Below are positions 1-64,000 of a stretch of DNA of 64,000 bases, in pieces. The stretch is from a virus. Within the stretch, counting starts at the first letter, position 1. Each line of letters begins with the position of its first letter. Made by a program: the position numbers and the translations under genes. The notes beneath the pieces were generated by a model. That model made no database searches. It saw only the letters and a program-made list of their open reading frames with translations, and was not told the DNA's origin. Where the stretch lies: the IMG/VR virus record IMGVR_UViG_3300045988_175036, positions 1 to 64,000 of that record. One strand, written 5' to 3'.

Positions 1-20
1 ACTTTTTTTTAGTTGGAAAT

Positions 21-389
21 TCAAGTTTCGCAAAATTCTTTTTGCTCAATCATCATTGCCAACCAATCCCTAAATTGAGCATAGCTCATGGCGCGCGCGA
101 CCTCGTTTTCTATTACAACCAATCCTAGCTGGTGGTCGCGCGCGAACTCCTCTTTCAACGCGTAGTTTTTCTTTGTGTGTTCTTTTGCGTTTTCGTAATG
201 GATATCAATTAGGAGAAGTAGCTGATAGGGGACATAGCTCGTGTCTAAAATTCCAAAGGAATAACCAGTCGGCGCCCCGTGAGTCGAGCGCAACTCCTTG
301 AAAGTGTAGAACATTACATAATGAAAGCTCCATTCATCTAGGGCTTTTGCTACTAGGTTTTCGGTATATGTTTTGTGGTAACGAAGCAT
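21..389 (-). CDS. hypothetical protein (122 aa)
   Basis: ORF with AAGGAGG about 6 nt upstream of the ATG at 389. The segment LLLIDIHYEN..VVIENEV loosely resembles Vsr/DUF559-type nuclease cores, but the match is weak. Confidence 0.55.
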   Translation of the reverse strand: MLRYHKTYTENLVAKALDEWSFHYVMFYTFKELRSTHGAPTGYSFGILDTSYVPYQLLLLIDIHYENAKEHTKKNYALKEEFARDHQLGLVVIENEVARAMSYAQFRDWLAMMIEQKEFCET

Positions 390-447
390 TGCGCGCCTCC
401 TTTAGTAAGTTTTCTTCTGTTAGAAAGAGGGAAGAAAATTTGAGGAC

Positions 448-1371
448 TCAAAAATTTTGAGAGGAATACAAGAAAAACCTCTTATAACTGGAAATAAAAA
501 AATCTGTTAGAGAAAAACGGATAAGAATATTTTTGTAAGAAATAGGGCGTACAAGATAGTGGTTTAGAAGTAAGGGGGAGCATAGAAGAAAGGAGAGAAT
601 AGAAATAAAAAAGAAGTAGAAAAAGAGGAAATAGAAATAAAAAGAAAAAAAGAAAGGGAAAAGTAGAAAATATAGAGGAAGAAAAAATAATATGGGAAAA
701 TAAAAGAGGGAGAAAAGAAAAAAATTAGAAGAAGAATTATATGGAAGGGCGTAAATAATAGAATTAGAAAAAGGATATATAAGAGGGAATAATAAAAGGG
801 GAAAATAGAAGAGGAAAAGATAGGAGAGAAAGAGAAAAGAAAAAATTAGAAGAAGAGTATAAATAGAAGGGCGTAGAAGAAGGAAGACAAAAGAAGGGGA
901 TAAAGAAAAAAAAGAGAAACAAAGGAAATAGAGAAGAAAGAAAAGAAAGGGCGTAATCAATAGAACTAATAAGAGGGGAAAGTAAAATTGGAGAAAAGAA
1001 AAAGGGGAATAGAGGAAAGAAAAAGAAAAAAATCGTAGAAAAAGTGTAAACGAAAAAAAATTCCAAAAAAAAGGGAGAACAGAAAAAATTTTAGAAAAAG
1101 GGCGTAAATAAGAGGAAATAGAGGGGAGGAAGAGAAAAAAGGGGAAAAGGAAAGGGCAAAAAGGAGAAAAAAAATTCCAAAAAAAAAGAAGAGAACGAAA
1201 AAAATCGTAGAAAAAGTAAATGAAAAAATTTTCCAAAAAAGGAGAAAAAGGAAGAAAAAAGGGGAGAATAGATGAAAAGTGGAAAAAAGAAGGGAGTAGA
1301 AAAGAAAGAAAAAAGAGGGAACGAAAAGAACGAAAGAACGAAAGGAAGGAAAAAAAGAAGCTTAGAAGCAA
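448..1371. repeat. 0.9-kb polypurine (top strand) / polypyrimidine low-complexity tract with degenerate internal repeats
   Basis: The top strand is almost all A/G with scattered T. C is largely confined to five AGGGCGTA boxes (545, 747, 869, 949, 1100) and two ATCGTAGAAAAAGT boxes (1032, 1204). Partial repeats: 720-768 vs 841-885, and 1025-1090 vs 1197-1250. The only ORFs are F/L/S/P-rich translations of the bottom strand. Confidence 0.9.
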
Positions 1372-1400
1372 TGGCTTAGAAGCAACGGCTTATATATAGA
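1360..1400. repeat. 14-bp-period tandem repeat (GCTTAGAAGCAA x2 plus a degenerate third copy)
   Basis: GCTTAGAAGCAA at 1360-1371 and 1374-1385; GCTTATATATAGAAGG from 1388. Confidence 0.8.
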
Positions 1401-1531
1401 AGGGATGGCACAGTTCCCCACGTGGGAGGGGTAGAGTGCGTGTCCGGACGATGGCGGTCAATGGTTGTGGCCATTGGCGGATTGAGATATGTTGAGATAG
1501 GTAGAGGTGTGTGGAAATAGATTTCTCGCGC

Positions 1532-1571
1532 AAAATTCAATTCATTTCAAAATTCAATTCATTTCAAAATT
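1532..1571. repeat. 17-bp tandem repeat AAAATTCAATTCATTTC x2.4
   Basis: Units at 1532-1548 and 1549-1565, then a partial copy. CATTTCAAAATTT recurs at 1594-1606. Confidence 0.85.
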
Positions 1572-1663
1572 ATTTTCTGTCAAAGATTTAACCCATTTCA
1601 AAATTTTTACTATTGCTTATATAACGCTGCACCAGAAAATTTGACATCGTGTTACATGACATC

Positions 1664-1703
1664 AAAGAATAAGGAATAAGCCCCAGCTAATAAGCCAGGG
1701 CTT
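1664..1703 (-). terminator. rho-independent terminator after 1717..2085
   Basis: Top-strand arms AAGCCCCAGCT (1678-1688) and AGCCAGGGCTT (1693-1703), with one G.U pair. On the minus strand the hairpin is followed by a U-rich run, ATTCCTTATTCTTT. Confidence 0.6.
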
Positions 1704-1716
1704 AGGGGTAGAGAGC

Positions 1717-2085
1717 TCAGGAAAGCTTATAGCCCTTCTGAGTTCCCTTCTTCTCCGGAATCTTCACATCAACCTTCTCAAGCGTTCCTGCCTCGATAAG
1801 GGGCTTCAGAAGAGAAGGGATAGACTGAGGCTTGACCGTATCAGTAAGACCGGCTGCCTCGATAAGCATAGTGGCGGTCTGCGGCTCATTCGTCATAACG
1901 TCCATAATGGCATTACGAATAGGTTCCTTCTCTGCGTCCTTTGTGGCGCGCTTCTCAGCTGCCTTAGCGCGGTTCTTCTCGTTTGCAGCGTTCATTACTT
2001 CCAGCTCGTGTGCGGCGAATTCAACCAGTTCAGCGGGCAGGTTTTCAGCGGTAGCGATAGTGTTCAGAAATTCTCTCTTAGTCAT
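1717..2085 (-). CDS. hypothetical small DNA-binding-like protein (122 aa), paralog of 5082..5474
   Basis: Shares with 5082..5474 the N-terminus MT(K/T)REF.N.I..EN..AE, a basic K/A/E-rich linker and the C-terminal pattern ..SLL..L...G....V.VK....KG...KGY.L. A winged-helix fold is only inferred. Confidence 0.7.
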   Translation of the reverse strand: MTKREFLNTIATAENLPAELVEFAAHELEVMNAANEKNRAKAAEKRATKDAEKEPIRNAIMDVMTNEPQTATMLIEAAGLTDTVKPQSIPSLLKPLIEAGTLEKVDVKIPEKKGTQKGYKLS

Positions 2086-2231
2086 ACTAGTATCCTTCTT
2101 TCAATTTTCTAATAGATGGGTTTATATCCCCGATTTTAGAAATGGAAGAAGATAATCGAACGTAAGTCGCAGCTTATGCGCGGTTCCACTATGTGGAGGT
2201 TTCGTTTCTTCTTCCCTCAGTTTCTATATAT

Positions 2232-2260
2232 ATTATACTATATTTTCGTTGATTTTTCAA
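2232..2260 (-). promoter_or_regulatory. sigma-70/sigma-A-type promoter for 1717..2085
   Basis: Minus strand: -35 TTGAAA (2255-2260), 17-nt spacer, -10 TATAAT (2232-2237). Confidence 0.65.
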
Positions 2261-2270
2261 AATTGCGCCG

Positions 2271-2315
2271 GTCACGTAATGTGACATTTCTGCGCACGCT
2301 GTCATTTTACATGAC
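2271..2315. promoter_or_regulatory. two GTCAY-N5-RTGAC inverted repeats (candidate operators)
   Basis: GTCACGTAATGTGAC at 2271-2285 and GTCATTTTACATGAC at 2301-2315, just upstream of the 2232-2260 promoter. Confidence 0.6.
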
Positions 2316-2413
2316 ATCTTTCTTTGTCAAATTTTCCAGCTTAACAGTCGCAAAAAATGCGTTTTATTTTTTAAGAGGGAATTTCCATTGATACCTTTAC
2401 AAATTTCAATATT

Positions 2414-2508
2414 CAGCTTATACGTTCAAAATATTGAAGACCCAGCTTATATGAAATTTGACATAAACACAGCTTATTAGCAGGGGTGGTTGCGCAGACG
2501 CAGCTTAT
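2414..2508. repeat. iteron-like array: CAGCTTAT x4 at intervals of about 29 bp
   Basis: CAGCTTAT at 2414, 2443, 2470 and 2501, each followed by A/T-rich TTCAAAAT- or AAATTTGAC-like sequence. A further AGCTTAT lies near 2172. Confidence 0.7.
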
Positions 2509-2688
2509 TTCAAAATTTGACTTTTCATTCAAATTCGATATTAGTTATTATGTGAAGCGATAGAGTCCGCGCGATGTCATATAATATAGAAAAGCTCATG
2601 TAACGCGACAAATGTAATATTACGCGGCAAACGTAATATAATGTGGAATTTGATATTATGTAGATTGAAAATTTGACAAAAATTTGAA

Positions 2689-2707
2689 TTAGACGTGAAA
2701 CGTCTAA
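2689..2707. promoter_or_regulatory. TTAGACG-N5-CGTCTAA inverted repeat (left-most copy)
   Basis: TTAGACG-TGAAA-CGTCTAA, immediately downstream (minus sense) of the 2705-2735 terminator. Confidence 0.8.
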
Positions 2708-2735
2708 TAAAAAAAGAGTGATTAAATCACTCTTT
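2705..2735 (-). terminator. rho-independent terminator closing the leftward cassette series
   Basis: Minus strand: AAAGAGTGAT-TTA-ATCACTCTTT followed by TTTTTTATT. Confidence 0.8.
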
Positions 2736-2739
2736 ATCA

Positions 2740-2838
2740 TTATCCGAATTGGATAAAATTAGAATCTCCGCTTGCTTTCCAGGGGTGGTTGATACCCATG
2801 CGCTTGCACCAAAAATAAGCCTTAATTCTTCTAATCAT
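2740..2838 (-). CDS. small hypothetical protein (32 aa)
   Basis: AAAGGAAG RBS, ATG at 2838, translation MIRRIKAYFWCKRMGINHPWKASGDSNFIQFG. It sits between a consensus promoter and a terminator. It is below the 60-aa cutoff of the supplied ORF track. Confidence 0.45.
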   Translation of the reverse strand: MIRRIKAYFWCKRMGINHPWKASGDSNFIQFG

Positions 2839-2887
2839 TTTTATTACTTCCTTTCACTCTGGTTGTTTCTTTCAACCTTGTAACTAG

Positions 2888-2944
2888 ATTATAATATAAG
2901 AAATTGAATTTGTCAAGAACTTTTTTTAGACGGTTTACGTCTAA
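2888..2944 (-). promoter_or_regulatory. early cassette control region (promoter plus TTAGACG-N5-CGTCTAA)
   Basis: -10 TATAAT 2888-2893; -35 TTGACA 2911-2916 (17-nt spacer); inverted repeat TTAGACG-GTTTA-CGTCTAA 2926-2944. Confidence 0.75.
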
Positions 2945-2950
2945 AAATGC

Positions 2951-2979
2951 GTAAAAGAAAAGGACACATAATGTGTCCT
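2951..2979 (-). terminator. rho-independent terminator after 2995..3747
   Basis: Minus strand: AGGACAC-ATTAT-GTGTCCT followed by TTTCTTTTAC. Confidence 0.65.
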
Positions 2980-2994
2980 TTTCCTCTTTATGTG

Positions 2995-3747
2995 TCAACG
3001 CACCACGAATTTATTCTTTGTCTTGTAATACGTCGCGCGCGTTCCTTCGACGATAATTTTTTCACCCGGCAAGTCAATGGTGAACTCGCGTGTCACTTTA
3101 CGTTCAATAGAACGCTTTGCCTGATAGTCTCCATTCAAATCGGCACCACGGTCAAGGCAAGTAAACAAAATTTCTGCTTCGATTTCGCTGTCAGAAAGTG
3201 CGGTATGGTCTTCGGTGAATGACGTGTCAGAACGGATGTAACGTGTCAATGCTTCGGCAGTTGTGGAATAATGCCCGCTTTCAGTGAAAGCATTATTTTC
3301 TTCACACCATGCGCGGAATGTGTCATCAATCATAAAATGATGGACAAAACCGCGGATATCAGAAATAGGAACGGTTTCAAAAGGATTTATGACTTTGAAC
3401 CAATCGCAATTGAAATTGAAAACTTTTTCATCGAAAGCGGAATTGTAAGCAAACGCGCGTTCAACTTCATAATTGCGGAAATCACGGAGCATCTGCTGTG
3501 TTACATAACCGAACTTTTCCATTCGGATGGTTCGTGCTCTCAAAGCGCCAACATAAATAGAACGCTTGTTTGCGTAGTATGCAGTATTGAAAAGCGGGAG
3601 ATTATGCCAAATCTGCTCAATGACAAATTCACGCTTTACAAGGCAGGCGCGGGATTCTGTATCAAGAATCAGATAGCCGACATTATAACAAAACATCTTA
3701 TTTTCTTCAATTCCTGTCGTTTCAGTGTCGAATACACAAATTTTCAT
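2995..3747 (-). CDS. DEDDh-type 3'-5' exonuclease (DnaQ/epsilon-like), 250 aa
   Basis: ExoI FDTETTG near the N-terminus, ExoII YNSAFDEKVF, ExoIII HTALSDSEIE. RBS GAAAGGA. Confidence 0.75.
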   Translation of the reverse strand: MKICVFDTETTGIEENKMFCYNVGYLILDTESRACLVKREFVIEQIWHNLPLFNTAYYANKRSIYVGALRARTIRMEKFGYVTQQMLRDFRNYEVERAFAYNSAFDEKVFNFNCDWFKVINPFETVPISDIRGFVHHFMIDDTFRAWCEENNAFTESGHYSTTAEALTRYIRSDTSFTEDHTALSDSEIEAEILFTCLDRGADLNGDYQAKRSIERKVTREFTIDLPGEKIIVEGTRATYYKTKNKFVVR

Positions 3748-3806
3748 TTTTCAAAGTCCTTTCATATTTCATTGATGGGTCTTTCGTCCTCTATCAACGT
3801 AACCAT

Positions 3807-3895
3807 ATTATAGCATAGAAAAGGGATTTTGTCAAGAACTTTTTTTTGTCACGTAAGACGACGCTCGGCCGAGGTTTTAGACGATGGACGTCTAA
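3807..3895 (-). promoter_or_regulatory. early cassette control region
   Basis: -10 TATAAT 3807-3812; -35 TTGACA 3830-3835 (17 nt); degenerate GTCACGTAAGACGAC 3848-3862; inverted repeat TTAGACG-ATGGA-CGTCTAA 3877-3895. Confidence 0.75.
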
Positions 3896-3912
3896 GGTAG
3901 AATGAATGGGAA

Positions 3913-3933
3913 GAGGACGCGTTATGCGTCCTC
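3913..3933 (-). terminator. hairpin overlapping the stop codon of 3922..4092 (weak U-run)
   Basis: GAGGACGC / GCGTCCTC stem with TAA (3922-3924) in the loop. The downstream run TTCCCATTCATT is only moderately U-rich. Confidence 0.4.
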
Positions 3934-4092
3934 AGAAAAATCGCCTACGACAGAAAACCATACCTTACGGTATTCTGCTTTATAGACTTCTTGACTAACT
4001 TCTGTGAATCCTACTGTCGATAGTCTTTTTGCTTCTGATTCACTTGTCGTGCAAGTCAATCCACCTGTTTGCTTATTGATAAAATATTTCAT
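3922..4092 (-). CDS. hypothetical protein (56 aa)
   Basis: ACGGAGAA RBS precedes the ATG at 4092. The ORF track's 4110 start is a TTG lying upstream of that RBS. C-terminus ..SEDA. Confidence 0.6.
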   Translation of the reverse strand: MKYFINKQTGGLTCTTSESEAKRLSTVGFTEVSQEVYKAEYRKVWFSVVGDFSEDA

Positions 4093-4121
4093 TTCGAATT
4101 CTCCGTTCAATTTGTATCTTT

Positions 4122-4177
4122 ATTATACTACTTTTTTAGATTTTGTCAAGAAGAATTTTTAGACGTATTTCGTCTAA
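4122..4177 (-). promoter_or_regulatory. early cassette control region
   Basis: -10 TATAAT 4122-4127; -35 TTGACA 4144-4149 (16 nt); inverted repeat TTAGACG-TATTT-CGTCTAA 4159-4177. Confidence 0.75.
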
Positions 4178-4182
4178 AATCT

Positions 4183-4214
4183 TGAAAAAAAGAGGGTGAC
4201 GCTTTACGCGTCAC
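4183..4214 (-). terminator. rho-independent terminator with the stop codon of 4204..4587 in its loop
   Basis: GTGACGC (4196-4202) / GCGTCAC (4208-4214); TAA at 4204-4206 in the loop. On the minus strand it is followed by CCTCTTTTTTTC. Confidence 0.75.
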
Positions 4215-4587
4215 TTTCCTCCTTTTCCTTTTCGCGTTCCTCGCGCTTGCGCTTTGCTTCGGCGCGATTCTTTTCATCTCGTGCGATTTTTTCGGCTTTC
4301 TTCTTTGCGGTTTCGGCCTTCTTCGCGCGCTTTGCTTCGGTTTCCTGTGCGTAGTTCTGCGCTTCCTCATAACCGTCATAAGGAATATAACATTTATTTT
4401 CCTTATCGCGTTCGCCCTTCGGAATACTAAAAGCGATATTCAAATATCCTTCATCATCGCCACGCGCCCACGGGATGGAGATTGTTCCGCTTTTGACCTG
4501 TAACACATCTTCGCCCTTGCTCTCGAACAGTTCGCGCACGGCAGACATAAATTCCTCGCGGATTTCAGTTTCAACTTTACTTGCCAT
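4204..4587 (-). CDS. hypothetical protein (127 aa) with a highly charged K/E/R/A C-terminal half
   Basis: AAGGAAG RBS, ATG at 4587, C-terminus ..EESDA. Confidence 0.7.
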   Translation of the reverse strand: MASKVETEIREEFMSAVRELFESKGEDVLQVKSGTISIPWARGDDEGYLNIAFSIPKGERDKENKCYIPYDGYEEAQNYAQETEAKRAKKAETAKKKAEKIARDEKNRAEAKRKREEREKEKEESDA

Positions 4588-4622
4588 AGTTTTTGACTTC
4601 CTTTCTTTTATTTGGTAACTAG

Positions 4623-4721
4623 ATTATACCATAAATTTTTCAAAAAGTCAAGTATTTGAAGAAAAAAATTTTTGGCGCGTTAGATTGCATTCTCGAAGGA
4701 CTTTAGACGTATAACGTCTAA
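4623..4721 (-). promoter_or_regulatory. early cassette control region
   Basis: -10 TATAAT 4623-4628; -35 TTGACT 4646-4651 (17 nt); inverted repeat TTAGACG-TATAA-CGTCTAA 4703-4721. Confidence 0.7.
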
Positions 4722-4751
4722 AAATTTCTAAAGGGAAAGGCGAACCTAACC

Positions 4752-4949
4752 CTATTTTTCCTTTTCATCAATAAAAATTTCTTCATCGAGAAATTCCAAG
4801 CGATAAGTTTTTTCCTGGACAAGATAAGTTTTACAATGCGGACATTTGATAAAATACGAGTAATAATAATTATCATTTACTACTTCTTCAGTGGACTTGT
4901 AACAATTCTGAAATTCATCAAAGCGATTCTGACAATTTGGACAATACAT
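4752..4949 (-). CDS. small zinc-ribbon protein (65 aa)
   Basis: AAAGGAG RBS before the ATG at 4949. Motifs CPNC ... CPHC (CxxC-x35-CxxC). Confidence 0.65.
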   Translation of the reverse strand: MYCPNCQNRFDEFQNCYKSTEEVVNDNYYYSYFIKCPHCKTYLVQEKTYRLEFLDEEIFIDEKEK

Positions 4950-4978
4950 TTTAAAAGCTCCTTTCACTTGATATCTTT

Positions 4979-5035
4979 ATTATAGCAGAAACTTATGAAA
5001 AAGTCAAGAGAAACTTTTAGACGTTCTTCGTCTAA
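4979..5035 (-). promoter_or_regulatory. early cassette control region
   Basis: -10 TATAAT 4979-4984; -35 TTGACT 5002-5007 (17 nt); inverted repeat TTAGACG-TTCTT-CGTCTAA 5017-5035. Confidence 0.75.
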
Positions 5036-5042
5036 ATTGGTT

Positions 5043-5074
5043 CATAAAAAAGGACGTCACTTTATGTGACGTCC
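5043..5074 (-). terminator. rho-independent terminator after 5082..5474
   Basis: GGACGTCAC (5052-5060) / GTGACGTCC (5066-5074), followed on the minus strand by TTTTTTATG. Confidence 0.75.
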
Positions 5075-5081
5075 CGTTCGT

Positions 5082-5474
5082 TTACTCTACGTTGTTCGGC
5101 TCGGCGTCGCTCGGTTCGGCGTCTGCGAGGGAATAGCCCTTTGCCTTTCCCTTTCCCTTTACCTTGACTTCAACAGAAGTCACTTCACCGGACTTCTCAA
5201 GAATCCGGAGCAGAGAAGAACACTTCTGAACGTTCTTCAGTTCCGGCTTTGCATCAAAGAGGTCAGACGCGGTGATGTGGTGGTCAGCGGTGGCGAGAAC
5301 TTCGCGCACGATGGGCAGGAGCGCTTCGTTCTCCTTCTGCGCCTTCGTCGGTTTCGAAGAGCGCTCGGCGTTCTTCTTGTCCATTGCGGACAGGAGCGCG
5401 GCAGCCTTCTCAGAGATTTCAGCGGAAACGTTTTCCATGGACAGGATAGCATTGTAGAATTCACGAGTAGTCAT
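5082..5474 (-). CDS. hypothetical small DNA-binding-like protein (130 aa), paralog of 1717..2085
   Basis: Collinear similarity to 1717..2085 as described under that feature. AAAGGGG RBS. Confidence 0.7.
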   Translation of the reverse strand: MTTREFYNAILSMENVSAEISEKAAALLSAMDKKNAERSSKPTKAQKENEALLPIVREVLATADHHITASDLFDAKPELKNVQKCSSLLRILEKSGEVTSVEVKVKGKGKAKGYSLADAEPSDAEPNNVE

Positions 5475-5553
5475 AATAGACCCCTTTCATTTTAGCGACG
5501 GTCGCCACCCTATTTTTTATATTCAAGAGGTTTCCTCTCTTGATTACGCTTTT

Positions 5554-5737
5554 ATTATACCATAGATTTTTGAATTTGTCAAGAGGAAATTTTATTTTTT
5601 CAATTTCTTTTTTGTTTCTTTCCCTCTTGACATTATGGATTATATCATAATCTGCGCGAAAAGTCAAGAAGAAATTTTAGAAATTTTGTCACATAACGTG
5701 ACTTCGCGCGAGAAAGATTTAGACGAAGGACGTCTAA
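5554..5737 (-). promoter_or_regulatory. tandem-promoter control region with both palindrome types
   Basis: Proximal promoter: -10 TATAAT 5554-5559, -35 TTGACA 5577-5582. Distal promoter: -10 TATAAT 5639-5644, -35 TTGACT 5662-5667. GTCACATAACGTGAC at 5688-5702. TTAGACG-AAGGA-CGTCTAA at 5719-5737. Confidence 0.7.
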
Positions 5738-5749
5738 TTCAAGAGAGAA

Positions 5750-5777
5750 AGAAAAAAGAGGACGTTTACACGTCCTC
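5750..5777 (-). terminator. rho-independent terminator with the stop codon of 5766..5969 in its loop
   Basis: GAGGACG (5758-5764) / CGTCCTC (5771-5777); TAA at 5766-5768; U-run from the top-strand A-run 5752-5757. Confidence 0.7.
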
Positions 5778-5969
5778 TTCTCCAAAGAAATCTCTTAAAA
5801 CTGGAAGATAATTGTATCTAAAAAATGATTGAGCGGTAAAAAGATGGTCTGAAAGTTCTTGAAGTTCTGCCGCTTCTTCTTTACTTATAGTTTCTTTTGC
5901 TTGAGCAACTTCTATTGAGAGTTCTTCAATTTCGTCTACCATATTTCTAAATTTTTTAGTAAGATTCAT
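5766..5969 (-). CDS. hypothetical protein (67 aa)
   Basis: AAAGGAG RBS, ATG at 5969, C-terminus ..EEDV. Confidence 0.65.
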   Translation of the reverse strand: MNLTKKFRNMVDEIEELSIEVAQAKETISKEEAAELQELSDHLFTAQSFFRYNYLPVLRDFFGEEDV

Positions 5970-5997
5970 TTTTATTCTCCTTTCATTTGGTAATTAC

Positions 5998-6054
5998 ATT
6001 ATATCATAAAGAAATAAAAAAATCAAGAAAAATTTTTAGACGATAAACGTCTAA
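5998..6054 (-). promoter_or_regulatory. early cassette control region
   Basis: -10 TATAAT 5998-6003; -35 TTGATT 6021-6026 (17 nt); inverted repeat TTAGACG-ATAAA-CGTCTAA 6036-6054. Confidence 0.7.
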
Positions 6055-6057
6055 TTC

Positions 6058-6091
6058 AAGAGAGAAAGAAAAGAGGCGCTTTACGCGCCTC
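6058..6091 (-). terminator. rho-independent terminator after 6103..6387
   Basis: GAGGCGC (6073-6079) / GCGCCTC (6085-6091), followed on the minus strand by TTTTCTTTCTCTCTT. Confidence 0.7.
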
Positions 6092-6102
6092 AAAAAGATA
6101 TA

Positions 6103-6387
6103 TTACATTTTATTTTGCTCCTTTTCGTTGAGAATGTCAAAACATTTATTTTCATCAACTCCAATAAAAGTTACTTTACAAGAAACAGAATAGAATTTCC
6201 CACTTTTAAAGCTTGCTTCCCATTTTGCTACATATTTAAGACCATTGTTATCGTTTCGCCATTCTCCCGTTACCGTGCTTGTGATATATTTTCTTGCTAC
6301 TTTGTCTTTGACGTGGTTTTTCGCCATTACCATAGCCTGCTGAAGGTTGATAAAATAATATCCTCTTACGCGATAAATCATAGTCAT
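6103..6387 (-). CDS. hypothetical protein (94 aa)
   Basis: AAAGGAG RBS, ATG at 6387. Confidence 0.65.
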   Translation of the reverse strand: MTMIYRVRGYYFINLQQAMVMAKNHVKDKVARKYITSTVTGEWRNDNNGLKYVAKWEASFKSGKFYSVSCKVTFIGVDENKCFDILNEKEQNKM

Positions 6388-6461
6388 TAGAAATTCTCCT
6401 TTTGTGGTAAGTCACAACCTATTTTTATTTTGTTGAGTTCCTGTCTCAACTTTGTAATTAG

Positions 6462-6528
6462 ATTATAACATAAAAGTTTTGATTTGTCAATAATTTTTCG
6501 AAAAATTTTTTAGACGGTCTACGTCTAA
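6462..6528 (-). promoter_or_regulatory. early cassette control region
   Basis: -10 TATAAT 6462-6467; -35 TTGACA 6485-6490 (17 nt); inverted repeat TTAGACG-GTCTA-CGTCTAA 6510-6528. Leader hairpin GTTGAG..CTCAAC at 6432-6450. Confidence 0.75.
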
Positions 6529-6560
6529 TAGGAAAGGGAATACGCTTATCGCGTATTCCC
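6529..6560 (-). terminator. hairpin with the stop codon of 6546..6899 in its loop
   Basis: GGGAATACGC (6536-6545) / GCGTATTCCC (6551-6560); TAA at 6546-6548; short U-run TTTCCTA. Confidence 0.55.
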
Positions 6561-6899
6561 GCAAATAATTCTTTTCATTATCTGTTCAATAATACTGTGG
6601 CTATTCGGGATACAAAAAGGTAGTTTTATATTCAGTCTTTGTGCCTCGTTGAGAAGGTCTGCGCGAATGTTATCATATCCCGCAATGCTACTCAAAAGAC
6701 ACGTTCTTGCAATTTCTGCGTCGTGGTCTGCCTTTTTCCTGTCTGGCGTATTTTCTGGATAGAGATTGGTAGAGAGGATTGTTGCATAGGTGTCAAAAAC
6801 ACGCATTTCAAGTGTAAAAGTGCTTTCATGTAAACGTTCAATCCGATTATTGATTGCGGGATTGGTAGTTGGCTGAATTTTCTTTTTCTTTTTGAACAT
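6546..6899 (-). CDS. hypothetical protein (117 aa)
   Basis: AAGGAAG RBS, ATG at 6899. Confidence 0.65.
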   Translation of the reverse strand: MFKKKKKIQPTTNPAINNRIERLHESTFTLEMRVFDTYATILSTNLYPENTPDRKKADHDAEIARTCLLSSIAGYDNIRADLLNEAQRLNIKLPFCIPNSHSIIEQIMKRIICGNTR

Positions 6900-6933
6900 T
6901 TTGGAAACTTCCTTTCTTTTGTTTGGTAATTGT

Positions 6934-6990
6934 ATTATATCATAAGCATTTCAATTTGTCAATAATTTTTTTTAGACGGTTCACGTCTAA
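6934..6990 (-). promoter_or_regulatory. early cassette control region
   Basis: -10 TATAAT 6934-6939; -35 TTGACA 6957-6962 (17 nt); inverted repeat TTAGACG-GTTCA-CGTCTAA 6972-6990. Confidence 0.75.
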
Positions 6991-6991
6991 G

Positions 6992-7028
6992 ACAAAAAAC
7001 AGAAAAAGGTGACGCTCTATGCATCACC
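6992..7028 (-). terminator. rho-independent terminator overlapping the stop codon of 7024..7476
   Basis: GGTGACGC (7008-7015) / GCATCACC (7021-7028), with one G.U pair. Followed on the minus strand by TTTTTCTGTTTTTTG. Confidence 0.7.
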
Positions 7029-7476
7029 TAATTGAATGAAGGAAGTCAAAAATCTCTGTCGCGTCATATGCCACCATTCCTGCGTGCGTCCATTCTTCAC
7101 GATTTGGCTTTTCATCATCAAAAAGGAAACCGCCGCGTAACGTGCCAACTTCGCTTTTTGGTGTGCCGTAATGAACAATACAGATTTCATCGAATCGAAC
7201 GCTTTTTAAATGGCGCGAAAGCCATTCCATCTTCGCGCGGCGAACATCTTCAAGAAATTTTTCATCGCGGTCTTTGCTTCCCCATGATACTACACGAATT
7301 TTCCATCCCTTGCGCTGAATCGCGTTCAAACGTCGCGCCAGTCTTGAAAGATTGAGAAGTGCGCGCGCGTCTCTATATGGGCTTGCATCATGCGCGCGGA
7401 TTTTCGGAAGCCAATTTTCAACGCCGTAGAAATCGACAATTGTGCCGTCCATATCCAAACTAATAATTTTTTCCAT
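7024..7476 (-). CDS. HAD-superfamily phosphatase, 5'(3')-deoxyribonucleotidase-like (150 aa)
   Basis: N-terminal DMDGTIVDF (the DxDxT motif I), WGSK, and C-terminal FLFDDEKPN, as in NT5C-type nucleotidases. Confidence 0.55.
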   Translation of the reverse strand: MEKIISLDMDGTIVDFYGVENWLPKIRAHDASPYRDARALLNLSRLARRLNAIQRKGWKIRVVSWGSKDRDEKFLEDVRRAKMEWLSRHLKSVRFDEICIVHYGTPKSEVGTLRGGFLFDDEKPNREEWTHAGMVAYDATEIFDFLHSIR

Positions 7477-7505
7477 TTCAAAAACTCCTTTCTTTTTGTA
7501 TCTAA

Positions 7506-7605
7506 ATTATATCATAGTTTTCTTTTTTTGTCAATAAGAATTTTTATAAGTTTTTGTCATATAAGATGACATCAACAGTGGGAGTTTTAGACGATGAACG
7601 TCTAA
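7506..7605 (-). promoter_or_regulatory. early cassette control region with both palindrome types
   Basis: -10 TATAAT 7506-7511; -35 TTGACA 7529-7534 (17 nt); GTCATATAAGATGAC 7556-7570; TTAGACG-ATGAA-CGTCTAA 7587-7605. Confidence 0.75.
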
Positions 7606-7635
7606 TAAAAAAAGAGGACGCTTTATGCGTCCTCT
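7604..7635 (-). terminator. rho-independent terminator with the stop codon of 7623..7988 in its loop
   Basis: AGAGGACGC (7613-7621) / GCGTCCTCT (7627-7635); TAA at 7623-7625; followed on the minus strand by TTTTTTTATT. Confidence 0.8.
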
Positions 7636-7988
7636 CCTACGATTTCCCGAATATCATCAGGAAGTAGTTCACAAATTCTTGACATAATGTCAACCGCAGT
7701 CAACCATCCTTCAACTTCGTCTCCAACTTCTTCTTCATTGACAAGCGGCGCGCCCAGTGCTTCAATCAGCCCGCGCTCATGCCCATAACTTCCATAATGG
7801 CACACGCAATCCGCTACCCGCTCGCCCGTGCAAGCGTCCATAAAGATAACTTGAGGGCGCCCGCAAAATTTCACAACAGAATAAGTATATTTTATTGGTG
7901 GGAAAATCTTCAAGTAGTTAATAAGTTTGTCCATTTCTGTATTTTCAGGAATACCGCCATACATTTCTTCGAGTGCTTTATAATCCAT
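7623..7988 (-). CDS. hypothetical protein (121 aa)
   Basis: AAAGGAG RBS, ATG at 7988, C-terminus ..GEDA. Confidence 0.65.
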   Translation of the reverse strand: MDYKALEEMYGGIPENTEMDKLINYLKIFPPIKYTYSVVKFCGRPQVIFMDACTGERVADCVCHYGSYGHERGLIEALGAPLVNEEEVGDEVEGWLTAVDIMSRICELLPDDIREIVGEDA

Positions 7989-8022
7989 TTTAGAATCTCC
8001 TTTTCTTTTATTTGGTAACTAA

Positions 8023-8080
8023 ATTATAACACAAAAAATAAAAAAAGTCAAGAACTTTTTATTAGACGAAGCACGTCTAA
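8023..8080 (-). promoter_or_regulatory. early cassette control region
   Basis: -10 TATAAT 8023-8028; -35 TTGACT 8046-8051 (17 nt); inverted repeat TTAGACG-AAGCA-CGTCTAA 8062-8080. Confidence 0.75.
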
Positions 8081-8089
8081 TTTCCCACT

Positions 8090-8299
8090 AGAAGAAACGC
8101 GCGGTGATGGTTGCCCGCGCATTTCAATGTAAACAAAACAAAATCATGAAGAATTATTTTAGAAAGGAGATTTCCATCACACTGACCTTCTGTCAAAATC
8201 AGTGAAATGTATAACTAATTTTCTCCAACCATCAGAAGAAAATTAGAACCAATGAGAAGATTTTTCCTAACCCACCCACAACCATCTTCTCTTGATTAC
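8090..8299 (-). ncRNA. candidate phage-encoded structured ncRNA of about 210 nt (no credible ORF)
   Basis: Lies between a consensus promoter (-10 at 8306-8311, -35 at 8329-8334) and a GC-rich terminator: top-strand arms CGCGCGG 8098-8104 and CCGCGC 8114-8119, then a minus-strand GTTTCTTCT run. Internal hairpins at 8254-8291, 8215-8246 and 8180-8204. The longest ATG ORF is 17 codons and has no properly spaced RBS. Confidence 0.5.
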
Positions 8300-8305
8300 G
8301 TAATT

Positions 8306-8459
8306 ATTATAGCATGTTTCATGTGGTTTGTCAAGAGGAATTTCAAAATTTCTGGAAATTATTTTTGTAAAATTTTCTGAAATTCTTTCCTCTAACTATG
8401 TATATCATACTATATTTTCTGAAAAAGTCAAGAAAAACTTTTAGACGAAAAACGTCTAA
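8306..8459 (-). promoter_or_regulatory. tandem-promoter control region upstream of the candidate ncRNA
   Basis: Proximal promoter: -10 TATAAT 8306-8311, -35 TTGACA 8329-8334 (17 nt). Distal promoter: -10 TATGAT 8404-8409, -35 TTGACT 8426-8431 (16 nt). TTAGACG-AAAAA-CGTCTAA at 8441-8459. TTYCAGAAAWT direct repeats lie between the two promoters. Confidence 0.7.
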
Positions 8460-8465
8460 ATTGAT

Positions 8466-8499
8466 GTAGAAAAAGAGTTGACGCATTACGCGTCAACTC
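8466..8499 (-). terminator. rho-independent terminator with the stop codon of 8486..8884 in its loop
   Basis: GAGTTGACGC (8475-8484) / GCGTCAACTC (8490-8499); TAA at 8486-8488; followed on the minus strand by TTTTTCTAC. Confidence 0.75.
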
Positions 8500-8884
8500 C
8501 ATAGGTCTTCATTTCTTTTTTCAATTCTTCAATTTTATCAGCAGGAAGATACCAACGATAATGTTCTTCATCATAAAGATAAAGCCCAGTCGTTTTTCGA
8601 TTATTGCCGCCGTCGATGCTCCACGGAGAGATAATTCCACAGAATCTGAAAACTTCCTCGACAAAAGGAATTGCGCTCTCATCTTCAATATAAATTCCCC
8701 AAATCTCATCATAAAAACTAGCAATTACAGTATCAAAAGAAAGAACTTGTTTGTTCCCATTGAAAAAGATGACGCCGTTGAGATGGTCACCGATTTTTTC
8801 TAAAATTTCGTGTCGCTGGCATTCAATTTCATTGTCAAAAACCTGCCCGCAGAGGTCGCAAACATATTTTGTAATAGTAGTCAT
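8486..8884 (-). CDS. hypothetical protein (132 aa) with an N-terminal C2H2-like zinc finger
   Basis: CDLC..(x12)..H.ILEKIGDH pattern (YVCDLCGQVFDNEIECQRHE). AAAGGGG RBS. C-terminus ..GVDA. Confidence 0.65.
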   Translation of the reverse strand: MTTITKYVCDLCGQVFDNEIECQRHEILEKIGDHLNGVIFFNGNKQVLSFDTVIASFYDEIWGIYIEDESAIPFVEEVFRFCGIISPWSIDGGNNRKTTGLYLYDEEHYRWYLPADKIEELKKEMKTYGVDA

Positions 8885-8913
8885 TTTTTATTCCCCTTTC
8901 ATTTGGTATTTGT

Positions 8914-8971
8914 ATTATATCATAGAATTTTTCTTTTGTCAAGAATTTTTATTTAGACGGCAAACGTCTAA
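8914..8971 (-). promoter_or_regulatory. early cassette control region
   Basis: -10 TATAAT 8914-8919; -35 TTGACA 8937-8942 (17 nt); inverted repeat TTAGACG-GCAAA-CGTCTAA 8953-8971. Confidence 0.75.
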
Positions 8972-8977
8972 AATTTT

Positions 8978-9012
8978 CTAGGAGAGAAATGACGCGTTAT
9001 GCGTCATCTCTC
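8978..9012 (-). terminator. hairpin with the stop codon of 8997..9227 in its loop
   Basis: ATGACGC (8989-8995) / GCGTCAT (9001-9007), extendable with a bulge. TAA at 8997-8999. Moderate U-run. Confidence 0.55.
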
Positions 9013-9227
9013 AAGATTTCTTCGTTCAAAATATAACAATTGCCGTTGTCTTGAATTTCGATATTGCTCAAAACATTTTCCAATTCATCAACGGCTCTTT
9101 GTAATTCGTTGTTCCGTGTAAATTGCAACGCATTTCTCAACCAGCACCGTGCGTTATTGATATCAGCAAATTCTTTGTCTGAAAAAGAAATCTGCCGTCT
9201 TTTGATGGTAATATTTTCAATCTTCAT
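8997..9227 (-). CDS. hypothetical protein (76 aa)
   Basis: GAAGGAG RBS. ATGA overlap with the upstream ORF. C-terminus ..RDDA. Confidence 0.65.
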   Translation of the reverse strand: MKIENITIKRRQISFSDKEFADINNARCWLRNALQFTRNNELQRAVDELENVLSNIEIQDNGNCYILNEEILRDDA

Positions 9228-9391
9228 TTCAAAAACACTCCTTCAAAAATTTTGAAAATATTCCAATTTGCGAGAAATGGCCGCGCGAAAATCACATTGA
9301 AATAAGAAAAAATAAGCCAAAGAATTACAAGGATTCCAATTACACCAAAGAAATTTCCAAAAAATTTTTTAGTCTTCATAGACTTGCGCAT
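9224..9391 (-). CDS. small membrane protein (55 aa; alternative upstream start at 9442)
   Basis: Hydrophobic stretch FFGNFFGVIGILVILWLIFSYF. ATG at 9391 chosen because the upstream part of the track ORF overlaps the better-supported 9369..9506 ORF. Confidence 0.5.
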   Translation of the reverse strand: MRKSMKTKKFFGNFFGVIGILVILWLIFSYFNVIFARPFLANWNIFKIFEGVFLK

Positions 9392-9506
9392 AACAAATCC
9401 ACTCCAAAATGTAAAGATTAGCACGTCGCATTGCATCTTCAAAAGTCAATCCAAAAACAACTGCGCGTTTAGAAGTTTTGACGTTCTTGATAAAGTAAGT
9501 ATTCAT
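9369..9506 (-). CDS. small hypothetical protein (45 aa)
   Basis: AAAGGAGA RBS 6 nt before the ATG at 9506, directly downstream of a consensus promoter. Translation MNTYFIKNVKTSKRAVVFGLTFEDAMRRANLYILEWICYAQVYED. Below the track cutoff. Confidence 0.5.
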   Translation of the reverse strand: MNTYFIKNVKTSKRAVVFGLTFEDAMRRANLYILEWICYAQVYED

Positions 9507-9529
9507 TGTTTTCTCCTTTCTTTGGTTAT

Positions 9530-9586
9530 ATTATATCAGAATTTTTTGAAAAAGTCAAGAATTTTTTTTAGACGAATTACGTCTAA
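9530..9586 (-). promoter_or_regulatory. early cassette control region (drives the three-ORF unit 9506->8997)
   Basis: -10 TATAAT 9530-9535; -35 TTGACT 9553-9558 (17 nt); inverted repeat TTAGACG-AATTA-CGTCTAA 9568-9586. Confidence 0.75.
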
Positions 9587-9601
9587 GAAATTAGAGCTGA
9601 T

Positions 9602-9775
9602 TCAAGTCCAGCTCTTTCCTTCCAGATTTGGCAAAATTGTCAGCTTATAAACGCAGCTTCCAGCTTGTATATAGCTTTGGATGAGAGAAGGCAGCTCATC
9701 CAAAGTACCAATGTTGTCTTCGCTGATACCATGCTGGCCCTTGAAGCCGTTGTCATGTTCTACCAAAACTGTCAT
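9602..9775 (-). CDS. small hypothetical protein (57 aa)
   Basis: GGAAGGAG RBS, ATG at 9775, translation MTVLVEHDNGFKGQHGISEDNIG... Followed by the hairpin AGAGCTG..CAGCTCT (about 9592-9614). Below the track cutoff. Confidence 0.5.
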   Translation of the reverse strand: MTVLVEHDNGFKGQHGISEDNIGTLDELPSLIQSYIQAGSCVYKLTILPNLEGKSWT

Positions 9776-9852
9776 GATATATTACTCCTTCCATGTTATA
9801 CGACATTCTAATAAACTCTGGACAATATTCATTTTCCGCCGTCATTGCCTAT

Positions 9853-10030
9853 ATTATATCACATAATAGCGAAAAGTCAAGTCCTCTAACATGACAAAAT
9901 GGCGTCTAATAGTTAGACGAACTCCGTCTAAAAATGAATAAAAGTCACATAAGATGACTTAGACGAGCCACGTCTAAAAGTCATACTACATTGCTTTTAG
10001 ACGTGACCGGGTGATGTCATGTAAAGTGAC
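9853..10030 (-). promoter_or_regulatory. promoter with a dense upstream cluster of both palindrome types
   Basis: -10 TATAAT 9853-9858; -35 TTGACT 9875-9880 (16 nt). Half-site CGTCTAA 9903-9909. Full TTAGACG-N5-CGTCTAA at 9913-9931 and 9959-9977. GTCACATAAGATGAC 9944-9958. Half-site TTAGACG 9997-10003. GTCATGTAAAGTGAC 10016-10030. Confidence 0.7.
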
Positions 10031-10035
10031 ATCAA

Positions 10036-10068
10036 TTGATAAAAGAAAAGACGCTTTACGCGTCTTTT
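10036..10068 (-). terminator. rho-independent terminator with the stop codon of 10056..10310 in its loop
   Basis: AAAAGACGC (10046-10054) / GCGTCTTTT (10060-10068); TAA at 10056-10058; followed on the minus strand by CTTTTATC. Confidence 0.65.
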
Positions 10069-10310
10069 CCTACATAAACGATGATTTCATGGTCTCTTGT
10101 CAACTCAAGTCCTTTGACGTACCATCTTTCAATCTCATCGGGAAAGAGGACTTCACCTGTTGCAGAGTTGATATAGCGGCCACAGCCGTCGTTCTCGTAA
10201 TTTGAATTGTCATACGTCCATTCAGCGCCCGTTTCATCGTCATAAACGTATTCGGGATAAGCATATGCAACATAATCGCAGAAGTCCGCTAAAGTAATAG
10301 TTTTTTTCAT
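10056..10310 (-). CDS. hypothetical protein (84 aa; alternative start at 10334)
   Basis: GAAAGGAA RBS before the ATG at 10310 (MKKTITLADF..). C-terminus ..GKDA. Confidence 0.6.
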   Translation of the reverse strand: MKKTITLADFCDYVAYAYPEYVYDDETGAEWTYDNSNYENDGCGRYINSATGEVLFPDEIERWYVKGLELTRDHEIIVYVGKDA

Positions 10311-10359
10311 TTTACATTCCTTTCTGCCCGTCATGCCGATAGCTCAGCGTCATGTCATT

Positions 10360-10593
10360 TTACGCGTTCCAGCTCAAGTTTTCCCACTGTCCCACAGGTT
10401 CTCCGTATTTCTGAGCGGTGATAACCTTGCCGCTGATTCGCTCTTGCAAGACATATCCTAGCTCAGCGCCATTTTCAAGCGCGAGAACCAGATAGTCGGC
10501 GATTGTGTCGGCGTCTCCATATGTGGGGAAGTATTGCTCTCTGATTTCCTCTGTCCGAGAGAAACGGACAACCACGCGATAATTCATTTCCAT
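10360..10593 (-). CDS. hypothetical protein (77 aa)
   Basis: GGAAGGAG RBS, ATG at 10593. Confidence 0.6.
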   Translation of the reverse strand: MEMNYRVVVRFSRTEEIREQYFPTYGDADTIADYLVLALENGAELGYVLQERISGKVITAQKYGEPVGQWENLSWNA

Positions 10594-10629
10594 GTTACAT
10601 AGCTCCTTCCATTTTACGGGACTGGGCGC

Positions 10630-11130
10630 TTAGAGCGCCCATCCATTGTCCAACCATTCGGAAAACGGCATTGCCTGCGCGCAGGCAACAGCGCGTTCAA
10701 GCATTTCAAGTAACTTGAAATACTTCTTGCCGTGCGGAGCATTCAGTTTACCATTCCAAAATGTTTGGATAGTTATTTTACGCTCCCCATTGCTACTAGT
10801 CTTTTCGCGGAGAAGTCCAGCTTCTGACAGGACTTCAAGAAAAGTGTCCCGTCTCATGACATAGGCTCTCTGCCCTGCCAATTCTTTGCCCGGATCGATG
10901 ACCGGGCAATAAATCACATAACGTGACCCCTTGACCAGCTTGTCACCTAACCGGCCAAGCTCGCCGGCCCCCGATTTGATTTCATAGCACTGCGCAGCAC
11001 GGCGCATATCCGTGCGACCGGGCGCCGCCACTTTAGATTTCATATGCAGCGTCTCTTTACAGAGACGTTCAAACGCCTTGCCGTTCCGCCCGCAGTCTGT
11101 ATCTAAATAATTGTACTTTTCAATATTCAT
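10630..11130 (-). CDS. hypothetical protein (166 aa) with a PD-(D/E)xK-like motif
   Basis: GRTDMRRAAQCYEIKSG fits D-x8-E-x-K. First gene of a three-gene unit with no internal promoter. Confidence 0.55.
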   Translation of the reverse strand: MNIEKYNYLDTDCGRNGKAFERLCKETLHMKSKVAAPGRTDMRRAAQCYEIKSGAGELGRLGDKLVKGSRYVIYCPVIDPGKELAGQRAYVMRRDTFLEVLSEAGLLREKTSSNGERKITIQTFWNGKLNAPHGKKYFKLLEMLERAVACAQAMPFSEWLDNGWAL

Positions 11131-11194
11131 CTTTTATTCTCACTTTCCCGCCGTCTTTCCGGCGTGTCGTTGTTTTGTTTTTGTTTACGCTCTT

Positions 11195-11223
11195 ATTATA
11201 GCAATAGCGTCTAAGAATGTCAA
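11195..11223 (-). promoter_or_regulatory. leftward promoter of the divergent control region
   Basis: -35 TTGACA 11218-11223, 17-nt spacer, -10 TATAAT 11195-11200. A CGTCTAA half-site (11208-11214) sits inside the spacer. Confidence 0.7.
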
Positions 11224-11440
11224 CAACTTTTTTCACTAGTTTGTCGCATAACATTCCGTCAATTTCAACAAACTCAAGTCATGTTATATAGTAGGCTCTT
11301 GTGCAGAATGACGAACCGAAGAATGACGTATAACGGGGTGGGTTTTGTCGTTTGACATGACAAAATATAGACCGGGGTACATTTAGTAATTTTACTTTTT
11401 CTATGACGCGTTACATTTCGGGGCCTCGCAACTTTTCTCA

Positions 11441-11480
11441 CTGAAATTAGAAACTGAAATTAGAAACTGAAATTTCTCAC
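11441..11480. repeat. 13-bp tandem repeat CTGAAATTAGAAA x2.5, flanked by TCTCAC
   Basis: Units at 11441-11453 and 11454-11466, partial copy at 11467-11480. AAATTAGAAACT recurs at 11535-11546, downstream of the rightward -10. Confidence 0.8.
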
Positions 11481-11503
11481 TTGACCAAGGTCATCGAGAA
11501 AAT

Positions 11504-11532
11504 TTGACTTCGCCCCAAAATTTCGTTATAAT
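11504..11532 (+). promoter_or_regulatory. rightward promoter at the head of the structural block
   Basis: -35 TTGACT 11504-11509, 17-nt spacer, -10 TATAAT 11527-11532. Confidence 0.65.
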
Positions 11533-11568
11533 CTAAATTAGAAACTATGAACGGAGGGCTTATATGAA

Positions 11569-12867
11569 ATGCCTAAACGAAATCGCTTACAGCTAGACTT
11601 CTCGCTTTCTTCGGCAGAAGAACGTCAAGTCTTTCTCACGAAATATCTTGAAACCTTAGCGTTTACGCCAACTTCATCCGAACTAGAGCTAATGGCCGAC
11701 TATGTTCTATGGGGAGATAAGAATTCTGACGAAACCATTGAACTAGAAACCTTCTGGAAAAAGAAAGAAAAAAAAGTCGAGTCTCTTGACGAATTACAAG
11801 AAAACCCCACTTTCCTCGAAGCACGTCTTGCTTCTCCTTACGTCGCTCCAAAAACTCAAAAAACGCGTCGAGTCTTTTCTCGTGAAGAAGCTCGCTCTTT
11901 CGCTTCTCCCTATGTGCTCGCGCACCTTGAAGACCTTTGGCGCGAAATTGATACGCTCGACCTCGAAACTCGCTTCTATGAAAACTTTATTGGCCGTCAG
12001 GCCAAGCCTCCCCGCAGTCAGCTCCTTGAACGTTTTACTTCGGCGGAAGCCGAAGAAATTCGCGCGCGCGCCCAATCGCTAACCGAATATGCTTACTTGA
12101 AGAAACGAAAACTTCTAGTTGAGAAACGTTCTGAACAATATCCATGGCGTGATACTTACGCGGCCCCTCTAATCCAGCGTCACACCCCCACTATTGTCCA
12201 AGACCCCGTACCTCCTCCGCTCCTAAACGCAGATATTCCCATTCTTCCACTCGGAAACCTCCCAATTCAACTGGCTCCAAAAATTTTCCCTTCCTCCGGT
12301 GAGTTTCCAACTCCCGGCACTCTAACCCCAGACGAAGAAAAGCTTCTCTCCAAAACCATCTGGCGCGAACCCTCAAATGCGCCGAACTCATTTGATTTCC
12401 GTGACCCAGCACACCTCGCTTCTTTTATCTCTCTTTATTCTGAGCTTTTGCCCGACCAAAACTCTGATGAAGGCCTTCAAGCCCTTTTTTCCACTTTTAC
12501 CTATTACCAAAAACTCGCACGACTTTCACCTCTCTACCTCGACATATTGCGCGCGAAGGTCGAACACGAAACCAACACTAAAATTGTAGAGAAGATAGCA
12601 TCAAAATACGGCAAATCCTATGGCGAAAATTATATTTCAACTCTTTATCGCCAAAAGATATTGCCAAAAATAGCCGCAGCGGCGTCCGCGCATTACCAAG
12701 TTACTTCGGAGTTATTTTTCCCCGAAAACTTCAAAACGTGTAAGGATTGCGCGCGCACGCTACTTAGGACTCCAGATTACTTTATGCGCAAAGCGAAATC
12801 TTCAGATGGCTTTTCACCCCGTTGCAAAGCTTGCGAAAAAGCGCTGCGCGAAAGGAGGAAAAATTGA
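11569..12867 (+). CDS. hypothetical protein (432 aa) with a C-terminal CxxC..CxxC zinc ribbon
   Basis: GGAGGG RBS. C-terminus CKDCARTLLRTPDYF...PRCKAC resembles the N-terminal ribbon of 13130..14125. Confidence 0.7.
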   Translation: MPKRNRLQLDFSLSSAEERQVFLTKYLETLAFTPTSSELELMADYVLWGDKNSDETIELETFWKKKEKKVESLDELQENPTFLEARLASPYVAPKTQKTRRVFSREEARSFASPYVLAHLEDLWREIDTLDLETRFYENFIGRQAKPPRSQLLERFTSAEAEEIRARAQSLTEYAYLKKRKLLVEKRSEQYPWRDTYAAPLIQRHTPTIVQDPVPPPLLNADIPILPLGNLPIQLAPKIFPSSGEFPTPGTLTPDEEKLLSKTIWREPSNAPNSFDFRDPAHLASFISLYSELLPDQNSDEGLQALFSTFTYYQKLARLSPLYLDILRAKVEHETNTKIVEKIASKYGKSYGENYISTLYRQKILPKIAAAASAHYQVTSELFFPENFKTCKDCARTLLRTPDYFMRKAKSSDGFSPRCKACEKALRERRKN

Positions 12868-13139
12868 AACTAGATTTAGTAAATGAGTTTGTCGCACGCG
12901 CGGCGTCACTGGAAGTAGAGGAGTTTTTGGGGCTTACCAATCTTCTCAATGTTCCGCTGACTACGGAAGCGCGCGATCACCGTCCTTTTGAGGATGTCTT
13001 TATTGATGCAGTTGTCGCTTTCGGTAAAATGGGGCGGAAGCAAAAACGAGAACTTATAAAAGTGCTGCGCCGCGTAGAAAAAGACAATAAAGAAATGCGC
13101 GCGACCATTGAAGAGGAGGCGGCCTCCAAATGCCAGTAA
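12864..13139 (+). CDS. hypothetical protein (91 aa, TTG start)
   Basis: AAAGGAGG at 12851-12858, then TTG at 12864, which overlaps the upstream stop codon (TTGA). The track's ATG at 12822 lies inside the upstream gene and has no RBS. Confidence 0.5.
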   Translation: MKLDLVNEFVARAASLEVEEFLGLTNLLNVPLTTEARDHRPFEDVFIDAVVAFGKMGRKQKRELIKVLRRVEKDNKEMRATIEEEAASKCQ

Positions 13140-14125
13140 TTCCTCAAATTCCTCGCCCTAAGCGTTCGTTTCTCTCAAAACGGTGCGCGCGATGTCAGGT
13201 AGAACAACCAGAAGAGGATTTCGCTTTCACTCACAGCGAATTCTATCCCGACCACCATCTTCCACTTTGTAATTCATGCATTACTTCGATGTTGCGCGAA
13301 CACGACTTTGATTGGGGTTTTATTGATAAGTTGTGCCAATGGGCCGATATTCCCTTTATTGTAAAAGAATGGGAGAGATTGCGCGAACTCAATTCTCTTG
13401 ATAGTGTATGGGCAGCTTATTCCAAAGTTTTTGCCTCGCAAGATTATGAAGGCCTTGGGTGGGGCTCTTATTTCAAGCAATATCAAGAACTAAAAGCAGT
13501 CGGTCTAGTGGAAGAAGAGATTCCACTTTTGAAGGAGAAGCATTTCGATGAGCTGCGCGCGCGATGGGGCGCAAATTACGATGAAGAGGCTCTCGATTAT
13601 CTTGAGAACCTTTATCAAGGACTTTTGATGTCTCAAAATGTAGTCGGCGCGCTTCAAATTGACCAAGCTCAAAAACTTTGTAAAGTTTCGTATGAGATTG
13701 ATAGTCGCATCCGCGCGGGAGATAAAGATGTCGATAAATTCATGGCAACCTATGACAAGCTAGTCAAAACCGCTGAGTTCACACCTAAAAATATAAAGAA
13801 CGCGCGTGACTTTGATAGCTTTGGTGAATTGGCACTTTGGCTTGAAAAGCGCGGAAATCAAAATAAATTCTACGATGGCGCGACACGTGATGTTATCGAT
13901 GAGACTATCAAAAATATTCAAGCTTGGAACCAGCGTCTCTATGTAAATGAAAGTAGTCTAAGTGAAGAAATTACCGCGCGCCTACAAGCTCTCAAAAATG
14001 TCCAAGAAAGCGAAAACTTCTATGAGACAGAGCAAAAAGATTTCGACGCAGACCTCTACGAAGCAGAAGTTTTCAAAGATGAGGATAGTGAAGACTTTGA
14101 AACAGAAGGAGAGATGGGCATATGA
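13130..14125 (+). CDS. hypothetical protein (331 aa) with an N-terminal zinc ribbon; small-terminase candidate by position only
   Basis: CARC..x25..CNSC. Sits immediately upstream of, and overlapping, the large terminase. Acidic C-terminus. Confidence 0.35.
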   Translation: MPVIPQIPRPKRSFLSKRCARCQVEQPEEDFAFTHSEFYPDHHLPLCNSCITSMLREHDFDWGFIDKLCQWADIPFIVKEWERLRELNSLDSVWAAYSKVFASQDYEGLGWGSYFKQYQELKAVGLVEEEIPLLKEKHFDELRARWGANYDEEALDYLENLYQGLLMSQNVVGALQIDQAQKLCKVSYEIDSRIRAGDKDVDKFMATYDKLVKTAEFTPKNIKNARDFDSFGELALWLEKRGNQNKFYDGATRDVIDETIKNIQAWNQRLYVNESSLSEEITARLQALKNVQESENFYETEQKDFDADLYEAEVFKDEDSEDFETEGEMGI

Positions 14126-14510
14126 GTAATGTAATTCAATTGCGCCCGCCCACTTCTCCTTTTCTTCAAGATAATCGTATCTATCGAGATGGCATTTTAC
14201 TTGAAAAAGGTGTTGAAGTTACTGAAGACTTTTTATTGCGTAATGAAAAGTTTTTTGCGGATTTGACGCAACTTTATACCGTATACCCTGACGTCTACTT
14301 AGACACAATCCAACCAGAAAATAGTCAGTTTGACCTATTTCCGTATCAGCGATGCTTCTTGAGGTCTCTGATGCGTTATAATCAAGTTTATATAACAGCA
14401 ACACGCGCAGCCTCTAAATCTTTTCTTTCTGTTCTAGGAATGTTCTTACAATGCGTTTTCATCCCTGGTCACAAATGTTCACTTATTGCGCCAGTCAAAA
14501 CACAAGGCGT
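14122..14510 (+). CDS. terL: terminase large subunit, exon 1 of 4
   Basis: Walker A-like YITATRAASKSF. The frame runs into a stop 8 codons past the proposed 5' splice site (U14510). Confidence 0.8.
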
Positions 14511-14787
14511 AAGATTTTGCGCCTCTCCTTTGTAAAAAGGAGATAAATCAGACATCTAATTGCTGGGAAACCCTAAAGTCCAAATGCCTTTTATGGAGCG
14601 AAAGCAGAAACAAGTTTTGGAATGGTCTACGGTGAAAGCCTAAAGATTTTTATAATGGGTAATCAGCATCCAACTCATTTTGAGAGGTTCAACGACTATC
14701 CTACGGGAGTAAATTATGAAATGGTGTCTTACCTTTATGGTAAAAGATATAGTCTAATCTTATGTGAAAGCATAAGCTAACAAAATG
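14511..14787 (+). mobile_element. group I-like intron (277 nt, no ORF), terL intron 1
   Basis: P1: exon AGGCGU (14505-14510) pairs with GCGCCU (14519-14524), including U14510.G14519. Core elements: UAAUUGCUGGG 14557-14567, GGUAAUCAGCA, UUCAACGAC 14688-14696, GAUAUAGUCUAAUC 14746-14759. The intron ends in G14787. Splicing restores the frame as ..APVKTQGV|KIFKEKIAEIL.. Confidence 0.75.
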
Positions 14788-15460
14788 AAAAATCTTCAAA
14801 GAAAAGATAGCTGAAATACTAAAGATTTGGCCGCTTCTTGAAAAAGAACTTGAAGTCTTTATGGGCAAACCTCACATCAATTTATCAAAAGATGTCGGTG
14901 AAGCCTATTTCAAAAACGGTTCGCTATTTACTGTCGAGGGCGCCACGGATTCGTCTAGGGGATTAAGACGCCACTCAATTTTCCTCGACGAAACCCGTGA
15001 TGCTGACGAAGATGCAGTTAGTGAAATTATTATTCCTCAATTGAATGTTTCCCGTCGTAATGCGCTTGGCCTTGTAAATCCATATGAAGCTGTAAATCAG
15101 CAAATGATTAGTGGTACTTCTGCGGGCACTAAATCGTCTTATGCTTACGCGTTACTTTGTGAGACAATGATCCAGGCTATAATTGACCCAGCGCACGCTT
15201 TTGTGATGGGACTTGATTATAGATTGCCCGCAATGCATGGCCTGGTAGACAAAGCTTTCGTCGAACGTCAAAAATTCTCATCCTCTTACAATGAAGCCAC
15301 TTTCGCAGCAGAGTTTTTAGGAATTTGGGAAGGCGGAAGCAATGAAGCTTGGTATGATTTTGAGAAACTTTCTAAATACAGAAAGAAAAAAAATCCAGAG
15401 TGGCATCAAAAATATAAAGACGATCCAAATGTTTTCTACTTACTGTCGATAGATATTGGT
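14788..15460 (+). CDS. terL: terminase large subunit, exon 2 of 4
   Basis: Walker B SIFLDE, coupling motif SGTSAG, and the start of the nuclease domain, YLLSIDIG. Confidence 0.8.
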
Positions 15461-15699
15461 GGGCCCTTAGTTCTGCCCTATTTTGTAGTAATATAAAATG
15501 TGTATCTTTCTAATTGCTGGGACACCCTTCGGGGTAATCAGCAACCAATCTACGGACGGTTCAACGACTATCTCGCAAGAGAGTAGAGGCAAGCGCCTCG
15601 AAATGGAAGATATCCCACTGGGATAATGATATAGTCTAATCTTTATGGAAACATAAAGCCCTATGGTATGGAATTAGCGACTTCATACAAATATAAATG
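15461..15699 (+). mobile_element. group I-like intron (239 nt, no ORF), terL intron 2
   Basis: Carries the same core as intron 1: UAAUUGCUGGG 15511-15521, UUCAACGAC 15560-15568, GAUAUAGUCUAAUC 15628-15641. The 5' exon ends at U15460, with weak P1 pairing G15458-C15477, G15459-C15476 and U15460.G15475. Ends in G15699. The junction gives ..SIDIG|RIHDSTVATVF.. Confidence 0.65.
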
Positions 15700-15892
15700 A
15701 GAATTCACGATAGTACAGTAGCAACAGTATTTCGAGTCAATAAAGTAAATGGCAAATACTATTCAACAGTAGTAAATATCTATGTTCTAGGGCGTCAAGC
15801 GGAAACTAAAACTTTCTCTCAACAGGCAATTGATATAAAACTTCTAATTGAGAGATATAATCCGCGCGAAGTCCTTATTGACACTAATGGCT
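15700..15892 (+). CDS. terL: terminase large subunit, exon 3 of 4
   Basis: Nuclease-domain segment RIHDSTVATVFRV...VLIDTNG. Confidence 0.75.
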
Positions 15893-16128
15893 TAGTAGAA
15901 CTTAGGTCATTCAAAATCCCTCTAATTGCTGGGAAGCCTTTTTGAGGTAATCAGCAACGAAGTCGCGTTCGCGCGAAACGCTCAACGACCAATCGCAAGA
16001 TGTAGGGGCAGCGCCCTGAAATGGGGGATACTTTTTTTGTAAAGTAAAGATATGGTCTTCTCTACATAGAGATATGTAGCAGTTCATAAGAGAACGCATA
16101 CGCTTGCGAAACGTATGGAAAATAAAAG
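15893..16128 (+). mobile_element. group I-like intron (about 236 nt, no ORF), terL intron 3
   Basis: P1: exon AAUGGCU (15886-15892) pairs with GGUCAUU (15905-15911), including U15892.G15905. Core elements: UAAUUGCUGGG 15923-15933, CUCAACGAC 15981-15989, GAUAUGGUC 16049-16057. G16128 precedes exon 4. The junction gives ..LIDTNGL|GLGIADEMIK.. An alternative 3' site at G16117 is not excluded. Confidence 0.65.
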
Positions 16129-16664
16129 TAGGTCTGGGAATAGCCGACGAAATGATAAAAACTCATATTGATGGCCGAGGGCGTGAACTTCCTGCTTACG
16201 GCTTTTTCAATAATGATGATTATAAAAAAATTCAACCAAAAAATTGTATTTCAATTCTATACTCAATGAAAGCAAATGGCCCATTGAAATCAAAAATCAA
16301 TGGCAACGCTTATGCTCGTCTAAATAGTGGCCTTGTTCGTTTCTTGATTTCTGAACAAGAGGCGCGCGCTTCACTTCTTGCCACAAAAAAAGGCCAGAAG
16401 ATGTCTATGAAAGAGCGTGCAGAACGGCTTATCCCGCATGAAAATACAACAAAACTTTTCAATGAAATGGGGAACCTTCGTGCAAAACAAACGGGCAATG
16501 ATATCGTCCTTGAACCAATCAATACTCGGTTCCCAGATGATAAATACTATTCATTTGCTTATGGCCTTTGGCGCATCAAAGAAATAGAGGAAGAAGAACA
16601 AAAACGACAAAGGAAACGAGGTCTCAATAAACGAAAACTCGTATTCTTTACAGGAGGAACCTAA
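16129..16664 (+). CDS. terL: terminase large subunit, exon 4 of 4
   Basis: GLGIADEM.. through the basic C-terminus. The four exons sum to 1791 nt, i.e. 596 codons plus a stop, all in frame. Confidence 0.75.
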
Positions 16665-18179
16665 TTGGAAAATCAACAAAACAAAGTAAAAACCGCGCGC
16701 GATATTTCCTCCTTTTCCCGCGCGCGAGAACAAATGGTAGCCAAAAGCCGAGAGGTCTATGGAGACTATGATTATCTATCTGGCGCGCGAGCTTCTCGAA
16801 GATTGCGCAAATATTCCTTGAAGGAGATAGATGAAATTATTAGTTCTGGTTCTTTAGCAGAACAACGAATTTTATCTCGAAATTATTTTTCGCTGGATGG
16901 GCTTTATAAGAGAATTCTTTTGTATTATGCTACCTTGATGAAAGGGGCCGGATTGCTGGCGCCAGTCCCGGCGTATGGCAAGCAACTCTCCGCCGACCAC
17001 ATTCAAAAACGTTATTATAATGCTTTGAATTATATAGACAAGCTTCATCTGGAGGAATTCGAGACAAAAGTGGCATTGCGCGCGCTTATTGACGGATGCT
17101 ATTATGGCGTCATTCAAAGACTTGATAAGAATGATTTGGTTCTTCTTGATTTGCCTGCGCAGTTCGCTCGTTCATGCTATAAGGATATATATGGTAGAGA
17201 TATAATTGAATTTGATGTTACTTATTTCTCTCAAATTACTGATAAAGAAGAGAGAGAAGAAGAATTATCTCTTTTTCCATCAGTAATTAGTAAGTATTAT
17301 CGTCGATATGTAAAAGGTAGGGAAACTTGTTCGTGGGTAAAGGTGCCTTCAGAGTTAGGAGTTTGTTTCTCTTTTATCGAAGATGGTACTCCGCTCTTTC
17401 TTTCTACAATTCCAGCAACAATTCAATATGACGAAGCAGTAGATACCGAGAGAGAAAGAGATTTGGACGAAATTAGAAAAATTCTAATTCAAAAAATCCC
17501 TCATCTTCAAGATGGTTCACTTCTATTTGAACCGGAGGAAGCGGTTGAAATGCACGCTGGCACGGTCGAGATGATGGCTGGAAATAAGAATGTCTCAGTA
17601 TTGACTACATATGCTGATGTTGATTCAATTGTTTCTAAAACATCTTCAGATGCAGTTTCTAATAATTTGGAAAAGATGCTTCAAAATGTATATGCTGAAG
17701 CTAGTGTCAGTGCGCAATTATTCTCACCAACGGGAGCACAAGCTCTTGACAATTCTATTCGTAATGATATGTCCTTTATGATGATACTTATGAATAAAAT
17801 TGCCCGCTTTGTTACCGATTTAGTGAATGGACTTTTTGGAAATACGAATATCTCTTTCAAATATACCATTCTGCCAATTACTTATTACAATCAATCTGAA
17901 TTTATTACTGATTCCATGAAGCTCGCGCAAGCTGGATATAGCTATCTATTGCCATCTATCGCGATTGGTGTTGGACAAAGAGAACTTCTTGGAATAAAGG
18001 AATTAGAAAATGAAGCGCTAGGTCTTCGTGATAAACTAATTCCTCTTGCTTCTTCTTATACTGAGTCAGCTGGAAATGGCCCTGGACGCCCCACAAAAAC
18101 GACAGAACAAAAAGCTCCTTCAACGATTCAGAAAGAAGAATCAATCAATAAGCAAGGAGGCGTGAAGACCGATGAATAA
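16665..18179 (+). CDS. portal protein (putative, 504 aa, TTG start)
   Basis: Lies immediately after terL. Size is typical of portals. AGGAGG RBS before the TTG at 16665. No family motif recognised by eye. Confidence 0.55.
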   Translation: MENQQNKVKTARDISSFSRAREQMVAKSREVYGDYDYLSGARASRRLRKYSLKEIDEIISSGSLAEQRILSRNYFSLDGLYKRILLYYATLMKGAGLLAPVPAYGKQLSADHIQKRYYNALNYIDKLHLEEFETKVALRALIDGCYYGVIQRLDKNDLVLLDLPAQFARSCYKDIYGRDIIEFDVTYFSQITDKEEREEELSLFPSVISKYYRRYVKGRETCSWVKVPSELGVCFSFIEDGTPLFLSTIPATIQYDEAVDTERERDLDEIRKILIQKIPHLQDGSLLFEPEEAVEMHAGTVEMMAGNKNVSVLTTYADVDSIVSKTSSDAVSNNLEKMLQNVYAEASVSAQLFSPTGAQALDNSIRNDMSFMMILMNKIARFVTDLVNGLFGNTNISFKYTILPITYYNQSEFITDSMKLAQAGYSYLLPSIAIGVGQRELLGIKELENEALGLRDKLIPLASSYTESAGNGPGRPTKTTEQKAPSTIQKEESINKQGGVKTDE

Positions 18180-19524
18180 TTTCGAGTTTCCTGTCTCCGT
18201 TTATGGGAAATTAGAAAAGTATAATGACGTGCTTTCAAAAGGACGGTGCCGTATTTTTTATAAATACGGCAACCGCAATGGCACTTATATAACGGATGAG
18301 TTTTCTGAGAAACTTCTGTCAACAATAGCTTACGCGCCAGTCAAAGGTATTTATGAATATGATGATTTTACTGACCATGGCGCGCGGCGTTCTGAAGGAC
18401 GAATTTATGGTATTGTGCCAGAAAATCCACATCTTCAATGGGAAGAACATGAAGATGAGGATGGGGTTGTGCGCACATATGCTTGTGTTGATGTCCTAAT
18501 TTTTACTGCACTTTATAAAGAAGCCAGCGATATTATTGGTAAAGCACAATCAATGGAACTTTATGAACCTTCCTTACAATACCACAGAGAAATTATTCAT
18601 GGTCAACAATATATTGTTTTTGACGAAGGATGTTTCTTAGGACTTCAAGTATTAGGGAAGGATGTTGAGCCATGTTTTGAAGGCGCGGCTTTTTTCCAAT
18701 TACAGGAAAATATTGAAGAAGTTGTAAAGAAAATTCAAGAGATTGAAATGACATATTCCAAAGGAGGACAAAAAGAAATGCCTCAGATGAATTTTAAGTT
18801 GTCTGATAGCCAGAAATTCGATGCTCTTTGGTCTTTGCTCAATCCAAATTATACAGAGGAAGGCAATTGGACAATTGATTATGCTATTTGTGATGTATAT
18901 GACGAATATGCTCTAGCTTATAGTTATGAAAATGCGCAATATGAGCGTATTTATTATACTAAAAATGATGAGACTGATAGTGTAGCTCTTGGTGAAAAAG
19001 TTCGCGTTTATGTTGTCGATGTTACTGAAAAGGAAAAGACCACTCTTGACACATTGCGCGACCTCAATGGTGGAACGTATGAGCTTGTAAATGAAAATCT
19101 TGAGCACGCGCAAGAAAATGCTGAAAAAATTTCTGGTTTTGAACTCAAAGTTACCGAGTTAGAAAATAATATCGCAACTTTGAATACAGAGAAGTCTGCA
19201 ATTCAGTCAAGTTATGAACTTGAGCATCAAAAAGTTGAAAGTCTAACTGCTGAAAATGAAGGACTAAAACAGTATAAGCTATCCATCGAAGCAGAACAGA
19301 AGAATGCGGTTTTCACAGAGTATAAGGACAAGCTTTCTGAAGAAATTCTTGATACTTATCGTGAGAAGGCAGCAGAATATTCTGTCGTTGACCTAGATAA
19401 AGAATTAGCTTATGAACTGAAGAAAACAAATTTCTCTTTCTATGAGAAAAAGGATAATGGTTATTTACGCAAAGATGTCCAGAAGAATGGCATCGACGAG
19501 ATTCTTGCTCGTTATGTAAAGTAA
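18172..19524 (+). CDS. scaffolding-like or prohead-maturation-like protein (450 aa)
   Basis: Lies between the portal and capsid genes. The C-terminal half is heptad-rich coiled coil (ELKVTELENNIATLNTEKSAIQ...). Function of the N-terminal domain is not assigned. Confidence 0.45.
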   Translation: MNNFEFPVSVYGKLEKYNDVLSKGRCRIFYKYGNRNGTYITDEFSEKLLSTIAYAPVKGIYEYDDFTDHGARRSEGRIYGIVPENPHLQWEEHEDEDGVVRTYACVDVLIFTALYKEASDIIGKAQSMELYEPSLQYHREIIHGQQYIVFDEGCFLGLQVLGKDVEPCFEGAAFFQLQENIEEVVKKIQEIEMTYSKGGQKEMPQMNFKLSDSQKFDALWSLLNPNYTEEGNWTIDYAICDVYDEYALAYSYENAQYERIYYTKNDETDSVALGEKVRVYVVDVTEKEKTTLDTLRDLNGGTYELVNENLEHAQENAEKISGFELKVTELENNIATLNTEKSAIQSSYELEHQKVESLTAENEGLKQYKLSIEAEQKNAVFTEYKDKLSEEILDTYREKAAEYSVVDLDKELAYELKKTNFSFYEKKDNGYLRKDVQKNGIDEILARYVK

Positions 19525-19545
19525 TAAATTTTTGGAGGACTAAAA

Positions 19546-20100
19546 ATGGCTACTAAGAGATTAGTAATCGACGGTTATGGTCAGGTTGAGCTAAACAACG
19601 TTGCCTTCCGTCGTGATGGACGTATCGTGGCTCAGTGCGCGCCCGATACTACCGATTTTGCTTCTGTTCCAGTTGAGAATGGTATGATTCTTGCTGTTGA
19701 CGAGGCTAACCGCACTGTAAAGTTTGCTACTGACAATTCTCTTCCTCTCGCTCTGGTTTATTCTACTGAGCATATGTATGACGAGAGAATGCCTGGTCTA
19801 AAGAACTTCAAACTAAATGGCTCTGATGACTTCCTACCTCGTCTAGGTTATCCAGCTGTTGGCGATAAGTGGCATACTAACACTATTTGCTATTCTGATA
19901 CAGAATATACTAATGAAGCAGCGCTCATTACTGCACTAAAGGCATATAAGACTGCTGCTGTTTATGGTAAGGCTGATGCTACTGGTGCTGTTTGTTTGAC
20001 TGCCACTGCTCCTACCGTTGGTCTAAAGCTAAAGGTTGTTGAGTATGGCACTATGCCCGACGGTCAGAAGGGTGTAAAGCTACAAGTTTTAGATGTGTAA
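19546..20100 (+). CDS. head protein (184 aa), possibly a decoration or auxiliary capsid protein
   Basis: Strong RBS and a position directly upstream of the putative major capsid gene. No motif recognised. Confidence 0.35.
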   Translation: MATKRLVIDGYGQVELNNVAFRRDGRIVAQCAPDTTDFASVPVENGMILAVDEANRTVKFATDNSLPLALVYSTEHMYDERMPGLKNFKLNGSDDFLPRLGYPAVGDKWHTNTICYSDTEYTNEAALITALKAYKTAAVYGKADATGAVCLTATAPTVGLKLKVVEYGTMPDGQKGVKLQVLDV

Positions 20101-20115
20101 TAGGAGGGTAATAAA

Positions 20116-21171
20116 ATGACTATTGCTGAACTACAAGAAATTGCCCTTCACGCTGTAAAGGGCACTGTGCCTGCTACTTATGCAAATAAGGAAGTTGATA
20201 TGCAGGCCGCTTTTGCTGATGGTCTTAGCGAGCTAATGGGCTCCTACAATCAGTTTATGAAGAATCGTTATGACATTTATGAAATTGTCATGAAGGCCTA
20301 TAACGAAATTCTTCCTGCAAAGGTTATTGATGCCATTGGTGCTTTTGCTGATGTTCAAACCACGAAGAATGGCGAGAAGGTTATGTTCAAGGTCCGCAAG
20401 GGCAAGCTACGCGCCAAGAAGTTCCTAACTCAGGCTGCTATCAATGGTGTTTATGAGACTTTCCGTCTTGATTCTGACACCTTCACTCTTGCTATGCACA
20501 ATGTCGGCGGCGGTGTCTCTGTTGACCTACAACGTGTTGCTGACGGCGCGGAGTCTCTAGCCGAGTGTATGGCTATTCTAAATGAGGGTCTAACTGACGC
20601 TGTTTATTATGAGGTTTATAAAGCCCTCCGTGCAGCTATCAATGCCTCTGCTCGTCCTGCTGCTAATAAGGTTGACGTTTCTTCTTGGGATGCTGAGAAG
20701 ATGGTCAAGCTAGTCAATGTTGTTCGTGCGTATGGCAATGGCGTTGCTATTTTTGCTCCTCCTGAGTTCATTGGTGCGATGGGTGCTGACGCCATTGTTT
20801 CTGGTATTGCCAATACCACCAATGGCATTTATCATCCTCAAGATATTGATGCTATTCATAATACTGGTTACATCAATATCTTCCGCGGTTGCCCAGTCGT
20901 TCCAATTCGTCAGTCCTTTATTGACGAGAGCAATGAGAAGACCTGGATTGACCCACAGATTGCTTATGTTCTTCCCGCTGGCGGTGAGAAGGTTGTCAAG
21001 GTTGGACTCGAAGGTGGCTCTCTAATTCGTGACTACCAGAACCGTGATGGTTCTACCGAGATTTATGCTGAGCAGAAGATGGGCTGTGCTATTCTTGCTC
21101 ATCATAACTGGGGTATTTATAGAAATACCGGTATCGAGCAAACTTACGAGAACCCCTACGTCAATCTTTGA
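20116..21171 (+). CDS. major capsid protein (putative, 351 aa)
   Basis: Size and position fit a capsid gene. Strong AGGAGGG RBS, biased codon use, and a strong terminator directly downstream. Confidence 0.55.
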   Translation: MTIAELQEIALHAVKGTVPATYANKEVDMQAAFADGLSELMGSYNQFMKNRYDIYEIVMKAYNEILPAKVIDAIGAFADVQTTKNGEKVMFKVRKGKLRAKKFLTQAAINGVYETFRLDSDTFTLAMHNVGGGVSVDLQRVADGAESLAECMAILNEGLTDAVYYEVYKALRAAINASARPAANKVDVSSWDAEKMVKLVNVVRAYGNGVAIFAPPEFIGAMGADAIVSGIANTTNGIYHPQDIDAIHNTGYINIFRGCPVVPIRQSFIDESNEKTWIDPQIAYVLPAGGEKVVKVGLEGGSLIRDYQNRDGSTEIYAEQKMGCAILAHHNWGIYRNTGIEQTYENPYVNL

Positions 21172-21193
21172 TAAATCCCTACGATATATAATG

Positions 21194-21226
21194 GATGGGG
21201 GAGGTAGCTCCTCCTCCATCTTTTTC
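21194..21226 (+). terminator. rho-independent terminator after the capsid gene
   Basis: GATGGGGGAGG (21194-21204) / CCTCCTCCATC (21210-21220), with one G.U pair, followed by TTTTT. Confidence 0.8.
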
Positions 21227-21255
21227 TAAATTTTGGAGTAAAAGGAGTATTCATA

Positions 21256-21729
21256 ATGTCTAAGGTAAAAATTATTAGTAAGTATTCTGGTTCAGTTTTG
21301 GTAAAAATTCCAGACTTGAATTTCCGTCGTGAACTAATTGCGCGCGGCTCATCTTTTACAGTAGATAGCGAGTTTTTACAAGAAATGATGTATGATTATG
21401 GCTTCCGTTATATGATAGAAAGCGGAATGCTTTATATCGATGACCTTCAAGTAAAGAAAGACCTGGGTCTTGAACCAGAAGACGCCACAGAACCAGTCAA
21501 TCTAATTCCGCTAGAAGAGCCTCAAATGAAGCGCGCGATGACGGTTATGCCAATCAATGAGTTCAAAGCATTTATCAAAAAGCTCACATATGAACAAATG
21601 CTTGCGCTATCTGATTATGCTATTTATAACGAGCTAGGAGATTTTCAAAAAGCACAAATCATCAAAGAGGCTTGTGAAAAGGATATTCTAAAAGCGATTG
21701 AACTAAATAGGCAGGCTAAGGAGGGCTAA
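21256..21729 (+). CDS. hypothetical head/neck-module protein (157 aa)
   Basis: Strong RBS; call rests on synteny only. Confidence 0.5.
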   Translation: MSKVKIISKYSGSVLVKIPDLNFRRELIARGSSFTVDSEFLQEMMYDYGFRYMIESGMLYIDDLQVKKDLGLEPEDATEPVNLIPLEEPQMKRAMTVMPINEFKAFIKKLTYEQMLALSDYAIYNELGDFQKAQIIKEACEKDILKAIELNRQAKEG

Positions 21730-21732
21730 TAA

Positions 21733-22164
21733 ATGGCGACTCCTTTACAAACAGTATATCAAGCTTTTTTGTCAAAGATTTTAGAGGATGAGTGGCAAGG
21801 ATGGTCGCAGGAAGAATTAGAGGCTGATTTAGAAACACTTCTAACTGGCGCTGTCACTCGTTTCAAGTTCCCCCGCAAATCTCTTGAATGGAATAACGAA
21901 GGTTTCATTGAAGATTTAGATAATGAAGAAATTCAAATTTTAGCTTGTTATATGAAAGTAGAATGGCTCAATAGGACTATTCTCTGCTGGGAAAATGTAA
22001 AACCTCTTTATGAGGAAAGAGACTTTTCTCAAGCAAATCTTCTTGATAAGTTTGATCAAATGCTAAAAACCGAACAAAAGGCTGCCGCGCAGTTAGAAGC
22101 AATTTATTATCGTTCTATAAAGCGGAGGCCCTTTGCTTATCGTAAGTTGGCTGAGCAGTCATGA
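21733..22164 (+). CDS. hypothetical head-tail connector-module protein (143 aa)
   Basis: Strong RBS; call rests on synteny only. Confidence 0.5.
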   Translation: MATPLQTVYQAFLSKILEDEWQGWSQEELEADLETLLTGAVTRFKFPRKSLEWNNEGFIEDLDNEEIQILACYMKVEWLNRTILCWENVKPLYEERDFSQANLLDKFDQMLKTEQKAAAQLEAIYYRSIKRRPFAYRKLAEQS

Positions 22165-22430
22165 AAAAAGAATTTGCTGAAGGATATATCAACAAGCTAA
22201 AGAGCAAACTTTTTGGTCTATTGTGTGAATTTGAAAAGAATGGCGAGTGGGAAAAATTTCTTGATTCGATTATTACTGAGCTTCTTGGTTTTCCAGAGGA
22301 TTTACGCACAATAAACTATTATATTTTGCTGGCTAAAATTTCTTCGCTTCGTTATCTTCGTTATGAATATTTTCGTAATACAATTTTTAGTTGTATGACT
22401 TTATTGGGGAAGACTAATGAACTATTATGA
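22161..22430 (+). CDS. hypothetical protein (89 aa)
   Basis: Start and stop overlap the neighbouring genes, suggesting translational coupling. Confidence 0.5.
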   Translation: MKKEFAEGYINKLKSKLFGLLCEFEKNGEWEKFLDSIITELLGFPEDLRTINYYILLAKISSLRYLRYEYFRNTIFSCMTLLGKTNELL

Positions 22431-23145
22431 TATTTATAATAAGCGACTGAATCGCTATGGCAATGATTATCAGTCACGACTTCAAGGGAAGCGCGAGCAT
22501 CAATTTGAGTTATATCTTTCTCGTTCTGTTTATTATACAGTTTTCAAATACAATAACACCGATGTTGAAGGTAGTTTTGAACGCTATAAACAAGATGAGA
22601 CAAAAGCTCTTCATTATCTTTTGACAAAAATTGAAGTAAAAATTCCAAACGGAACGGTTCTTATGATACCGAATAAAGATGGAATTGAAGAACCTTGGAT
22701 GGTATATTATCTTGAACGAATAAAAGCAAGTGGATATAACCGTTATATTATGCTTCATATGACTCACTATTTGACCTGGACCGCGCGAGATGGTTCAACT
22801 CAAAATACTTGGGCTTATATGTATGGTCAAGAAAACAATATGTTGATAGATGAACTTCGTTCAAGAAGTCGAATGGATACTCTTTATACAGAGAATTTGA
22901 AGACTAGTTTCTTTATTATGCCAAGAAATCAATACATAAAAAAAGACGATTATTTTATTGTCGGTGAAAAACCTTTTCAGGAATATTATCGAGTAACAGG
23001 ATACGACTTTCAATCAAGTGAAGGAGTTGAATATGTGACAATTGACCCAGTTTATGAATTTGATTTGACACCCGCGCCTATGAAGCAAGAGAATGATACA
23101 GATGAGGATTTCTTTTGGCTGAATGGAGGGGAAATAAATGATTAG
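22417..23145 (+). CDS. hypothetical neck/tail-completion-module protein (242 aa)
   Basis: Translationally coupled chain; call rests on synteny only. Confidence 0.5.
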   Translation: MNYYDIYNKRLNRYGNDYQSRLQGKREHQFELYLSRSVYYTVFKYNNTDVEGSFERYKQDETKALHYLLTKIEVKIPNGTVLMIPNKDGIEEPWMVYYLERIKASGYNRYIMLHMTHYLTWTARDGSTQNTWAYMYGQENNMLIDELRSRSRMDTLYTENLKTSFFIMPRNQYIKKDDYFIVGEKPFQEYYRVTGYDFQSSEGVEYVTIDPVYEFDLTPAPMKQENDTDEDFFWLNGGEIND

Positions 23146-23626
23146 AAATCTAAGAGAAATTGGGCCTTATCTTCAAAAAATTGTTACTAGACTCCAATCA
23201 AATCAAAATCTTCTCAAATATCTTTATTATACAGATAAAGATCCTTTAGCAAATCAGAACTTATCAAAGAAGCAGATACAGGAAGAAATTTTCAATGAAT
23301 TGATAAAAATCGTTCCTCGTGTGGGGCCGAAAGAAACTGCAAAAAGTTTGATTTCTATCCGAGTGGTGAATGGACATCAAAATGATGCTAATAATCAAAT
23401 TGAAGATTTATCTGTTGCTATTGAAGTTTTTGTTCCTATGACTCAATGGATTATCAAAGATGAGAACCTTCGACCATTTTGTATAATGGGAGAAATTCAG
23501 AATTCTTTGAACGGGAAGAATATTGATGGCCTTGGTCGAGTTCATGGTGGAGATTTTGCTGCTAATTTCTTTACAGATGAAATTTCCTGTTACGAAATGA
23601 CATATTCTTTTTCATTATATGATTGA
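23138..23626 (+). CDS. hypothetical neck/tail-completion-module protein (162 aa)
   Basis: GGAGGGG RBS; call rests on synteny only. Confidence 0.5.
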   Translation: MIRNLREIGPYLQKIVTRLQSNQNLLKYLYYTDKDPLANQNLSKKQIQEEIFNELIKIVPRVGPKETAKSLISIRVVNGHQNDANNQIEDLSVAIEVFVPMTQWIIKDENLRPFCIMGEIQNSLNGKNIDGLGRVHGGDFAANFFTDEISCYEMTYSFSLYD

Positions 23627-24368
23627 TGAAAGAGTTTTTCTTGGCTTCCCTAAAAATTTTGATAATCTCTGTAAAATATATCCGCCCAAGATAAAAGATG
23701 TAGTTGGGAATGATAAATTTCCTTTATATAAAAGAGTTCTTACTTTGTCTCAAGAGGAGATAGAGGACGAATTCACTGAGAAAGGGTTAGATTTAGCCAA
23801 TATGTTGTCGCCTTTTGAAACATTATTTACTAATGCTTATAATAGTGAAGAAATGCGGCAACTGACCAATGATGCTTTTTTCTTTTTTATTCATGAACCC
23901 ATAACGCTTCTTTATGAGCAGAAAAAAATTATTATTGGAGACATTGAAAAAGTTTTGAAAAAAATTGAAAAAATTGATGATTTGAAAATTATTGATGATT
24001 CTAATTTTTTCAATTTTCAGAATGAAGTGCGCGTGATGCTTGGTGAAAAGAAAATTGATCCTCCCAATCCAAATGAGGATCCGCGTCTAAAAAGGATGAA
24101 AGCCAAAGCTCGTTATCGTGATAGAGTGAAGGCAAAATCAGGAAAAGGTCTCCAGTTAGGTTCATCATTGGCTTCACTTTGTTGTATGGATTTTGGACTA
24201 AATCCACTTTCTCTTGGAGAGTTGAGTTATGCTTCAGTTCCAATTTTGATACGTTACTATCAAGAAAAAGAAAAATATCAACTTGATGTTGATAGCTTAC
24301 TTGCTGGCGCTGATGCTAAAAAAGTAAAACCCAAATATTGGGTTAGAAACATTGATATGGATGAATAA
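23619..24368 (+). CDS. hypothetical protein (249 aa)
   Basis: Translationally coupled; call rests on synteny only. Confidence 0.5.
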   Translation: MIDERVFLGFPKNFDNLCKIYPPKIKDVVGNDKFPLYKRVLTLSQEEIEDEFTEKGLDLANMLSPFETLFTNAYNSEEMRQLTNDAFFFFIHEPITLLYEQKKIIIGDIEKVLKKIEKIDDLKIIDDSNFFNFQNEVRVMLGEKKIDPPNPNEDPRLKRMKAKARYRDRVKAKSGKGLQLGSSLASLCCMDFGLNPLSLGELSYASVPILIRYYQEKEKYQLDVDSLLAGADAKKVKPKYWVRNIDMDE

Positions 24369-24389
24369 ATTTTTATAGGAGGCTATAAA

Positions 24390-24416
24390 ATGGCTGATAT
24401 TCTAAGTCGCTATGGT
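24390..24416 (+). CDS. major tail (tube) protein, exon 1 (9 codons)
   Basis: Strong AGGAGG RBS and an ATG at 24390, but a stop after only 10 codons. MADILSRYG ends at U24416. Exon UAUGGU pairs with ACCAUA (24429-24434). Confidence 0.55.
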
Positions 24417-25620
24417 AGATAAAATGCCACCATAAGAAGTAATTCTTATTGGAAAAATCTTGTGAATTGCTGGAAGATTCTAAAGCTAACTGACTACAAC
24501 GTAAGAAGTAATTCTAAGCGTGAGAGTGAAAAAATAGTTAGATAGTGAACTCGAAGGAGGTCTAAAATGGATAATCAGCAGCTAAGCATCAATTCAGAAA
24601 TATATTATAGAAAGCCTACTAGTGGGAATGGTTTTATTTATAAATACACAAGTCCATCTGGAAAGAGTTATATTGGAAAAGCAATAGGAACTTTGAAAAA
24701 GAGAGCTATAAATTTAGTCTCTGGGATAGGGTATAAGAAATGTCCTCTTTTTTGGCGAGCAATAAATAAATATGGATTTTTGAATTTTCAGGTAGAAATA
24801 ATTGAAGAAGCCCCTTTATCAATTTTAGGCGAAAAAGAAATTTTTTATATTGAAAAATATAATACAAGAAACCCCCATGGATATAATATTGCTCAAGGTG
24901 GAGAAGGGGGGCAAAAGAAAGAGGTTTATGTATATTCGGCGCAGAATGGAGAATATGTTGGGCATTATTCAAGCTTGACGGAGGCTTCAGTGGAAACAGG
25001 AGTTCCTATTGAAACAATCAGTATAATAATGAAGCAGCAAAGACGAAAACAGGCTCACAATTTGATTTTTTTGGATAGCTATATTGAAAGATATGATATA
25101 AATAATTTAGCTCGAAAAAATTATACAAAAGTTTTTGTATATGATAAAAACGGGAGCTACGTAGGCAGTTATAGCAGTATTTCTAATGCTTCGAAAGAAT
25201 TGGACATATCAGAAAGTGCAATAACACGAGCACTTGCCGGCACTATTTTACATGCTTCATTTTTTCAGTTTAGAAAAGAAAAAGAAGAGTATTTACCTCC
25301 AATTCCCAAAAATTCAAAAAGCCCGATTCCTGTATGCCAAATTGACCCAAAGACAGGAGAAATTCTAAACAGATTTAGTTCTCTTCAAGAAGCTGGTCGA
25401 GCGGTCGGATTGACAAGTGGTAGTGGAATAAAAAAAGTAATTACAAGAGGTAAAGGAACTAGTGGTGGATATTTCTGGATAATTGATGAAAGTTCAACGA
25501 CTAAGTAGAGCAAAATCCTAGCTCTCTGTGCAAGACCTCCAATTTTATTGGAGGAAGATATAGTCTAATCTTAGGCGAAAGTCTAAGCAGCATTTATCTA
25601 GTCACAATAAATGCGGACAG
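24417..25620 (+). mobile_element. group I-like intron carrying a GIY-YIG endonuclease gene (3' boundary uncertain by about 12 nt)
   Basis: Same core family as the terL introns: GAAUUGCUGGA 24464-24474, UUCAACGAC 25493-25501, GAUAUAGUCUAAUC 25557-25570. In-frame 3' sites that follow a G are at 25621, 25627 and 25633. Confidence 0.65.
24567..25508 (+). CDS. GIY-YIG homing endonuclease (313 aa) with three NUMOD1/IENR1-like helix-turn-helix repeats
   Basis: GFIYKYTSPSGKSYIGKAIG, RAINKYGF, EKEIFYIEKYNT and GYNIAQGG. Repeats VYVYS..GEYVGHYSSLTEA, VFVYDKNGSYVGSYSSISNA and IDPKTGEILNRFSSLQEA. The last codons overlap the intron core element at 25493-25501. Confidence 0.85.
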   Translation: MDNQQLSINSEIYYRKPTSGNGFIYKYTSPSGKSYIGKAIGTLKKRAINLVSGIGYKKCPLFWRAINKYGFLNFQVEIIEEAPLSILGEKEIFYIEKYNTRNPHGYNIAQGGEGGQKKEVYVYSAQNGEYVGHYSSLTEASVETGVPIETISIIMKQQRRKQAHNLIFLDSYIERYDINNLARKNYTKVFVYDKNGSYVGSYSSISNASKELDISESAITRALAGTILHASFFQFRKEKEEYLPPIPKNSKSPIPVCQIDPKTGEILNRFSSLQEAGRAVGLTSGSGIKKVITRGKGTSGGYFWIIDESSTTK

Positions 25621-26352
25621 ATTGGGAACCTGTTGAATGTTATGATTAAGGAAGTTTGTGACTTCACTCTATATGATATCAATGACGACGGTTCTATTGG
25701 CGCCCCTGCGCTATATCTGGATACTCTAAAAATTTCAACCGTCGAGCAAACAGCTGATAGCACTTCTGCTCGTGGCGGCAAGGGTAATAGCGAATTGGTT
25801 ATGTGGGATTTTGGTCGTGAAATCACCCTAAACCTTCAGGATGCTCTTTTCTCTGCTAAATCTATGGCAATCATGTTTGGTGATGCTGATGGTGCTTCTG
25901 CTCCTGCTAGTGGTTCTGTGCTTCGTACTTGGAACCTAACTAAGCTTGGCACTCTTAGCGCTGCTCCTACTCAGCTAGATCTAGGCCTTGGTAAGAAGCA
26001 TACTGTTTCTACTAGCGCTGTTTATTATACGGCTACTGGCTCTTCTAGCTCTGAATGGAGTGCTGACGCTGTGTATATCACTGACAAGGTTACTACCAAA
26101 GACCACACTGAAATTGTTATCAATGCTGAGACGTTCCCCGGAACTTATGCATGTATTGGCGACACTTACTGCCGCAGTGAAGATACTGGTAACGATAGCT
26201 TCTTCCAAATTCAAATTCCAAAGGCAAAGATGCTTTCTGACGTTACTCTAACAATGGAAGCTGAGGGCGACCCCACTGTCTTTGATATGCAGATGAAGGT
26301 TCTCCGTCCAAAGAACGGCGAAATGATGAAGCTAGTCAAGTATGATATCTAA
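25621..26352 (+). CDS. major tail (tube) protein, exon 2
   Basis: Beta-rich protein of about 245 aa lying upstream of the tape measure gene. A strong terminator follows. No good RBS precedes the internal ATG at 25642. Paralogous to 26416..27195. Confidence 0.55.
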   Translation: MGNLLNVMIKEVCDFTLYDINDDGSIGAPALYLDTLKISTVEQTADSTSARGGKGNSELVMWDFGREITLNLQDALFSAKSMAIMFGDADGASAPASGSVLRTWNLTKLGTLSAAPTQLDLGLGKKHTVSTSAVYYTATGSSSSEWSADAVYITDKVTTKDHTEIVINAETFPGTYACIGDTYCRSEDTGNDSFFQIQIPKAKMLSDVTLTMEAEGDPTVFDMQMKVLRPKNGEMMKLVKYDI

Positions 26353-26373
26353 AATCTGAATAGAGAAAAAAGG

Positions 26374-26406
26374 GCGGTGGAGGTTGGCCTCCATCGCTCT
26401 TTTTTG
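26374..26406 (+). terminator. rho-independent terminator after the tail tube gene
   Basis: GCGGTGGAGG (26374-26383) / CCTCCATCGC (26388-26397), followed by TCTTTTTT. Confidence 0.8.
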
Positions 26407-26415
26407 GAGGATAAA

Positions 26416-27195
26416 ATGGTAGATTTATTTTCTTTCAAGGAATTAGAGCCATGCTATTTGAAAGCTACTTATCCTATAGAGATTGGGAATAGAAAAATTG
26501 AAAAAGGAGAAGTTCTTGCTACTTTTGATAAAATTCAAATTGGAGCTTTGAAAGAAGTAAAAAATTTTGTAGCTGCACGAGGTGGCTTTGATAATCGTGC
26601 ACATGTCTATTGGGAAACAACAAAAGAACTTCCTCTTTCATTTTCTCAAGGAGTCTTTTCAAAAACTCAGCTGGCTCTTCTGATGAACTCAAAATTGGTG
26701 GACTTTCAGAAAGATGACCCTATTCCAGTCTTGTTTAGCGAGAAAATAGAAAGTGATGAGAATGGAGAGTTCAATCTAAAAGAAATTCCAATAAGACTCT
26801 TCTTATATGAAGAAAAAACTGGAGAAAAAATTTCTTTTGGGTTGGATGGAAAAAGAGTAAAAATTGAAAATCCATATACAGAAGTGGTAGCGCAATATAC
26901 CTATAATTATATGGATGGTGCTTCTCAAATTCGGTTGGGTAAGCGTTTATTGACTGGCTTTGTGGAACTTGAAGCTAGAACTAGAGTAAAGGACGATACA
27001 ACCGGGCAAGTTGTAACTGGACTTTTCAAAATTCCAAAGTTGAAACTAATGTCTGATTTATCTATTCGGCTGGGCGCGCAAGCTACACCGGTGGTTGCTA
27101 ATTTCTCGGCGGTAGGCGTTCCAGTGGGTTCAAAAGGGAGTTCTTATGTAGGAGAATTCTATATTTTGAGTAATGATATAGATAGTGATTTCTAA
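26416..27195 (+). CDS. tail tube-like paralog (259 aa)
   Basis: GGAGG RBS and an ATG at 26416; the track's start at 26377 lies inside the terminator stem. Shares ..ARGG.. and F.IPK.K(M/L).SD(V/L) with the tail tube protein. Confidence 0.5.
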   Translation: MVDLFSFKELEPCYLKATYPIEIGNRKIEKGEVLATFDKIQIGALKEVKNFVAARGGFDNRAHVYWETTKELPLSFSQGVFSKTQLALLMNSKLVDFQKDDPIPVLFSEKIESDENGEFNLKEIPIRLFLYEEKTGEKISFGLDGKRVKIENPYTEVVAQYTYNYMDGASQIRLGKRLLTGFVELEARTRVKDDTTGQVVTGLFKIPKLKLMSDLSIRLGAQATPVVANFSAVGVPVGSKGSSYVGEFYILSNDIDSDF

Positions 27196-27200
27196 GTGAT

Positions 27201-27235
27201 ATCAGCATTAGTTTTCCGCTAATGCTGATTTTTTA
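27201..27235 (+). terminator. rho-independent terminator
   Basis: ATCAGCATTAG (27201-27211) / CTAATGCTGAT (27219-27229), followed by TTTTT. Confidence 0.75.
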
Positions 27236-27249
27236 TGTGGGAGGGAGAA

Positions 27250-29166
27250 ATGGCAGAAAAAAGAGTAATACAAATTGCCTTTGATGGCAATATAGAAAAA
27301 GTATCTTCTAAAATTCAGACCATTCAAAACGAACTTAGTAAGTTAAGTCTAGGAAAAGGCTTAAATCGTGAATTTGAAGATACTTTTTCTTCTTTGATGA
27401 GTGAACTAAAAAAGCTTCAAGGTTTGACAGATGGTAATAAAGTAGATTTTGTTGATGTAAAAAAAGTTGAGAAAAGCACTGATGCTATTGATAGACTTTA
27501 TGATAAGCTGTCTCGTCTTGCAAGTTCTTCTGGAGTGAATAGTTCGCTTCTCAAAAATGATAAGAAGGCAATTGATGCACTGACTAGCGCGCGAACGAAA
27601 TACAATTCGGTTACAGTAGCGGGACTAAAGGAGCAGCAACGTCTTCAAAAAGATTTAGCTAATGCTCAAGAAAAAACAAACTCTAAAGCTGAAAGGGCGC
27701 AATTTATTGATAATTTACGCGAACAAACTACTAATGCGTTACTAAACGCGCAGAAGGAACTGGCTTCATTAGAAGCTCAATTGCGTGCAAAAGGCGGAAA
27801 TAATCCAACTAAATACCTAAAAACAGATGAAGATGGTAATGTAGTTAGTGCGGATAAGCGAACTTCTCTTGGAAAGCAATACAACGCACTAAAGGAACAG
27901 TTACCTCAGTTAGAAGCAGCGGCGAAAAGTGCCGAAAAGGCTGTTAAGCCAAGTTTTGCACAAATTGAAGAAGAAGCAAAAAAGATTGCTGATGGAATTG
28001 ATAAAGCGAAGAAAGCTCTTAGTGATTTCAATAACACGCAGCCGCAGAAACAAGCAAAAGCTTTTGGAGAGGTACGCCAAGAACTTGAAAAGATTAGCGG
28101 TATTGATTGGAAATCTCTTGGTATTGACCTCAGTAGTATCAATAATATTGATGAACTAAATGATAAACTTTCAATTTTTTCTAGCGATGCTGGGGTTCGC
28201 GCGCAGCTAGTTCTTGAAAATATTCGGAATGCAAGTTCTGAAGGAGCCGAACCACTTAGGGTTCTAGGAAGAAATGCTCAAGCCGCAGGACAAGATTTAC
28301 AAGAACTAACTGACCGAGATAAAGATATTCAACGTCTAACTGACCAATTGAAGAATTTCTTTTCAATTTCTAATTCGGTCCAATTGTTCAAACGAGCAAT
28401 CCGTTCTGCCTTTGAAACAGTAAAAGAACTTGATAGTGCGATGACTGAGATCGCGGTTGTTTCTGATTTCTCTGTCGGAGACATGTGGGAGAAATTACCA
28501 CAATTTACGGCACAAGCAAATGAGCTAGGCGTAGCTATCAAAGATACTTATAATGCAACTGCCCTCTATATTCAGCAAGGCCTTGATCTCCAGCACTCAA
28601 TGGAGCTTTCTAATGAAACTCTAAAAATGGCTCGTATCGCTAGTATGGAAGCCGCAGATGCTACCGATGCGATGACAAGTGCTTTGCGTGGATTCAATAT
28701 GGAATTGAATCAGGCCTCTGCGCAACGTGTCAATGACGTTTACTCAGAATTAGCTGCAATCACAGCATCTGATGTGGAAGAACTTTCTACGGCTATGTCA
28801 AAGACTGCATCTATTGCTCATAATGTCAATATGGAATTTGAGACGACGGCGGCTTTCTTAGCACAAGGCATTGAAACGACACGCGAGTCAGCCGAGACTA
28901 TTGGTACGGCTCTCAAGACTGTTATAGGTCGTTTTTCAGAAGTCAAATCCCTCTATTCAAAAGGTGAAATTACTGGCACTGATGATAACGGTGAAGAAAT
29001 CAATGTAAATAAAGTTCAAAAAGCCCTTCGTACAGCTGGTGTTGATATGACGAAGTTTTTCACTGGCGAAGAAGGATTAGACCAGGTTTTCCTAAATTTG
29101 TCTAAAAAATGGGATAGTTTAGACATAACAACCCAAAGATATATAAGCACCATGGCGGCCGGTAGT
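27250..29166 (+). CDS. tail tape measure protein, exon 1
   Basis: GGGAGGGAG RBS before the ATG at 27250. Coiled-coil N-terminus. TP901-type core (ELDSAMTEIAVVSDFSVGDMW..LGVAIKDTYNATALYIQQGL). The frame degenerates after ..STMAAGS. Confidence 0.8.
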
Positions 29167-30794
29167 AGACGAATTAAACGACGCTGTCCACTGCTTTCTG
29201 CGGCCTAATAATACAGATAACTAAAAATCCTCTTAACTGCGGGAATATCTATTAACTTCTTAATAACCAAGTATAGGTAGAAATATACTATATGGCGAGG
29301 GTAATGACTAAGGTATGGTAAAATCATTAAGAGGGGACAATCCGCAACGAAGCCTCTGAATAGAAAGAGGAACGCTCACAGACTATCGAACGCAATTGAA
29401 ATAAGGCGGCTGAAATGCCGCGCGAAGCAAGTAGAGTAGGGCAGACCGAAAGAGAGGACTCGTTTCATAGCTATTATTGGAAATTTGACTTTTACTCCTT
29501 TATGTGTTATAATATAAATATATAGGAGGAATTATATGGAAAAGCAAATTTTTATTGATGGAATTGAAACTGTTTATACAGTTAGTGATGAAGGTGTTAT
29601 TAAAAATAGTAAAACTGGACGAGTAATGACAATTAACAAAGGTAATGTTCAACTTAATGTTAATGGAAAAGGAACGGGTCGTTCAGTTGGGAAAATTGTA
29701 GCCGAGGCTTTTTCTTGAAAAGCCAGAAGGTACTTCTTTAGTAAACCATAAAGATGGAGATAAGATGAATAATCGAGTTGATAACCTTGAATGGATTACT
29801 AATAAAGAAAATTCTAAAAACGTTTGGAATAAACGAAGAGAAAATAACACAACAAATGCTGGTAAAACAGTGGAAAGGAAGAAGCGAGAAAATATAGTCG
29901 AAATTGATACTGGTTTTTTGACAGAAGATGAAAAACAAATAGAAATAGATGGAGAATTGATTCCTTATTCGATAAGTCAAAATGGTAAAGTGAGAAATTT
30001 ACGAACGGGTAAATTTCTAAAAGGCTCTATTCTTCATACTTATAATTATATCAATTTTCGTTGGGATGGAAAGCAAAAGAATAAAGCAGTCCATAGATTA
30101 GTTGCTGAAGCTTTTCTCTCAAAGCAAGAAAATGCGACAATGGTAGATCATATAGATGGCGATAGGCTAAATAATAAAATCGAAAATTTGAGATGGGCAA
30201 CTCCTAAAGAAAATGCTAATAATATTCACTTAGAGAAAACGCCTGAAAAGCCTAAAATTCAAGAACACTTTTTTACTGAGGATGAGTTATGCTCTGAAGT
30301 TTGGAAGAAGTATCTTGGTTATGGCATTTCTAATTTAGGAAGAATAAAAGGTAAAAGAGGCCAAGTCCTAAAAGGAACCGCATTAGACTGTGGGTATATT
30401 AGTTATATGATAAATAATAGGTCATCTCTTGGTCATGTATTAGTTTGGGAAGCTTTTAATGGTGAAAAACACAATGAAATGGTTATCAATCATATAAATG
30501 GAAATAAGCATGATAATCGCTTGTGTAATTTAGAGGAAATTTCTCATCAAGAAAATATGCTTAAGGCTTCAGAAGAAACTAATGCGTGGGGCTTTAGAGA
30601 AGTTGGTGAATTTGATGAAGCAGGTAATATGCTTAGAAAATTTGCTAATGCCTCTGTCGCCGCGCGGGAGATTGGAATTTTGCCTAGTTCAATGAGAAAT
30701 ACCATTAGAAGAAATGGTAAATGCCATAATGGTTTATCATATCGTTATTTAGATAAGTAATATTGTCAAAAAACTTATAAAAAGTCGATTTAAG
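29167..30794 (+). mobile_element. group I-like intron (about 1.63 kb) carrying an HNH endonuclease gene
   Basis: Splicing U29166|...G30794| fuses ..QRYISTMAAGS to QSRFIAMISNYSKTMELVN.. in frame. About 370 nt of structured, ORF-free RNA precedes the endonuclease gene. A tentative P7 pairs AUCGA(A)C 29385-29391 with GUCGAU 30784-30789. The core differs from the other four introns. Confidence 0.6.
29536..30760 (+). pseudogene. HNH homing endonuclease with three tandem NUMOD4-HNH modules, split by a frameshift at a T5 run
   Basis: ORFs 29536..29718 and 29765..30760 join into one protein (..[33 protein letters not shown]..) if one T is removed from TTTTT at 29709-29713. HNH motifs: NHKDGD..NN..NLEW..ENSKN, DHIDGD..NN..NLRW..ENANN and NHINGN..DN..NLEE..ENM. 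A C-terminal IENR1-like HTH is present. Confidence 0.7.
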
Positions 30795-33700
30795 CAATCA
30801 AGATTCATCGCAATGATTTCCAACTATTCCAAAACTATGGAATTGGTAAACGCAGCGAATAATAGTGCTGGTGCAAGTCAAGAACAGTATGAAAAAACAC
30901 TCGAAAGTCTTGAAACGAAACTCTCAAAGTTGAAAAATGCTTGGGATGAATTTGTAATGGGGCTTTCTAATAATGAAGTCATAAAAACCGCAGTAGATGT
31001 TCTAACAGGCTTGCTTCAAACAATCAATAAAATTATTGATGGACTTTCTGGCGGGAATGGTCTTATAAAATCAATTATATCCATTACTGCTGCAATTGGT
31101 GGTTTGAAGCTAGGAAAGTCTATTATTAGCTCTCTTATCGGGAATATGGTGGACACAAGAGAGGGTGGAATACTTTCTAATATTTTTGGAACAAAAACTA
31201 CTCAACAAAAAGCTGGACTTCAAACGGGAAAGAATTTTCTTTCTGGGCTTTCAGATGCAATAAAGAACAAAAGTCTGCCTAAGACAGACTATATTATTTC
31301 CGACTTTTCAAAAAATTTGACAACTGTTTTCAAAAGTAAGGAATGGAGCTTTGATTTTTCAAATGCAAAGCCAGAAGGTCTTACGCAGTTCAAACAGAAT
31401 ATTACAAACTCTCTATCGCAAGGCGATGAAGCTTCTAAAGCTCTTTCAGCACAGTTTTCTTCTCTTTGGGATACAAAGAAATACAATGAAGCAATAACTG
31501 TTCTTGAAAAAGCTGGAATCCAGATAAAATTGACTGGCGAAGAAGCTCAGCAAATGGGTATTTCTGTATCAAAGACTGACAAAGATTTTAGAACAATGGC
31601 TATCGCGGCAGGAGTGGCAGCAAGTGCTTTGATGGGACTGGCTACTATTCTTGATAATAATGGAAAGGAAAAAGCAGCCAATATCGTTCGCGGCATAGCT
31701 ACTGCTCTAATGGGTCTTATTCCAGTTATTACAATGGTTCAAACTGCTATGATAACTGGCGCTAAAAGTGTATCTGTTGCTATCAAAAATATTCCATTTA
31801 TTGGTTGGATTGCAGCAATTATTTCTGCTGTAATTTCTCTTATTCAAATTTTTTCACAATTTGCTCCAGAGACTCAAGCCAAAAAGACAGAACGTTTAGC
31901 AGAGCAAACCCAGAAGGCAGCAGAAGTAGCACAAGCAGCGCAACAAGCTTACTCCAATTTGGTTGAAAGTTTTGACAAATATGGAGAAGCTGTTGATAAA
32001 ATCAATGATTTGACAGTTGGAACTACAGAATGGAAAAATGCACTTCTTGATGTAAATAATCAAGTTTTGGAACTCTTGGATAAGTATCCTCAATTAGCAT
32101 CTTATTTGACTTCTGAAAATGGTGTATTAGGAATTTCAGAGGAAGGTATCCAGAAGGCTACAGATATTGCACAAGAGCAAGCACGTAGAGCTCAAGCCTT
32201 ATCCGTTACGAGTCAGTATGCTGAAACAACCAATCAGAGAAGAATTGCTCAAAAAGCATATCAACAAAACTTCTGGTCTTATGACCAATATACTGGTAAT
32301 GTTATCACAAACCCCGAAGCAGCAAAAGCTTTTTCAAATTATCTCAAAGAAAATCCAGATATGACAGCCGAAGATTTTCAGACTTTGGCTGGAGGCGCAG
32401 GGGAAGAACTCTCCAAATTGGCTGATATTACTGGCCTTACTGTCAATCAAATGGCGGATTTAGTAGATATTACTCGTTCTTATAATAAAGATATGGTAGC
32501 TTATGGTCTTCAAGAAGAAAATTACCGTAATGCTTTGGGAGTTTTAGCGGGGGATGTTTCTTCTAATAAACGTTGGAGTATGGTCACTCAAATGTTTAAC
32601 CTGGATGAGACTGCTTCTGAAATAGACGCCGCGCGTGATAAATTGGATACGACAATTTCTGAAATGGCTCGTGACTTGAAAGATCAAGGTTATACAAGTA
32701 TTATGGATTTGACCGGAAGTGACGCCACTTACCGTCAAGTTTATGAAGCCGTTACAGGTCAAAGTTCAGAGGGCGTTGATATTGACAGTATAAAGGATTA
32801 TTTAGCTCAATTCCAAGTTTTGAATGGCCAAGTTGAAGAAGCTATTCCAATTCTAAATAAGTTGACATCAATGAAAAATCAAGGCCTAGCTGATGAAATT
32901 GCTGGACGAATTGCTGGTGGAACTGGCCTAACGCGAGCTCAAGCAGAAAAACCACTTACAAAAGCTGACTTGCAGGAAATGGCATCTCAAATGGGATATG
33001 CTAATGACGATGAAATGGCAAAAGCTTTTGGATTTGATGATTGGACGGCTCTTTTCAATCAGTGGTCACAGGACGCCGCTTCAATTGCTTCACAGTTTGA
33101 GGAAAAGGAAGCAACTGCTGCTAATGTTATTGGTCAAAATCAAGTAGAAAAAGCAAGCTCTTTGATGGGAGATAAAGACTTCCAAACCTACTCCAAATAT
33201 CTTGAACAATTGGCAACTCTTTATGCTAAAGCGGGGGTAAATGGCGCGCAAGCGGTTGATTTGTTCCAAAGTTCTCTTGAAGCTTTGATTTCTAATAATC
33301 CTCAGTATGAGAAAGAAATCAAAGATATTATTGGAATGACCGACCTTTCTGACTATGACAGTGTCGAAGCAGCAATTTCTGATATAAAAGAACTTATTCC
33401 TGGAGTTGGAGACGAACTCAATAATTTTGAGACAGCTCTTATTCAACTAGGTAAAGCCACTAAAAAAGTCAACTTGAAAACCACAATGTCTGATTTGACT
33501 TCGATGTTAGACTTAGCAGATGAGATTTCTTCCCGCTCTCGTTCCGAAGGCATTACTCAAGACGAACTAGAACAAATTGTATCTAGTGGTGCTGCTGACT
33601 ATTCTGATTTTATGTTTACAGGTCAGGAATTTATTCCAGTGACTTCTACTATGGACGACCTGGCCGAAGCAGTGCGCGCGAACACTCAAGCCGCTATTGA

Positions 33701-36700
33701 AAATACTTTAGCGCTTTTGAAGCAAGCAATTAGTGAGGGCGAATATGTTGAAGAAATGTTCAATCAAGAGGAATCTTGGAAAGGGATTTCTGACGAGCAA
33801 AAAAATCGAATTCTAAGCGGAGAAGCTAGTGCGACGCTTGATGCGAATGTAATTCGAGATGTTCTTCAATTAGACAAGAGTGCCTCTACGGAAGAGGTTA
33901 TGTCTAAATATCGCGCCTATATGCCAGATTATTTGAATTTAGCTGATAATCGTTCTCAAGCAGAAAATTATCAGAGTTATATGGACCAGGCAGCCGCTTG
34001 GAACACCGACGCGCAAAATCTCCTTCTACAAGGAAATACAGATGCTCTCGATGATATTGTCAACGCGCGTGAATTGAGTGGAACCGTTGAAAAACTAACG
34101 GATGATTATGAAGCCAATACAGAAAACGGCGAAGCCAACTCTGACATGATGAAAACTCAAGGTGTCAGATATACAGAGAATGAGAAAAAAATAAAAAAAC
34201 TTTGTGAAGGTATTGAAGACGTAAAGGATGCTTTTGATAAAGGAACTGAAGCTTTGGCCAACGGTGAGACTCCTGCTGACGATTATTGGCAAGCTCTTTC
34301 TAAAATTGAGAGTAAAGGCCGCCAAGTCTTTGGTGAGAATTTTACTCAAGATTTCATCCAGCAAAATGCTGATTTGATTTCTCAGCTGACCGAAGGCGGA
34401 GAAGTTGGCGAACAAGCTTTTATTTCCCTTCAACAGAAAATTTCTGAAGCCACTCAGCAAGCAGTTGAAGATTTGACTTATTTTGATACTAATCTCCAGC
34501 AAGTTAGAAGTGCACTTGACGGGTTAGATGGAGTAAAAGCCGAGTTCAAGGTCAATGGCACTGCTGATGTATCTCAATTAGTTCAACAACTAATCCTTGC
34601 TGGTAACACAGCGGCTGAGGCCGCGCGGATTGTTGAGTCTTTGACAGGTTCAACTGTTACTTATACTGTTGATTGGCAGTGGGTTACTCTTCCTACTTCG
34701 TTAGCAATGAGTTCCACTTATGCCGGTCTTGAGAAGGCAGGCGCGAGTGGCGGTTTTACTTCTGTAAAAATTCCTAAAGTTATTCAGGCAGTTGGCACAA
34801 AAAATAATTATAGCGGCTCTGGATACTCCGGTTCTTCTAGCGGAGGCGGCGGAGGAGGAGGAAGTTCTTCTAAAGATACCGTTTGGGAGAATCCTTATGA
34901 TAAGCTTTATAATTTGACGGAGCAAATCAATGAGGCTCTACGTCAGCGCGAAAAACTTGAAAGAGAGTATGACAGAATTCTTGAGCGCAGAGGTTCGACT
35001 TTCAAAGAACTTCGTGCGAACTACAATGCTCAAGTCAAGTCTCTTGAAGAAGAAATTAAACTCCAAGAGAAACTGCGCGCGGGTCGTAAGGGACAGCTTG
35101 ATGCGATTAGTAATGAAAAATATACGGATAGTGAAGGAAATCGTAAGACGTTCGCGCAGACCGGAGCAACAAAATATGCACGATATGACCAAAGTCTAAA
35201 TCGTATTATTATTGATTGGGATGCTATTGATATGATTACTGATGATGACCTTGGTTCTGCTGTCGAGGCTTATGTCAGTCGGTTAGAAGAACTTCAAGAC
35301 CAATTTGAAACAACAGATGAAACAATTGAAGATATGAAAGATACTCTTGATGAGTTACGCAAAAGTCAAATGTCTGATTATCTTGATTTTGAACAAAGTG
35401 TCTATGACGCTCTTGTAAATGCTCAACAGAAGCTTATTGACGAGTATCAATCTCTATCTGATAGTATTGCTGATTCAAATTCTAAAATTTTGGAAAATCT
35501 TCAAGAAAGTATTGATTTAGAGCGTCAAATTCGAGATAATACAAAAACAGAAGAAGATATCAATGAGAAAGAAGCTCGTTTAGCTTTCTTGCGACGTGAT
35601 ACTTCAAACGCCAACGCTTTAGAAATCAAAAAATTGGAAGAGGAATTGAGCGACGCTAGGGAAGATTATTCTGATAGTTTAGTTGACCAACAGCTTGAAC
35701 GCCTTACTCAACAAAATCAAGATGCACAAGAAGCACGTGAAAAGCAAATTGAACTTATGCAAGCTCAACTTGATTATGCTTCTGAGAATGGCGAATTCTG
35801 GAATAGAGCATATGAATTGATAAATGAAGGCTTCGCGGCAGATGGTTCTCTCAATCAAGCAGCTCAATTATGGGAACTCCTCAAAGCTGATGAAGGCTGG
35901 AATGGTCTAAGCAAATTTGGCCAGCTGAATTGGCAAGAAGAAATTTCTAAGGCGATTATCGCTGCCAGCCAAGGCTATGCTAACTGGAACATGTATAAAG
36001 CTGAACAAGTGGACAAGTCTTTGGTTCTACCAGATGGAACTCTATTGACTTATGATGGGAAGCAATGGAAAGATAGTAATGGCAATGTTTATAATGGAAT
36101 TGATTTTGATTCTAATAAAAATCAATTTACCTATGGTTCGATTGATTATACTACACCACCAACACCAGGAGGGGGCAGTACCGGTTCATCCAGTGGAGCC
36201 GAGAAGAAAGAAATTTCTGTTGGCAGCACATTCAATGCCACTGGTGCTCCTATCTATCCATATCCGGGCGGCTCGGCTCAGCGGCAATATTTTGCTAATG
36301 ACCCTTATTATGTAGCAATTGGTGAATCTGGCGATTATTGGCTTGCTCGTTGGCATGGAGCTTCTTCTGGCTCAACTGGTTGGTTCAAGAAAACAGATGT
36401 AAAAGCATATAGGACTGGTGGCTTAGCTGATTTCACCGGGCCCGCTTGGCTTGATGGAACAAAATCTCATCCAGAATTAGTTCTCAATGCTAAAGATACT
36501 CAAAACTTCCTCATTCTCAGGGATATTTTGAGTTCTGCTGTCAAAAATGCTGGAACTTCAAATAATGGCGGAGATAATTATTATGATATAAACATTTCTG
36601 TTGATGAAATTGCTTCTGATTATGATGTTGACCAACTCGCGCGCCGTGTCAAGGAACAAATTGTAGAAGACAGCATTTATCGTAATGTCAACACAATAAG

Positions 36701-36713
36701 TTTTATCAGATAA
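30795..36713 (+). CDS. tail tape measure protein, exon 2
   Basis: Continues the tape measure core. Has TM-like segments (about aa 270-345 of this exon), long coiled coils, a Gly/Ser linker (SSSGGGGGGGSSS), and a C-terminal ..GGLADFTGPAWLDGTKSHPELVLNAKDT.. motif. Exon 1 plus exon 2 gives 7836 nt, or 2611 aa. Confidence 0.8.
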   Translation, partial: QSRFIAMISNYSKTMELVNAANNSAGASQEQYEKTLESLETKLSKLKNAWDEFVMGLSNNEVIKTAVDVLTGLLQTINKIIDGLSGGNGLIKSIISITAAIGGLKLGKSIISSLIGNMVDTREGGILSNIFGTKTTQQKAGLQTGKNFLSGLSDAIKNKSLPKTDYIISDFSKNLTTVFKSKEWSFDFSNAKPEGLTQFKQNITNSLSQGDEASKALSAQFSSLWDTKKYNEAITVLEKAGIQIKLTGEEAQQMGISVSKTDKDFRTMAIAAGVAASALMGLATILDNNGKEKAANIVRGIATALMGLIPVITMVQTAMITGAKSVSVAIKNIPFIGWIAAIISAVISLIQIFSQFAPETQAKKTERLAEQTQKAAEVAQAAQQAYSNLVESFDKYGEAVDKINDLTVGTTEWKNALLDVNNQVLELLDKYPQLASYLTSENGVLGISEEGIQKATDIAQEQARRAQALSVTSQYAETTNQRRIAQKAYQQNFWSYDQYTGNVITNPEAAKAFSNYLKENPDMTAEDFQTLAGGAGEELSKLADITGLTVNQMADLVDITRSYNKDMVAYGLQEENYRNALGVLAGDVSSNKRWSMVTQMFNLDETASEIDAARDKLDTTISEMARDLKDQGYTSIMDLTGSDATYRQVYEAVTGQSSEGVDIDSIKDYLAQFQVLNGQVEEAIPILNKLTSMKNQGLADEIAGRIAGGTGLTRAQAEKPLTKADLQEMASQMGYANDDEMAKAFGFDDWTALFNQWSQDAASIASQFEEKEATAANVIGQNQVEKASSLMGDKDFQTYSKYLEQLATLYAKAGVNGAQAVDLFQSSLEALISNNPQYEKEIKDIIGMTDLSDYDSVEAAISDIKELIPGVGDELNNFETALIQLGKATKKVNLKTTMSDLTSMLDLADEISSRSRSEGITQDELEQIVSSGAADYSDFMFTGQEFIPVTSTMDDLAEAVRANTQAAIENTLALLKQAISEGEYVEEMFNQEESWKGISDEQKNRILSGEASATLDANVIRDVLQLDKSASTEEVMSKYRAYMPDYLNLADNRSQAENYQSYMDQAAAWNTDAQNLLLQGNTDALDDIVNARELSGTVEKLTDDYEANTENGEANSDMMKTQGVRYTENEKKIKKLCEGIEDVKDAFDKGTEALANGETPADDYWQALSKIESKGRQVFGENFTQDFIQQNADLISQLTEGGEVGEQAFISLQQKISEATQQAVEDLTYFDTNLQQVRSALDGLDGVKAEFKVNGTADVSQLVQQLILAGNTAAEAARIVESLTGSTVTYTVDWQWVTLPTSLAMSSTYAGLEKAGASGGFTSVKIPKVIQAVGTKNNYSGSGYSGSSSGGGGGGGSSSKDTVWENPYDKLYNLTEQINEALRQREKLEREYDRILERRGSTFKELRANYNAQVKSLEEEIKLQEKLRAGRKGQLDAISNEKYTDSEGNRKTFAQTGATKYARYDQSLNRIIIDWDAIDMITDDDLGSAVEAYVSRLEELQDQFETTDETIEDMKDTLDELRKSQMSDYLDFEQSVYDALVNAQQKLIDEYQSLSDSIADSNSKILENLQESIDLERQIRDNTKTEEDINEKEARLAFLRRDTSNANALEIKKLEEELSDAREDYSDSLVDQQLERLTQQNQDAQEAREKQIELMQAQLDYASENGEFWNRAYELINEGFAADGSLNQAAQLWELLKADEGWNGLSKFGQLNWQEEISKAIIAASQGYANWNMYKAEQVDKSLVLPDGTLLTYDGKQWKDSNGNVYNGIDFDSNKNQFTYGSIDYTTPPTPGGGSTGSSSGAEKKEISVGSTFNATGAPIYPYPGGSAQRQYFANDPYYVAIGESGDYWLARWHGASSGSTGWFKKTDVKAYRTGGLADFTGPAWLDGTKSHPELVLNAKDTQNFLILRDILSSAVKNAGTSNNGGDNYYDINISVDEIASDYDVDQLARRVKEQIVEDSIYRNVNTISFIR

Positions 36714-36773
36714 ATCGAGGCAACCAAGGATAAAGCAACTTATAAAAAGATTGAGTAAAGGAGGAAAAAATAG

Positions 36774-37658
36774 ATGGGCGTTTTAGGCGGAGACTTCATT
36801 GGCTTCTCTTTTGATGGTCATCATTCCTCCGACCTTGGGATTATGAGAGTAAGTGATGGAAGCAGGTATGCTGATTACCTGCTTCCCACTTCTCAGGATT
36901 TGACGGTCCAAGTTCCGGGCGGAGATGGAACCTACTATTTTGGTTCGTATGACACATCAAAAGTTTTTTCTATTTCTATTGCCTTTGATAGTCTAAAAGA
37001 AGAACAAATTAGTAATCTCCGAAAGATTTTTGGAGAAAAAAAGATTGGCAAGCTTATATTTGATGAAATGCCATATAAATATTATATGGTAAAAATTACA
37101 GGCCAGCCGCAATTGAAATATATTTGCTTTGGAAAAACTGGGCAAGAACGCATTTATAAAGGCGAAGGTACAATTCAATTTACTGCTTATTATCCTTATG
37201 CCAAGAGCACCGCACTTTTTCTTGGTGCTACTAATCTTACATCACTTGAAAATAAGGACGAATGGGCTGCGGCAAGTCGCTTACCACAAACCGCGCCGAC
37301 TTTGACTGGTAGTTCAATCCCTGTTTATAACGTTGGCGACCTACCAATGGACTGGCGCGCGCGGTATATATTCCCTAATGTCCCAACTGACATTTATATG
37401 GATGGGGTTGGAATGCTAAAATTTTCAGCCATTGCCAAGCAAGGTAGCGATGAATTTATTGAGGTAAATTCAAAAACAAACCTGATAGAAGGTTTGGATA
37501 CAAATGGAGAAAAGACTGGAAATATTTATAATAAATTCATGACCGGCGGAACTTTTTTCAAAATTCCTCCTATGGCAAGTGAGTCAGAGAAAAAGAATTT
37601 TATTTCGGTTGGCACTTCTTCTTGTTGGAAATTACTATACGACTATATCTATTACTAA
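36774..37658 (+). CDS. distal tail protein (Dit-like, 294 aa)
   Basis: Lies directly after the tape measure gene. N-terminus F.FDG..SSDLGI.. is typical of siphovirus tail-family proteins. Confidence 0.6.
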   Translation: MGVLGGDFIGFSFDGHHSSDLGIMRVSDGSRYADYLLPTSQDLTVQVPGGDGTYYFGSYDTSKVFSISIAFDSLKEEQISNLRKIFGEKKIGKLIFDEMPYKYYMVKITGQPQLKYICFGKTGQERIYKGEGTIQFTAYYPYAKSTALFLGATNLTSLENKDEWAAASRLPQTAPTLTGSSIPVYNVGDLPMDWRARYIFPNVPTDIYMDGVGMLKFSAIAKQGSDEFIEVNSKTNLIEGLDTNGEKTGNIYNKFMTGGTFFKIPPMASESEKKNFISVGTSSCWKLLYDYIYY

Positions 37659-37668
37659 GGAGGTTTGA

Positions 37669-40600
37669 ATGAAAAAAGATATTTATCAAATCTCTTTATG
37701 GGAAGATTATGTAGTTCCGGCAACTGATACTGTCCCAGAGCATTATGAAGAACAACTTCTAGGCATTATTGGCTCCGATACGATGACAGCAGAATATCGT
37801 GCAACAGAGCCAAAGTTGATTCAAAATATCAACGGAACAAATACTCTTACTTTCAAAGTCTACTATACCTATATTGATACAGAGACCGGAGAGCGTCAAG
37901 ATAATCCTTTTATAAAACTTCTAGTAAACGAACGGAAAGTAAAATGTTTATGGAAAGGACAATGGTATGACTTCGTAATCAAGTCAATTCAAGAAGATAG
38001 CTCTGGTAAATCAATTACTTATACTTGTAAAGACTTATATATAAATGAGTTGAGCAAAACTGGTTTCAACTTAGAATTTGATAATGAGCTTGAGAACAAT
38101 CAAGGAACGGCGCAAGAATTAGGAGCAAAAATATTAGAAGGCACAGACTGGCAAGTAGCGTCTGAAGGACAGGATATTGTTCAACAGACAATTGAAGAAC
38201 CACTTTTTTTAGTCCAAATTCAAACTGCCATTACGGTCTATAAGAGTAATGGAAAAGACACATATGAAATTCCTTCTAGTAAAAAAATACTTGTGCCATA
38301 TTCTGTTACTCAAACTCCTTATCCTCAAATTTTTCAATTCTTCTATGACGAAGATGAAAATTATGCCAAATATCAAGAAGATAATAGTGTTCATCTTACC
38401 GGATTAGATTGTTCATTACTCAAAAATCCAATTTATTCTGTAACAGACGATGGAACTTTTACTCTAAAATTTGGAACCACTACCGTTCTAACAATTCCAA
38501 ACACTCAACCATTATCAGATTGGCGTGCTGATAGACCAATCCGCGCGCCTCTACAAGAGTATAGTTCTCTAGTTGGCAGATATTGTTATGTCTATAAAGG
38601 ATACGCCGGAAAGAAAATTTATAAATATATTACTACAGAATATAACGACCCGACAGTGGTTTTGAATTTAGTTGTCAATAATAAAGAGTTCAAGGACACT
38701 ACAGGTTGGATTGGTGAGGGGATGAGTTGGCAACTTTATCCTCCTTATACAGACATTAGTAATATAGAGTCCTATAGTGCTACTACCTATTTGGGTCTTC
38801 AAGGCGGAAAGACTATCTATAATGCCGGCCTTCAAAAATCTTCCATGTATATTGAAGGTGGGTTTCAGAAAGGCGAAAAATATATTTTCCGCGTGAAGGG
38901 GTATCAGACACTTGGTGGCGCAAAACTAACAACTAATTATCACATAGACCCCAAAGTCTGTTCTCATGATAATAACTTTACTCCATTAGCAACTTCTGAT
39001 GCTAATTATATCAATTACTTTGACGTTGGAACGGCAATTCAAAATGGTGATTGGATTGAGTATCCAATGACTTGCCAGGTTTCAATCCCTCGCTCTAAAA
39101 TTACAACCTCAAATATTGGTTTATTTATTACTCCTGTTGTTAGCTGTTGGATTGAAGAATTTCAATTCTTCAAAGAAGTTTATGGCAAAGATAGTGATGG
39201 CAATTCTACAAGAATAAATCCAGGCGAGATGGATAAAAATAGTGTTGCAACTGAAGTTTATTGCTATTTTGACTCCGCTACAACAGTGCTTGATGAGAAA
39301 GATATAGAATATCTTTGGAAGGCTACCTCTGACTGGTCTGGGAGTAGCGTGCCAGAACCTCAATATTCTATTGACGCAGATGGTAATTATACTTACGAAA
39401 AAATTCGTAGTATTACTGGAAAAAATTCGAATCGTTTCAATCTTTTACAATCTGTTGCCGAGACTTTTGAGTGTTGGGTTCGTTTTGAAATAAAGCATAA
39501 TGAGAATACGGGTAAAATTCTTTATGAAGATGGGAAACCGCAAAAATTTGTTTATTTCAAAAATGAAGTGGGAGAAGAAAACGGATGCGGATTCGTTTAT
39601 GGAATTGACTTAAAAACAATTTCTCGTTCTATCAATTCAGACCAAATCACTTCAAAAGTTGTTGTTGTTCCTAATACCACTCAATATGCAGAAAACGGTG
39701 TGTGTGAAATAGCGCAATCAGAATACAACCCTTGTAAGGAGAACTTCATTCTCAATTTTGATTATTATATAAATCAAGGATTGTTAGATGGTGGAGCAGC
39801 AAATAAAGATTTGTGGCTTTCTTCAGCTTCTGGAGGTCTTGGATATTATCCTTCCCTCAAAGAAAAGAATGAAGAATATTATAAGTCTGTTGAAGAGAAC
39901 GTCGCAAGAAAACTTGAACATGATAAACAGAATTCAACTCTTCAACTTTATCAGCAGTATTTGACTTCGACGACAGAACAGATTACTTCAACGAAGTCTG
40001 ACATCGCTAGATTGGCAGGTCTATTATCATATGATGCCGCGCGAGTTACTAGCTATGTGAAAGAACATCCTGGTTTTGAAAAGCTAGAAACTCTTATTGT
40101 TACTCTAAAAACTTTAGAAGGACAGAAGACAGATTATCAAGGAATCTATGGAAATCTAAAGAAAAGTGTTGACGCTCTTGAAAAAGCAATTGAAGCAGCA
40201 GAAGCCCGACAAACAAAGCTTTTGGAAGAAATAGATACGCTTCATAAAGCCTTTTATGAAAAGTATTCTCGTTTTATTCAAGAAGGTTCCTGGACCTCTC
40301 AAAACTACTTAGATGAGAATCTTTATTATCTGGATGCAAAGTCTGTAGCTTATACAAGCGCGCGCCCTCAAATTTCGTATAATATTTCTGTTCTAAGATT
40401 GAGCGCACTTGATGAATTCAAGAACAAAGTTTTTAGAATTGGTGATATAAGCTATATTGAAGACACTGAATTTTTTGGATATACTTATATTGCCACCGAA
40501 AGTGGAAAAGTAAGAAGTCCTTATCGTGAGAAAGTTCTAATTAGTGAAATCACTTCTAACTTTGATAGCCCCGAAAAAGATAGCTTCAAAGTTCAAAATT

Positions 40601-43600
40601 ACAAAACTCAATTTGAAGACCTTTTCCAGAGAATTACAGCTACGACTCAGTCTCTTCAATATTCAGTGGGTGAATACCAACGAGCCTCTGATGTAGTTGA
40701 AGGAACAGGTGTAATCAATAATGAGACGCTTCAATCGAGTATCGCGCGCAATGAACAGCTAATCTTCAGCTCTCAAAATAATACAATAGTCAAAGATGCT
40801 ACAGGTTTGACAGTCATCGACGCGAGTAATCCATCTAATCAGACAAAAATTACCGCCGGTGGCCTTTTTATCACAACGGATGGCGGATTGACCTGGAAGA
40901 ATGCTATTCGTGGTGAAGGTATTGCCACTCAGTATTTGACCGCGGGGGCAATCAATACAGAGAATATTACAATACTTGATGGCATCAATCCATCTTTTCG
41001 ATGGGATAGCTATGGTATTACGGCCTATAAAAAGAATGTCTCAGATAACGGTATCTTACTTGGATATACTTCAAACCAATTTGTCCGATATGACCAGTAT
41101 GGTATTTATGGCGTAAAGGATATTACAATCCAAGACGCTTCTGGTGAGTATAAACCTTCAAGTGAAGATCAGATTTGGAATGATGCTTCTTTCGGCCTGA
41201 CTTGGAAGGGTTTCTTTCTAAAAAATAAATATGGCGCAGGTCTTGTCGAAATCTCTTCAGAAAAAGATATCAATATAAGTGATGGTACTAATGACCGTAT
41301 TCGTATAGGTAAGCTCTCTGGAGATGGAACCACTGAGAATCCTTATACCTTTGGTATTAGAATAAATGATGCCACTGGCGCGATCGTCATGGAGACAAAT
41401 AGTGATGGAACTCTTTGGCTCAAGGATAGTTTGAATGTAGAGACAACGGATAGCGGTCTAAAAGTAGCAATCGGTAAACTTGGAGAAAGAGATGATAGTG
41501 GTCTCGCGCAAGTTATAAATGCCAATGACGCTTTTATTGTCTACGAAGACGGGTCAGTCCGTGCCCTCAATGGTAACTTTACTGGTGTTATAAATGCCAC
41601 AGATGGCTTTTTCAGTGGCGTTATCAATGCTACTGATGGTTCCTTTACTGGTGTTATAAATGCGACTGGTGGTACAATTGGCTCCATTCAGATTACCAAT
41701 GAAGGATTGACAGTAGGAAATGGTGGCTTTGAGATTACAAAGACTGGCGTAGACGGCACTATTGAGAAATTACTCTATGTCGATGACGAAGGTAATCTGA
41801 AAATTACTGGTGACTTAGAGGGTGCTGGTGGTTATTTTAGTGGAGAGCTCCGCGCGCCGACTGGTACAATTGGTGGCTTTGTAATTGAAGAAAATCTTTT
41901 ATACTCTCTTGGGCAAGATGAGAATGGTTCACCAAACATAGTCTTAAAAGGAACCGAAGGCAAGATTGTTGCGCGCGACATTGAATTAGGTGTCGGCGCG
42001 GTTATCAAAGATTATATCAAGTTAGGTAACGCTTTTCTTCAAAATCCTGATATCCATGATAATAAATTTATTGAAATCAAAGATGAAAATGGCCAGCCAA
42101 TTATTTCACTAACAGACACTGGAATTTTTACTCTTGGCTCTCTCGTTTTCAATGGTATCAATTCAACTATCAGTGGAAAGAATTGGGGAATTACTCCAGA
42201 CGAGGCTCGTTTTGGAAATGTCATCGCTCAAGGTGGCACAATTGAAAATGTAATTTTCAAAACTTCTTCTATTCAAACTCTTGGTGGCCTTATGATTTTC
42301 AAACCAACAAGTCATGGAGTAGGAGAGGGAAATATTTTTACGCTTGATGAAGAAAATAGCTTTTTCCAAAAAGGAGATTTTGTTAGTATAACTTCTGTTG
42401 GAGAAAGAAGTTTTTCCATTGAGACTTATATTGTTGATAAAAATGGCTTAGAAGTTACTTTAGCAGATAATGTTGAAGGTGCAGAAGCAATTACAAAATT
42501 AGCTTCAGCTTCTTGGGTGGATGGTAGAGCTGTATCCCTATCAGATGAATTACTTATTGGTATAAATCCAAACCCGGCTGGTCTTGGTAAAGATGCTCAT
42601 CTATTTAGAAGTGGTTTTTCATTTGTTGAGCCTGAACTTGGCGAAGATGGCAAATCTCTGGAATATAATGCTCCAAGCCTTTTCTTGGGCAATCTTTCTT
42701 CTCTTGGTATTCAAAATGTTTCAGGTTTTGGTCTTTATGGTGATAATGTTTTTCTAAAGGGTACTTTGACAACAAAAACTGGTGCAGACACCTATGCTGG
42801 TATCAATACTTTGAGTGGAGTACTCTCTAATAAAGTACGCTTCACAACTCAAGGTAAAATTGTTATTTGGGCTGGTGCAAGTAATTTTGATGAAAGTTCT
42901 ATCCAGAATGCTCCTTTTTTTGTAACTGATAATGGTAATTTATTTGCACGCCAAGGTGTGTTTGAAGGTTCGATTCTTACTAATTCAACAATTCAAGGTG
43001 CAGATATCTATGCTGCGCGCATTCATGGTGGAACTCAGGAAAGTGATGGCGTTGCAGCCCTGACCATCTATGATACCGCCGCAGGTATTATTTTCAAGAA
43101 GAATTTTGATGAAAATAATAAAGAGAATGGTGGTCAAGAAACCTTTAGAATTAGTGCTGATGGCTTCATTCAAAATGGAATTGAATTTATTTCCTTTGAA
43201 GATGAGGGCGTTCAATTTTCAGGCAATCGCGCGCGGATGGTTCAATTCCAAACTCAATTTGAAAATGCTTCTCTTATTATGAAAGGGACTTCTCTTTATA
43301 AGGGAATTTCGGTTGATAGTGGTAATACACAAGTTCTTTCAAAAATTGATTTTTCTACTGGAGATAAGGAACAAATTGATTTTATAGTAGGAGAGAGAAT
43401 TGCTTCATTTACTAATGAAGAGGCAATTTTTGATAAGAAAACAGTTTTACGAGACAATGTTCTTATGGGAGACATAAATACTGTTTATGTTTCTTACCAA
43501 AAAGTTGCTAAGGGCTATGATGTTTATGTTTATACCAATGAGAATGTTGATGTAAGTTCGAATATTGTTGATATCGCAGTTGCAGGTTATGCGATTGCTG

Positions 43601-43605
43601 GATAA
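37669..43605 (+). CDS. tail-associated (Tal-like) minor structural / fiber protein (1978 aa)
   Basis: Lies after Dit. The N-terminal region resembles the prophage-tail endopeptidase-type domain. Tandem repeats GVINATDG(F/S)F(S/T) occur around 41580-41670. Confidence 0.6.
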   Translation: MKKDIYQISLWEDYVVPATDTVPEHYEEQLLGIIGSDTMTAEYRATEPKLIQNINGTNTLTFKVYYTYIDTETGERQDNPFIKLLVNERKVKCLWKGQWYDFVIKSIQEDSSGKSITYTCKDLYINELSKTGFNLEFDNELENNQGTAQELGAKILEGTDWQVASEGQDIVQQTIEEPLFLVQIQTAITVYKSNGKDTYEIPSSKKILVPYSVTQTPYPQIFQFFYDEDENYAKYQEDNSVHLTGLDCSLLKNPIYSVTDDGTFTLKFGTTTVLTIPNTQPLSDWRADRPIRAPLQEYSSLVGRYCYVYKGYAGKKIYKYITTEYNDPTVVLNLVVNNKEFKDTTGWIGEGMSWQLYPPYTDISNIESYSATTYLGLQGGKTIYNAGLQKSSMYIEGGFQKGEKYIFRVKGYQTLGGAKLTTNYHIDPKVCSHDNNFTPLATSDANYINYFDVGTAIQNGDWIEYPMTCQVSIPRSKITTSNIGLFITPVVSCWIEEFQFFKEVYGKDSDGNSTRINPGEMDKNSVATEVYCYFDSATTVLDEKDIEYLWKATSDWSGSSVPEPQYSIDADGNYTYEKIRSITGKNSNRFNLLQSVAETFECWVRFEIKHNENTGKILYEDGKPQKFVYFKNEVGEENGCGFVYGIDLKTISRSINSDQITSKVVVVPNTTQYAENGVCEIAQSEYNPCKENFILNFDYYINQGLLDGGAANKDLWLSSASGGLGYYPSLKEKNEEYYKSVEENVARKLEHDKQNSTLQLYQQYLTSTTEQITSTKSDIARLAGLLSYDAARVTSYVKEHPGFEKLETLIVTLKTLEGQKTDYQGIYGNLKKSVDALEKAIEAAEARQTKLLEEIDTLHKAFYEKYSRFIQEGSWTSQNYLDENLYYLDAKSVAYTSARPQISYNISVLRLSALDEFKNKVFRIGDISYIEDTEFFGYTYIATESGKVRSPYREKVLISEITSNFDSPEKDSFKVQNYKTQFEDLFQRITATTQSLQYSVGEYQRASDVVEGTGVINNETLQSSIARNEQLIFSSQNNTIVKDATGLTVIDASNPSNQTKITAGGLFITTDGGLTWKNAIRGEGIATQYLTAGAINTENITILDGINPSFRWDSYGITAYKKNVSDNGILLGYTSNQFVRYDQYGIYGVKDITIQDASGEYKPSSEDQIWNDASFGLTWKGFFLKNKYGAGLVEISSEKDINISDGTNDRIRIGKLSGDGTTENPYTFGIRINDATGAIVMETNSDGTLWLKDSLNVETTDSGLKVAIGKLGERDDSGLAQVINANDAFIVYEDGSVRALNGNFTGVINATDGFFSGVINATDGSFTGVINATGGTIGSIQITNEGLTVGNGGFEITKTGVDGTIEKLLYVDDEGNLKITGDLEGAGGYFSGELRAPTGTIGGFVIEENLLYSLGQDENGSPNIVLKGTEGKIVARDIELGVGAVIKDYIKLGNAFLQNPDIHDNKFIEIKDENGQPIISLTDTGIFTLGSLVFNGINSTISGKNWGITPDEARFGNVIAQGGTIENVIFKTSSIQTLGGLMIFKPTSHGVGEGNIFTLDEENSFFQKGDFVSITSVGERSFSIETYIVDKNGLEVTLADNVEGAEAITKLASASWVDGRAVSLSDELLIGINPNPAGLGKDAHLFRSGFSFVEPELGEDGKSLEYNAPSLFLGNLSSLGIQNVSGFGLYGDNVFLKGTLTTKTGADTYAGINTLSGVLSNKVRFTTQGKIVIWAGASNFDESSIQNAPFFVTDNGNLFARQGVFEGSILTNSTIQGADIYAARIHGGTQESDGVAALTIYDTAAGIIFKKNFDENNKENGGQETFRISADGFIQNGIEFISFEDEGVQFSGNRARMVQFQTQFENASLIMKGTSLYKGISVDSGNTQVLSKIDFSTGDKEQIDFIVGERIASFTNEEAIFDKKTVLRDNVLMGDINTVYVSYQKVAKGYDVYVYTNENVDVSSNIVDIAVAGYAIAG

Positions 43606-43617
43606 AAGGAGATATAA

Positions 43618-46600
43618 ATGGCAACTACTGGTTATTTTGATGGCGCAAAGACGAGTAGGGGCTGGTATGCGCGCCTTGAGTGGTCATACACTCAAGGCAC
43701 CTCTACCACTATTACCCTTACGTTGAAAGTGTATAATGGAACTGCGCCCTCTTATAATAATTTCACAAATTCTGCTTATTACATACTAGCTGGCAATAAA
43801 ATATACAAAACTTTCAATTGGACTTCAGTTGGATGGAATACACTAGGAACGACCACAGCTGTGGTAGAGGGTTCTAAAACTTCTTATTCTGCTAGTGCGC
43901 AATGGGTAAGTGGAGTAACTTCAGCATATACTCCTGCATCACTATCTGTGAATGGAGTTATTACTTTCCCTGCCTGTACATCTAACGTAGGTGCGCCTTC
44001 TGGAGCTTATGTTAGAACTCCTTATTGGGATAAAGGCTCTATTATTCCTCCTACGACTACTAATATGACAGTGGCTTGGTGGCCAGCTTCTGACGGAAAT
44101 GGAGGCAATACTGTTTCTTCATATAAAATTTATTTTCTAATTAGTTCCTCAGGAGCAGTTCCATCTGAAAGCAATTATTCCAAAGTATTTACAACAACAG
44201 ACTTGACAAGAGAGGCTGATGGTTCAATTAGAAGGACTTTTAGCTTACCGGTATCAACTTCACAAAGAGGACAGACCATTCGTGCCGCTATTCAAGCAAT
44301 TGGTTCTTTAGGAATGAATTCTGCGCTTGTGGCTTGCTCTACAGTGATAACTGTAAATAAGAAACCTTCCGCGCCGACTGGCCCAGTGTCTCTTTTATAT
44401 AGTTCTACTTATACAGAATGTCATCCAGAAATTATTGTTGGCAATTCAAATGATGCTTCGCAAACGCCTACATTATATTATAGCTTAAATAATTCAACAA
44501 CTAAAAATCAATATACTTCTTCAACAAAACTTCCTCTTATGGCTTCTTCGCAGTCTTATAACTTTTACACCTTTGATGGACTAGAATATAGCGATAGTTT
44601 TACTTGTGTTATTACAAAAAATATAAAACCGATATTATCCAACGTAACAGTGACGATTTCCGAGACAGCAGTCACAAAAAACAGTGCTTTTTCTACAAAT
44701 TCTATATACGCGACAAAAATAAAAATTAGTGGTAATTCTTCTAAATCTAATGGTTACTTCAAAATCCAGCTAAAATATCAAAATTATGCAGCTTCGCCAA
44801 CTTTATATAATAAAGCAGTCGAAATTCAAAGAATAGATGGAGGTCTTTTGAAGAATAAAGAAATCTCTATTCTAAGCTATGTCCCTTATGGAATTAGTTA
44901 TGGAGTTTCTTTAGTTTATAATGATGGAATAGAAAATTCTTCAGAAGTATTTATTGATACCATTCAGGGGAAAAAACTTTCAATTGCACCTTATCCAACA
45001 CTTCAAAAGACATATAATCAGTTTGATTTTTCAAATATTAGTGGAACAAAAGAAAATGAATTTTGGAATAAAATTCGTTTTTGTTATACTTATGATAGCA
45101 CGTTTGTAGGAGATAAAAGCAGATTTTTCTTATCTGGCAGTGCTCTTGAAGTATTAGACGTCCAAACTGGAGCAGATAATAACAAGAACTATATATATTA
45201 TGATGCTACTTTTGCTGATACAATTCCTTCTGGCTCATATACTCTTAGTGCAGTGTTATATGACACGCGCCATCAAGATAGTTCAATTACAGATATTACA
45301 AAGGTAGAGGCAAAAGCAATTTCTTCAATTTTGCCAATTTTGACTTCTTCTACTCAGTTAAATGTATATACTGGCGGCGCAAATGATACTTTTACAATTA
45401 CTTTTACAAAGTTTTACGCAGACGGAGAAAGTCTTGAGGATTGGTCGATTACTTCTTTGAACTCAAGTGTCACTGCTTATTTTGTATATGAAGGAACTTA
45501 CTATATAATTAGTGAGCCGGTAATAGCCGCAGCTGCTTCAGAAGATTTGGTTAGAATCACTTTCAAGAAAAGCGCTGTTCCTGGAATATTTCAAAATTTT
45601 CCAAACAAAAATGGTTTATATGCGATGAATTGCGCAATAAAAATTGTAAATCTGTATGGTCGAGAATTTGATTTTATAGGAACTTCTTCGGTTGGCGTCA
45701 ATTTCAATTCTAGTCCGACAATATCTTTTGAAAAAGCTAATGTAAAATATCAATATAATAATAGTAGTTATCCTCTCAATGATAATCCTATTAGAGAAAC
45801 ATTAGTTCTTTGCTTCTCTCCCACTATCAAAGGTTATAATAACTCTCAGATAAATTTCTTTATAGATGTTTCAAGAGCAACAAGCTCCGGCCCCTGGGAT
45901 CTATTCACAAAAGGAACTTGTTTTAGAAGTGGTGAGCCATCTTATAATTCGCCTTCAGAGTTTAGTTCTTATGGGATCGGGCGTACTTCAATAAAAGAAA
46001 TTACAGATAATAATGCTTGCTGGTTCAGAGTTAGAATAAATGACGGTTATAATAATGAAGTAACGAGCTCTGTTGTAGGTCCTTTTTCTCGCGCGAAACA
46101 TATCGCTATGGATTTGACATTATCAGAATTACAGTATGCTTCAAATAAATTTACCTTCAATTATAAAATAAATGACTTAGGTCTAGCTCAAAGTTCTCTC
46201 ACGGATGGAACAATAATAATTCAACATTCAGAAGGAGCCCTTCAAGAGCAAACTTCTGGCATCGCGTGGGTTCCACATAATTTTTCTTGGGTTTCTTTTA
46301 TTTCTGGGAAATCTTCATCTGTCAGTTATTCAATGTCCGGAGATTTTGAATATGTCCGAGCGAAAATAACTACATTGTTTACGACAGATTATCCTTCAGG
46401 TCTTTCTATTACAACTAGAAAAATTTCTTATTCTAATAGTGATTTAGTTTATAACGTCACTCCAACTTTTGCTATAAGAAGGAATCAGTTGGGAATAAAT
46501 GTTGTTGAACCAACTGATTATGCTGATGGTGCTGTGGTTATTGGCGCGGCGACTGGTAAGAAAATGGTATATTTTTTGAGCGCAAACGGTATGGCTACCA

Positions 46601-46656
46601 TTGATATGGAAAATCTTTCAATCAATAATTTTATTATTGATGGCGGCAGTTGGTAA
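43618..46656 (+). CDS. distal tail / receptor-binding candidate (1012 aa), S/T/N-rich and beta-rich
   Basis: Call rests on position and composition. FN3/Ig-like periodicity is suspected but not demonstrated. Confidence 0.45.
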   Translation: MATTGYFDGAKTSRGWYARLEWSYTQGTSTTITLTLKVYNGTAPSYNNFTNSAYYILAGNKIYKTFNWTSVGWNTLGTTTAVVEGSKTSYSASAQWVSGVTSAYTPASLSVNGVITFPACTSNVGAPSGAYVRTPYWDKGSIIPPTTTNMTVAWWPASDGNGGNTVSSYKIYFLISSSGAVPSESNYSKVFTTTDLTREADGSIRRTFSLPVSTSQRGQTIRAAIQAIGSLGMNSALVACSTVITVNKKPSAPTGPVSLLYSSTYTECHPEIIVGNSNDASQTPTLYYSLNNSTTKNQYTSSTKLPLMASSQSYNFYTFDGLEYSDSFTCVITKNIKPILSNVTVTISETAVTKNSAFSTNSIYATKIKISGNSSKSNGYFKIQLKYQNYAASPTLYNKAVEIQRIDGGLLKNKEISILSYVPYGISYGVSLVYNDGIENSSEVFIDTIQGKKLSIAPYPTLQKTYNQFDFSNISGTKENEFWNKIRFCYTYDSTFVGDKSRFFLSGSALEVLDVQTGADNNKNYIYYDATFADTIPSGSYTLSAVLYDTRHQDSSITDITKVEAKAISSILPILTSSTQLNVYTGGANDTFTITFTKFYADGESLEDWSITSLNSSVTAYFVYEGTYYIISEPVIAAAASEDLVRITFKKSAVPGIFQNFPNKNGLYAMNCAIKIVNLYGREFDFIGTSSVGVNFNSSPTISFEKANVKYQYNNSSYPLNDNPIRETLVLCFSPTIKGYNNSQINFFIDVSRATSSGPWDLFTKGTCFRSGEPSYNSPSEFSSYGIGRTSIKEITDNNACWFRVRINDGYNNEVTSSVVGPFSRAKHIAMDLTLSELQYASNKFTFNYKINDLGLAQSSLTDGTIIIQHSEGALQEQTSGIAWVPHNFSWVSFISGKSSSVSYSMSGDFEYVRAKITTLFTTDYPSGLSITTRKISYSNSDLVYNVTPTFAIRRNQLGINVVEPTDYADGAVVIGAATGKKMVYFLSANGMATIDMENLSINNFIIDGGSW

Positions 46657-46657
46657 T

Positions 46658-46686
46658 TTGATTTTTCTTTTATTTTTTGATATAAT
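46658..46686 (+). promoter_or_regulatory. sigma-A-type promoter with extended -10
   Basis: -35 TTGATT 46658-46663, 17-nt spacer ending in TGA, -10 TATAAT 46681-46686. Confidence 0.55.
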
Positions 46687-46707
46687 AAATCAAAAGGAGA
46701 TGATAAA

Positions 46708-47091
46708 ATGAATCTAACAATGTCGCAAATTCTTGCTCTAAACGAGCAGAAAAAAGCTTTTGAAAAGCTTTCTTTACCAATCAAAACTTCATATAAACTT
46801 ACAAAACTTTTTTCTTCGATTGACCAAGAAATAGATTTCTATACAAATAAAATGAAAGAAATTATTACAGCATATTCTCAGAAAGATGAGAACGGAGCCC
46901 CTATTTGGTCAGAGGATGGCACTTATATAAAAGTTATTCCAGAAAAAATGACTGAATGTCAATCCGAAGTTCTACAATTGAACGCATTGGAGATTGCGCC
47001 GCCTGATATTTCATTTTCTATTGAAGATTTTGGAGAAGTAAATTTATCACCAGAAAATCTTCAAGTGATTTTACCTTTTATCAGGGACTAA
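46708..47091 (+). CDS. hypothetical protein (127 aa)
   Basis: AAAGGAG RBS; followed by a long terminator hairpin. Confidence 0.6.
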   Translation: MNLTMSQILALNEQKKAFEKLSLPIKTSYKLTKLFSSIDQEIDFYTNKMKEIITAYSQKDENGAPIWSEDGTYIKVIPEKMTECQSEVLQLNALEIAPPDISFSIEDFGEVNLSPENLQVILPFIRD

Positions 47092-47100
47092 TATAATAAA

Positions 47101-47160
47101 AGAGACTAAAGTTGTAGCTTTTCACCAAACTTGTTACAACTTTAGTCTCTTCTTTTTATT
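47101..47160 (+). terminator. rho-independent terminator (16-bp stem)
   Basis: AGAGACTAAAGTTGTA (47101-47116) / TACAACTTTAGTCTCT (47135-47150), followed by TCTTTTTATTTT. Confidence 0.8.
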
Positions 47161-47211
47161 TTATCAATTCCTAAGCTTCTTATATATAGAAGGAGTAAAG
47201 GAGGAATAAAA

Positions 47212-47541
47212 ATGGCAGGTTATAACCCTTATCAAACCAACTCTTATCAAGCGACACAGTTCTTTCCGCAACCACAGGGAAATGTTTATATAATAAATAA
47301 TTCTATGGAAATAGCTAATATTCCTGTCGGTGGAGGGATTTCAGTAGCATTATGTCCTAGTGAAGCAATAATGTTTTTGAAATCAATGCAGAATGGAGCG
47401 CCAACACTTCTGGCATATACTCTAACTCCATGTGAAACTCGCGCTAATCAAACCTCTGATGAACGGGTGGCAGCTCTTGAAAAAGAAGTAGCTGAACTAA
47501 AAAAGCAGCTAAAAGGAGGAAAATTGAATAATGAACTCTAA
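47212..47541 (+). CDS. hypothetical protein (109 aa)
   Basis: AAAGGAGG RBS; Q/P/Y-rich N-terminus; short C-terminal coiled coil. Confidence 0.6.
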   Translation: MAGYNPYQTNSYQATQFFPQPQGNVYIINNSMEIANIPVGGGISVALCPSEAIMFLKSMQNGAPTLLAYTLTPCETRANQTSDERVAALEKEVAELKKQLKGGKLNNEL

Positions 47542-47740
47542 TCCATTACAAATGATGATACAAATGAGTCAAAAACAGCAACGACCTCAAAATCCGCCTA
47601 TTGACCCTCAACGTTTTTGTCAGATGGCACCAAAATTGACAAAAGAAAACCTTGTCCAACTAGCTCAACAGGCTCGCGCGCAAGGTATACCTGATGAACA
47701 AATTGAACAAGGTTTAAATTTCCTTTTGAACCTAAAATAA
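47531..47740 (+). CDS. hypothetical protein (69 aa), Q-rich
   Basis: AAGGAGG RBS; start overlaps the upstream gene. Confidence 0.55.
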   Translation: MNSNPLQMMIQMSQKQQRPQNPPIDPQRFCQMAPKLTKENLVQLAQQARAQGIPDEQIEQGLNFLLNLK

Positions 47741-47799
47741 GTTGTCGTCCGGAAGACAAATTATTTTTGGAATATATATTTTAGGAGGTTTCTATTACA

Positions 47800-48507
47800 A
47801 TGATGGGAACTGAAGGTTTATCTGCTGGCGATATTCTCGCCCTAACAAAAGATAACGATAACGGTATGAGCGGAGCATGGAACAATCCTTTTATCTATTT
47901 GGTTTGGCTAGCTCTTCTCGGTGGAAATGGCGGTCTATTTGGTAACAGAAATGCTGACGCTGCTGTTCAAGGCGCGCTAACTCGTTCCGACCTCTTTGAA
48001 GGCTTCAACAATCAAGATGTCAATAGTCAACTCCGTGGTATTACTAATGGCGTCTGTGATGGCTTCTATGCAATCAATAGTGGAATGAAAGACGGCTTCT
48101 ATGGTAATCAGGCCGTAGTCAAGGACGGCTTCTATTCCACTCAGTCCGCTCTGGCAGAGAACAGATTTGCTCAACAGCAATGCTGCTGTGAAATCAAGGG
48201 TGGCATCAAAGACCTTTCTTCCGAAGGTTACAAGAATACCTGCGAAATTACAACTGCCATCCATGCTGAAGGTGAAGCAACTCGTGCGCTAATCAACGCA
48301 AATACGATGCAAGACCTTCGCGACAAACTAGCCGACCGCGACCGAGACCTAATGAATGCGCAGTTCCAGCTTTCTCAACAGACTCAGAACGCTACTCTTA
48401 TTGGGACGTTACGTCCATTTCCACAGCCTGCGTATATTACTTGCAGCCCTTATCAGTCAGTAGGTGGCACTTGCGGCTCTAGTTACAATTGCGGCTGCGG
48501 CATCTAA
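47800..48507 (+). CDS. hypothetical protein (235 aa) with one hydrophobic segment and a Cys-rich C-terminus
   Basis: Hydrophobic segment WNNPFIYLVWLALLGGNGGLFG, repeated (K)DGFY motifs, an internal CCC, and a C-terminal CSPYQSVGGTCGSSYNCGCGI. Confidence 0.6.
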   Translation: MMGTEGLSAGDILALTKDNDNGMSGAWNNPFIYLVWLALLGGNGGLFGNRNADAAVQGALTRSDLFEGFNNQDVNSQLRGITNGVCDGFYAINSGMKDGFYGNQAVVKDGFYSTQSALAENRFAQQQCCCEIKGGIKDLSSEGYKNTCEITTAIHAEGEATRALINANTMQDLRDKLADRDRDLMNAQFQLSQQTQNATLIGTLRPFPQPAYITCSPYQSVGGTCGSSYNCGCGI

Positions 48508-48549
48508 CAGCTATTACCGAGAGTACAAATTCGTATCGGAGGTAATAAA

Positions 48550-48966
48550 ATGATTGAAAGTTATACAAATACTTCTCAAACCATAGCGCCAGAAGGGCTA
48601 CTATCTTTCGCAACAAATGATGTCCTGACTGGTTGCACTGTGCTTCATTCTGCTGGTTCTACTTCGTTTACCCTAAAACGTCCAGGTTTTTACTATGTTT
48701 CTTTTACAGGCACTGGTGCTATTACTGGCGCGACCGCTGGCGCAATTACTGTAAATTTACTGAAAAATGGTGTAGCTCTGCCAGGAGCAACAGCCACTCA
48801 AACATCAGCTTCGGCCACTGATATTCGTACAGTAAATTTTTCAAAAATTGTCCAAGTACTTCCTTCCTGTTGTGCCATAAATAACACTACCACTCTAACC
48901 TTCCAAAATGCGGGTTTAGATACTACTTATTCCAATGTCAATGTAGTAATTACAAAACTCGCATAA
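48550..48966 (+). CDS. BclA C-terminal-domain-like (C1q/TNF-like jelly-roll) protein (138 aa)
   Basis: Pattern ..F.L.RPGFYYVSF.....G....ITVNLLKNGVALPGA.......IVQV....TLTFQN........NVVITKLA resembles exosporium BclA/BclB C-terminal domains. Recalled from memory only, with no collagen repeats present. Confidence 0.45.
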   Translation: MIESYTNTSQTIAPEGLLSFATNDVLTGCTVLHSAGSTSFTLKRPGFYYVSFTGTGAITGATAGAITVNLLKNGVALPGATATQTSASATDIRTVNFSKIVQVLPSCCAINNTTTLTFQNAGLDTTYSNVNVVITKLA

Positions 48967-48978
48967 GGAGGTCCTGAA

Positions 48979-49278
48979 ATGAAAAAATACAAAGCGCTTT
49001 ATAAGGGAATGTATGACGATTTGAAAGATTCGGAAATGATGATTGATTATGCTTTTTGTATCCGAGAAGAAGGTGACAAAACTCTCGCGGATGAAATAGC
49101 AAAGTACGCGCAATATCGTCTTCAACATTTCTCTGATTTTCACAAATTATTTGAACAAGAAGTTTCGAAAGAAAAGGAAATTTCGATGGAAACTGTTCAT
49201 AAATGTATGTGGGAAGAGGCTCATGAAGCTCTACAAGAATGGCATGATAAAATAGAAAGAAAAGTCAAATCTTATTGA
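48979..49278 (+). CDS. hypothetical protein (99 aa)
   Basis: AAGGAGG RBS. Last plus-strand gene before the convergent terminator. Confidence 0.6.
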   Translation: MKKYKALYKGMYDDLKDSEMMIDYAFCIREEGDKTLADEIAKYAQYRLQHFSDFHKLFEQEVSKEKEISMETVHKCMWEEAHEALQEWHDKIERKVKSY

Positions 49279-49284
49279 AATTGG

Positions 49285-49311
49285 GAGAGGAGCTTCGGCT
49301 CCTCTCTTTTA
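49285..49311. terminator. terminator hairpin at the convergence of the plus and minus blocks
   Basis: GAGAGGAGC-TTCG-GCTCCTCTC (49285-49306), followed by TTTTATT on the plus strand. Confidence 0.75.
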
Positions 49312-50031
49312 TTCCCATTGAACAATTTCTTTATGAGGAAAGTTTCTATCAGAAACAAATTTTCCAATTCCAATGGCGTCCGCGCAGTCATCATTTACAC
49401 TTACGTCATACCATTGTTTTACTAGATTTTTCATTGAAGCTTTTCGGTCGCTTCTTGAGCGCCCCTTTACGCCACAGTGCGCGCGCCATGTATTTGTTGG
49501 ACATATTTCAAAAGAGATACCACGCGCGAAGCACGTTTCCATCAAAATTCCTTGAAGGCGTGCGAGTGTTTGAAATGTCGTAACTCCATAATTCTGCTCA
49601 TATTGAATTCCTTCAATACCAACAAAATCAATTTCAAAAGTAGAAATAATTGACATCATCCATTCTTTTATGCGATGGTCACGCGCAATTTCATCTGTAT
49701 TTTCAGGCGCATCGAAGTATCCATACTTTATCAATTTTTTATCTTCAAAGATTGAAAAGCCACTTCGTTTTGTCGCTTGGTCAAGCCCAAGAACACGAAA
49801 ACTTCCTTTTTTCTTTGGAATTGCTTCTAATTTTATTTCTTTATATGGATTGTCTTTACAGAAAGGACATTCGCGCCGCATACGAATCTTTTTCCATGGC
49901 GCGAATACTTGATGTCCCTCTGAGCACACAAATTCCATTATAGTATCAAGATTTTTATACTCTGTAGAAATGAGTTTCCAGCCGTCTTTTTCGATTTCGG
50001 CTTTTATGTCGTCCAATTGTATCTTAGCCAT
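49309..50031 (-). CDS. RuvC-like Holliday junction resolvase with an N-terminal zinc-finger domain (240 aa)
   Basis: VLGLDQATKRSGFSIF (catalytic Asp), FVGIEGIQYE (Glu) and DCADAIGIG. N-terminal C..H...CPFC. Confidence 0.7.
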   Translation of the reverse strand: MAKIQLDDIKAEIEKDGWKLISTEYKNLDTIMEFVCSEGHQVFAPWKKIRMRRECPFCKDNPYKEIKLEAIPKKKGSFRVLGLDQATKRSGFSIFEDKKLIKYGYFDAPENTDEIARDHRIKEWMMSIISTFEIDFVGIEGIQYEQNYGVTTFQTLARLQGILMETCFARGISFEICPTNTWRAHCGVKGRSRSDRKASMKNLVKQWYDVSVNDDCADAIGIGKFVSDRNFPHKEIVQWE

Positions 50032-50048
50032 TCACTCACTTCCGTTAT

Positions 50049-50930
50049 TTACTTTAGGTTAGTGGAGCCAAAACCTCCATTACCTCTTTCTGTGTCATCA
50101 AGATTTTCAACTTGGAAAAGAACTGCCTTAGGGACTTCCATTAGAACAAGTTGCGCGAACTTTTCGCCTTTTCCAATTGTCATATCACTACCTCTAAGAA
50201 TTGAGGTAATGATAGGGCGGCCATTATCATCAAAATCATAAGTGATATCCTTGATAGGAGGCTCAATATTTTCAATAATTACTTGAAGCTCCCCTCTAAA
50301 TCCAGCATCAACCGTCCCAATTGAATTAGCAATTCTCATTTTTGTCTTGAGGGCGCGACCACTCTTTGGACGAATTTGAATTTCATAACCATTTGGAACA
50401 GCCACCTTGATGCCAGTTGGAATAAGCTTTGTTTCGCCGGGATGAATCACATAGTCATCCACTGCATAAACATCCATTCCACTATCATCGGGATGCGCAT
50501 ACTCAGGCATTTTTGCGTCTGGATGGCACTTTACAAAAGGAATTTGGATATAACGTTTTGCGATACCTTCTGTTTCACTAATAGCCGTATTGATGCCGCG
50601 CAGTAGCTTTTTGAGAAAATCTCGCTTTGGTGCAGTCAGGTCAGTAATTACATCAATTTCATTTACCAATTGGAGAAATTCGTCCTGGACGCTTTCTGCT
50701 GTAGAGCCAGTGGCATTGATAGACTGCGCAAGCATTAGGCGCGCGTTCGTAGTATTGAGACTACGAAGGAAACTATCCAGAATGCCAGGGGACACTAATT
50801 CAAATTGAGCATCATCCATTGATAACAGAACAGCAATAGCATCAATAGAATTTCCATCAAGACTATTTAGTTGAGAAAGCGCGTCGCGCACTTCTTCAAT
50901 AACTTTTTTAGAATTTGGTTCTACGTTCAT
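50049..50930 (-). CDS. dut: dUTPase with an N-terminal extension of about 130 aa and an internal insertion (293 aa)
   Basis: All five trimeric dUTPase motifs are present: DSGMDVYA, RPKSGR, GTVDAGFRGE, KFAQLV and RGNGGFGSTN. About 25 extra residues lie between motifs 3 and 4. Confidence 0.85.
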   Translation of the reverse strand: MNVEPNSKKVIEEVRDALSQLNSLDGNSIDAIAVLLSMDDAQFELVSPGILDSFLRSLNTTNARLMLAQSINATGSTAESVQDEFLQLVNEIDVITDLTAPKRDFLKKLLRGINTAISETEGIAKRYIQIPFVKCHPDAKMPEYAHPDDSGMDVYAVDDYVIHPGETKLIPTGIKVAVPNGYEIQIRPKSGRALKTKMRIANSIGTVDAGFRGELQVIIENIEPPIKDITYDFDDNGRPIITSILRGSDMTIGKGEKFAQLVLMEVPKAVLFQVENLDDTERGNGGFGSTNLK

Positions 50931-51151
50931 TCGGCCTCTTCACCCCACAGAGAGCAATATGTCATTTGAATTTTGCAGACCCAAATTTCATCCACAACAA
51001 TTCCCTTTTGCTTCTTCGTTTTATAAGTGTAACCGGCTGCTGTAATCTGAAAGCCTTCTTCACGAGCCTTTTCCCGGTATGCTTCAATAGTTTCTTTTGC
51101 TTCGTTTTCGTTTAGGGTAATTAGTTCTTCTGTCTTTTTATAGAGTGTCAT
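50927..51151 (-). CDS. hypothetical protein (74 aa)
   Basis: GGAGG RBS before the ATG at 51151 (MTLYKKTEEL..). The track's longer start lies inside the upstream gene. Confidence 0.5.
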   Translation of the reverse strand: MTLYKKTEELITLNENEAKETIEAYREKAREEGFQITAAGYTYKTKKQKGIVVDEIWVCKIQMTYCSLWGEEAE

Positions 51152-51986
51152 TATTTTTTGCCTCCACTTGATAGCTTGTATTTTCATTACAGTTGCACGT
51201 AGTATACCACGGATTACTAGGAGTGCCAATTTCATAAGGTTTTGGCGTATAAGGAACAGTTGCAGGAGAAGTTACAATTAGCGGACTATTAGTAATCTTG
51301 TCCTCAATTTTTGTTAGTCGTTCCATAACTTGGTCAAGCGTAATTGCGCTACTGGTTTTCTTTTCTTCCTTTTCATAGCAAATCAAATCTTTAGCATAAG
51401 GAAGTGTCTCAATCCACTTACAAAATTCTCTCCATTCCGGCAGCTTATGGCTACGACGCTGACGCCAGATATTCTTCAAACAACGGTAATTTGTGGTAAG
51501 CCGCGCTGTAAGTTCAAAGCCAGGAGGAATATTATACAAAATTTCAAGATAAAGTTCTGTTTTCTGTTTCGAGAGACTTTGCTTTGCTTCCTCGTTTTGT
51601 CCTTTTAGCGCAGAAAGTCGGTTGTATTCATTGATTTTTCCTTGGACAATATCAATGATGCGTGAATCAACATATCTATTGCATTGTTCTTTTAGGGAAA
51701 ATTTTGTGGCACAGTGCATAGTGGATTGTGAACTAACAAAAAATTTGAAGATATACCTCTCCATTTCAATCCACGCTTTATTAGAAAAGCGCAAGTCAAA
51801 ACTCACGAGAATACCTGTAAGGAATTGGTCGTGCGCGCCAACCCAATCAGCGGCGTGAGATAGGTTCTTCGCTCGTTTTAGCGCGGCTTCTACTGTCTCT
51901 TCCCAATCGGTTGTAGTTCTCAAAGGATACCCTGAAGCATGAAGACTTTCTTCTAAATCATAGACCTTTACATTTTCAACTCTCAT
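51138..51986 (-). CDS. ThyX-fold (flavin-dependent thymidylate synthase-like) protein lacking the RHR signature (282 aa)
   Basis: GAHDQFLTGILVSFDLRFSNKAWIEMERYIFKFFVSSQSTMH aligns by eye to the ThyX block GHE.PFEH..F.F.....S.....Q..RHR..S...SGRY, with ERY in place of RHR. TTNYRCLKNIWRQRRSHKLPEWRE aligns to the ThyX block ..N.RSL.NF..LR....AQWEI.. An extra C-terminal tail of about 90 aa is present. Confidence 0.5.
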   Translation of the reverse strand: MRVENVKVYDLEESLHASGYPLRTTTDWEETVEAALKRAKNLSHAADWVGAHDQFLTGILVSFDLRFSNKAWIEMERYIFKFFVSSQSTMHCATKFSLKEQCNRYVDSRIIDIVQGKINEYNRLSALKGQNEEAKQSLSKQKTELYLEILYNIPPGFELTARLTTNYRCLKNIWRQRRSHKLPEWREFCKWIETLPYAKDLICYEKEEKKTSSAITLDQVMERLTKIEDKITNSPLIVTSPATVPYTPKPYEIGTPSNPWYTTCNCNENTSYQVEAKNNDTL

Positions 51987-52506
51987 TTAGCAACTCCTCA
52001 AAAATTAAATCTTTTGGCAAAAAATTATTACATATGTATATACTAGCAAACGAAACTCCTTTTACTATCTTCGTATAATCTTCATCTTGATAAAAATTTA
52101 TTCTTTTATCAAAGATAAGGGCTTGTTTATTTTGTAAATAGGGAAAACGTTTTTGTCCTTGTAAGGTAGGCAGCGGAAAAAGCATTGCATAAGGTTTTTG
52201 GAGTTCTTCTAGCCTTTTTAAGATATCGTCTTTACAAGAGAATGGAGGATTAGAAATGATAATATCATATTTATCAGGAGAATAGTAAAAAAAGTTTTTC
52301 CCCAAGTCAATATGGGAAAATATTACTTTATTCCCATTCTGTAAAAAAATTTGAACATATTTACTATTCTCCTTATCAAAAGGACACCAAATGATATCCT
52401 CTTTTGAGACATATTTTAATAAGGGGGTAATAGCGTTAGGTGGGGTATAGTATTCATCAGAAGCTTTATCCGTTTTTGCTGTTAAATAACCTTTATTTTG
52501 TCCCAT
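51976..52506 (-). CDS. small putative N6-adenine DNA methyltransferase (176 aa)
   Basis: N-terminal DEYYTPP and catalytic ISNPPFS (the NPPF motif IV). Confidence 0.55.
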   Translation of the reverse strand: MGQNKGYLTAKTDKASDEYYTPPNAITPLLKYVSKEDIIWCPFDKENSKYVQIFLQNGNKVIFSHIDLGKNFFYYSPDKYDIIISNPPFSCKDDILKRLEELQKPYAMLFPLPTLQGQKRFPYLQNKQALIFDKRINFYQDEDYTKIVKGVSFASIYICNNFLPKDLIFEELLNES

Positions 52507-52922
52507 TATACCTCCACGATTTTATAGTCGCATCCATCAATAGAACGGATATAATTTAAAACATCTTTATATTCTGGTTTTGTAAACCAGTTATTGAGAA
52601 GATAGGTATATGTAACTTTCTTAGCTTTTAAAGCCCTTCCAATTTTTTGATATTGGAGAAGTTTGAAAGCACAAGTTTGTAATTTTTCATCAACTGAGCC
52701 GGCCACTTGTTGATATTTCTTCTCATAAATTTTTAGTTCTCCATTTACAAAATAAGCCTCATCTGGCAATAGCTTCTTAGAAATTAGTTTTCTCCAATCA
52801 ATCTTTTCTTGAGACAAATACTTATATAGATTATGCTTAGATAAATCTATGCCTTCTTTTTGAGCTTGACAGATTTCTTCCCAAACTAAACCACTAGAAG
52901 TATCTCTAATCATATTCTTCAT
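52506..52922 (-). CDS. hypothetical protein (138 aa)
   Basis: The ATG overlaps the upstream stop codon (TGATG). No motif recognised. Confidence 0.55.
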   Translation of the reverse strand: MKNMIRDTSSGLVWEEICQAQKEGIDLSKHNLYKYLSQEKIDWRKLISKKLLPDEAYFVNGELKIYEKKYQQVAGSVDEKLQTCAFKLLQYQKIGRALKAKKVTYTYLLNNWFTKPEYKDVLNYIRSIDGCDYKIVEV

Positions 52923-53338
52923 CAAATAATTTTCTCCTTTACATAATCTCCACTTTCATTCAAATAATAAACTGTCTTTATTCCTAGGTCTCGTATCAGT
53001 CGCGCGCACGCCGCGCAGGGTCTGCTACAGCCTCTTTCTCCATTTTTGTGTTCTCTATAAACATAGATATTGACTTTATCCCATTCAATATCTTTCCCAA
53101 TAAGAGGAGAAAGTGCAGCGACCTCTGCGTGTTCTCGCGCGATTGAATTCTCGTAGTCATCAAAATTTCGATAAATATTATAACGGTGCTGAAGAGGACG
53201 AGTCTTCTGACTATTACAAGCAGAAGAAAGAATCCTGTTGCCACTGACAACAACCGCGCCGACCTTTGTCTGCTTGAAATCAGATAAATAACTGACTTCA
53301 CGCGCGATATTGAAAAAGCGTTCTTCTTTGTGCGTCAT
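52922..53338 (-). CDS. deoxycytidylate (dCMP) deaminase
   Basis: Zinc-binding motifs HAEVAAL and CSRPCAACARLI. AAAGGGGA RBS and an ATG at 53338. Confidence 0.85.
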   Translation of the reverse strand: MTHKEERFFNIAREVSYLSDFKQTKVGAVVVSGNRILSSACNSQKTRPLQHRYNIYRNFDDYENSIAREHAEVAALSPLIGKDIEWDKVNIYVYREHKNGERGCSRPCAACARLIRDLGIKTVYYLNESGDYVKEKII

Positions 53339-53369
53339 CAAACTAGTCCCCTTTACTCTTTATAAAAAT

Positions 53370-53398
53370 ATTATATCAAAAATTTTAGTTTTTTTCAA
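53370..53398 (-). promoter_or_regulatory. sigma-A-type promoter with extended -10
   Basis: -35 TTGAAA 53393-53398, 17-nt spacer ending in TGA, -10 TATAAT 53370-53375. Confidence 0.55.
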
Positions 53399-53600
53399 AT
53401 TCTTGCTTTGCTTGTAGATAGCCATTTGTATATGCATCCTTCAATGCCTTTTGGACGTTAGTCCAGACACTAGGGAAAAGACGCATTATGACATAGGAAA
53501 ATTTTATTGGATAGTCAGTTGGATAGAGAAGCAAACTTTCTGAAAGTTTTGTAATCTTTTCTTTTGTTGTGGTGACTTCATTTATTTCTTTACTTTCCAT
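53385..53600 (-). CDS. hypothetical protein (71 aa)
   Basis: ORF with an RBS lying between the RNR and deaminase genes. Confidence 0.5.
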   Translation of the reverse strand: MESKEINEVTTTKEKITKLSESLLLYPTDYPIKFSYVIMRLFPSVWTNVQKALKDAYTNGYLQAKQEFEKN

Positions 53601-53611
53601 ATTATTCCTCT

Positions 53612-55840
53612 TTAGTTACAGTGAGAGTAACCGCATTCCTTACAGATATCGCAGCCGCCGCTATGCTCCAAAACCGCGTCGCACTCTGGACAACGCTCTC
53701 CGAACTTTTGTGATTTCTTTTTCTTTGGTTCCTCTAAATATCCCAATTCTTCTTGAACTTCTTTCCACATATCCATCAGTGCATTGCCTATTGCCATTGG
53801 GCAACACGCGCCCTTAGATGTATCATGCTTTGTGGCTGTCCTAATAGCATAACTAGGACAAGCACCAGTTGAATTGAGCTGGTCTTGAATATCATTTATG
53901 CTAACTCCAGCTCTACAGGCAAGAGAAACCATTCGAGATAATCCAACCATATAGTTGGAACATCCCCCCAAACTACCTTTTGTAAAGAACACTTCAACTA
54001 AATCACCATAAACTGGTTCAAAGAACCCAAGAACATGAGTTGAGCCGCAACCATTGATTATTTTTCTTTTCTTTCCAATCAAGTCGTCCGCACACTTCAT
54101 AATTTCTCCACGTTTTAATTCTTTATGAGAAATTTCTTCTTCTTTTTTATTTTCTGTAGTCAAAATGCCAAGGCGCTTACAACCATCTCTGAACATGGTA
54201 ATACCTTTACACCCAGACGACCAAGCAAGTAGATACATATGTGCAATATCATCTTTAGTTGCAGAATTTGGCATATTTACTGTAGAACTAATTGCTGTAT
54301 CAACATGTTTTTGCATTACAGCTTGTGTTAGCACTCTACTCTGCCAAGAGATATCAGCTGAACCGACAAAATAATCTGGTAGCTCTTTTGTATTATTTAT
54401 CTCCATATATTCGCGTGCTGCTTTACAATAAACATCGTAGTAGGCATCTTCTCCATCTGTCATGCCTACTGTTCTTCTTGTATATTTTAGCGCAAATTCT
54501 GGCTCACAACCACCACTTTCTCCTAGTAGAGTAGCTAATGAACCAGTTGGAGCAATTGAAACTAAACTACAATTTCTTAAGCCATATTCTTTTAGTTTAG
54601 TTATTTCATCAGGACTAAAATGAAATTTTATGATATCACTATCAAAAATTTCTTCTTTGTATTTTGGATACGGACCGAACTCTTTTGCCAATTCGTTGCT
54701 TGCAAGGACCGCGCGTCTAAAGATAAGAGAAAAGACATCATCAGTAAATTCAATAGCCTCTGGCGAGCCATATCGGAAGCCGAGCTTCATAAGGGCCGTT
54801 GCATAGCCAAAGATACCTAGGCCAATATTTCTATAGTTATAAGACATATCTCTTTGCTGTTGTAAAGGGTGTCTGTTATAATTTTCATCAATAAGTTTAT
54901 CAAGAGTTTTAATACCAACATCAATTGCCGATAGTAAGTCCGCTGTATTGAGGTGAGCTTGTGGTGTATAAGGGTTTACAATAAATTCAGAAAGATTCAG
55001 GGAAGATAGACAGCAAGCGCCATGTTTGGGGAGCGGTTGCTCGCCACAAGGATTACAAGTCTCAATCTCATAATCTTCATCGAATTGCATCAAATTATAA
55101 TTTCTAAATTTGTTGGTAAAGAGGCAAGCGGGGTCAGCCCAATCATAACAATTATCAACTAGCATTTTGAAAATTTCGATTGGGGTAACATCATATTCTA
55201 TTTCATGCCCGGAGTAGTTTCGCTTTTCGTGTAGTACTACAACTTCTCCAGTGTCATAATATTTCTCAACAGCTCGCATAAATTCGTCATCAAGTTCAAG
55301 AGACAAATTGGCTTTTTCAATTTCCCCTTCTTTTGACTTTATTTTTATAAAAGTCTCTGCTTCTTTATGCCGTGCGTCAATAGAAAGCATTAGCGCACCC
55401 TTGCGCGCACCTCCTTGTGAAGTTCCCGCTGTGACTTCATTGAAAATTTTCATAAAAGGAACAATTCCATCAGAATAGTATTCAGTTTTTATTGGAGTTC
55501 CCTTTGGGCGTAATTTTGTAAGAGAAATTCCTTGGCCGCCTTGTGCTTTGAAAGTAATGCCAATGTCTTTTGCGGCATCCATAATGTCGTAGTAATCATC
55601 TTCAATATACCCTCTTGAATAACAATTGAATAAACTGCCAGTATTATTAAGACCTCTATTTGCTAAAGTGCGCCCGCCCATCAAGAACTTTTTCTCGATA
55701 ATTAGTTTTCGTAATTCATTATCTCCTGCACTTACTCTATCTAGCCATTCTTCAAAACTTTCATTATTGTGTCGATATTTACGTTGCCAGATGTCTTGCG
55801 CGAGTTGATTATTTTCTCCAAGCCAATCCTTTACGGTCAT
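53612..55840 (-). CDS. nrdJ: class II (adenosylcobalamin-dependent) ribonucleotide reductase, NrdJ-like (742 aa)
   Basis: Active-site TCNPCGEQPLP, SIAPTGS, and a C-terminal CPEC...CDICKEC zinc module. GGAGG RBS before the ATG at 55840. Confidence 0.8.
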   Translation of the reverse strand: MTVKDWLGENNQLAQDIWQRKYRHNNESFEEWLDRVSAGDNELRKLIIEKKFLMGGRTLANRGLNNTGSLFNCYSRGYIEDDYYDIMDAAKDIGITFKAQGGQGISLTKLRPKGTPIKTEYYSDGIVPFMKIFNEVTAGTSQGGARKGALMLSIDARHKEAETFIKIKSKEGEIEKANLSLELDDEFMRAVEKYYDTGEVVVLHEKRNYSGHEIEYDVTPIEIFKMLVDNCYDWADPACLFTNKFRNYNLMQFDEDYEIETCNPCGEQPLPKHGACCLSSLNLSEFIVNPYTPQAHLNTADLLSAIDVGIKTLDKLIDENYNRHPLQQQRDMSYNYRNIGLGIFGYATALMKLGFRYGSPEAIEFTDDVFSLIFRRAVLASNELAKEFGPYPKYKEEIFDSDIIKFHFSPDEITKLKEYGLRNCSLVSIAPTGSLATLLGESGGCEPEFALKYTRRTVGMTDGEDAYYDVYCKAAREYMEINNTKELPDYFVGSADISWQSRVLTQAVMQKHVDTAISSTVNMPNSATKDDIAHMYLLAWSSGCKGITMFRDGCKRLGILTTENKKEEEISHKELKRGEIMKCADDLIGKKRKIINGCGSTHVLGFFEPVYGDLVEVFFTKGSLGGCSNYMVGLSRMVSLACRAGVSINDIQDQLNSTGACPSYAIRTATKHDTSKGACCPMAIGNALMDMWKEVQEELGYLEEPKKKKSQKFGERCPECDAVLEHSGGCDICKECGYSHCN

Positions 55841-56031
55841 TCTTTTTCCTCCGTGTAACAATATTCACAATAGCCATTTATAAAATTGTGCTGACATTGT
55901 GCTTGAAGTTTTTTATTTTCTTCTAATAATTTAGCAACAGTATTATTTAGGGTGAATTTATTTGGTGTTACTAGCTGTTCAATAATACTATTATTTTCAT
56001 CTATTTTTTGTTTTATTTCTAAATTAGTCAT
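55837..56031 (-). CDS. hypothetical protein (64 aa)
   Basis: Translationally coupled (ATGA). C-terminal C..x10..CEYC. Confidence 0.5.
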   Translation of the reverse strand: MTNLEIKQKIDENNSIIEQLVTPNKFTLNNTVAKLLEENKKLQAQCQHNFINGYCEYCYTEEKE

Positions 56032-57160
56032 TTATAAACATCTCCTTTTCATAATGGACAGAGATTGTCTCGTAGAACATCTTGAAAAGTTCATAATTCT
56101 TTTCACGAATATATATAAAGCTTTTCCGATTTTCCTCAAGGGAAGTCTTTGGAGAGAGAGATTTCTCTGTAAAAATTGGACCAGAATTATACTGAGATTT
56201 TGCTTTTAGGTAATAATATAATGTGGTCAGTTTTCTATCTTGGCTTTTTTGAAAAAATTCATTCCAAAGTCGAAAAAGGTTTTCTAACTCTTGTGAAAAT
56301 GGAGATTCTCTACCAAGAGTAAGTAGAAAATTTATCTTATGAGTAGATAAGTATAAACACTGTCTGTATACAATAGGTAGTGTTTCTAGGATTTGCTCAT
56401 CACAAGATGTTGTGGAAAACGGATTATATATAATTTTCCGCGCAGTTCTAGCAGGAATATCATCACATAGTTCTTTTACCATTTTATCAGGCATCAGGTC
56501 TTCATATTGAACTTGGAAAATACCTGAAAGAGGTGGAAGACTAAGCCATTCATAGAGTTCTTCTTTTGTGCTTACAGTTGGCGGAAATTTCATCCCAATT
56601 GGCAACACGTGAATTTTTTCAGGATTATTTACACCAAAACGAGAATTAGATAACTCTTTCAGGAAACTAACGGCTCCTTCAACTTGTCCAAGGTTATAAT
56701 CATGAAGAATAATACCTGATGTTTTTGGAAAAATCTGTGCTTTGAGTTGCTTTTCCACAAAGCTATCAATACCATGGCCTTCACGCGAAAGACGTCCATG
56801 TCCTGCGCGTAAAATCCTCTTAAAAGTAGCCTTATCTACTCCGAAGTAACTTTCATATTTTTCATACGGAGAAAAATCAGGGACAATACTTTCAATTTCT
56901 TTTGAAAAAGGAACATAATTTTCTAATGATACCGCGCGACCACCATATCCTACATTAGGTAAAAAAAGTTCTTTTGGATACAATCTATCCTCGTAATCTT
57001 TTCTTACAAAAAAAGAATTATAGCGTTCTGGCTCCAAAGTAGGAGCCAAAAGCGTTATATCTCTTTTCTTCTTGTAGTAGGCAAGAAGCTTCGCACACTC
57101 AAGATTTGGCATTACATTCCAATAATGAAAAAAATCATAATCATGAATTCCAACTATCAT
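56024..57160 (-). CDS. hypothetical protein (378 aa)
   Basis: Long ORF translationally coupled between the polymerase and RNR genes. No motif recognised by eye. Confidence 0.6.
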   Translation of the reverse strand: MIVGIHDYDFFHYWNVMPNLECAKLLAYYKKKRDITLLAPTLEPERYNSFFVRKDYEDRLYPKELFLPNVGYGGRAVSLENYVPFSKEIESIVPDFSPYEKYESYFGVDKATFKRILRAGHGRLSREGHGIDSFVEKQLKAQIFPKTSGIILHDYNLGQVEGAVSFLKELSNSRFGVNNPEKIHVLPIGMKFPPTVSTKEELYEWLSLPPLSGIFQVQYEDLMPDKMVKELCDDIPARTARKIIYNPFSTTSCDEQILETLPIVYRQCLYLSTHKINFLLTLGRESPFSQELENLFRLWNEFFQKSQDRKLTTLYYYLKAKSQYNSGPIFTEKSLSPKTSLEENRKSFIYIREKNYELFKMFYETISVHYEKEMFIND

Positions 57161-60100
57161 TCATCTAACTCCAACCTTGGGCGCATTTTTATTTTACCAT
57201 CTGGATAAACTTCTTCAATCAATTCACAAAGATGGTAGGGGGTTGCTTTATATTTTTTCGCGCGGAAGCTATCACCATCACGAATTCCACACACTACAAT
57301 TTTGTTTCCACGTGCAAAAGTAGATTTTTCTTTGACGTGTTTCTTGCCATCCACACCTTTTTCAGAAATTTGGCGATCATAGATATTGAAGACTTCACCA
57401 AAAATCTTTACTGTAACAACCCCATCTGGCGTCAAAAGTGTCACTAATTTCTTCATCTTATCACGGTCAAGAACGGTTCCATAGATACGATGAATTTTGA
57501 AGATTGGAACACGTTTACCCTTGATTTCAAAAACTCGCTCAATCTCTGGTTCTTCTGCTAAGTCAAAGAAGTTCGAGAAGCCATAATATGTGTTATCGAC
57601 ATGTGCGAGTTCGTGTTCATGGAAATAACAAGAAACGCTGTCCATTTCCCATTTACTTATATTTCCAAGGCAATACTTATTCCACACATCTTCTGTCAAT
57701 CGACTATTTACAGAAGAAAGAAGTTTTTGATTATTCTCTTTGACGTAGGGACGAATTCTATCCATTACTTCATCATAGATTTTTTTCCACGTGATTTGCT
57801 TTATGCCAAAGCCACTTTCCGCGCGAGCGTCCTCAACCAGCTTGTCGATTGAGAAGTTCTTATCAAAGAAAACCATCGCAATGTTATCTAAAAGGAATAA
57901 ATCATCTACTTTGGATGTCTTTAGATATTTGTTGAAGTTGAAGACCCGGCGAACAAAATCGTATTCGCTTGGAATAAGTCCAAAATCAATCAACATTTTC
58001 ATATTTTGGAGAGTAATACGTTTCTTTGCGTCGCTAATAAGGTTGATATATTCGTGCATCACTTGTTCGCGTTGGCCGAAACTGTCGAAAGCGCCGCACT
58101 TTATGAGATTTACCATTTGAGGCTTGTTGATTTTTACTTTTGAGAGGAAGTCTGGGATTGAAGTGTAAGGACGATTTTCGATTATTTGTTTTACAATATC
58201 TTGACCGATTTTTGTAATACCATTCATACCAAAACGAATAATTGAATTTTCAACATCTGGAGAAAATGTAAAAGTGGATTTATTTATATCTGGTGGAGCA
58301 ACTGTAATTCCAGCTGCTTGCATTTTTCCAAGCGCCGCGGCAATTTTACCGTAATTACTTACTTTTACTTTTTTCTTCTTTTTAGTTGTTAAGACTTTAT
58401 TGACTTCAGTATCATCTTCTTCATCTTCTTCATCGTCATCATCGAATTCTTCTATGCAATCAGTATATTTTTCTATTGTGAACGTGTCCTCTTCTTCATT
58501 TCCATCGTTATCATCACCCTGTTGTTCATTGCCACCACTGTCACTAATTAAGCAAGCACAATTCCAAAAAATAATTGGAAAGCGATAAGCCAAATTCATT
58601 TCTTGCAAAGCCACAAGAGAATATGAAAGGGTGTGCGCACGACAAAATGAGTAACCACGCTGAACACGAAGTAAAATGTCCCAGACATAATGAACAAGTT
58701 TCATATCACATTTTTTTTCTTGAGCATTTTCAAAATAAGCCTTTTCACATTCGTCAAAAAGCTTACCTTGTTTTTTTGCAATTGCCTTACGGCATTTGTC
58801 TGCAAAGGTCAGACTATTACCACCAAGTTGTTCTTCTTGTAGAAGCTGCATCATTCCTTCTTGACTTTCACAAATACCATCGGTAATAGCGTTGTGCGAC
58901 ATTAGCCAATCAATATTGACCTGACTTAGGCCATACGTGCACATCTCTCGTTCCCATTCTATGATATTGGAACGATATCTGGCCCACATATCAAGAGGTT
59001 GTTCTGCACCCTTTTCAGGAGCCATGAGACGAATAACTGAATTCAAAACCGCTAATTCACTGACACTTTTTGGATGCGTTAGCGCGATACCATTGATACC
59101 ACTTTGTTTTTCCATTTGAAAAAGACTGGTAATTTTATGCTCCCAAACCATTTGCCACATTTTTGGGGCGGTGCGCTCAAGATTATAAATTCCAATGATT
59201 TTCTCATAGGTTTCTCGTAATGTTGCTTCTGGTTTTATATAGCCATATTCTACTAATAAATCTAACTCATTATGAATTTTATCAAGGGCTTCAATAGAGA
59301 GCATGTCAATTTTAATGAGTGATACATCCTCGCAATCATGTAACTCAAAAGCAGTAATAATCGTACCATCTGGCGCGCGCATTAGAGCCGTAGAATTAGT
59401 GAAAGGTTCATCAACAAAAATTACTCCGCCAGCATGTATTCCAACTCCACAAATCAGTCCTTCAATTTTAGAAGCTACTGCCCAAACTTCTGGATAATTT
59501 TCCGTCATTTCAAAAACAAATTGTTTGATTGGCTTGAAGTCCTTCTCTTCGTCACCATTCATGCATTGTGATAAAGACCGTAACTGGCCGCGGTCGGATG
59601 GAATTAGTCCAGCTAGATAAGAAGCAATATCAACCTCAATATTGAGGCCGCGACAGGCAGTTAGAATAGCAGACTTGGATTTTTCGGTTTTGAAGGTTGC
59701 CACATTAGACACTCTGTCTTCGCCATAAAAGTCTCGAAACTTTTGAAGGACTTGTGCACGCTTACTTCCTTCGATATCTGTATCACAGTCAAGAACCGAA
59801 GCTCGATCAGGGTTCAAAAAGCGCCAATGGAATACTTTCGTCTCTTCAAGAAGCGGGTTTATTTGAGTAATTCCAAGTACGTATAGTAGAATAAATCCTG
59901 CACCAGAACCCCGCCCTGGCCCAACAAGAGAACCAGCCTCCCAGCACAAATCAATATTTTTTTGAAGATTTAGATAATATGCAGACCAATGAGCATTATT
60001 TTTGATAGAAGAACGCCAAGTATCATCGAGACACACATTTATTTCTTTATAAGCCTCATCCGTTTGAAGCCCGCGTCGAGATTTTATACCATCAATAACT

Positions 60101-61155
60101 GCCCAAACAAGATGTCTATCACCAATATAATTAGAATTATAAAAAGTTTCAAGAAGTGGGATTTTATTTTTATAGAAAAGATATTCATCTTTATTTTGTG
60201 GATACTTGTACCACTCTAATTCTGGAATTCTTAGAGGTTTTAGTAGGCTATAATCTTCACAGGTTTCTCTAATCTTAAGGATATTTCTATATGCTTTTTC
60301 TAATTGTTCCCTTGAAAAATATCCAAAATAACTTTCAAGTTCTTCCGTATTCATCATATACGTAGACACGTAAAAGTCATCAACTTCACGGTCGCCATTT
60401 TGAGCATTTAGATATGCTTTATGGATAGTGCGGTCTTCTTTCTTTAGGTAATGACTATCAGTTGTAATAATATAGGGGATGTCTAATTCTTCTGAAAGTT
60501 CAAAGAGTCGTTGATTTACATAGACTTGATCTTTATTATGGCTTGGTTGCATTTCAAAGAAAAAATTACCATGTCCAAATAAGTTATCTAATTGACTAAT
60601 CCAATTATAAATTTTTGGTAACAACTCTGGTTCAGTCTTCGCACGAAGGAGTTGAGTAGGAAGACAGCCACCCAAACACGCTGATGAACCAATAATATGT
60701 CCTGGGTTAGCACCAATTATCTCAAATAAATCGCTATAATAAGTCGGAACACGTCTCATGCCTCGCGCCGTATAGCTACGAAGCCAAGCACGCGTAGAAA
60801 GTTCACGGATTTGTTGGTGACCAATTGCATCTTTTGCAAGAAGAATAAAGTGATAATATTTGTCTTGACCTGCTTTATAATTAGAAGCATTGAGGCCATT
60901 GCGGCAAAGATAAATCTCATTTCCTAGAATAAGCTTAAAATCAGGATTCTTTTCTTTTACCTTTCGATAATATTTCTCAGCGCGAACTGCGCCAGAGACG
61001 GTTTCATGGTCAGTAATGGCTACTACTTGATGTCCTAGTTCAATTGCATAATCAATCAAATCTTCAGTCTTAATGATACAGTCACGAAGACGTTCATTTG
61101 ACCAGTCAAGATGATTATGTAGAGAACCAGGGTACTTTAGTTTTCGTTCGTCCAT
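57157..61155 (-). CDS. dnaE: DNA polymerase III alpha subunit-like replicative polymerase (DnaE-type, 1332 aa)
   Basis: N-terminal PHP domain (SLHNHLDWS, VAITDHE). Size and layout fit a C-family polymerase. An internal acidic insertion plus Lys run is present. Confidence 0.85.
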   Translation of the reverse strand: MDERKLKYPGSLHNHLDWSNERLRDCIIKTEDLIDYAIELGHQVVAITDHETVSGAVRAEKYYRKVKEKNPDFKLILGNEIYLCRNGLNASNYKAGQDKYYHFILLAKDAIGHQQIRELSTRAWLRSYTARGMRRVPTYYSDLFEIIGANPGHIIGSSACLGGCLPTQLLRAKTEPELLPKIYNWISQLDNLFGHGNFFFEMQPSHNKDQVYVNQRLFELSEELDIPYIITTDSHYLKKEDRTIHKAYLNAQNGDREVDDFYVSTYMMNTEELESYFGYFSREQLEKAYRNILKIRETCEDYSLLKPLRIPELEWYKYPQNKDEYLFYKNKIPLLETFYNSNYIGDRHLVWAVIDGIKSRRGLQTDEAYKEINVCLDDTWRSSIKNNAHWSAYYLNLQKNIDLCWEAGSLVGPGRGSGAGFILLYVLGITQINPLLEETKVFHWRFLNPDRASVLDCDTDIEGSKRAQVLQKFRDFYGEDRVSNVATFKTEKSKSAILTACRGLNIEVDIASYLAGLIPSDRGQLRSLSQCMNGDEEKDFKPIKQFVFEMTENYPEVWAVASKIEGLICGVGIHAGGVIFVDEPFTNSTALMRAPDGTIITAFELHDCEDVSLIKIDMLSIEALDKIHNELDLLVEYGYIKPEATLRETYEKIIGIYNLERTAPKMWQMVWEHKITSLFQMEKQSGINGIALTHPKSVSELAVLNSVIRLMAPEKGAEQPLDMWARYRSNIIEWEREMCTYGLSQVNIDWLMSHNAITDGICESQEGMMQLLQEEQLGGNSLTFADKCRKAIAKKQGKLFDECEKAYFENAQEKKCDMKLVHYVWDILLRVQRGYSFCRAHTLSYSLVALQEMNLAYRFPIIFWNCACLISDSGGNEQQGDDNDGNEEEDTFTIEKYTDCIEEFDDDDEEDEEDDTEVNKVLTTKKKKKVKVSNYGKIAAALGKMQAAGITVAPPDINKSTFTFSPDVENSIIRFGMNGITKIGQDIVKQIIENRPYTSIPDFLSKVKINKPQMVNLIKCGAFDSFGQREQVMHEYINLISDAKKRITLQNMKMLIDFGLIPSEYDFVRRVFNFNKYLKTSKVDDLFLLDNIAMVFFDKNFSIDKLVEDARAESGFGIKQITWKKIYDEVMDRIRPYVKENNQKLLSSVNSRLTEDVWNKYCLGNISKWEMDSVSCYFHEHELAHVDNTYYGFSNFFDLAEEPEIERVFEIKGKRVPIFKIHRIYGTVLDRDKMKKLVTLLTPDGVVTVKIFGEVFNIYDRQISEKGVDGKKHVKEKSTFARGNKIVVCGIRDGDSFRAKKYKATPYHLCELIEEVYPDGKIKMRPRLELDE

Positions 61156-61169
61156 TCTCTTCCTCCTTT

Positions 61170-61463
61170 TTATTCGCCAATTATATGGAAAGTTTTATCT
61201 GGAAATACCTTCTTTATTCTAACCCTATCATCATGTTCGGCCACGTCAAAAAAGCTCCATCCCTTATGTAAGCTCATTATTCCTACAATTCTCCATGGTT
61301 CTTCATCAATTAAATAATAAAGTTCGTCTATTTGAATTTTTTTATAGATATTTTCGTCTTCAAAAAGAATATAATTTTCAATTTCTTCTAAAGATTGAAG
61401 AGTATTAGGGAGTGAAGCAACTAATTCTTTTGTAAAATTTTCAATTTTATAAATTTTTATCAT
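61170..61463 (-). CDS. hypothetical protein (97 aa)
   Basis: GGGAGA RBS; start overlaps the end of the upstream methyltransferase gene. Confidence 0.5.
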   Translation of the reverse strand: MIKIYKIENFTKELVASLPNTLQSLEEIENYILFEDENIYKKIQIDELYYLIDEEPWRIVGIMSLHKGWSFFDVAEHDDRVRIKKVFPDKTFHIIGE

Positions 61464-62253
61464 TTTCTTTCTCCCATTGTTCTTTTAGCCATTTGCGGAG
61501 TCTCCATGCAGGCAAATTTGGCGAAGCAACACATTGAAGTAAATTTTTATAATTACATTCTTTTAGCTTTTTTTCTAACCACTCTTTTATATTATCGTCA
61601 CATCTAAAAACTATTTCATTAGGACAGGTTTCACCTTCATCCAATAGCTTTATTGTCCCCCAAGCGGAAACACGGAAGTCCCAAGGATAATTTAATATAT
61701 CATCTGGGTGCTTATATTTACCAGTCCGAAAGATATGCCTGCATTCTAAAATTCCTGAAATGTCATAATTTTGTTTATGTCCATTCTTACAATAATGATA
61801 TATATTCAAGCAACAATGAATTTTTCTTCCGCTATAAGGTAAAATTCCTAAGTCTTCACTATATAATAGTTCAGTGTCTTTCATTGTTCTATTTTGATTT
61901 AATTGACTAATTGGCTGAATGAGTGAAATATATGGCGAATGAGTTAAAGAAGCCTTTATAAATTGAACAGAAAGTTTATTAGCTCTACCAAAAGGGGGGT
62001 TGCCAATCACAAGAGATTTTTCTTCATAAGGGAGTTTTATATCTCTATAATCAGCTTGAATAATATTTGGGCCTTCAGGCAAAATATCATAAGCTAATGT
62101 GTTATTTGGCAAATAAGCCAGATATGCCCCAGCTCCTGCTGATGGCTCAATAATTCTGTCCCAATCTGTTCCAAGAATTTCAAAAGTTTTTTCAACGCAG
62201 TACTTGGCTATACTATTTTCAGTATAATATTTATCATTTGCAATTTTTCCCAT
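61447..62253 (-). CDS. N6-adenine DNA methyltransferase (268 aa)
   Basis: DKYYT, motif I IIEPSAGAGAY and motif IV IGNPPFG. Confidence 0.75.
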   Translation of the reverse strand: MGKIANDKYYTENSIAKYCVEKTFEILGTDWDRIIEPSAGAGAYLAYLPNNTLAYDILPEGPNIIQADYRDIKLPYEEKSLVIGNPPFGRANKLSVQFIKASLTHSPYISLIQPISQLNQNRTMKDTELLYSEDLGILPYSGRKIHCCLNIYHYCKNGHKQNYDISGILECRHIFRTGKYKHPDDILNYPWDFRVSAWGTIKLLDEGETCPNEIVFRCDDNIKEWLEKKLKECNYKNLLQCVASPNLPAWRLRKWLKEQWEKENDKNL

Positions 62254-62254
62254 A

Positions 62255-62770
62255 TCATACCTCTAAGAATTTATTTAGCTCGGAAAAAGTCATAAAACGG
62301 TATTTAGAAAAAGATTGTTTATTTTTCTTGGTTGAGCCAGAAATTGTATAACAGCTTTCTTCTATCCTAGAATGTTGTTTACTTTTAGAAAATAATTGTT
62401 CATTTATAATATCTCTACTAGGAATAAAAAATATCTCTTCTCCGCCATTTTCAGTATCATAATTAACGAAAAGAAAATATTCACACTCATATGGATGACA
62501 TTGATTATAAGTAATTGTTTTCAACGGCAGCCGAGCAGATTTGACCTCTACTCTACCATATTTTTCAGAAAACATATCATGACCAGCGGAGTTATCTTTT
62601 CTCAGAGCTGGAACTTGGCTAAGAATATACGGCTCGCTCCATTCTTCACCAAAGGCTTTATTGGATAAACTTTTTAAGTTTCCATAAGGATTTAATTCTG
62701 AAATTCTTTTTTCACATTCTGCAATAATTTGTCTCAATTCTGAGACAGAAGTAATTTTTGATAAATCCAT
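62255..62770 (-). CDS. PD-(D/E)xK nuclease-like protein (171 aa)
   Basis: GHDMFSEKYGRVEVKSAR fits D-x10-E-x-K. Sits directly upstream of the methyltransferase with a 1-nt gap. Confidence 0.45.
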   Translation of the reverse strand: MDLSKITSVSELRQIIAECEKRISELNPYGNLKSLSNKAFGEEWSEPYILSQVPALRKDNSAGHDMFSEKYGRVEVKSARLPLKTITYNQCHPYECEYFLFVNYDTENGGEEIFFIPSRDIINEQLFSKSKQHSRIEESCYTISGSTKKNKQSFSKYRFMTFSELNKFLEV

Positions 62771-62802
62771 AAGAAAATTTCCTTTCCAATTTCTTTATTT
62801 CT

Positions 62803-62831
62803 ATTATATCACAATTTTCTCTAAAAAGCAA
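62803..62831 (-). promoter_or_regulatory. sigma-A-type promoter with extended -10
   Basis: -35 TTGCTT 62826-62831, 17-nt spacer ending in TGTGA, -10 TATAAT 62803-62808. Confidence 0.5.
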
Positions 62832-64000
62832 ATCTACTATCTTCAATCTCCAAATCAGTTATGAAGATTTGAGGGGTTGTTTTACCTCCCCATTCGTTTA
62901 GATTTGGCTTGCCAACTAAAGTAATATCCATATCACCTGGAAAGTCTTTTAGCTCTCTAATCAAATCTTTCGCGCGGAACTTTACATAGGTAATTCCATT
63001 CTTCTCAATTCGTAAAGTGTCTAAATTCTTTCCAATAATTTTTACATTGTTCTGAGAAACATTCAAATTGGTAATTGCCATAACCGGTTCTTCATTTTGT
63101 TGTCCATAAACTTGCTCAATTGCGCAAAGCTCTTCAATGGCTTCTTCAATTTTTTGGTCGTCAGCGCGCATCACAAAATCTACGTCATAGTAATTTTCGC
63201 CGAAATCAATTTTTGAGAGTTCTTTATTGGCAATTTCATGGAAAGTAGAAAGATTGCGGTCAAGAATACTTACTCCAAGAGCTTGGTCGTGACCAAGCGT
63301 ATACTCAAATAGTTTAGTACTAGCCATGAAATTTTTGAAAGATTTTAGTTCTGTATTTCCAGGCGCGCGAGCACTCCCTCGAATATATCCTTCATTATTG
63401 AGACGAGCTACGATTGTAGGGCGTTTATACTTCGATGCGATGCTCATTGCCAGAAGTCCATTCAGTTCTGCGGGAAATACATCATCATCCTCTAGCCGAA
63501 TAAATAGAACTTGGTTAGATAATAAATCCTTCTTGAAAATTTTGGCTTCAAGTTTCTCAACCATCTGCTCTTTCATTTTATCTTGGTGAGACTTAGCGTT
63601 CACGCACTCGCGCGTGCTTTCAACACAAAGACGTTCTTTTGTGCCTTTCGCGCCTCGCTTATGACAATCAACCATTACCTCGGGCATTACAAAAGATAGA
63701 TATAAGCGTTCTTTCTCATCCATTGACCCAACTCTAATCATGGCATTGATTAGCGGCACAATATAGAAAGCGACTGTGATTGGAGTGATTTTCCCGCCCA
63801 TTGAATAGTCTTGCTTTTCAAGCAAAGTCCTAAACATTTTATTCTTGATATTTTTGAAGCCAGTTTGAACAAGATATTGATTTTCAACCTCTAACATTGA
63901 CATCATATCTGCGACAATGCCTAAAGCACATAAATCAATGTATTCCCAAGCAAGGTCTTTTATAAAAAAGTCGTCAAGCGCGCGACACAGCTGCCAAGTG
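62821..64000 (-). CDS. DHH/DHHA1-family phosphoesterase, RecJ-like exonuclease (5' end outside the window)
   Basis: The frame stays open upstream of the track's ATG all the way to the window edge (..LCALGIVADMMSM.., a RecJ-type motif). DHHA1-like TLGHDQALG near the C-terminal third. Confidence 0.6.
   Translation of the reverse strand, partial: TWQLCRALDDFFIKDLAWEYIDLCALGIVADMMSMLEVENQYLVQTGFKNIKNKMFRTLLEKQDYSMGGKITPITVAFYIVPLINAMIRVGSMDEKERLYLSFVMPEVMVDCHKRGAKGTKERLCVESTRECVNAKSHQDKMKEQMVEKLEAKIFKKDLLSNQVLFIRLEDDDVFPAELNGLLAMSIASKYKRPTIVARLNNEGYIRGSARAPGNTELKSFKNFMASTKLFEYTLGHDQALGVSILDRNLSTFHEIANKELSKIDFGENYYDVDFVMRADDQKIEEAIEELCAIEQVYGQQNEEPVMAITNLNVSQNNVKIIGKNLDTLRIEKNGITYVKFRAKDLIRELKDFPGDMDITLVGKPNLNEWGGKTTPQIFITDLEIEDSRFAF

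Follow-up and report, generated by a model that had tools for sequence, protein, structure and literature searches.

Phage terminase genes interrupted by one, two or three group I introns have already been published (PMC4299906, PMC11878797). The closest described systems are the introns in the large terminase genes (terL) of the Bastillevirinae (SIOphi, phiAGATE, Moonbeam and others), which share with the gene analysed here both the interrupted gene and, in some phages, a complement of two or three introns (PMC11878797, PMC4299906). They match the same Rfam model as the three introns described below (W1, W2 and W3), and their splicing has been shown in vitro and/or in vivo, including both for Bacillus phages whose terL carries two or three group I introns (PMC11878797). 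Vsr/DUF559-type and HNH endonucleases accompany the Bastillevirinae terL introns, as they do in three relatives of the phage under study (L110, L165 and L060). On the other hand, those terminases belong to SPO1-like myoviruses whereas ours is of the SPbeta YonF type and comes from an uncultivated human-gut phage, and the Bastillevirinae introns average 802 nt and are mostly endonuclease-bearing, in contrast to W1-W3, which measure 236-277 nt, code for nothing and are known from sequence alone.

Other phage introns offer partial parallels. The terminase intron of Lactobacillus delbrueckii phage LL-H (Mikkonen and Alatossava 1995; PMC4299906, PMC9610469), cited in PMC4299906 as an earlier group I intron in a phage terminase and likened here by its description only, is a single intron in an unrelated small siphovirus. 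As outlined in the accounts of Landthaler and Shub 1999 given in PMC10136302 and PMC11878797, Staphylococcus phage Twort carries three group I introns in orf142 (tail tube), which resembles our terL in being an essential late gene with three small introns, assigned to subgroup IA2 in Twort. According to the same accounts, Twort also shares with our phage an intron-rich genome with introns in structural genes and the possibility of exon skipping between tandem introns, but it differs in the gene and phage family involved, in that splicing has been demonstrated, and in the length of the exon between introns 2 and 3, 23 nt as against 673 and 193 nt for the internal terL exons. The introns of T4 td, nrdB and nrdD and of the Staphylococcus Kayvirus phages (IA2) belong to a core sequence family common to W1-W3: the W2 core is ~70-80% identical to introns of Staphylococcus, Bacillus (phiNIT1) and T4-like phages, and a 34-nt stretch of W2 (J8/7-P7-P9) is identical to a Kayvirus intron. 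Those T4 and Kayvirus introns differ in sitting in nucleotide-metabolism, polymerase or lysin genes and, for the most part, in carrying endonuclease ORFs. Among GenBank phages, none was found with the W1-W3 introns and none with a TerL above 39% protein identity. The terL gene described here is therefore a well-supported new example of the documented multi-intron terminase genes and not a new phenomenon; its introns imply no new mechanism, and the novelty implied by an earlier sequence-only reading of this DNA was overstated.

Exons and product of the split terminase gene

The window, i.e. the whole 64-kb stretch of DNA that was analysed, contains terL as four exons:

14122..14510, + strand: terL exon 1, 389 nt; residues 1-129 plus codon V130 up to its second base
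14788..15460, + strand: terL exon 2, 673 nt; final base of codon V130 to G354
15700..15892, + strand: terL exon 3, 193 nt; R355 to the first base of codon L419
16129..16664, + strand: terL exon 4, 536 nt with the stop codon; from the second base of codon L419 to T596

These coordinates add up exactly (389+673+193+536) to the 1791 nt in frame put forward by the sequence-only reading, giving 596 codons and a stop, and the inserts between them, read as 277, 239 and about 236 nt, measure 277, 239 and 236 nt. The proposed junctions QGV/KIF, DIG/RIH and NGL/GLG are also correct, since the 596-aa product, when aligned as had been suggested with hundreds of uninterrupted homologues of the SPbeta YonF type, 592-607 aa long (2094 hits overall), matches them residue for residue and gap-free across all three. 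Unspliced terL message is cut short by stop codons that lie 25, 36 and 53 nt inside the introns; production of a functional packaging enzyme therefore depends on all three being spliced out.

Judged by its homologues and gene context, the split gene is a large terminase of the SPbeta YonF type, because the spliced protein hits the PHROG families phrog_2 (E 6e-22) and phrog_9 (E 3e-9) and aligns by tblastn with the annotated large terminase of Geobacillus virus E3 (39% identity, E 3e-108), and because it lies between a YonG-like gene with a YonG_N domain directly upstream, whose stop is overlapped by the start codon of exon 1, and a portal gene (phrog_2739, E 5e-54) that begins at 16665, directly 3' of exon 4. 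The tblastn search also matched 'YonF' of Brevibacillus phage Sundance. Among the motifs recognised by inspection, exon 1 encodes a Walker A-like P-loop, T92-A-T-R-A-A-S-K99-S, with T92, A93, R95, A96 and K99 unvarying throughout alignment A2; exon 2 encodes the Walker B motif with the catalytic Glu (H192-S-I-F-L-D197-E198, invariant columns), a TSAG motif (residues 240-243) and, within SIDIG, D352 as the first putative nuclease aspartate; and exon 3 would encode the central strands of the predicted RNase H-like nuclease, with an invariant D415-x-N-G-L-G motif. The set A93-x-R95-A96-x-x-K99, D197-E198, D352 and D415 is thus invariant. The earlier partition of the four fragments into Walker A, Walker B and two nuclease halves holds for the Walker motifs but not for the nuclease, as D352 lies at the end of exon 2 and the predicted nuclease domain spans exons 2, 3 and 4. 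Pfam Terminase_6C covered residues 351-431 below its threshold (17.9 bits vs a cut-off of 22.6), a PDB sequence search with TerL gave no match, and the AlphaFold model (mean pLDDT 48) is too poor to confirm the fold; it weakly matched RNase H-like nucleases and the ATPase of T4 gp17, hits that are consistent with TerL but not reliable.

Group I architecture of the three inserts

The inserts and their elements are laid out as follows:

14511..14787, + strand: intron W1 (site 1), 277 nt, group I without ORF, splitting codon V130 (phase 2)
14511..14524, + strand: W1 internal guide sequence, P10 then P1 strands
14551..14775, + strand: W1 catalytic core, with P3 (14551-14556/14723-14728), P4 (14561-14566/14663-14668), P7 (14694-14698/14750-14754), P8 (14729-14743) and P9 (14759-14775)
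15461..15699, + strand: intron W2 (site 2), 239 nt, ORF-less group I, between G354 and R355, phase 0
15469..15477, + strand: W2 internal guide sequence, P10 then P1 strands
15505..15658, + strand: W2 catalytic core, with P3 (15505-15510/15605-15610), P4 (15515-15520/15538-15543), P5 (15525-15534), P7 (15566-15570/15632-15636), P7.1 (15572-15581), P7.2 (15586-15599), P8 (15611-15625) and P9 (15641-15658)
15893..16128, + strand: intron W3 (site 3), 236 nt, group I without ORF, splitting codon L419 (phase 1)
15900..15911, + strand: W3 internal guide sequence, P10 then P1 strands
15917..16079, + strand: W3 catalytic core, with P3 (15917-15922/16023-16028), P4 (15927-15932/15951-15956), P7 (15987-15991/16053-16057), P7.2 (16004-16017), P8 (16029-16046) and P9 (16062-16079)

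The identification of the three inserts as small group I introns interrupting terL is supported. In the Rfam comparison that had been recommended for the proposed group I fold, all three matched RF00028 over the full-length model and above its curated gathering threshold of 50 bits, with E values of 2e-14 to 2e-21: W2 scored highest (89.2 bits, E 1.9e-21), followed by W3 (69.0 bits, E 2e-15) and W1 (65.7 bits, E 2e-14). Several features first noticed in the bare sequence recur in each insert, namely the core strings UAAUUGCUGGG, GGUAAUCAGCA, YUCAACGAC and GAUAU(A/G)GUC, a U at the end of the 5' exon and a terminal G of the insert. The description of the inserts as ORF-less is likewise accurate, the longest internal ORFs being of 52, 42 and 38 aa in W1, W2 and W3, with no endonuclease ORF among them.

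P1 and P10 are present in all three introns; the guide G lies 9-15 nt from the intron start, and the P10 strand is directly adjacent to the P1 strand within each guide sequence. The 6-7-bp P1 helices with a U.G pair read earlier in introns 1 and 3 were recovered at 6 and 7 bp, respectively. In W1, the 5' exon ends in AGGCGU, which pairs with GCGCCU (14519-14524) and puts U.G at the cleavage site, and AAGAUUUU (14511-14518) forms an 8-bp P10 with nt 2-9 of the 3' exon, AAAAUCUU; this total of 14 bp was reached by 0/5000 shuffled exon flanks. In W3, GGUCAUU (15905-15911) pairs with AAUGGCU at the 5' exon end, again with U.G at the cleavage site, and ACUUA (15900-15904) forms a 5-bp P10 with the 3' exon start UAGGU, the sum of 12 bp being reached by 0.2% of shuffled flanks. 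The pairing of W2 is marginal, equalled by 5.5% of shuffled flanks: its P10 (6 bp) joins AGUUCU (15469-15474) to the 3' exon start AGAAUU, and its P1 joins GCC (15475-15477) to the 5' exon end GGU through only 3 bp, including the U.G at the cleavage site, the helix being extended on the intron side by 3 pairs, GGG/UCU.

Comparison of eight related introns sustained the core fold. RNAalifold recovered P3, P4, P5, P7.1, P7.2, P8 and P9, and 93.3% of the pair cells were paired, compared with 80.5% in shuffled and 37-51% in slid controls. Twenty-three pairs have changed on both sides, one of them in the P7 pseudoknot, and the covarying helices are P3, P5, P7, P7.1, P7.2 (at all 5 pairs), P8 and P9; P4 is invariant across the aligned introns and hence uninformative on covariation, and P6 was assigned by eye as CC/GG or CG/CG. 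Where W1 and W2 have a U-A pair in P7, W3 has C-G, a compensatory change. W2 holds a complete P1-P10 set with P7.1 and P7.2. Of the two subgroup IA hairpins, which lie after the 5' P7 strand and before the 3' P3 strand, both occur in W2 and W3 and only P7.1 in W1, which has a long P5 extension and no recognisable copy of P7.2. These hairpins would place W1-W3 in the P7.1/P7.2-bearing subgroup IA typical of phages, and the likeness to the T4, Twort and Kayvirus introns suggests that they are IA2-like.

Predicted splicing and its possible helpers

Taken together, we consider it very probable that the terL gene of this uncultivated human-gut phage, whose genome is of roughly 115 kb, is split by three independent, protein-less small group I introns that are removed by splicing. 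From the elements described above we infer both the splicing and its autocatalysis. In the anticipated pathway, terL would be transcribed as a single precursor RNA in which each intron folds into its P3-P9 core, while the guide near the intron 5' end would form P1, including the U.G, with the end of the upstream exon and P10 with the beginning of the downstream exon. Free guanosine would then attack the 5' splice site, and the freed 3'-OH of the exon would attack in turn just past the intron's terminal G, so that the four exons would be joined into the 1791-nt reading frame.

Autocatalysis without helpers cannot simply be assumed, because several phage introns matching the same Rfam model are inactive in vitro yet spliced during infection (PMC11878797). 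The introns could thus be genuine and removed in vivo with at least one of them, most plausibly intron 2 or intron 1, needing a host or phage protein or an RNA chaperone, in which case they could be called self-splicing only loosely. The weak P1 of W2, with its 3 exon base pairs, and the missing P7.2 of W1 would fit such a need, which we nevertheless regard as rather unlikely: P10, the terminal G and every core helix, the G-binding P7 among them, are intact and covarying, and W2 has the best Rfam score of the three. Short P1 helices are, moreover, common in phage subgroup IA introns.

Intron occupancy among relatives and its implications

Among relatives at 97-99% exon identity, terL carries 0, 1, 2 or 3 introns. 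In L002 the coding sequence is 99.1% identical to that of the window (16 SNPs, no indel) and all three sites are empty at the exact predicted bases; the codon differences comprise 15 synonymous and 1 non-synonymous, with no frameshift and no stop. The split exons are under purifying selection. Site 1 is empty in L001, L002, L009 and L010, carries the W1 intron at the identical position in L103, L090, L106 and L084, and holds a version of this intron with a 367-aa endonuclease ORF, DUF559/Vsr-like in L110, in L110, L091, L164 and L165. Site 2 is unambiguously empty (GATATTGGT/AGAATTC) in L001, L002, L009, L090 and L106, is occupied by the W2 intron in L103, L110 and L164, and in L056 and L165 contains related introns with a different guide region, that of L165 with a 333-aa endonuclease ORF. 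Site 3 is empty in L002, L010, L103 and L110, and the W3 intron, 97% identical, is found in L009, L090, L106, L164 and L165. The complements (I1-I3 for sites 1-3) are therefore I3 only in L009, I1+I2 in L103, I1+I3 in L090 and L106, I1 with its endonuclease gene plus I2 in L110, and all three sites in L164 and L165. The endonuclease genes of the relatives' terL introns sit in the P6 loop.

This distribution bears on three further explanations. The introns might be retained as regulators, GTP- or timing-dependent splicing gating the terminase and coupling packaging to energy state or late infection, an idea put forward for phage introns residing in genes that handle ATP and nucleotides (PMC11878797), and any such dependence would be multiplied where one essential late gene requires three splicing steps in series; it is improbable here, as no intron is required, the near-identical relatives doing without one, two or all three, and no regulatory element beyond the ribozyme is indicated in the sequence. 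It is still less probable that the three-intron gene is an assembly chimera of co-occurring strains with fewer introns each. Strains with 0, 1 and 2 introns do coexist in public data, the exon SNP patterns are mosaic and the exact ORF-less I1+I2+I3 combination was absent from the IMG/VR contigs examined, but all three sites are occupied in two independent assemblies (L164, QZMF01000111.1, and L165, ERZ1035027 NODE-23) and each intron is real regardless of linkage. That terL is decaying, its inserts dead remnants or other insertions and its ORFs pseudogene pieces, with another terminase packaging or the genome defective, is scarcely credible: a second copy might lie outside the window, which covers only 64 kb of the genome, but none occurs within it, the exons are selected as described against the intron-less allele, and the introns retain every catalytic element and recur in at least 8 independent contigs of 58-120 kb.

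With W1-W3 taken as genuine introns, their scattered occupancy means that they are or recently were mobile, and they are most likely endonuclease-less forms of the relatives' introns. Such forms may persist by precise splicing and could spread via recombination with co-infecting relatives or through cleavage by endonucleases of these. No flanking exon SNP was found to co-segregate with intron presence, i.e. no co-conversion markers; homing with co-conversion by an endonuclease is therefore only a candidate route for the window copies.

Five nt from site 3 (3a), a site 3b harbours an endonuclease-bearing intron in L060/L061 (253 aa, HNH), and one intron family appears to occupy these two close sites with different guide sequences. 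Together with the lack of co-conversion tracts, this would point to a route without an intron-encoded endonuclease. It is tempting to speculate that, in a natural population of this gut-phage lineage, small protein-less introns have been gained and lost independently and precisely at no fewer than five terL sites, as well as at tail-tube-like and tape-measure sites, by endonuclease-independent movement. Candidate routes would be reverse splicing into RNA with subsequent recombination, or a change in the guide sequence that retargets the intron; we hold this scenario to be unlikely. If true, these near-isogenic phages with 0-3 introns could serve for measuring the cost or contribution of an intron.

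The window contains two further group I introns that carry endonuclease genes, one in a tail/virion structural gene and one in the tape-measure gene. Their presence in such genes weakens the suggestion that genes of DNA and nucleotide metabolism are the only ones into which phage introns settle (PMC11878797).

Gene callers split terL into four hypothetical ORFs, and one truncated product (P0007) represents a cluster of 506 sequences. Since TerL is a standard marker for classifying gut phages, intron-aware annotation alters what gets counted. With these findings, terminase genes with several introns are known not only from cultured Bacillus myoviruses but also from an abundant family of uncultivated SPbeta-like human-gut phages, whose near-identical members with 0-3 introns, in endonuclease-bearing and endonuclease-less forms, provide a natural experiment on the life cycle of introns and their endonucleases.

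The split terminase gene and its uninterrupted relatives

The observation of a large terminase gene (terL, SPbeta YonF type) split by three inserts is confirmed. Our ORF scan of the window located four ORF pieces on the + strand between 14122 and 16664, the joined exons of which amount, as had been proposed, to 1791 nt in frame and translate without a break into 596 residues plus a stop.

Exons (ORFs and junctions as proposed in the sequence-only reading) and inserts of terL
14122-14510, +: exon 1
14511-14787, +: insert W1 at site 1, 277 nt
14788-15460, +: exon 2
15461-15699, +: insert W2 at site 2, 239 nt
15700-15892, +: exon 3
15893-16128, +: insert W3 at site 3, 236 nt
16129-16664, +: exon 4

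These insert lengths agree with those first given, the four core strings listed for the inserts were found in W1, W2 and W3 alike, and every upstream exon ends in U and every insert in G. Frames running from exon into insert hit a stop after 25, 36 and 53 nt (ORF ends at 14535, 15496 and 15945). The inserts had been described as ORF-less, and indeed their longest internal ORFs, of 52, 42 and 38 aa, are too short for a homing endonuclease. Insertion points lie within codon V130 (phase 2), at the G354/R355 boundary (phase 0) and within codon L419 (phase 1), with the invariant aspartates D352 and D415 adjoining sites 2 and 3.

The strongest evidence for the introns is the existence of empty sites and of population polymorphism among relatives. 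The IMG/VR locus L002 differs from the spliced terL of the window by 16 substitutions in 1791 positions and by no indel, lacks all three inserts, and its exons abut exactly at the predicted junctions. The empty-site comparison fixes the site 2 boundary to the base; at site 3 a 3-nt repeat (TAG) permits four placements, of which only the one originally chosen puts U ahead of the cut and leaves G as the final intron base. All three sites are occupied on one molecule in two other independent assemblies, L164 and L165, and terL is uninterrupted in 74 of the best 80 IMG/VR loci plus L001.

Introns in terL of related phage loci (97-99% exon identity unless stated; I1, I2 and I3 are the introns at sites 1, 2 and 3)
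L002: none
L009: I3 only
L103: I1 and I2
L090, L106: I1 and I3
L110: I1 with endonuclease gene, and I2
L164 (QZMF01000111.1): I1 with endonuclease gene, I2 and I3
L165: I1 with endonuclease gene, site-2 intron with endonuclease gene, and I3
L010, L084: another terL intron, at residue 182/183
L001 (85% DNA identity to the window): sites 1 and 2 empty; a different intron at site 3b, 5 nt downstream of site 3

Fifteen of the codon differences between the window and L002 are synonymous and one is non-synonymous, the terL exons being under purifying selection, and no second terL was found within the 64-kb window; reading the four pieces as remnants of a pseudogene is therefore untenable. A megablast search of the region against GenBank phages gave only a 34-nt intron-core match, so that no cultured close relative is available. 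The relatives found in contigs from metagenome-assembled genomes (MAGs) are all distant, at 52-61% identity, and belong to mixed MAGs assigned to Faecalibacillus, Clostridium, Muribaculaceae and Methanobrevibacter, the last of which is probably mis-binned.

The spliced protein (TerL) has 2094 homologues, the best full-length ones being uninterrupted, of 592-607 aa and 61-75% identical end to end. The junctions, which had been judged sensible from the sequence, are gap-free in the alignment with intron-less homologues, where the junction residues K131, G354, R355, N417, G418, L419 and G420 are invariant. Among the large-terminase families of PHROG, TerL matches phrog_2 (E 6e-22) and phrog_9. 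Its tblastn matches include the protein annotated as large terminase in Geobacillus virus E3 (39% identity, E 3e-108) and proteins of SPbeta-like and other large Bacillota phages, one of them labelled YonF. The gene directly downstream encodes the portal, and the L001 counterpart of the upstream gene (L001 being 85% identical) carries a YonG_N domain. The terminase nuclease domain scores below the Pfam threshold in TerL, the TerL profile gave no match among PDB sequences, and AlphaFold2, run on an alignment of 12 sequences, yielded a poor model (mean pLDDT 48). The Foldseek matches of this model, to Hermes transposase, the T4 gp17 ATPase and RuvC, fit an ATPase joined to an RNase H-like nuclease only loosely and were given no weight. 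Assignment of Walker A, Walker B and the nuclease thus rests on invariant motifs in the alignment.

The window is also rich in alternating CG runs, spread across coding regions on both strands (e.g. 12062-12071, 16362-16369 and 40358-40365). For a genome of 38% G+C they are strongly over-represented: the window has 67 copies of GCGCGC, where dinucleotide-preserving shuffles predict 5.6 +/- 2.3, and 80 of CGCGCG, and 12 sites extend to GCGCGCGC. No such excess is seen for other palindromes rich in G+C (GGCGCC 6, CCGCGG 5).

Group I structure and exon recognition

The presence of three group I introns in terL is supported by every computational test, and both their splicing and its autonomy are predicted from the sequence. 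The group I-like character first read from the core strings is borne out by full-length matches to the Rfam model RF00028, W1 scoring 65.7 bits, W2 89.2 and W3 69.0, where the curated threshold is 50 (E-values 2e-14, 1.9e-21 and 2e-15). In each intron a guide sequence 9-15 nt from the 5' end pairs with both flanking exons.

Guide pairings (P1, 5' exon/guide; P10, 3' exon/guide)
W1: P1 AGGCGU/GCGCCU, 6 bp; P10 AAAAUCUU/AAGAUUUU, 8 bp
W2: P1 GGU/GCC, 3 bp, plus 3 bp on the intron side; P10 AGAAUU/AGUUCU, 6 bp
W3: P1 AAUGGCU/GGUCAUU, 7 bp; P10 UAGGU/ACUUA, 5 bp

The U.G pair at the cleavage site, claimed for the first and third introns, is present in all three. Shuffled exon flanks matched the combined P1 and P10 length in 0 of 5000 trials for W1; the rate was 0.2% with W3 and 5.5% with W2, exon recognition being therefore weakest in W2.

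An alignment of W1, W2 and W3 with five related introns from other contigs was used to look at covariation, and RNAalifold recovered from it helices P3, P4, P5, P7.1, P7.2, P8 and P9. With the P7 pseudoknot added, standard pairs fill 93.3% of the pair cells; the proportion falls to 80.5% if columns are shuffled and to 37-51% if the 3' strands are displaced by 1-3 columns. Changes on both sides are seen in 23 pairs. P4 is invariant and hence uninformative on covariation. In P7, GACUA/UAGUC of W1 and W2 is replaced by GACCA/UGGUC in W3, and the A/G variation of the core string GAUAU(A/G)GUC is one half of this compensatory change. W2 and W3 have both hairpins characteristic of subgroup IA, P7.1 and P7.2; W1 has P7.1, shows no clear P7.2 and has a P5 extended by about 90 nt.

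A 20-mer of this P5 extension, GGAGCGAAAGCAGAAACAAG (window 14593-14612), has exact copies in 32 phage contigs of IMG/VR, 5.8-313 kb in length (loci L082-L113), and lies within a terL site-1 intron in only six of them; in the remainder the likeness to W1 is confined to a module of about 20-80 nt, which looks like a conserved peripheral RNA element common to many phage introns in other genes. Enterocloster phages sharing part of W1 were checked for a terL location of the shared part, which proved not to lie in terL.

Exon skipping reportedly occurs in Twort and SIOphi. As judged by eye, the P10 guide strand of W1, AAGAUUUU (14511-14518), could also pair with the first bases of exon 3 (AGAAUU, 15700-15705), over 6 bp that include two G.U pairs. 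Therefore, skipping of exon 2 is conceivable in the terL of the window, and since this exon measures 673 nt it would shift the reading frame.

Intron kinship, endonuclease-bearing forms and movement

W1, W2 and W3 are not recent copies of each other, their mutual identity being only 57-67%, and their nearest kin occupy the same or neighbouring sites elsewhere (W2 with L056, 73%; W3 with L062, 71%). They represent three lineages within one intron family. At site 2, L056 and L165 have a different intron, whose guide region, AAAGAAUUUUGCCA, is unlike that of W2 but pairs with these exons in P1 and P10 just as W2 does.

Forms with an endonuclease gene occur in relatives, the copies in the window being endonuclease-less. 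The P6 loop of the site-1 intron in L110, L164 and L165 holds a 367-aa ORF with zinc-ribbon and DUF559/Vsr-like domains; a 333-aa ORF at site 2 of L165 shows, by eye, similar Cys-rich repeats and the same C-terminal motif; and at site 3b of L060 and L061 there is a 253-aa HNH ORF. Across nine close relatives no SNP co-segregates with intron presence near any junction, so that homing with co-conversion is not demonstrated for the window copies, and the two SNPs flanking site 1, T at coding-sequence position 363 and A at position 417, were found in the window only. How the window introns move is a matter of inference.

Site 3b lies after codon G420, and its introns are ORF-less in L001 (5117-5384) and L062 (4252-4498), at 247-268 nt, or of 1027 nt with the HNH ORF in L060 (4058-5084) and L061 (4252-5278). 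Introns of sites 3 and 3b are 71-73% identical, having 3' tails in common and different guide sequences. The intron at residue 182/183 (L010 1803-2999; also L084) is 1197 nt long and contains a zinc-finger/Vsr-like ORF of 317 aa. Synonymous changes are densely clustered beside it, and the base preceding the cut seems to be C.

Known terminase introns and further introns in late genes

Multi-intron phage terminase genes are already documented in other phages, and interest in the present gene, which is a new example, is for this reason modest. Phage LL-H provided the first of the reported group I introns in phage terminase genes, and that of Bacillus phage Moonbeam contains two (PMC4299906). In a survey of Bastillevirinae from 2025, 5 of the 52 terL genes were split, "some of them by two or three introns"; the survey also described exon skipping in genes with tandem introns and demonstrated splicing of SIOphi terL in vitro and in vivo (PMC11878797). 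Unlike those cases, the terminase of the window belongs to the SPbeta YonF lineage and to an uncultivated human-gut phage (L163 is a contig from a human gut metagenome), its introns are of 236-277 nt and all ORF-less, compared with a mean of 802 nt in the survey (PMC11878797), and its relatives add a detailed presence/absence mosaic. These are differences of instance, not of kind.

A relaxed Rfam search of the window retrieved two more group I signals, W4 and W5.

Further group I introns of the window
24417-25644, +: W4, 1228 nt, 27.5 bits with Rfam
~29171-30792, +: W5, ~1622 nt, in the tape-measure gene; candidate boundaries

The low score of W4 is due to an ORF that parts the two core halves (24567-25508, 313 aa), with a GIY-YIG-like motif at its start, seen by eye, and matches to NUMOD1 (Pfam) and homing-endonuclease families (PHROGs). 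Its host, a virion structural gene of phrog_2729 that is probably tail tube-like, starts at 24390 and is split after nine codons; removal of W4 gives the N-terminus MADILSRYG|IKEVCDF. The site is exactly empty in L123-L127 and L129 and occupied in L118-L122 and L128. In the tape-measure gene the ORF of the 5' exon is 27235-29208, and the 3' exon goes on in ORF 30813-36713. W5 contains HNH/NUMOD4 ORFs that are broken into two pieces (29536-29718 and 29765-30760). The sole W5 junction that gives the SRQQSRF of homologues has C rather than U before the cut and A rather than G as the last intron base; in the ORF-less relatives L151 and L156 these two bases are C and G. The base at exon position -2 changes together with the candidate guide, AGAC occurring with GUCC and AGGC with GCCC.

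Additional large insertions, absent from the window and presumably introns as well, occur in relatives: about 770 nt in the virion structural gene at the position of window 25713-25722 (L124-L127), and, in the tape-measure gene, about 1390 nt at the position of window ~28580 (L146) and about 1007 nt at that of 28672 (L149-L151 and L156). In this lineage of phages the late structural genes are an intron hotspot.

Follow-up and report, generated by a model that had tools for sequence, protein, structure and literature searches.

The flavin-dependent thymidylate synthase ThyX (PF02511), represented by TM0449 of T. maritima (PDB 1o26) and by the H. pylori enzyme (3ah5), is a well-studied enzyme and an antimicrobial target. 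It binds FAD and, as a tetramer whose active sites lie between subunits, turns dUMP into dTMP with CH2-THF and NAD(P)H. To our knowledge, its catalytic motif, RHR-x7-S-x-RY, is regarded as universal. The fold of ThyX is common to the family of phage proteins described here, and so is the niche of ThyX in phages, where it is encoded beside dUTPase, dCMP or dCTP deaminase and ribonucleotide reductase (RNR). In ThyX, dUMP is contacted by R78, R80, S88 and R90 (PMC3498832), and the mutants S88A, R90A and Y91A are severely impaired (PMC8316439). H53 stacks on flavin/folate and R78 stabilises flavin N1 (PMC11940539); R174 activates dUMP at N3 (PMC8316439). That the fold can accommodate a substrate other than that of the dUMP-to-dTMP reaction is shown by PolB, the ThyX-like UMP C5-methylase of polyoxin biosynthesis (PMC5003785). 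Compared by description, PolB is a ThyX homolog with activity of the thymidylate-synthase type, whereas the family treated here, which is carried by phages, has diverged much further.

Altered relatives of thymidylate synthase acting on mononucleotides are also represented in phages by the dUMP and dCMP hydroxymethylases of SPO1 and T4 and by ThyA homologs of RB69 and DLP3, repurposed as flavin-dependent 5-hydroxy-dCMP synthases (PMC13326640). The parallel with the present family is one of concept, as all these enzymes have the ThyA fold, unrelated to that of the family. Their substrate is supplied by dCMP deaminase or dUTPase and their product passes to a dNMP kinase; their systems include dedicated kinases, glycosyltransferases or further modification genes, none of which is a conserved neighbour of the family.

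The gene and its family

The window, i.e., the whole analysed stretch of 64 kb from a phage genome of ~117 kb, contains a complete gene for a protein with a predicted ThyX fold (Table 1), the coordinates, strand and length of which agree with the first-pass annotation. Proteins 98–100% identical to it were found on viral contigs of ~112–117 kb. The protein is a clear member of phrog_6721 (E=1.8e-52, 179 bits; PHROGs v4), its residues 2–203 matching positions 9–216 of the 218 in the profile. The family comprises 7,110 clusters at 90% identity and 2,314 clusters at 50%.

In PHROGs v4, phrog_6721 is labelled ‘unknown function’ and carries no annotation, and members of the family are named ‘hypothetical protein’ in every database checked. 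No match was obtained for four family members in NCBIfam, for the 7-kb region in a Megablast search of the phage collection, or for the window protein and its homologs from phiCD211 and ProddE among the PADLOC-DB models at E<=0.01. Precomputed Pfam domains are absent from the 120 closest clusters listed, of ~7,100. Literature searches on phage ‘ThyX-like’ proteins and on ThyX homologs with new chemistry yielded canonical ThyX, ThyA-fold cases and PolB, but no mention of the family itself. The link of phrog_6721 to the ThyX fold and the analysis of its residues are new here.

Table 1. Location of the gene, its segments and genes of related function in the window
Feature	Coordinates	Strand	Basis
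ThyX-fold protein, complete CDS, 282 aa	51138..51986	-	ORF list; phrog_6721; near-identical viral proteins
Core domain with predicted ThyX fold, aa 1-205	51372..51986	-	AF2, Foldseek, hhalign; coordinates verified
G50-A-H52-D53 motif; H52 = ThyX H53	51828..51839	-	Same alignment by every method
Rebuilt region E76-R77-Y78...S85-S86-Q-S88-T-M90-H91-C92	51711..51761	-	Replaces the ThyX-motif loop
C102-N-R104-Y105, alternative candidate for ThyX S88-G-R90-Y91	51672..51683	-	hhalign + hmmalign register
C-terminal active-site half T164-T-N166-Y167-R168...Q176-R177-x-x-H180-x-x-x-E184-W185	51432..51497	-	All alignment methods concur
Lineage-specific C-terminal tail, aa 206-282	51138..51371	-	Low pLDDT, patchy presence
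Small downstream gene, 74 aa	50927..51151	-	No Pfam or family match
dUTPase with N-terminal extension of ~135 aa (makes dUMP)	50049..50930	-	Pfam dUTPase E=6e-21, aa 139-222; phrog_135 E=8e-58
Strain-specific insertion: 176-aa NPPF methyltransferase + orf139	51976..52925	-	phrog_799 DNA methyltransferase
dCMP deaminase (makes dUMP)	52922..53341	-	Pfam dCMP_cyt_deam_1 E=8e-12; phrog_174
Ribonucleotide reductase, class II-type (barrel + TSCPD)	53612..55861	-	Ribonuc_red_lgC 2e-92, TSCPD 3e-11
NT5C/HAD-type 5'-deoxynucleotidase, early block	7024..7476	-	Pfam NT5C, 27.2 bits > 24.8 cut-off

ThyX fold and the rebuilt catalytic loop

Relation to ThyX, proposed in the first-pass annotation from inspection of the sequence, is confirmed by the agreement of structural comparison, profile comparison and a sub-threshold Pfam match. 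In the AlphaFold (AF2) monomer model, the core has a pLDDT of ~96–99 and is predicted to have the ThyX fold, with the order of secondary-structure elements in its DSSP string agreeing with that of a ThyX model made by the same pipeline. A Foldseek search of PDB gave 155 matches at E<=0.001, and the best 50 listed were all ThyX, with probability 1.0, target-normalised TM of 0.55–0.62 and identity of 13–17%; in BFVD, ThyX and two uncharacterised proteins were found. Comparison of the family and ThyX profiles by hhalign indicated remote homology (82.5% probability, E=1e-5). The Pfam Thy1 HMM matches the protein below threshold, with 16 bits where 24.8 are required (E=0.011), and among 13 diverse members Thy1 was the only recurrent weak match (6/13, best E 0.003, all below threshold). 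Searches of PDB sequences gave only chance-level matches without ThyX for the single protein (phmmer), and no ThyX chain at E<=10 for a 64-sequence family profile (hmmsearch).

The residues retained from the ThyX pocket were counted in a family alignment of 64 sequences. H52, equivalent to ThyX H53, is histidine in 59/64 relatives, with G50 in 61/64; R77, aligned with ThyX R78 by every method, is present in 62/64. The C-terminal segment T164–W185 carries the equivalents of ThyX N163, R165, R174, H178 and E182, with N166 conserved in 60/64 sequences, R177 and H180 in 63/64 each, and E/D184 in 61/64; the equivalent of ThyX P151 and the YLE(L/I) helix are also kept. By alignment, the part of the ThyX pocket retained in the family is its flavin-holding, pyrimidine-activating half.

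The other half is different. The sequence RHR is absent from all 270 relatives, as had been claimed for the window protein. The accompanying claim that ERY stands in place of RHR holds as regards the loss of the motif; the replacement of its first arginine by glutamate does not, because R77 of ERY aligns with ThyX R78 everywhere, so that the first arginine is kept. Downstream of it, SSQSxMH is the most conserved motif of the family, with Y78 and S88 present in 63/64 sequences, S86 in 61/64, and M90 and H91 in 59/64 each. Together with NY, QRxxH, W185 and C189, it makes up a near-invariant signature of the family's own. RHR-x7-S-x-RY and the helix bearing E144 and R147 are found in ThyX only; SSQSxMH, NY, W185 and C189 are peculiar to the family. 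In models from the same AlphaFold pipeline, helix 4 and strand 4 are joined, by DSSP, through a loop of 5 residues in the family vs 15 in ThyX, whose strand 4 lies at 93–98. The segment with ThyX E144 and the dUMP-phosphate ligand R147 falls in a deletion of ~10 residues (hhalign), and the ThyX helix 143–149 has no counterpart in the DSSP string of the family.

The equivalence of STMH and SGRY suggested in the first-pass annotation was not confirmed, as three sequence methods produced three different registers, none of which restores RHR-x7-S-x-R-Y. One register sets Met90 and His91 opposite ThyX R90 and Y91. Another, obtained by hhalign and hmmalign, places the CNRY site there, in which the cysteine occurs in 42/64 sequences and Y105 in 40/64, and position 104 is variable (K18, E18, R4). 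The third comes from hhalign with a merged ThyX profile and has a probability of only 25–31%. Forced alignment of 240 members to the ThyX HMM by hmmalign was fragmentary, with mixed registers. In genuine ThyX, phage ThyX included, H79, S88, R90 and Y91 are invariant, whereas in the family these residues have no consistent counterpart position, and no register preserves a constant equivalent of R80, R90 or R147, each being substituted, variable or deleted. The CNRY site was overlooked in the first-pass annotation.

Profile alignment, named there as a way to find the catalytic residues, recovers the counterparts of H53, R78, N163, R174, H178 and E182 and not RHR-x7-S-x-RY. The protein is not a canonical ThyX, as shown by the sub-threshold Thy1 match, the absence of RHR, the shortened and rebuilt loop and the deletion of the E144/R147 helix.

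The C-terminal extension is present as first described and is ~77 aa long (aa 206–282) rather than ~90. It contains one predicted helix (217–233), followed by a low-confidence sequence rich in Pro, Thr and Asn, with a pLDDT of 40–64 past aa 240. The tail is missing in 62 of the best 120 clusters (of ~7,100), and its median identity among relatives is 27% vs 84% for the core; in one relative, P0008, the core is 99% identical and the tail 47%. The tail is a fast-evolving, lineage-specific accessory outside the catalytic unit.

Genomic neighbourhood and distribution

All of the neighbours listed in the first-pass annotation were found in the window: dCMP deaminase, the extended dUTPase, RNR, two methyltransferases with the NPPF motif and the NT5C/HAD deoxynucleotidase. 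No guanylate/dNMP-kinase-like ORF was detected in the 64-kb window by probe search. In a sister genome (L013, 96–98% identical), the insertion with the adjacent methyltransferase is missing and the dCMP deaminase gene directly abuts the ThyX-fold gene; the methyltransferase and orf139 are outside the conserved unit. The 74-aa gene starts with an ATG that overlaps the 3' end of the ThyX-fold reading frame, 9 nt past GGAGG, which suggests translational coupling of the two genes.

Neighbours were counted in 38 non-redundant loci of the phrog_6721 family, in all of which they are on the same strand. Genes of dUTPase occur in 18/38 neighbourhoods, of the Pol III alpha subunit in 14–15/38, of NrdD in 12–13/38, of NT5C in 6/38 and of dCMP deaminase in 5/38; a methyltransferase gene is adjacent in 1/38. 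Immediately downstream, there is a winged-HTH gene in 11/38 and a dNMP-kinase-like gene in 5/38. Genes for glycosyltransferase, aGPT-Pplase or other hypermodification enzymes are absent from the recurrent neighbours. The family is thus placed in modules of replication and dNTP metabolism. Neither ThyA nor ThyX was found in the 64-kb window, in 80 family loci and four phage loci (flanks of +-10 kb), or in four whole genomes (three of them independent), with 8/8 positive controls detected. Conversely, the phrog_6721 family was found at 0/56 ThyX loci, which served as controls for co-occurrence only, the neighbour probes being derived from the family's own lineage.

The family has been retained in many lineages of phages, whose hosts belong to three bacterial phyla. 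Its wide distribution among the phages and prophages of anaerobic gut bacteria takes in hundreds of C. difficile genomes; phages of the human gut carry it in abundance, and large phages of C. difficile and Fusobacterium have it as well. Among the temperate carriers, ProddE and phiCD211 encode integrases and repressors; XP41-N3, a 38-kb phage, has an XRE-like regulator and no nucleotide-metabolism genes nearby. In small temperate phages, the gene is located between Erf and SSB, not among nucleotide genes. One member, P0143, has two HTH domains at its N terminus, and another, P0123, is a natural tandem duplication. Some family members contain HNH-AP2 homing-endonuclease insertions in frame, a feature typical of conserved phage genes for replication and nucleotide functions.

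Predicted function and its meaning

The likeliest single reading of these data is a putative active enzyme of pyrimidine nucleotides that takes the place of a thymidylate synthase, and the protein with its rebuilt loop is predicted probably to act on the pyrimidines of DNA precursors. The family would be a distinct, catalytically active, phage-borne branch of the ThyX superfamily, occupying the thymidylate-synthase slot in the deoxynucleotide-supply module of the phage; dCMP deaminase and dUTPase would supply dUMP, uracil C5 would be modified by the enzyme, and dTMP would be the most probable product. In this scheme, the binding of flavin, the identity of substrate and product, and assembly into a ThyX-like oligomer whose active sites lie between subunits are predictions. 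Taken as a whole, up to the modification of dUMP at C5, the explanation is offered tentatively. A working site rather than decay is suggested by the different polar signature strongly conserved throughout the family. Of the two alternatives left in the first-pass annotation, a divergent thymidylate synthase is retained as the single most likely specific function, and an inactive one is unlikely, the signature being conserved.

Residues that contact dUMP in ThyX are lost, and the separate signature is so long-standing that a different reaction or substrate would explain it no worse than dTMP synthesis. A neofunctionalised ThyX-fold enzyme that binds flavin and a pyrimidine, the main idea of the first-pass annotation, is possible, if somewhat unlikely; it might, for example, add a non-methyl group at C5, or act on dCMP, a nucleoside or a base in a polynucleotide, and a non-canonical base in phage DNA might result but is not required. 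The rebuilt loop with its own invariant SSQSxMH, the placing of Met and His at ThyX R90 and Y91 in one register and the deletion of the E144/R147 helix are consistent with such an enzyme, for which the ThyA-homolog 5-hydroxy-dCMP synthases (PMC13326640) and the UMP-methylating PolB (PMC5003785) are precedents. The dCMP deaminase, dUTPase and NT5C-like nucleotidase of the window resemble parts of the hmU pathway (PMC8989533), and a dNMP-kinase-like gene follows directly in 5/38 neighbourhoods. However, the hmU-like set is not conserved (dCMP deaminase 5/38, NT5C 6/38, kinase 5/38, methyltransferase 1/38), the 64-kb window yielded no dNMP kinase by probe search, hypermodification genes are absent from the recurrent neighbours, and the family is carried by temperate phages and by the 38-kb phage without nucleotide-metabolism genes nearby. 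As all known hosts are strictly anaerobic, a flavin hydroxylation that depends on O2 is excluded. The suggestion that the gene set marks an SPO1-like thymine-replacement pathway found no support, because the set is not conserved around the family (dUTPase, with dCMP deaminase and the NT5C-like protein a candidate member of such a set in the window, is a neighbour in 18/38) and temperate phages carry the family; wholesale base replacement is less expected in such phages, where canonical DNA is expected. A candidate for 5-hmdU formation would here have the ThyX fold, in contrast to the ThyA fold of the SPO1 type, and neither the window nor any of the family loci searched contains a ThyA-like sequence that could be a dUMP hydroxymethylase. 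It is doubtful that the ThyX scaffold has here given rise to a new class of flavin-dependent enzymes of pyrimidine modification, which would not make dTMP but introduce a different C5 substituent or act on another substrate, such as dCMP, a nucleoside or DNA itself, and would mark an undescribed modification of nucleotides or DNA.

A non-catalytic role is unlikely, in which the ThyX-fold protein would bind nucleotide or flavin and act within the replication/recombination module as a regulator, sensor or inhibitor, for example with an effect on thymidylate metabolism or on a defence of the host. The loss of the canonical catalytic loop, the position of the gene between Erf and SSB in small temperate phages, the two HTH domains of P0143 and the downstream winged-HTH gene in 11/38 neighbourhoods would agree with it; the residues kept, however, are those that in ThyX touch flavin and activate uracil, there is no match to PADLOC defence models, and many polar residues, several of them mapping to the ThyX pocket, are nearly invariant, as is more usual in an active site. 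Decay to a functionless remnant of thymidylate synthase, to which the absent ThyX motif and the sub-threshold Thy1 match might point, is highly improbable, given thousands of clusters with a common near-invariant signature, a core conserved at 84% while tails fall to 27%, and an intact, translationally coupled gene kept in phages of three bacterial phyla.

With this family, the ThyX scaffold would have a second, very large group of proteins, in which the half of the pocket that faces flavin and uracil is kept and the nucleotide-clamping half is rebuilt. It would show either thymidylate synthesis without the ThyX motif or other uses of the scaffold. For annotation pipelines, this means that the name ‘thymidylate synthase’ should not be transferred to the family on likeness of fold alone. 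Large C. difficile and Fusobacterium phages are under study for therapy, and the cultured carriers phiCD211, Fnu1, XP41-N3 and ProddE make the function of the family directly testable.

Genomic setting of the ThyX-fold gene

The open reading frame proposed for the ThyX-fold protein in the first-pass annotation was confirmed. The gene lies within a minus-strand block, the members of which head the table in order of transcription. The 74-aa gene begins with an ATG that overlaps the final codons of the ThyX-fold gene (ATGACACTCTATAA), 9 nt after GGAGG, a sign of translational coupling between the two; the 102-aa ORF of the mechanical listing (50927–51235) is an over-extension of it.

Features of the window
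Feature	Position	Strand	Remark
Pol III alpha	57157–61155	−	First in block
378-aa protein, function unknown		−	Between Pol III alpha and ribonucleotide reductase
Ribonucleotide reductase (RNR), class II-type	53612–55861	−	Ribonuc_red_lgC and TSCPD
dCMP deaminase	52922–53341	−	After RNR
orf139 and 176-aa NPPF methyltransferase	~51990–52920	−	Between dCMP deaminase and ThyX-fold gene
ThyX-fold gene	51138–51986	−	282 aa; after 176-aa methyltransferase
74-aa gene	50927–51151	−	Directly downstream of ThyX-fold gene; no family match
dUTPase with N-terminal extension	50049–50930	−	After 74-aa gene
RuvC-like resolvase		−	Last in block, after dUTPase
NT5C/HAD deoxynucleotidase	7024–7476		Far from ThyX-fold gene
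Second Type II methyltransferase	61447–62253	−	
171-aa ORF	62255–62770	−	Weak DUF6998 match; precedes second methyltransferase
Purine tract	400–1400		~1 kb
307-aa Phe/Leu/Ser-rich ORF	448–1371	−	In purine tract; probably spurious
G+C-richer region	10001–14000		G+C 0.45–0.46 versus 0.33–0.40 elsewhere in the window
ORFs of G+C-richer region, no Pfam match	10630–11130, 11569–12867, 13130–14125		

The window shares 96–98% DNA identity with part of a 116,948-bp IMG/VR viral contig, and no close DNA-level relative was found among deposited phages. The 176-aa methyltransferase and orf139 are absent from the sister IMG/VR genome L013, so that dCMP deaminase abuts the ThyX-fold gene there; the pair, an insertion relative to L013, has the look of a small cassette that is mobile or variable. 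The RNR class is also swapped: L013 encodes at this position (L013:6560–9321) class III NrdD (ATP-cone, NRDD and glycyl radical, 754 aa) and NrdG (166 aa) between flanks 96–98% identical to those of the window, and no similarity between the class II-type RNR and L013 NrdD is detectable. Elsewhere in the window, the purine tract (82% purine on the plus strand; A 566 and G 258 of 1001) contains several degenerate A/G-rich tandem repeats with periods of 14–31 and is possibly an origin, packaging or regulatory region. The G+C-richer region may have come from a different source as a module, and the second methyltransferase could be an orphan with a remnant or unusual partner.

Across the family, 80 IMG/VR loci with ±10 kb flanks were reduced to 38 non-redundant neighbourhoods, the neighbours were clustered de novo and recurrent clusters were annotated. 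All recurrent neighbours lie on the same strand as the family gene. They comprise putative primase-like proteins without a Pfam match (15/38), Pol III alpha (14–15/38), DnaB and AAA_24 (11/38 each), gyrase A and B (11 and 8 of 38, assigned from reading the sequences), ligases (7–8/38), NrdD and NrdG-like proteins (12–13 and 9–10 of 38) and any dUTPase (18/38). Immediately downstream, genes for a winged-HTH protein (11/38) or a guanylate/dNMP-kinase-like protein (5/38) were found, and NT5C is encoded about two genes downstream in 6/38. In phage XP41-N3 the family gene is flanked by Erf and SSB, and in phage ProddE by DNA polymerase and exonuclease, with MazG, PNK and NrdD/G nearby. Accordingly, the conserved association is with replication and deoxynucleotide supply, and not with the gene set that the first-pass annotation had listed, of which dCMP deaminase and class II RNR each recur in 5/38 neighbourhoods and the window's 176-aa methyltransferase in 1/38.

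Composition of the family

The window protein belongs to phrog_6721 (E=1.8e-52), which is annotated ‘unknown function’. The family comprises 7,110 clusters at 90% identity and 2,314 at 50%; no Pfam domain is assigned to any of the clusters listed, and all members that have a name, among them hundreds of C. difficile records, are called ‘hypothetical’. Homologs (26–53% identity) were found in cultured phages, namely C. perfringens XP41-N3, five large phiCD211-type phages of Clostridioides, the Fusobacterium phages Fnu1, FNU2, FNU3 and phiKSUM, and the T7-like Desulfovibrio phage ProddE. The hosts of these phages are strict anaerobes. No name for the family was found in Pfam, NCBIfam, PHROGs, PADLOC, PDB or NCBI/UniRef/JGI names, and no description in literature searches.

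The near-invariant signature (window protein numbering) consists of H52, D64, R77-Y78, S85-S86-x-S88-x-M90-H91, Y121, P154-x-G156, T165-N166-Y167, Q176-R177-x-x-H180, W185, C189 and P196. In several metagenome members (P0128, P0187, P0212, P0223, P0224, P0234 and P0241), an in-frame homing-endonuclease-like module of ~200–260 aa, HNH_3 (+AP2), interrupts the ThyX-fold domain after the N-terminal strand/helix (~aa 30) and before the GxGHD motif, with no obvious intein; the similar insert of P0241 lacks a significant Pfam match. One member has two N-terminal HTH domains. In member P0123 (456 aa), the domain is naturally duplicated in tandem within a single polypeptide; SSQSxMH is kept in the second copy and missing from the first, suggesting a heterodimer-like arrangement consistent with active sites between subunits.

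The tail (aa 206–282) is an accessory, fast-evolving appendage, represented in the AlphaFold2 model by one predicted helix (217–233) followed by low-confidence sequence. It is absent from 62 of the 120 closest clusters, and its median identity among 50 relatives possessing it is 27%, versus 84% for the core; in member P0008, the core is 99% identical and the tail 47%.

Relationship to ThyX and the rebuilt loop

Alignment to Pfam Thy1, the sole recurrent weak match, gave a hit for the window protein, but below the cut-off (E=0.011, 16 bits versus 24.8), and sub-threshold hits in 6 of 13 diverse family members; the family does not belong to Pfam Thy1. PDB ThyX chains were not reached by the family sequence profile at E≤10. 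From a diverse alignment of 64 sequences, AlphaFold2 gave a model with pLDDT 96–99 across aa 1–200. A Foldseek search with it gave 155 PDB hits at E≤0.001, and all those listed are ThyX (probability 1.0, target-normalised TM 0.55–0.62, identity 13–17%); in the viral BFVD library, two uncharacterised proteins were followed by annotated ThyX. By hhalign, the family matched nine genuine ThyX, namely the T. maritima sequence, checked as identical to PDB 1kq4/1o26, and eight annotated phage ThyX, with 82.5% probability (E=1e-5, 161–205 columns). This evidence bears out the ThyX fold assigned earlier and points to a remote relationship with ThyX.

Both flanks of the central region align identically by every method. 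The counterparts of ThyX residues (T. maritima-type numbering; counts from the 64-sequence alignment) are G50-x-H52 for G-H53 (H in 59/64), R77 for R78 (62/64), Y146-L-E-I-L for Y133-L-E-L-I, P154 for P151 (64/64), N166 for N163 (60/64), R168 for R165 (R in 25, L in 22), R177 for R174 (63/64), H180 for H178 (63/64) and E184 for E182 (E/D in 61/64). In ThyX, the reduced flavin is stabilised at N1/C2=O by R78, and H53 stacks on flavin or folate (PMC11940539); R174 activates dUMP through N3 deprotonation (PMC8316439); R80 and R90 contact dUMP (PMC3498832). The residues kept by the family are the flavin- and pyrimidine-facing ones, and those lost are the nucleotide-clamping and methylene-transfer-assisting ones. 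For R80, R90 and R147, the equivalent is a different residue, a variable position or a deletion, and a counterpart of ThyX helix 143–149 (E144, R147) is absent according to hhalign and the secondary structure of the models. The window protein has Ile at position 79 (His in 33/64 of the family), Cys at 92 (Arg/Lys in 44/64) and Arg at 104.

RHR was found in none of 270 family members. The equation of ERY with RHR requires a one-residue correction, since R77 corresponds to R78. Equating STMH with SGRY is one of three registers obtained, and was not confirmed: in Register A, also given by HMMER with the best-scoring member, S88, M90 and H91 match ThyX S88, R90 and Y91. Register B (hhalign, hmmalign) has a 13-residue family insertion, pairs H91-[R/K/C]92 with H79-R80 and C102-N-x-Y105 with S88-G-R90-Y91, and scores better before gap costs; a third (hhalign with a different ThyX profile, 25–31% probability) pairs S85 with S88 and S88 with Y91. 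None restores RHR-x7-S-x-RY. The registers were judged against a 96% identical T. maritima-type ThyX modelled with the same pipeline. In its model, helix 70–77 is followed by a 15-residue coil (78–92) with the entire motif, a flexible active-site loop with pLDDT below 50 at 86–89, and then by strand 93–98; in the family model, helix 69–75 is followed by five residues and strand 81–86. By topology, the latter would be ThyX strand 4, with the motif loop shortened, so that SSQSxMH would follow the strand and have no ThyX counterpart. It is safe to state that the ThyX-motif loop is rebuilt in the family.

The RHR-flanking arginines vary in genuine phage ThyX (DHT in Bacillus phage Glittering, KHQ in Yersinia phage PYps4T and KHE in Roseobacter phage CRP-1), although H79, S88, R90, Y91 and R174 are invariant in these controls; a protein is thus poorly diagnosed as ThyX or otherwise by RHR alone.

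Predicted role

With a ThyX HMM and verified E. coli ThyA as probes, no ThyA or ThyX was found in the 64-kb window (of a ~117-kb genome), the 80 family loci, four phage loci or, at E≤0.1, the whole genomes of phiCD211, ES-S-0173-01, MT835485 and ProddE; 8/8 positive controls were recovered in the whole-genome search. Conversely, no family member occurs in 56 IMG/VR ThyX loci. Canonical phage ThyX has a like setting, adjoining dUTPase in phiYS40 and dCTP deaminase in HCTV-9. This exclusion pattern, in which whole genomes are few (four), and the gene position fit a family in the thymidylate-synthase slot.

A decaying gene is ruled out by the strong conservation. The SPO1-like replacement of thymine suggested earlier is unsupported: a ThyA-type hydroxymethylase is lacking, the search of the window yielded no dNMP kinase, conservation does not extend to the set of genes, and temperate phages also carry the family. 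The family does not count as evidence for a modified base. A role in binding or regulation without catalysis is unlikely.

Within the ThyX fold superfamily, the family is most aptly classed as a new and highly divergent variant, and the window protein is best read as a predicted enzyme, active in deoxypyrimidine metabolism. The single most likely specific function, predicted tentatively, is an alternative dTMP route, favoured by the genomic niche, by the exclusion pattern and by the family's occurrence in temperate phages: the deaminase and dUTPase encoded nearby would supply dUMP, which the ThyX-fold protein would convert to dTMP. Nearly as likely is a change of reaction or substrate, as suggested by the rebuilding of the loop and by two precedents, PolB (PMC5003785) and ThyA homologs that became 5-hydroxy-dCMP synthases (PMC13326640).
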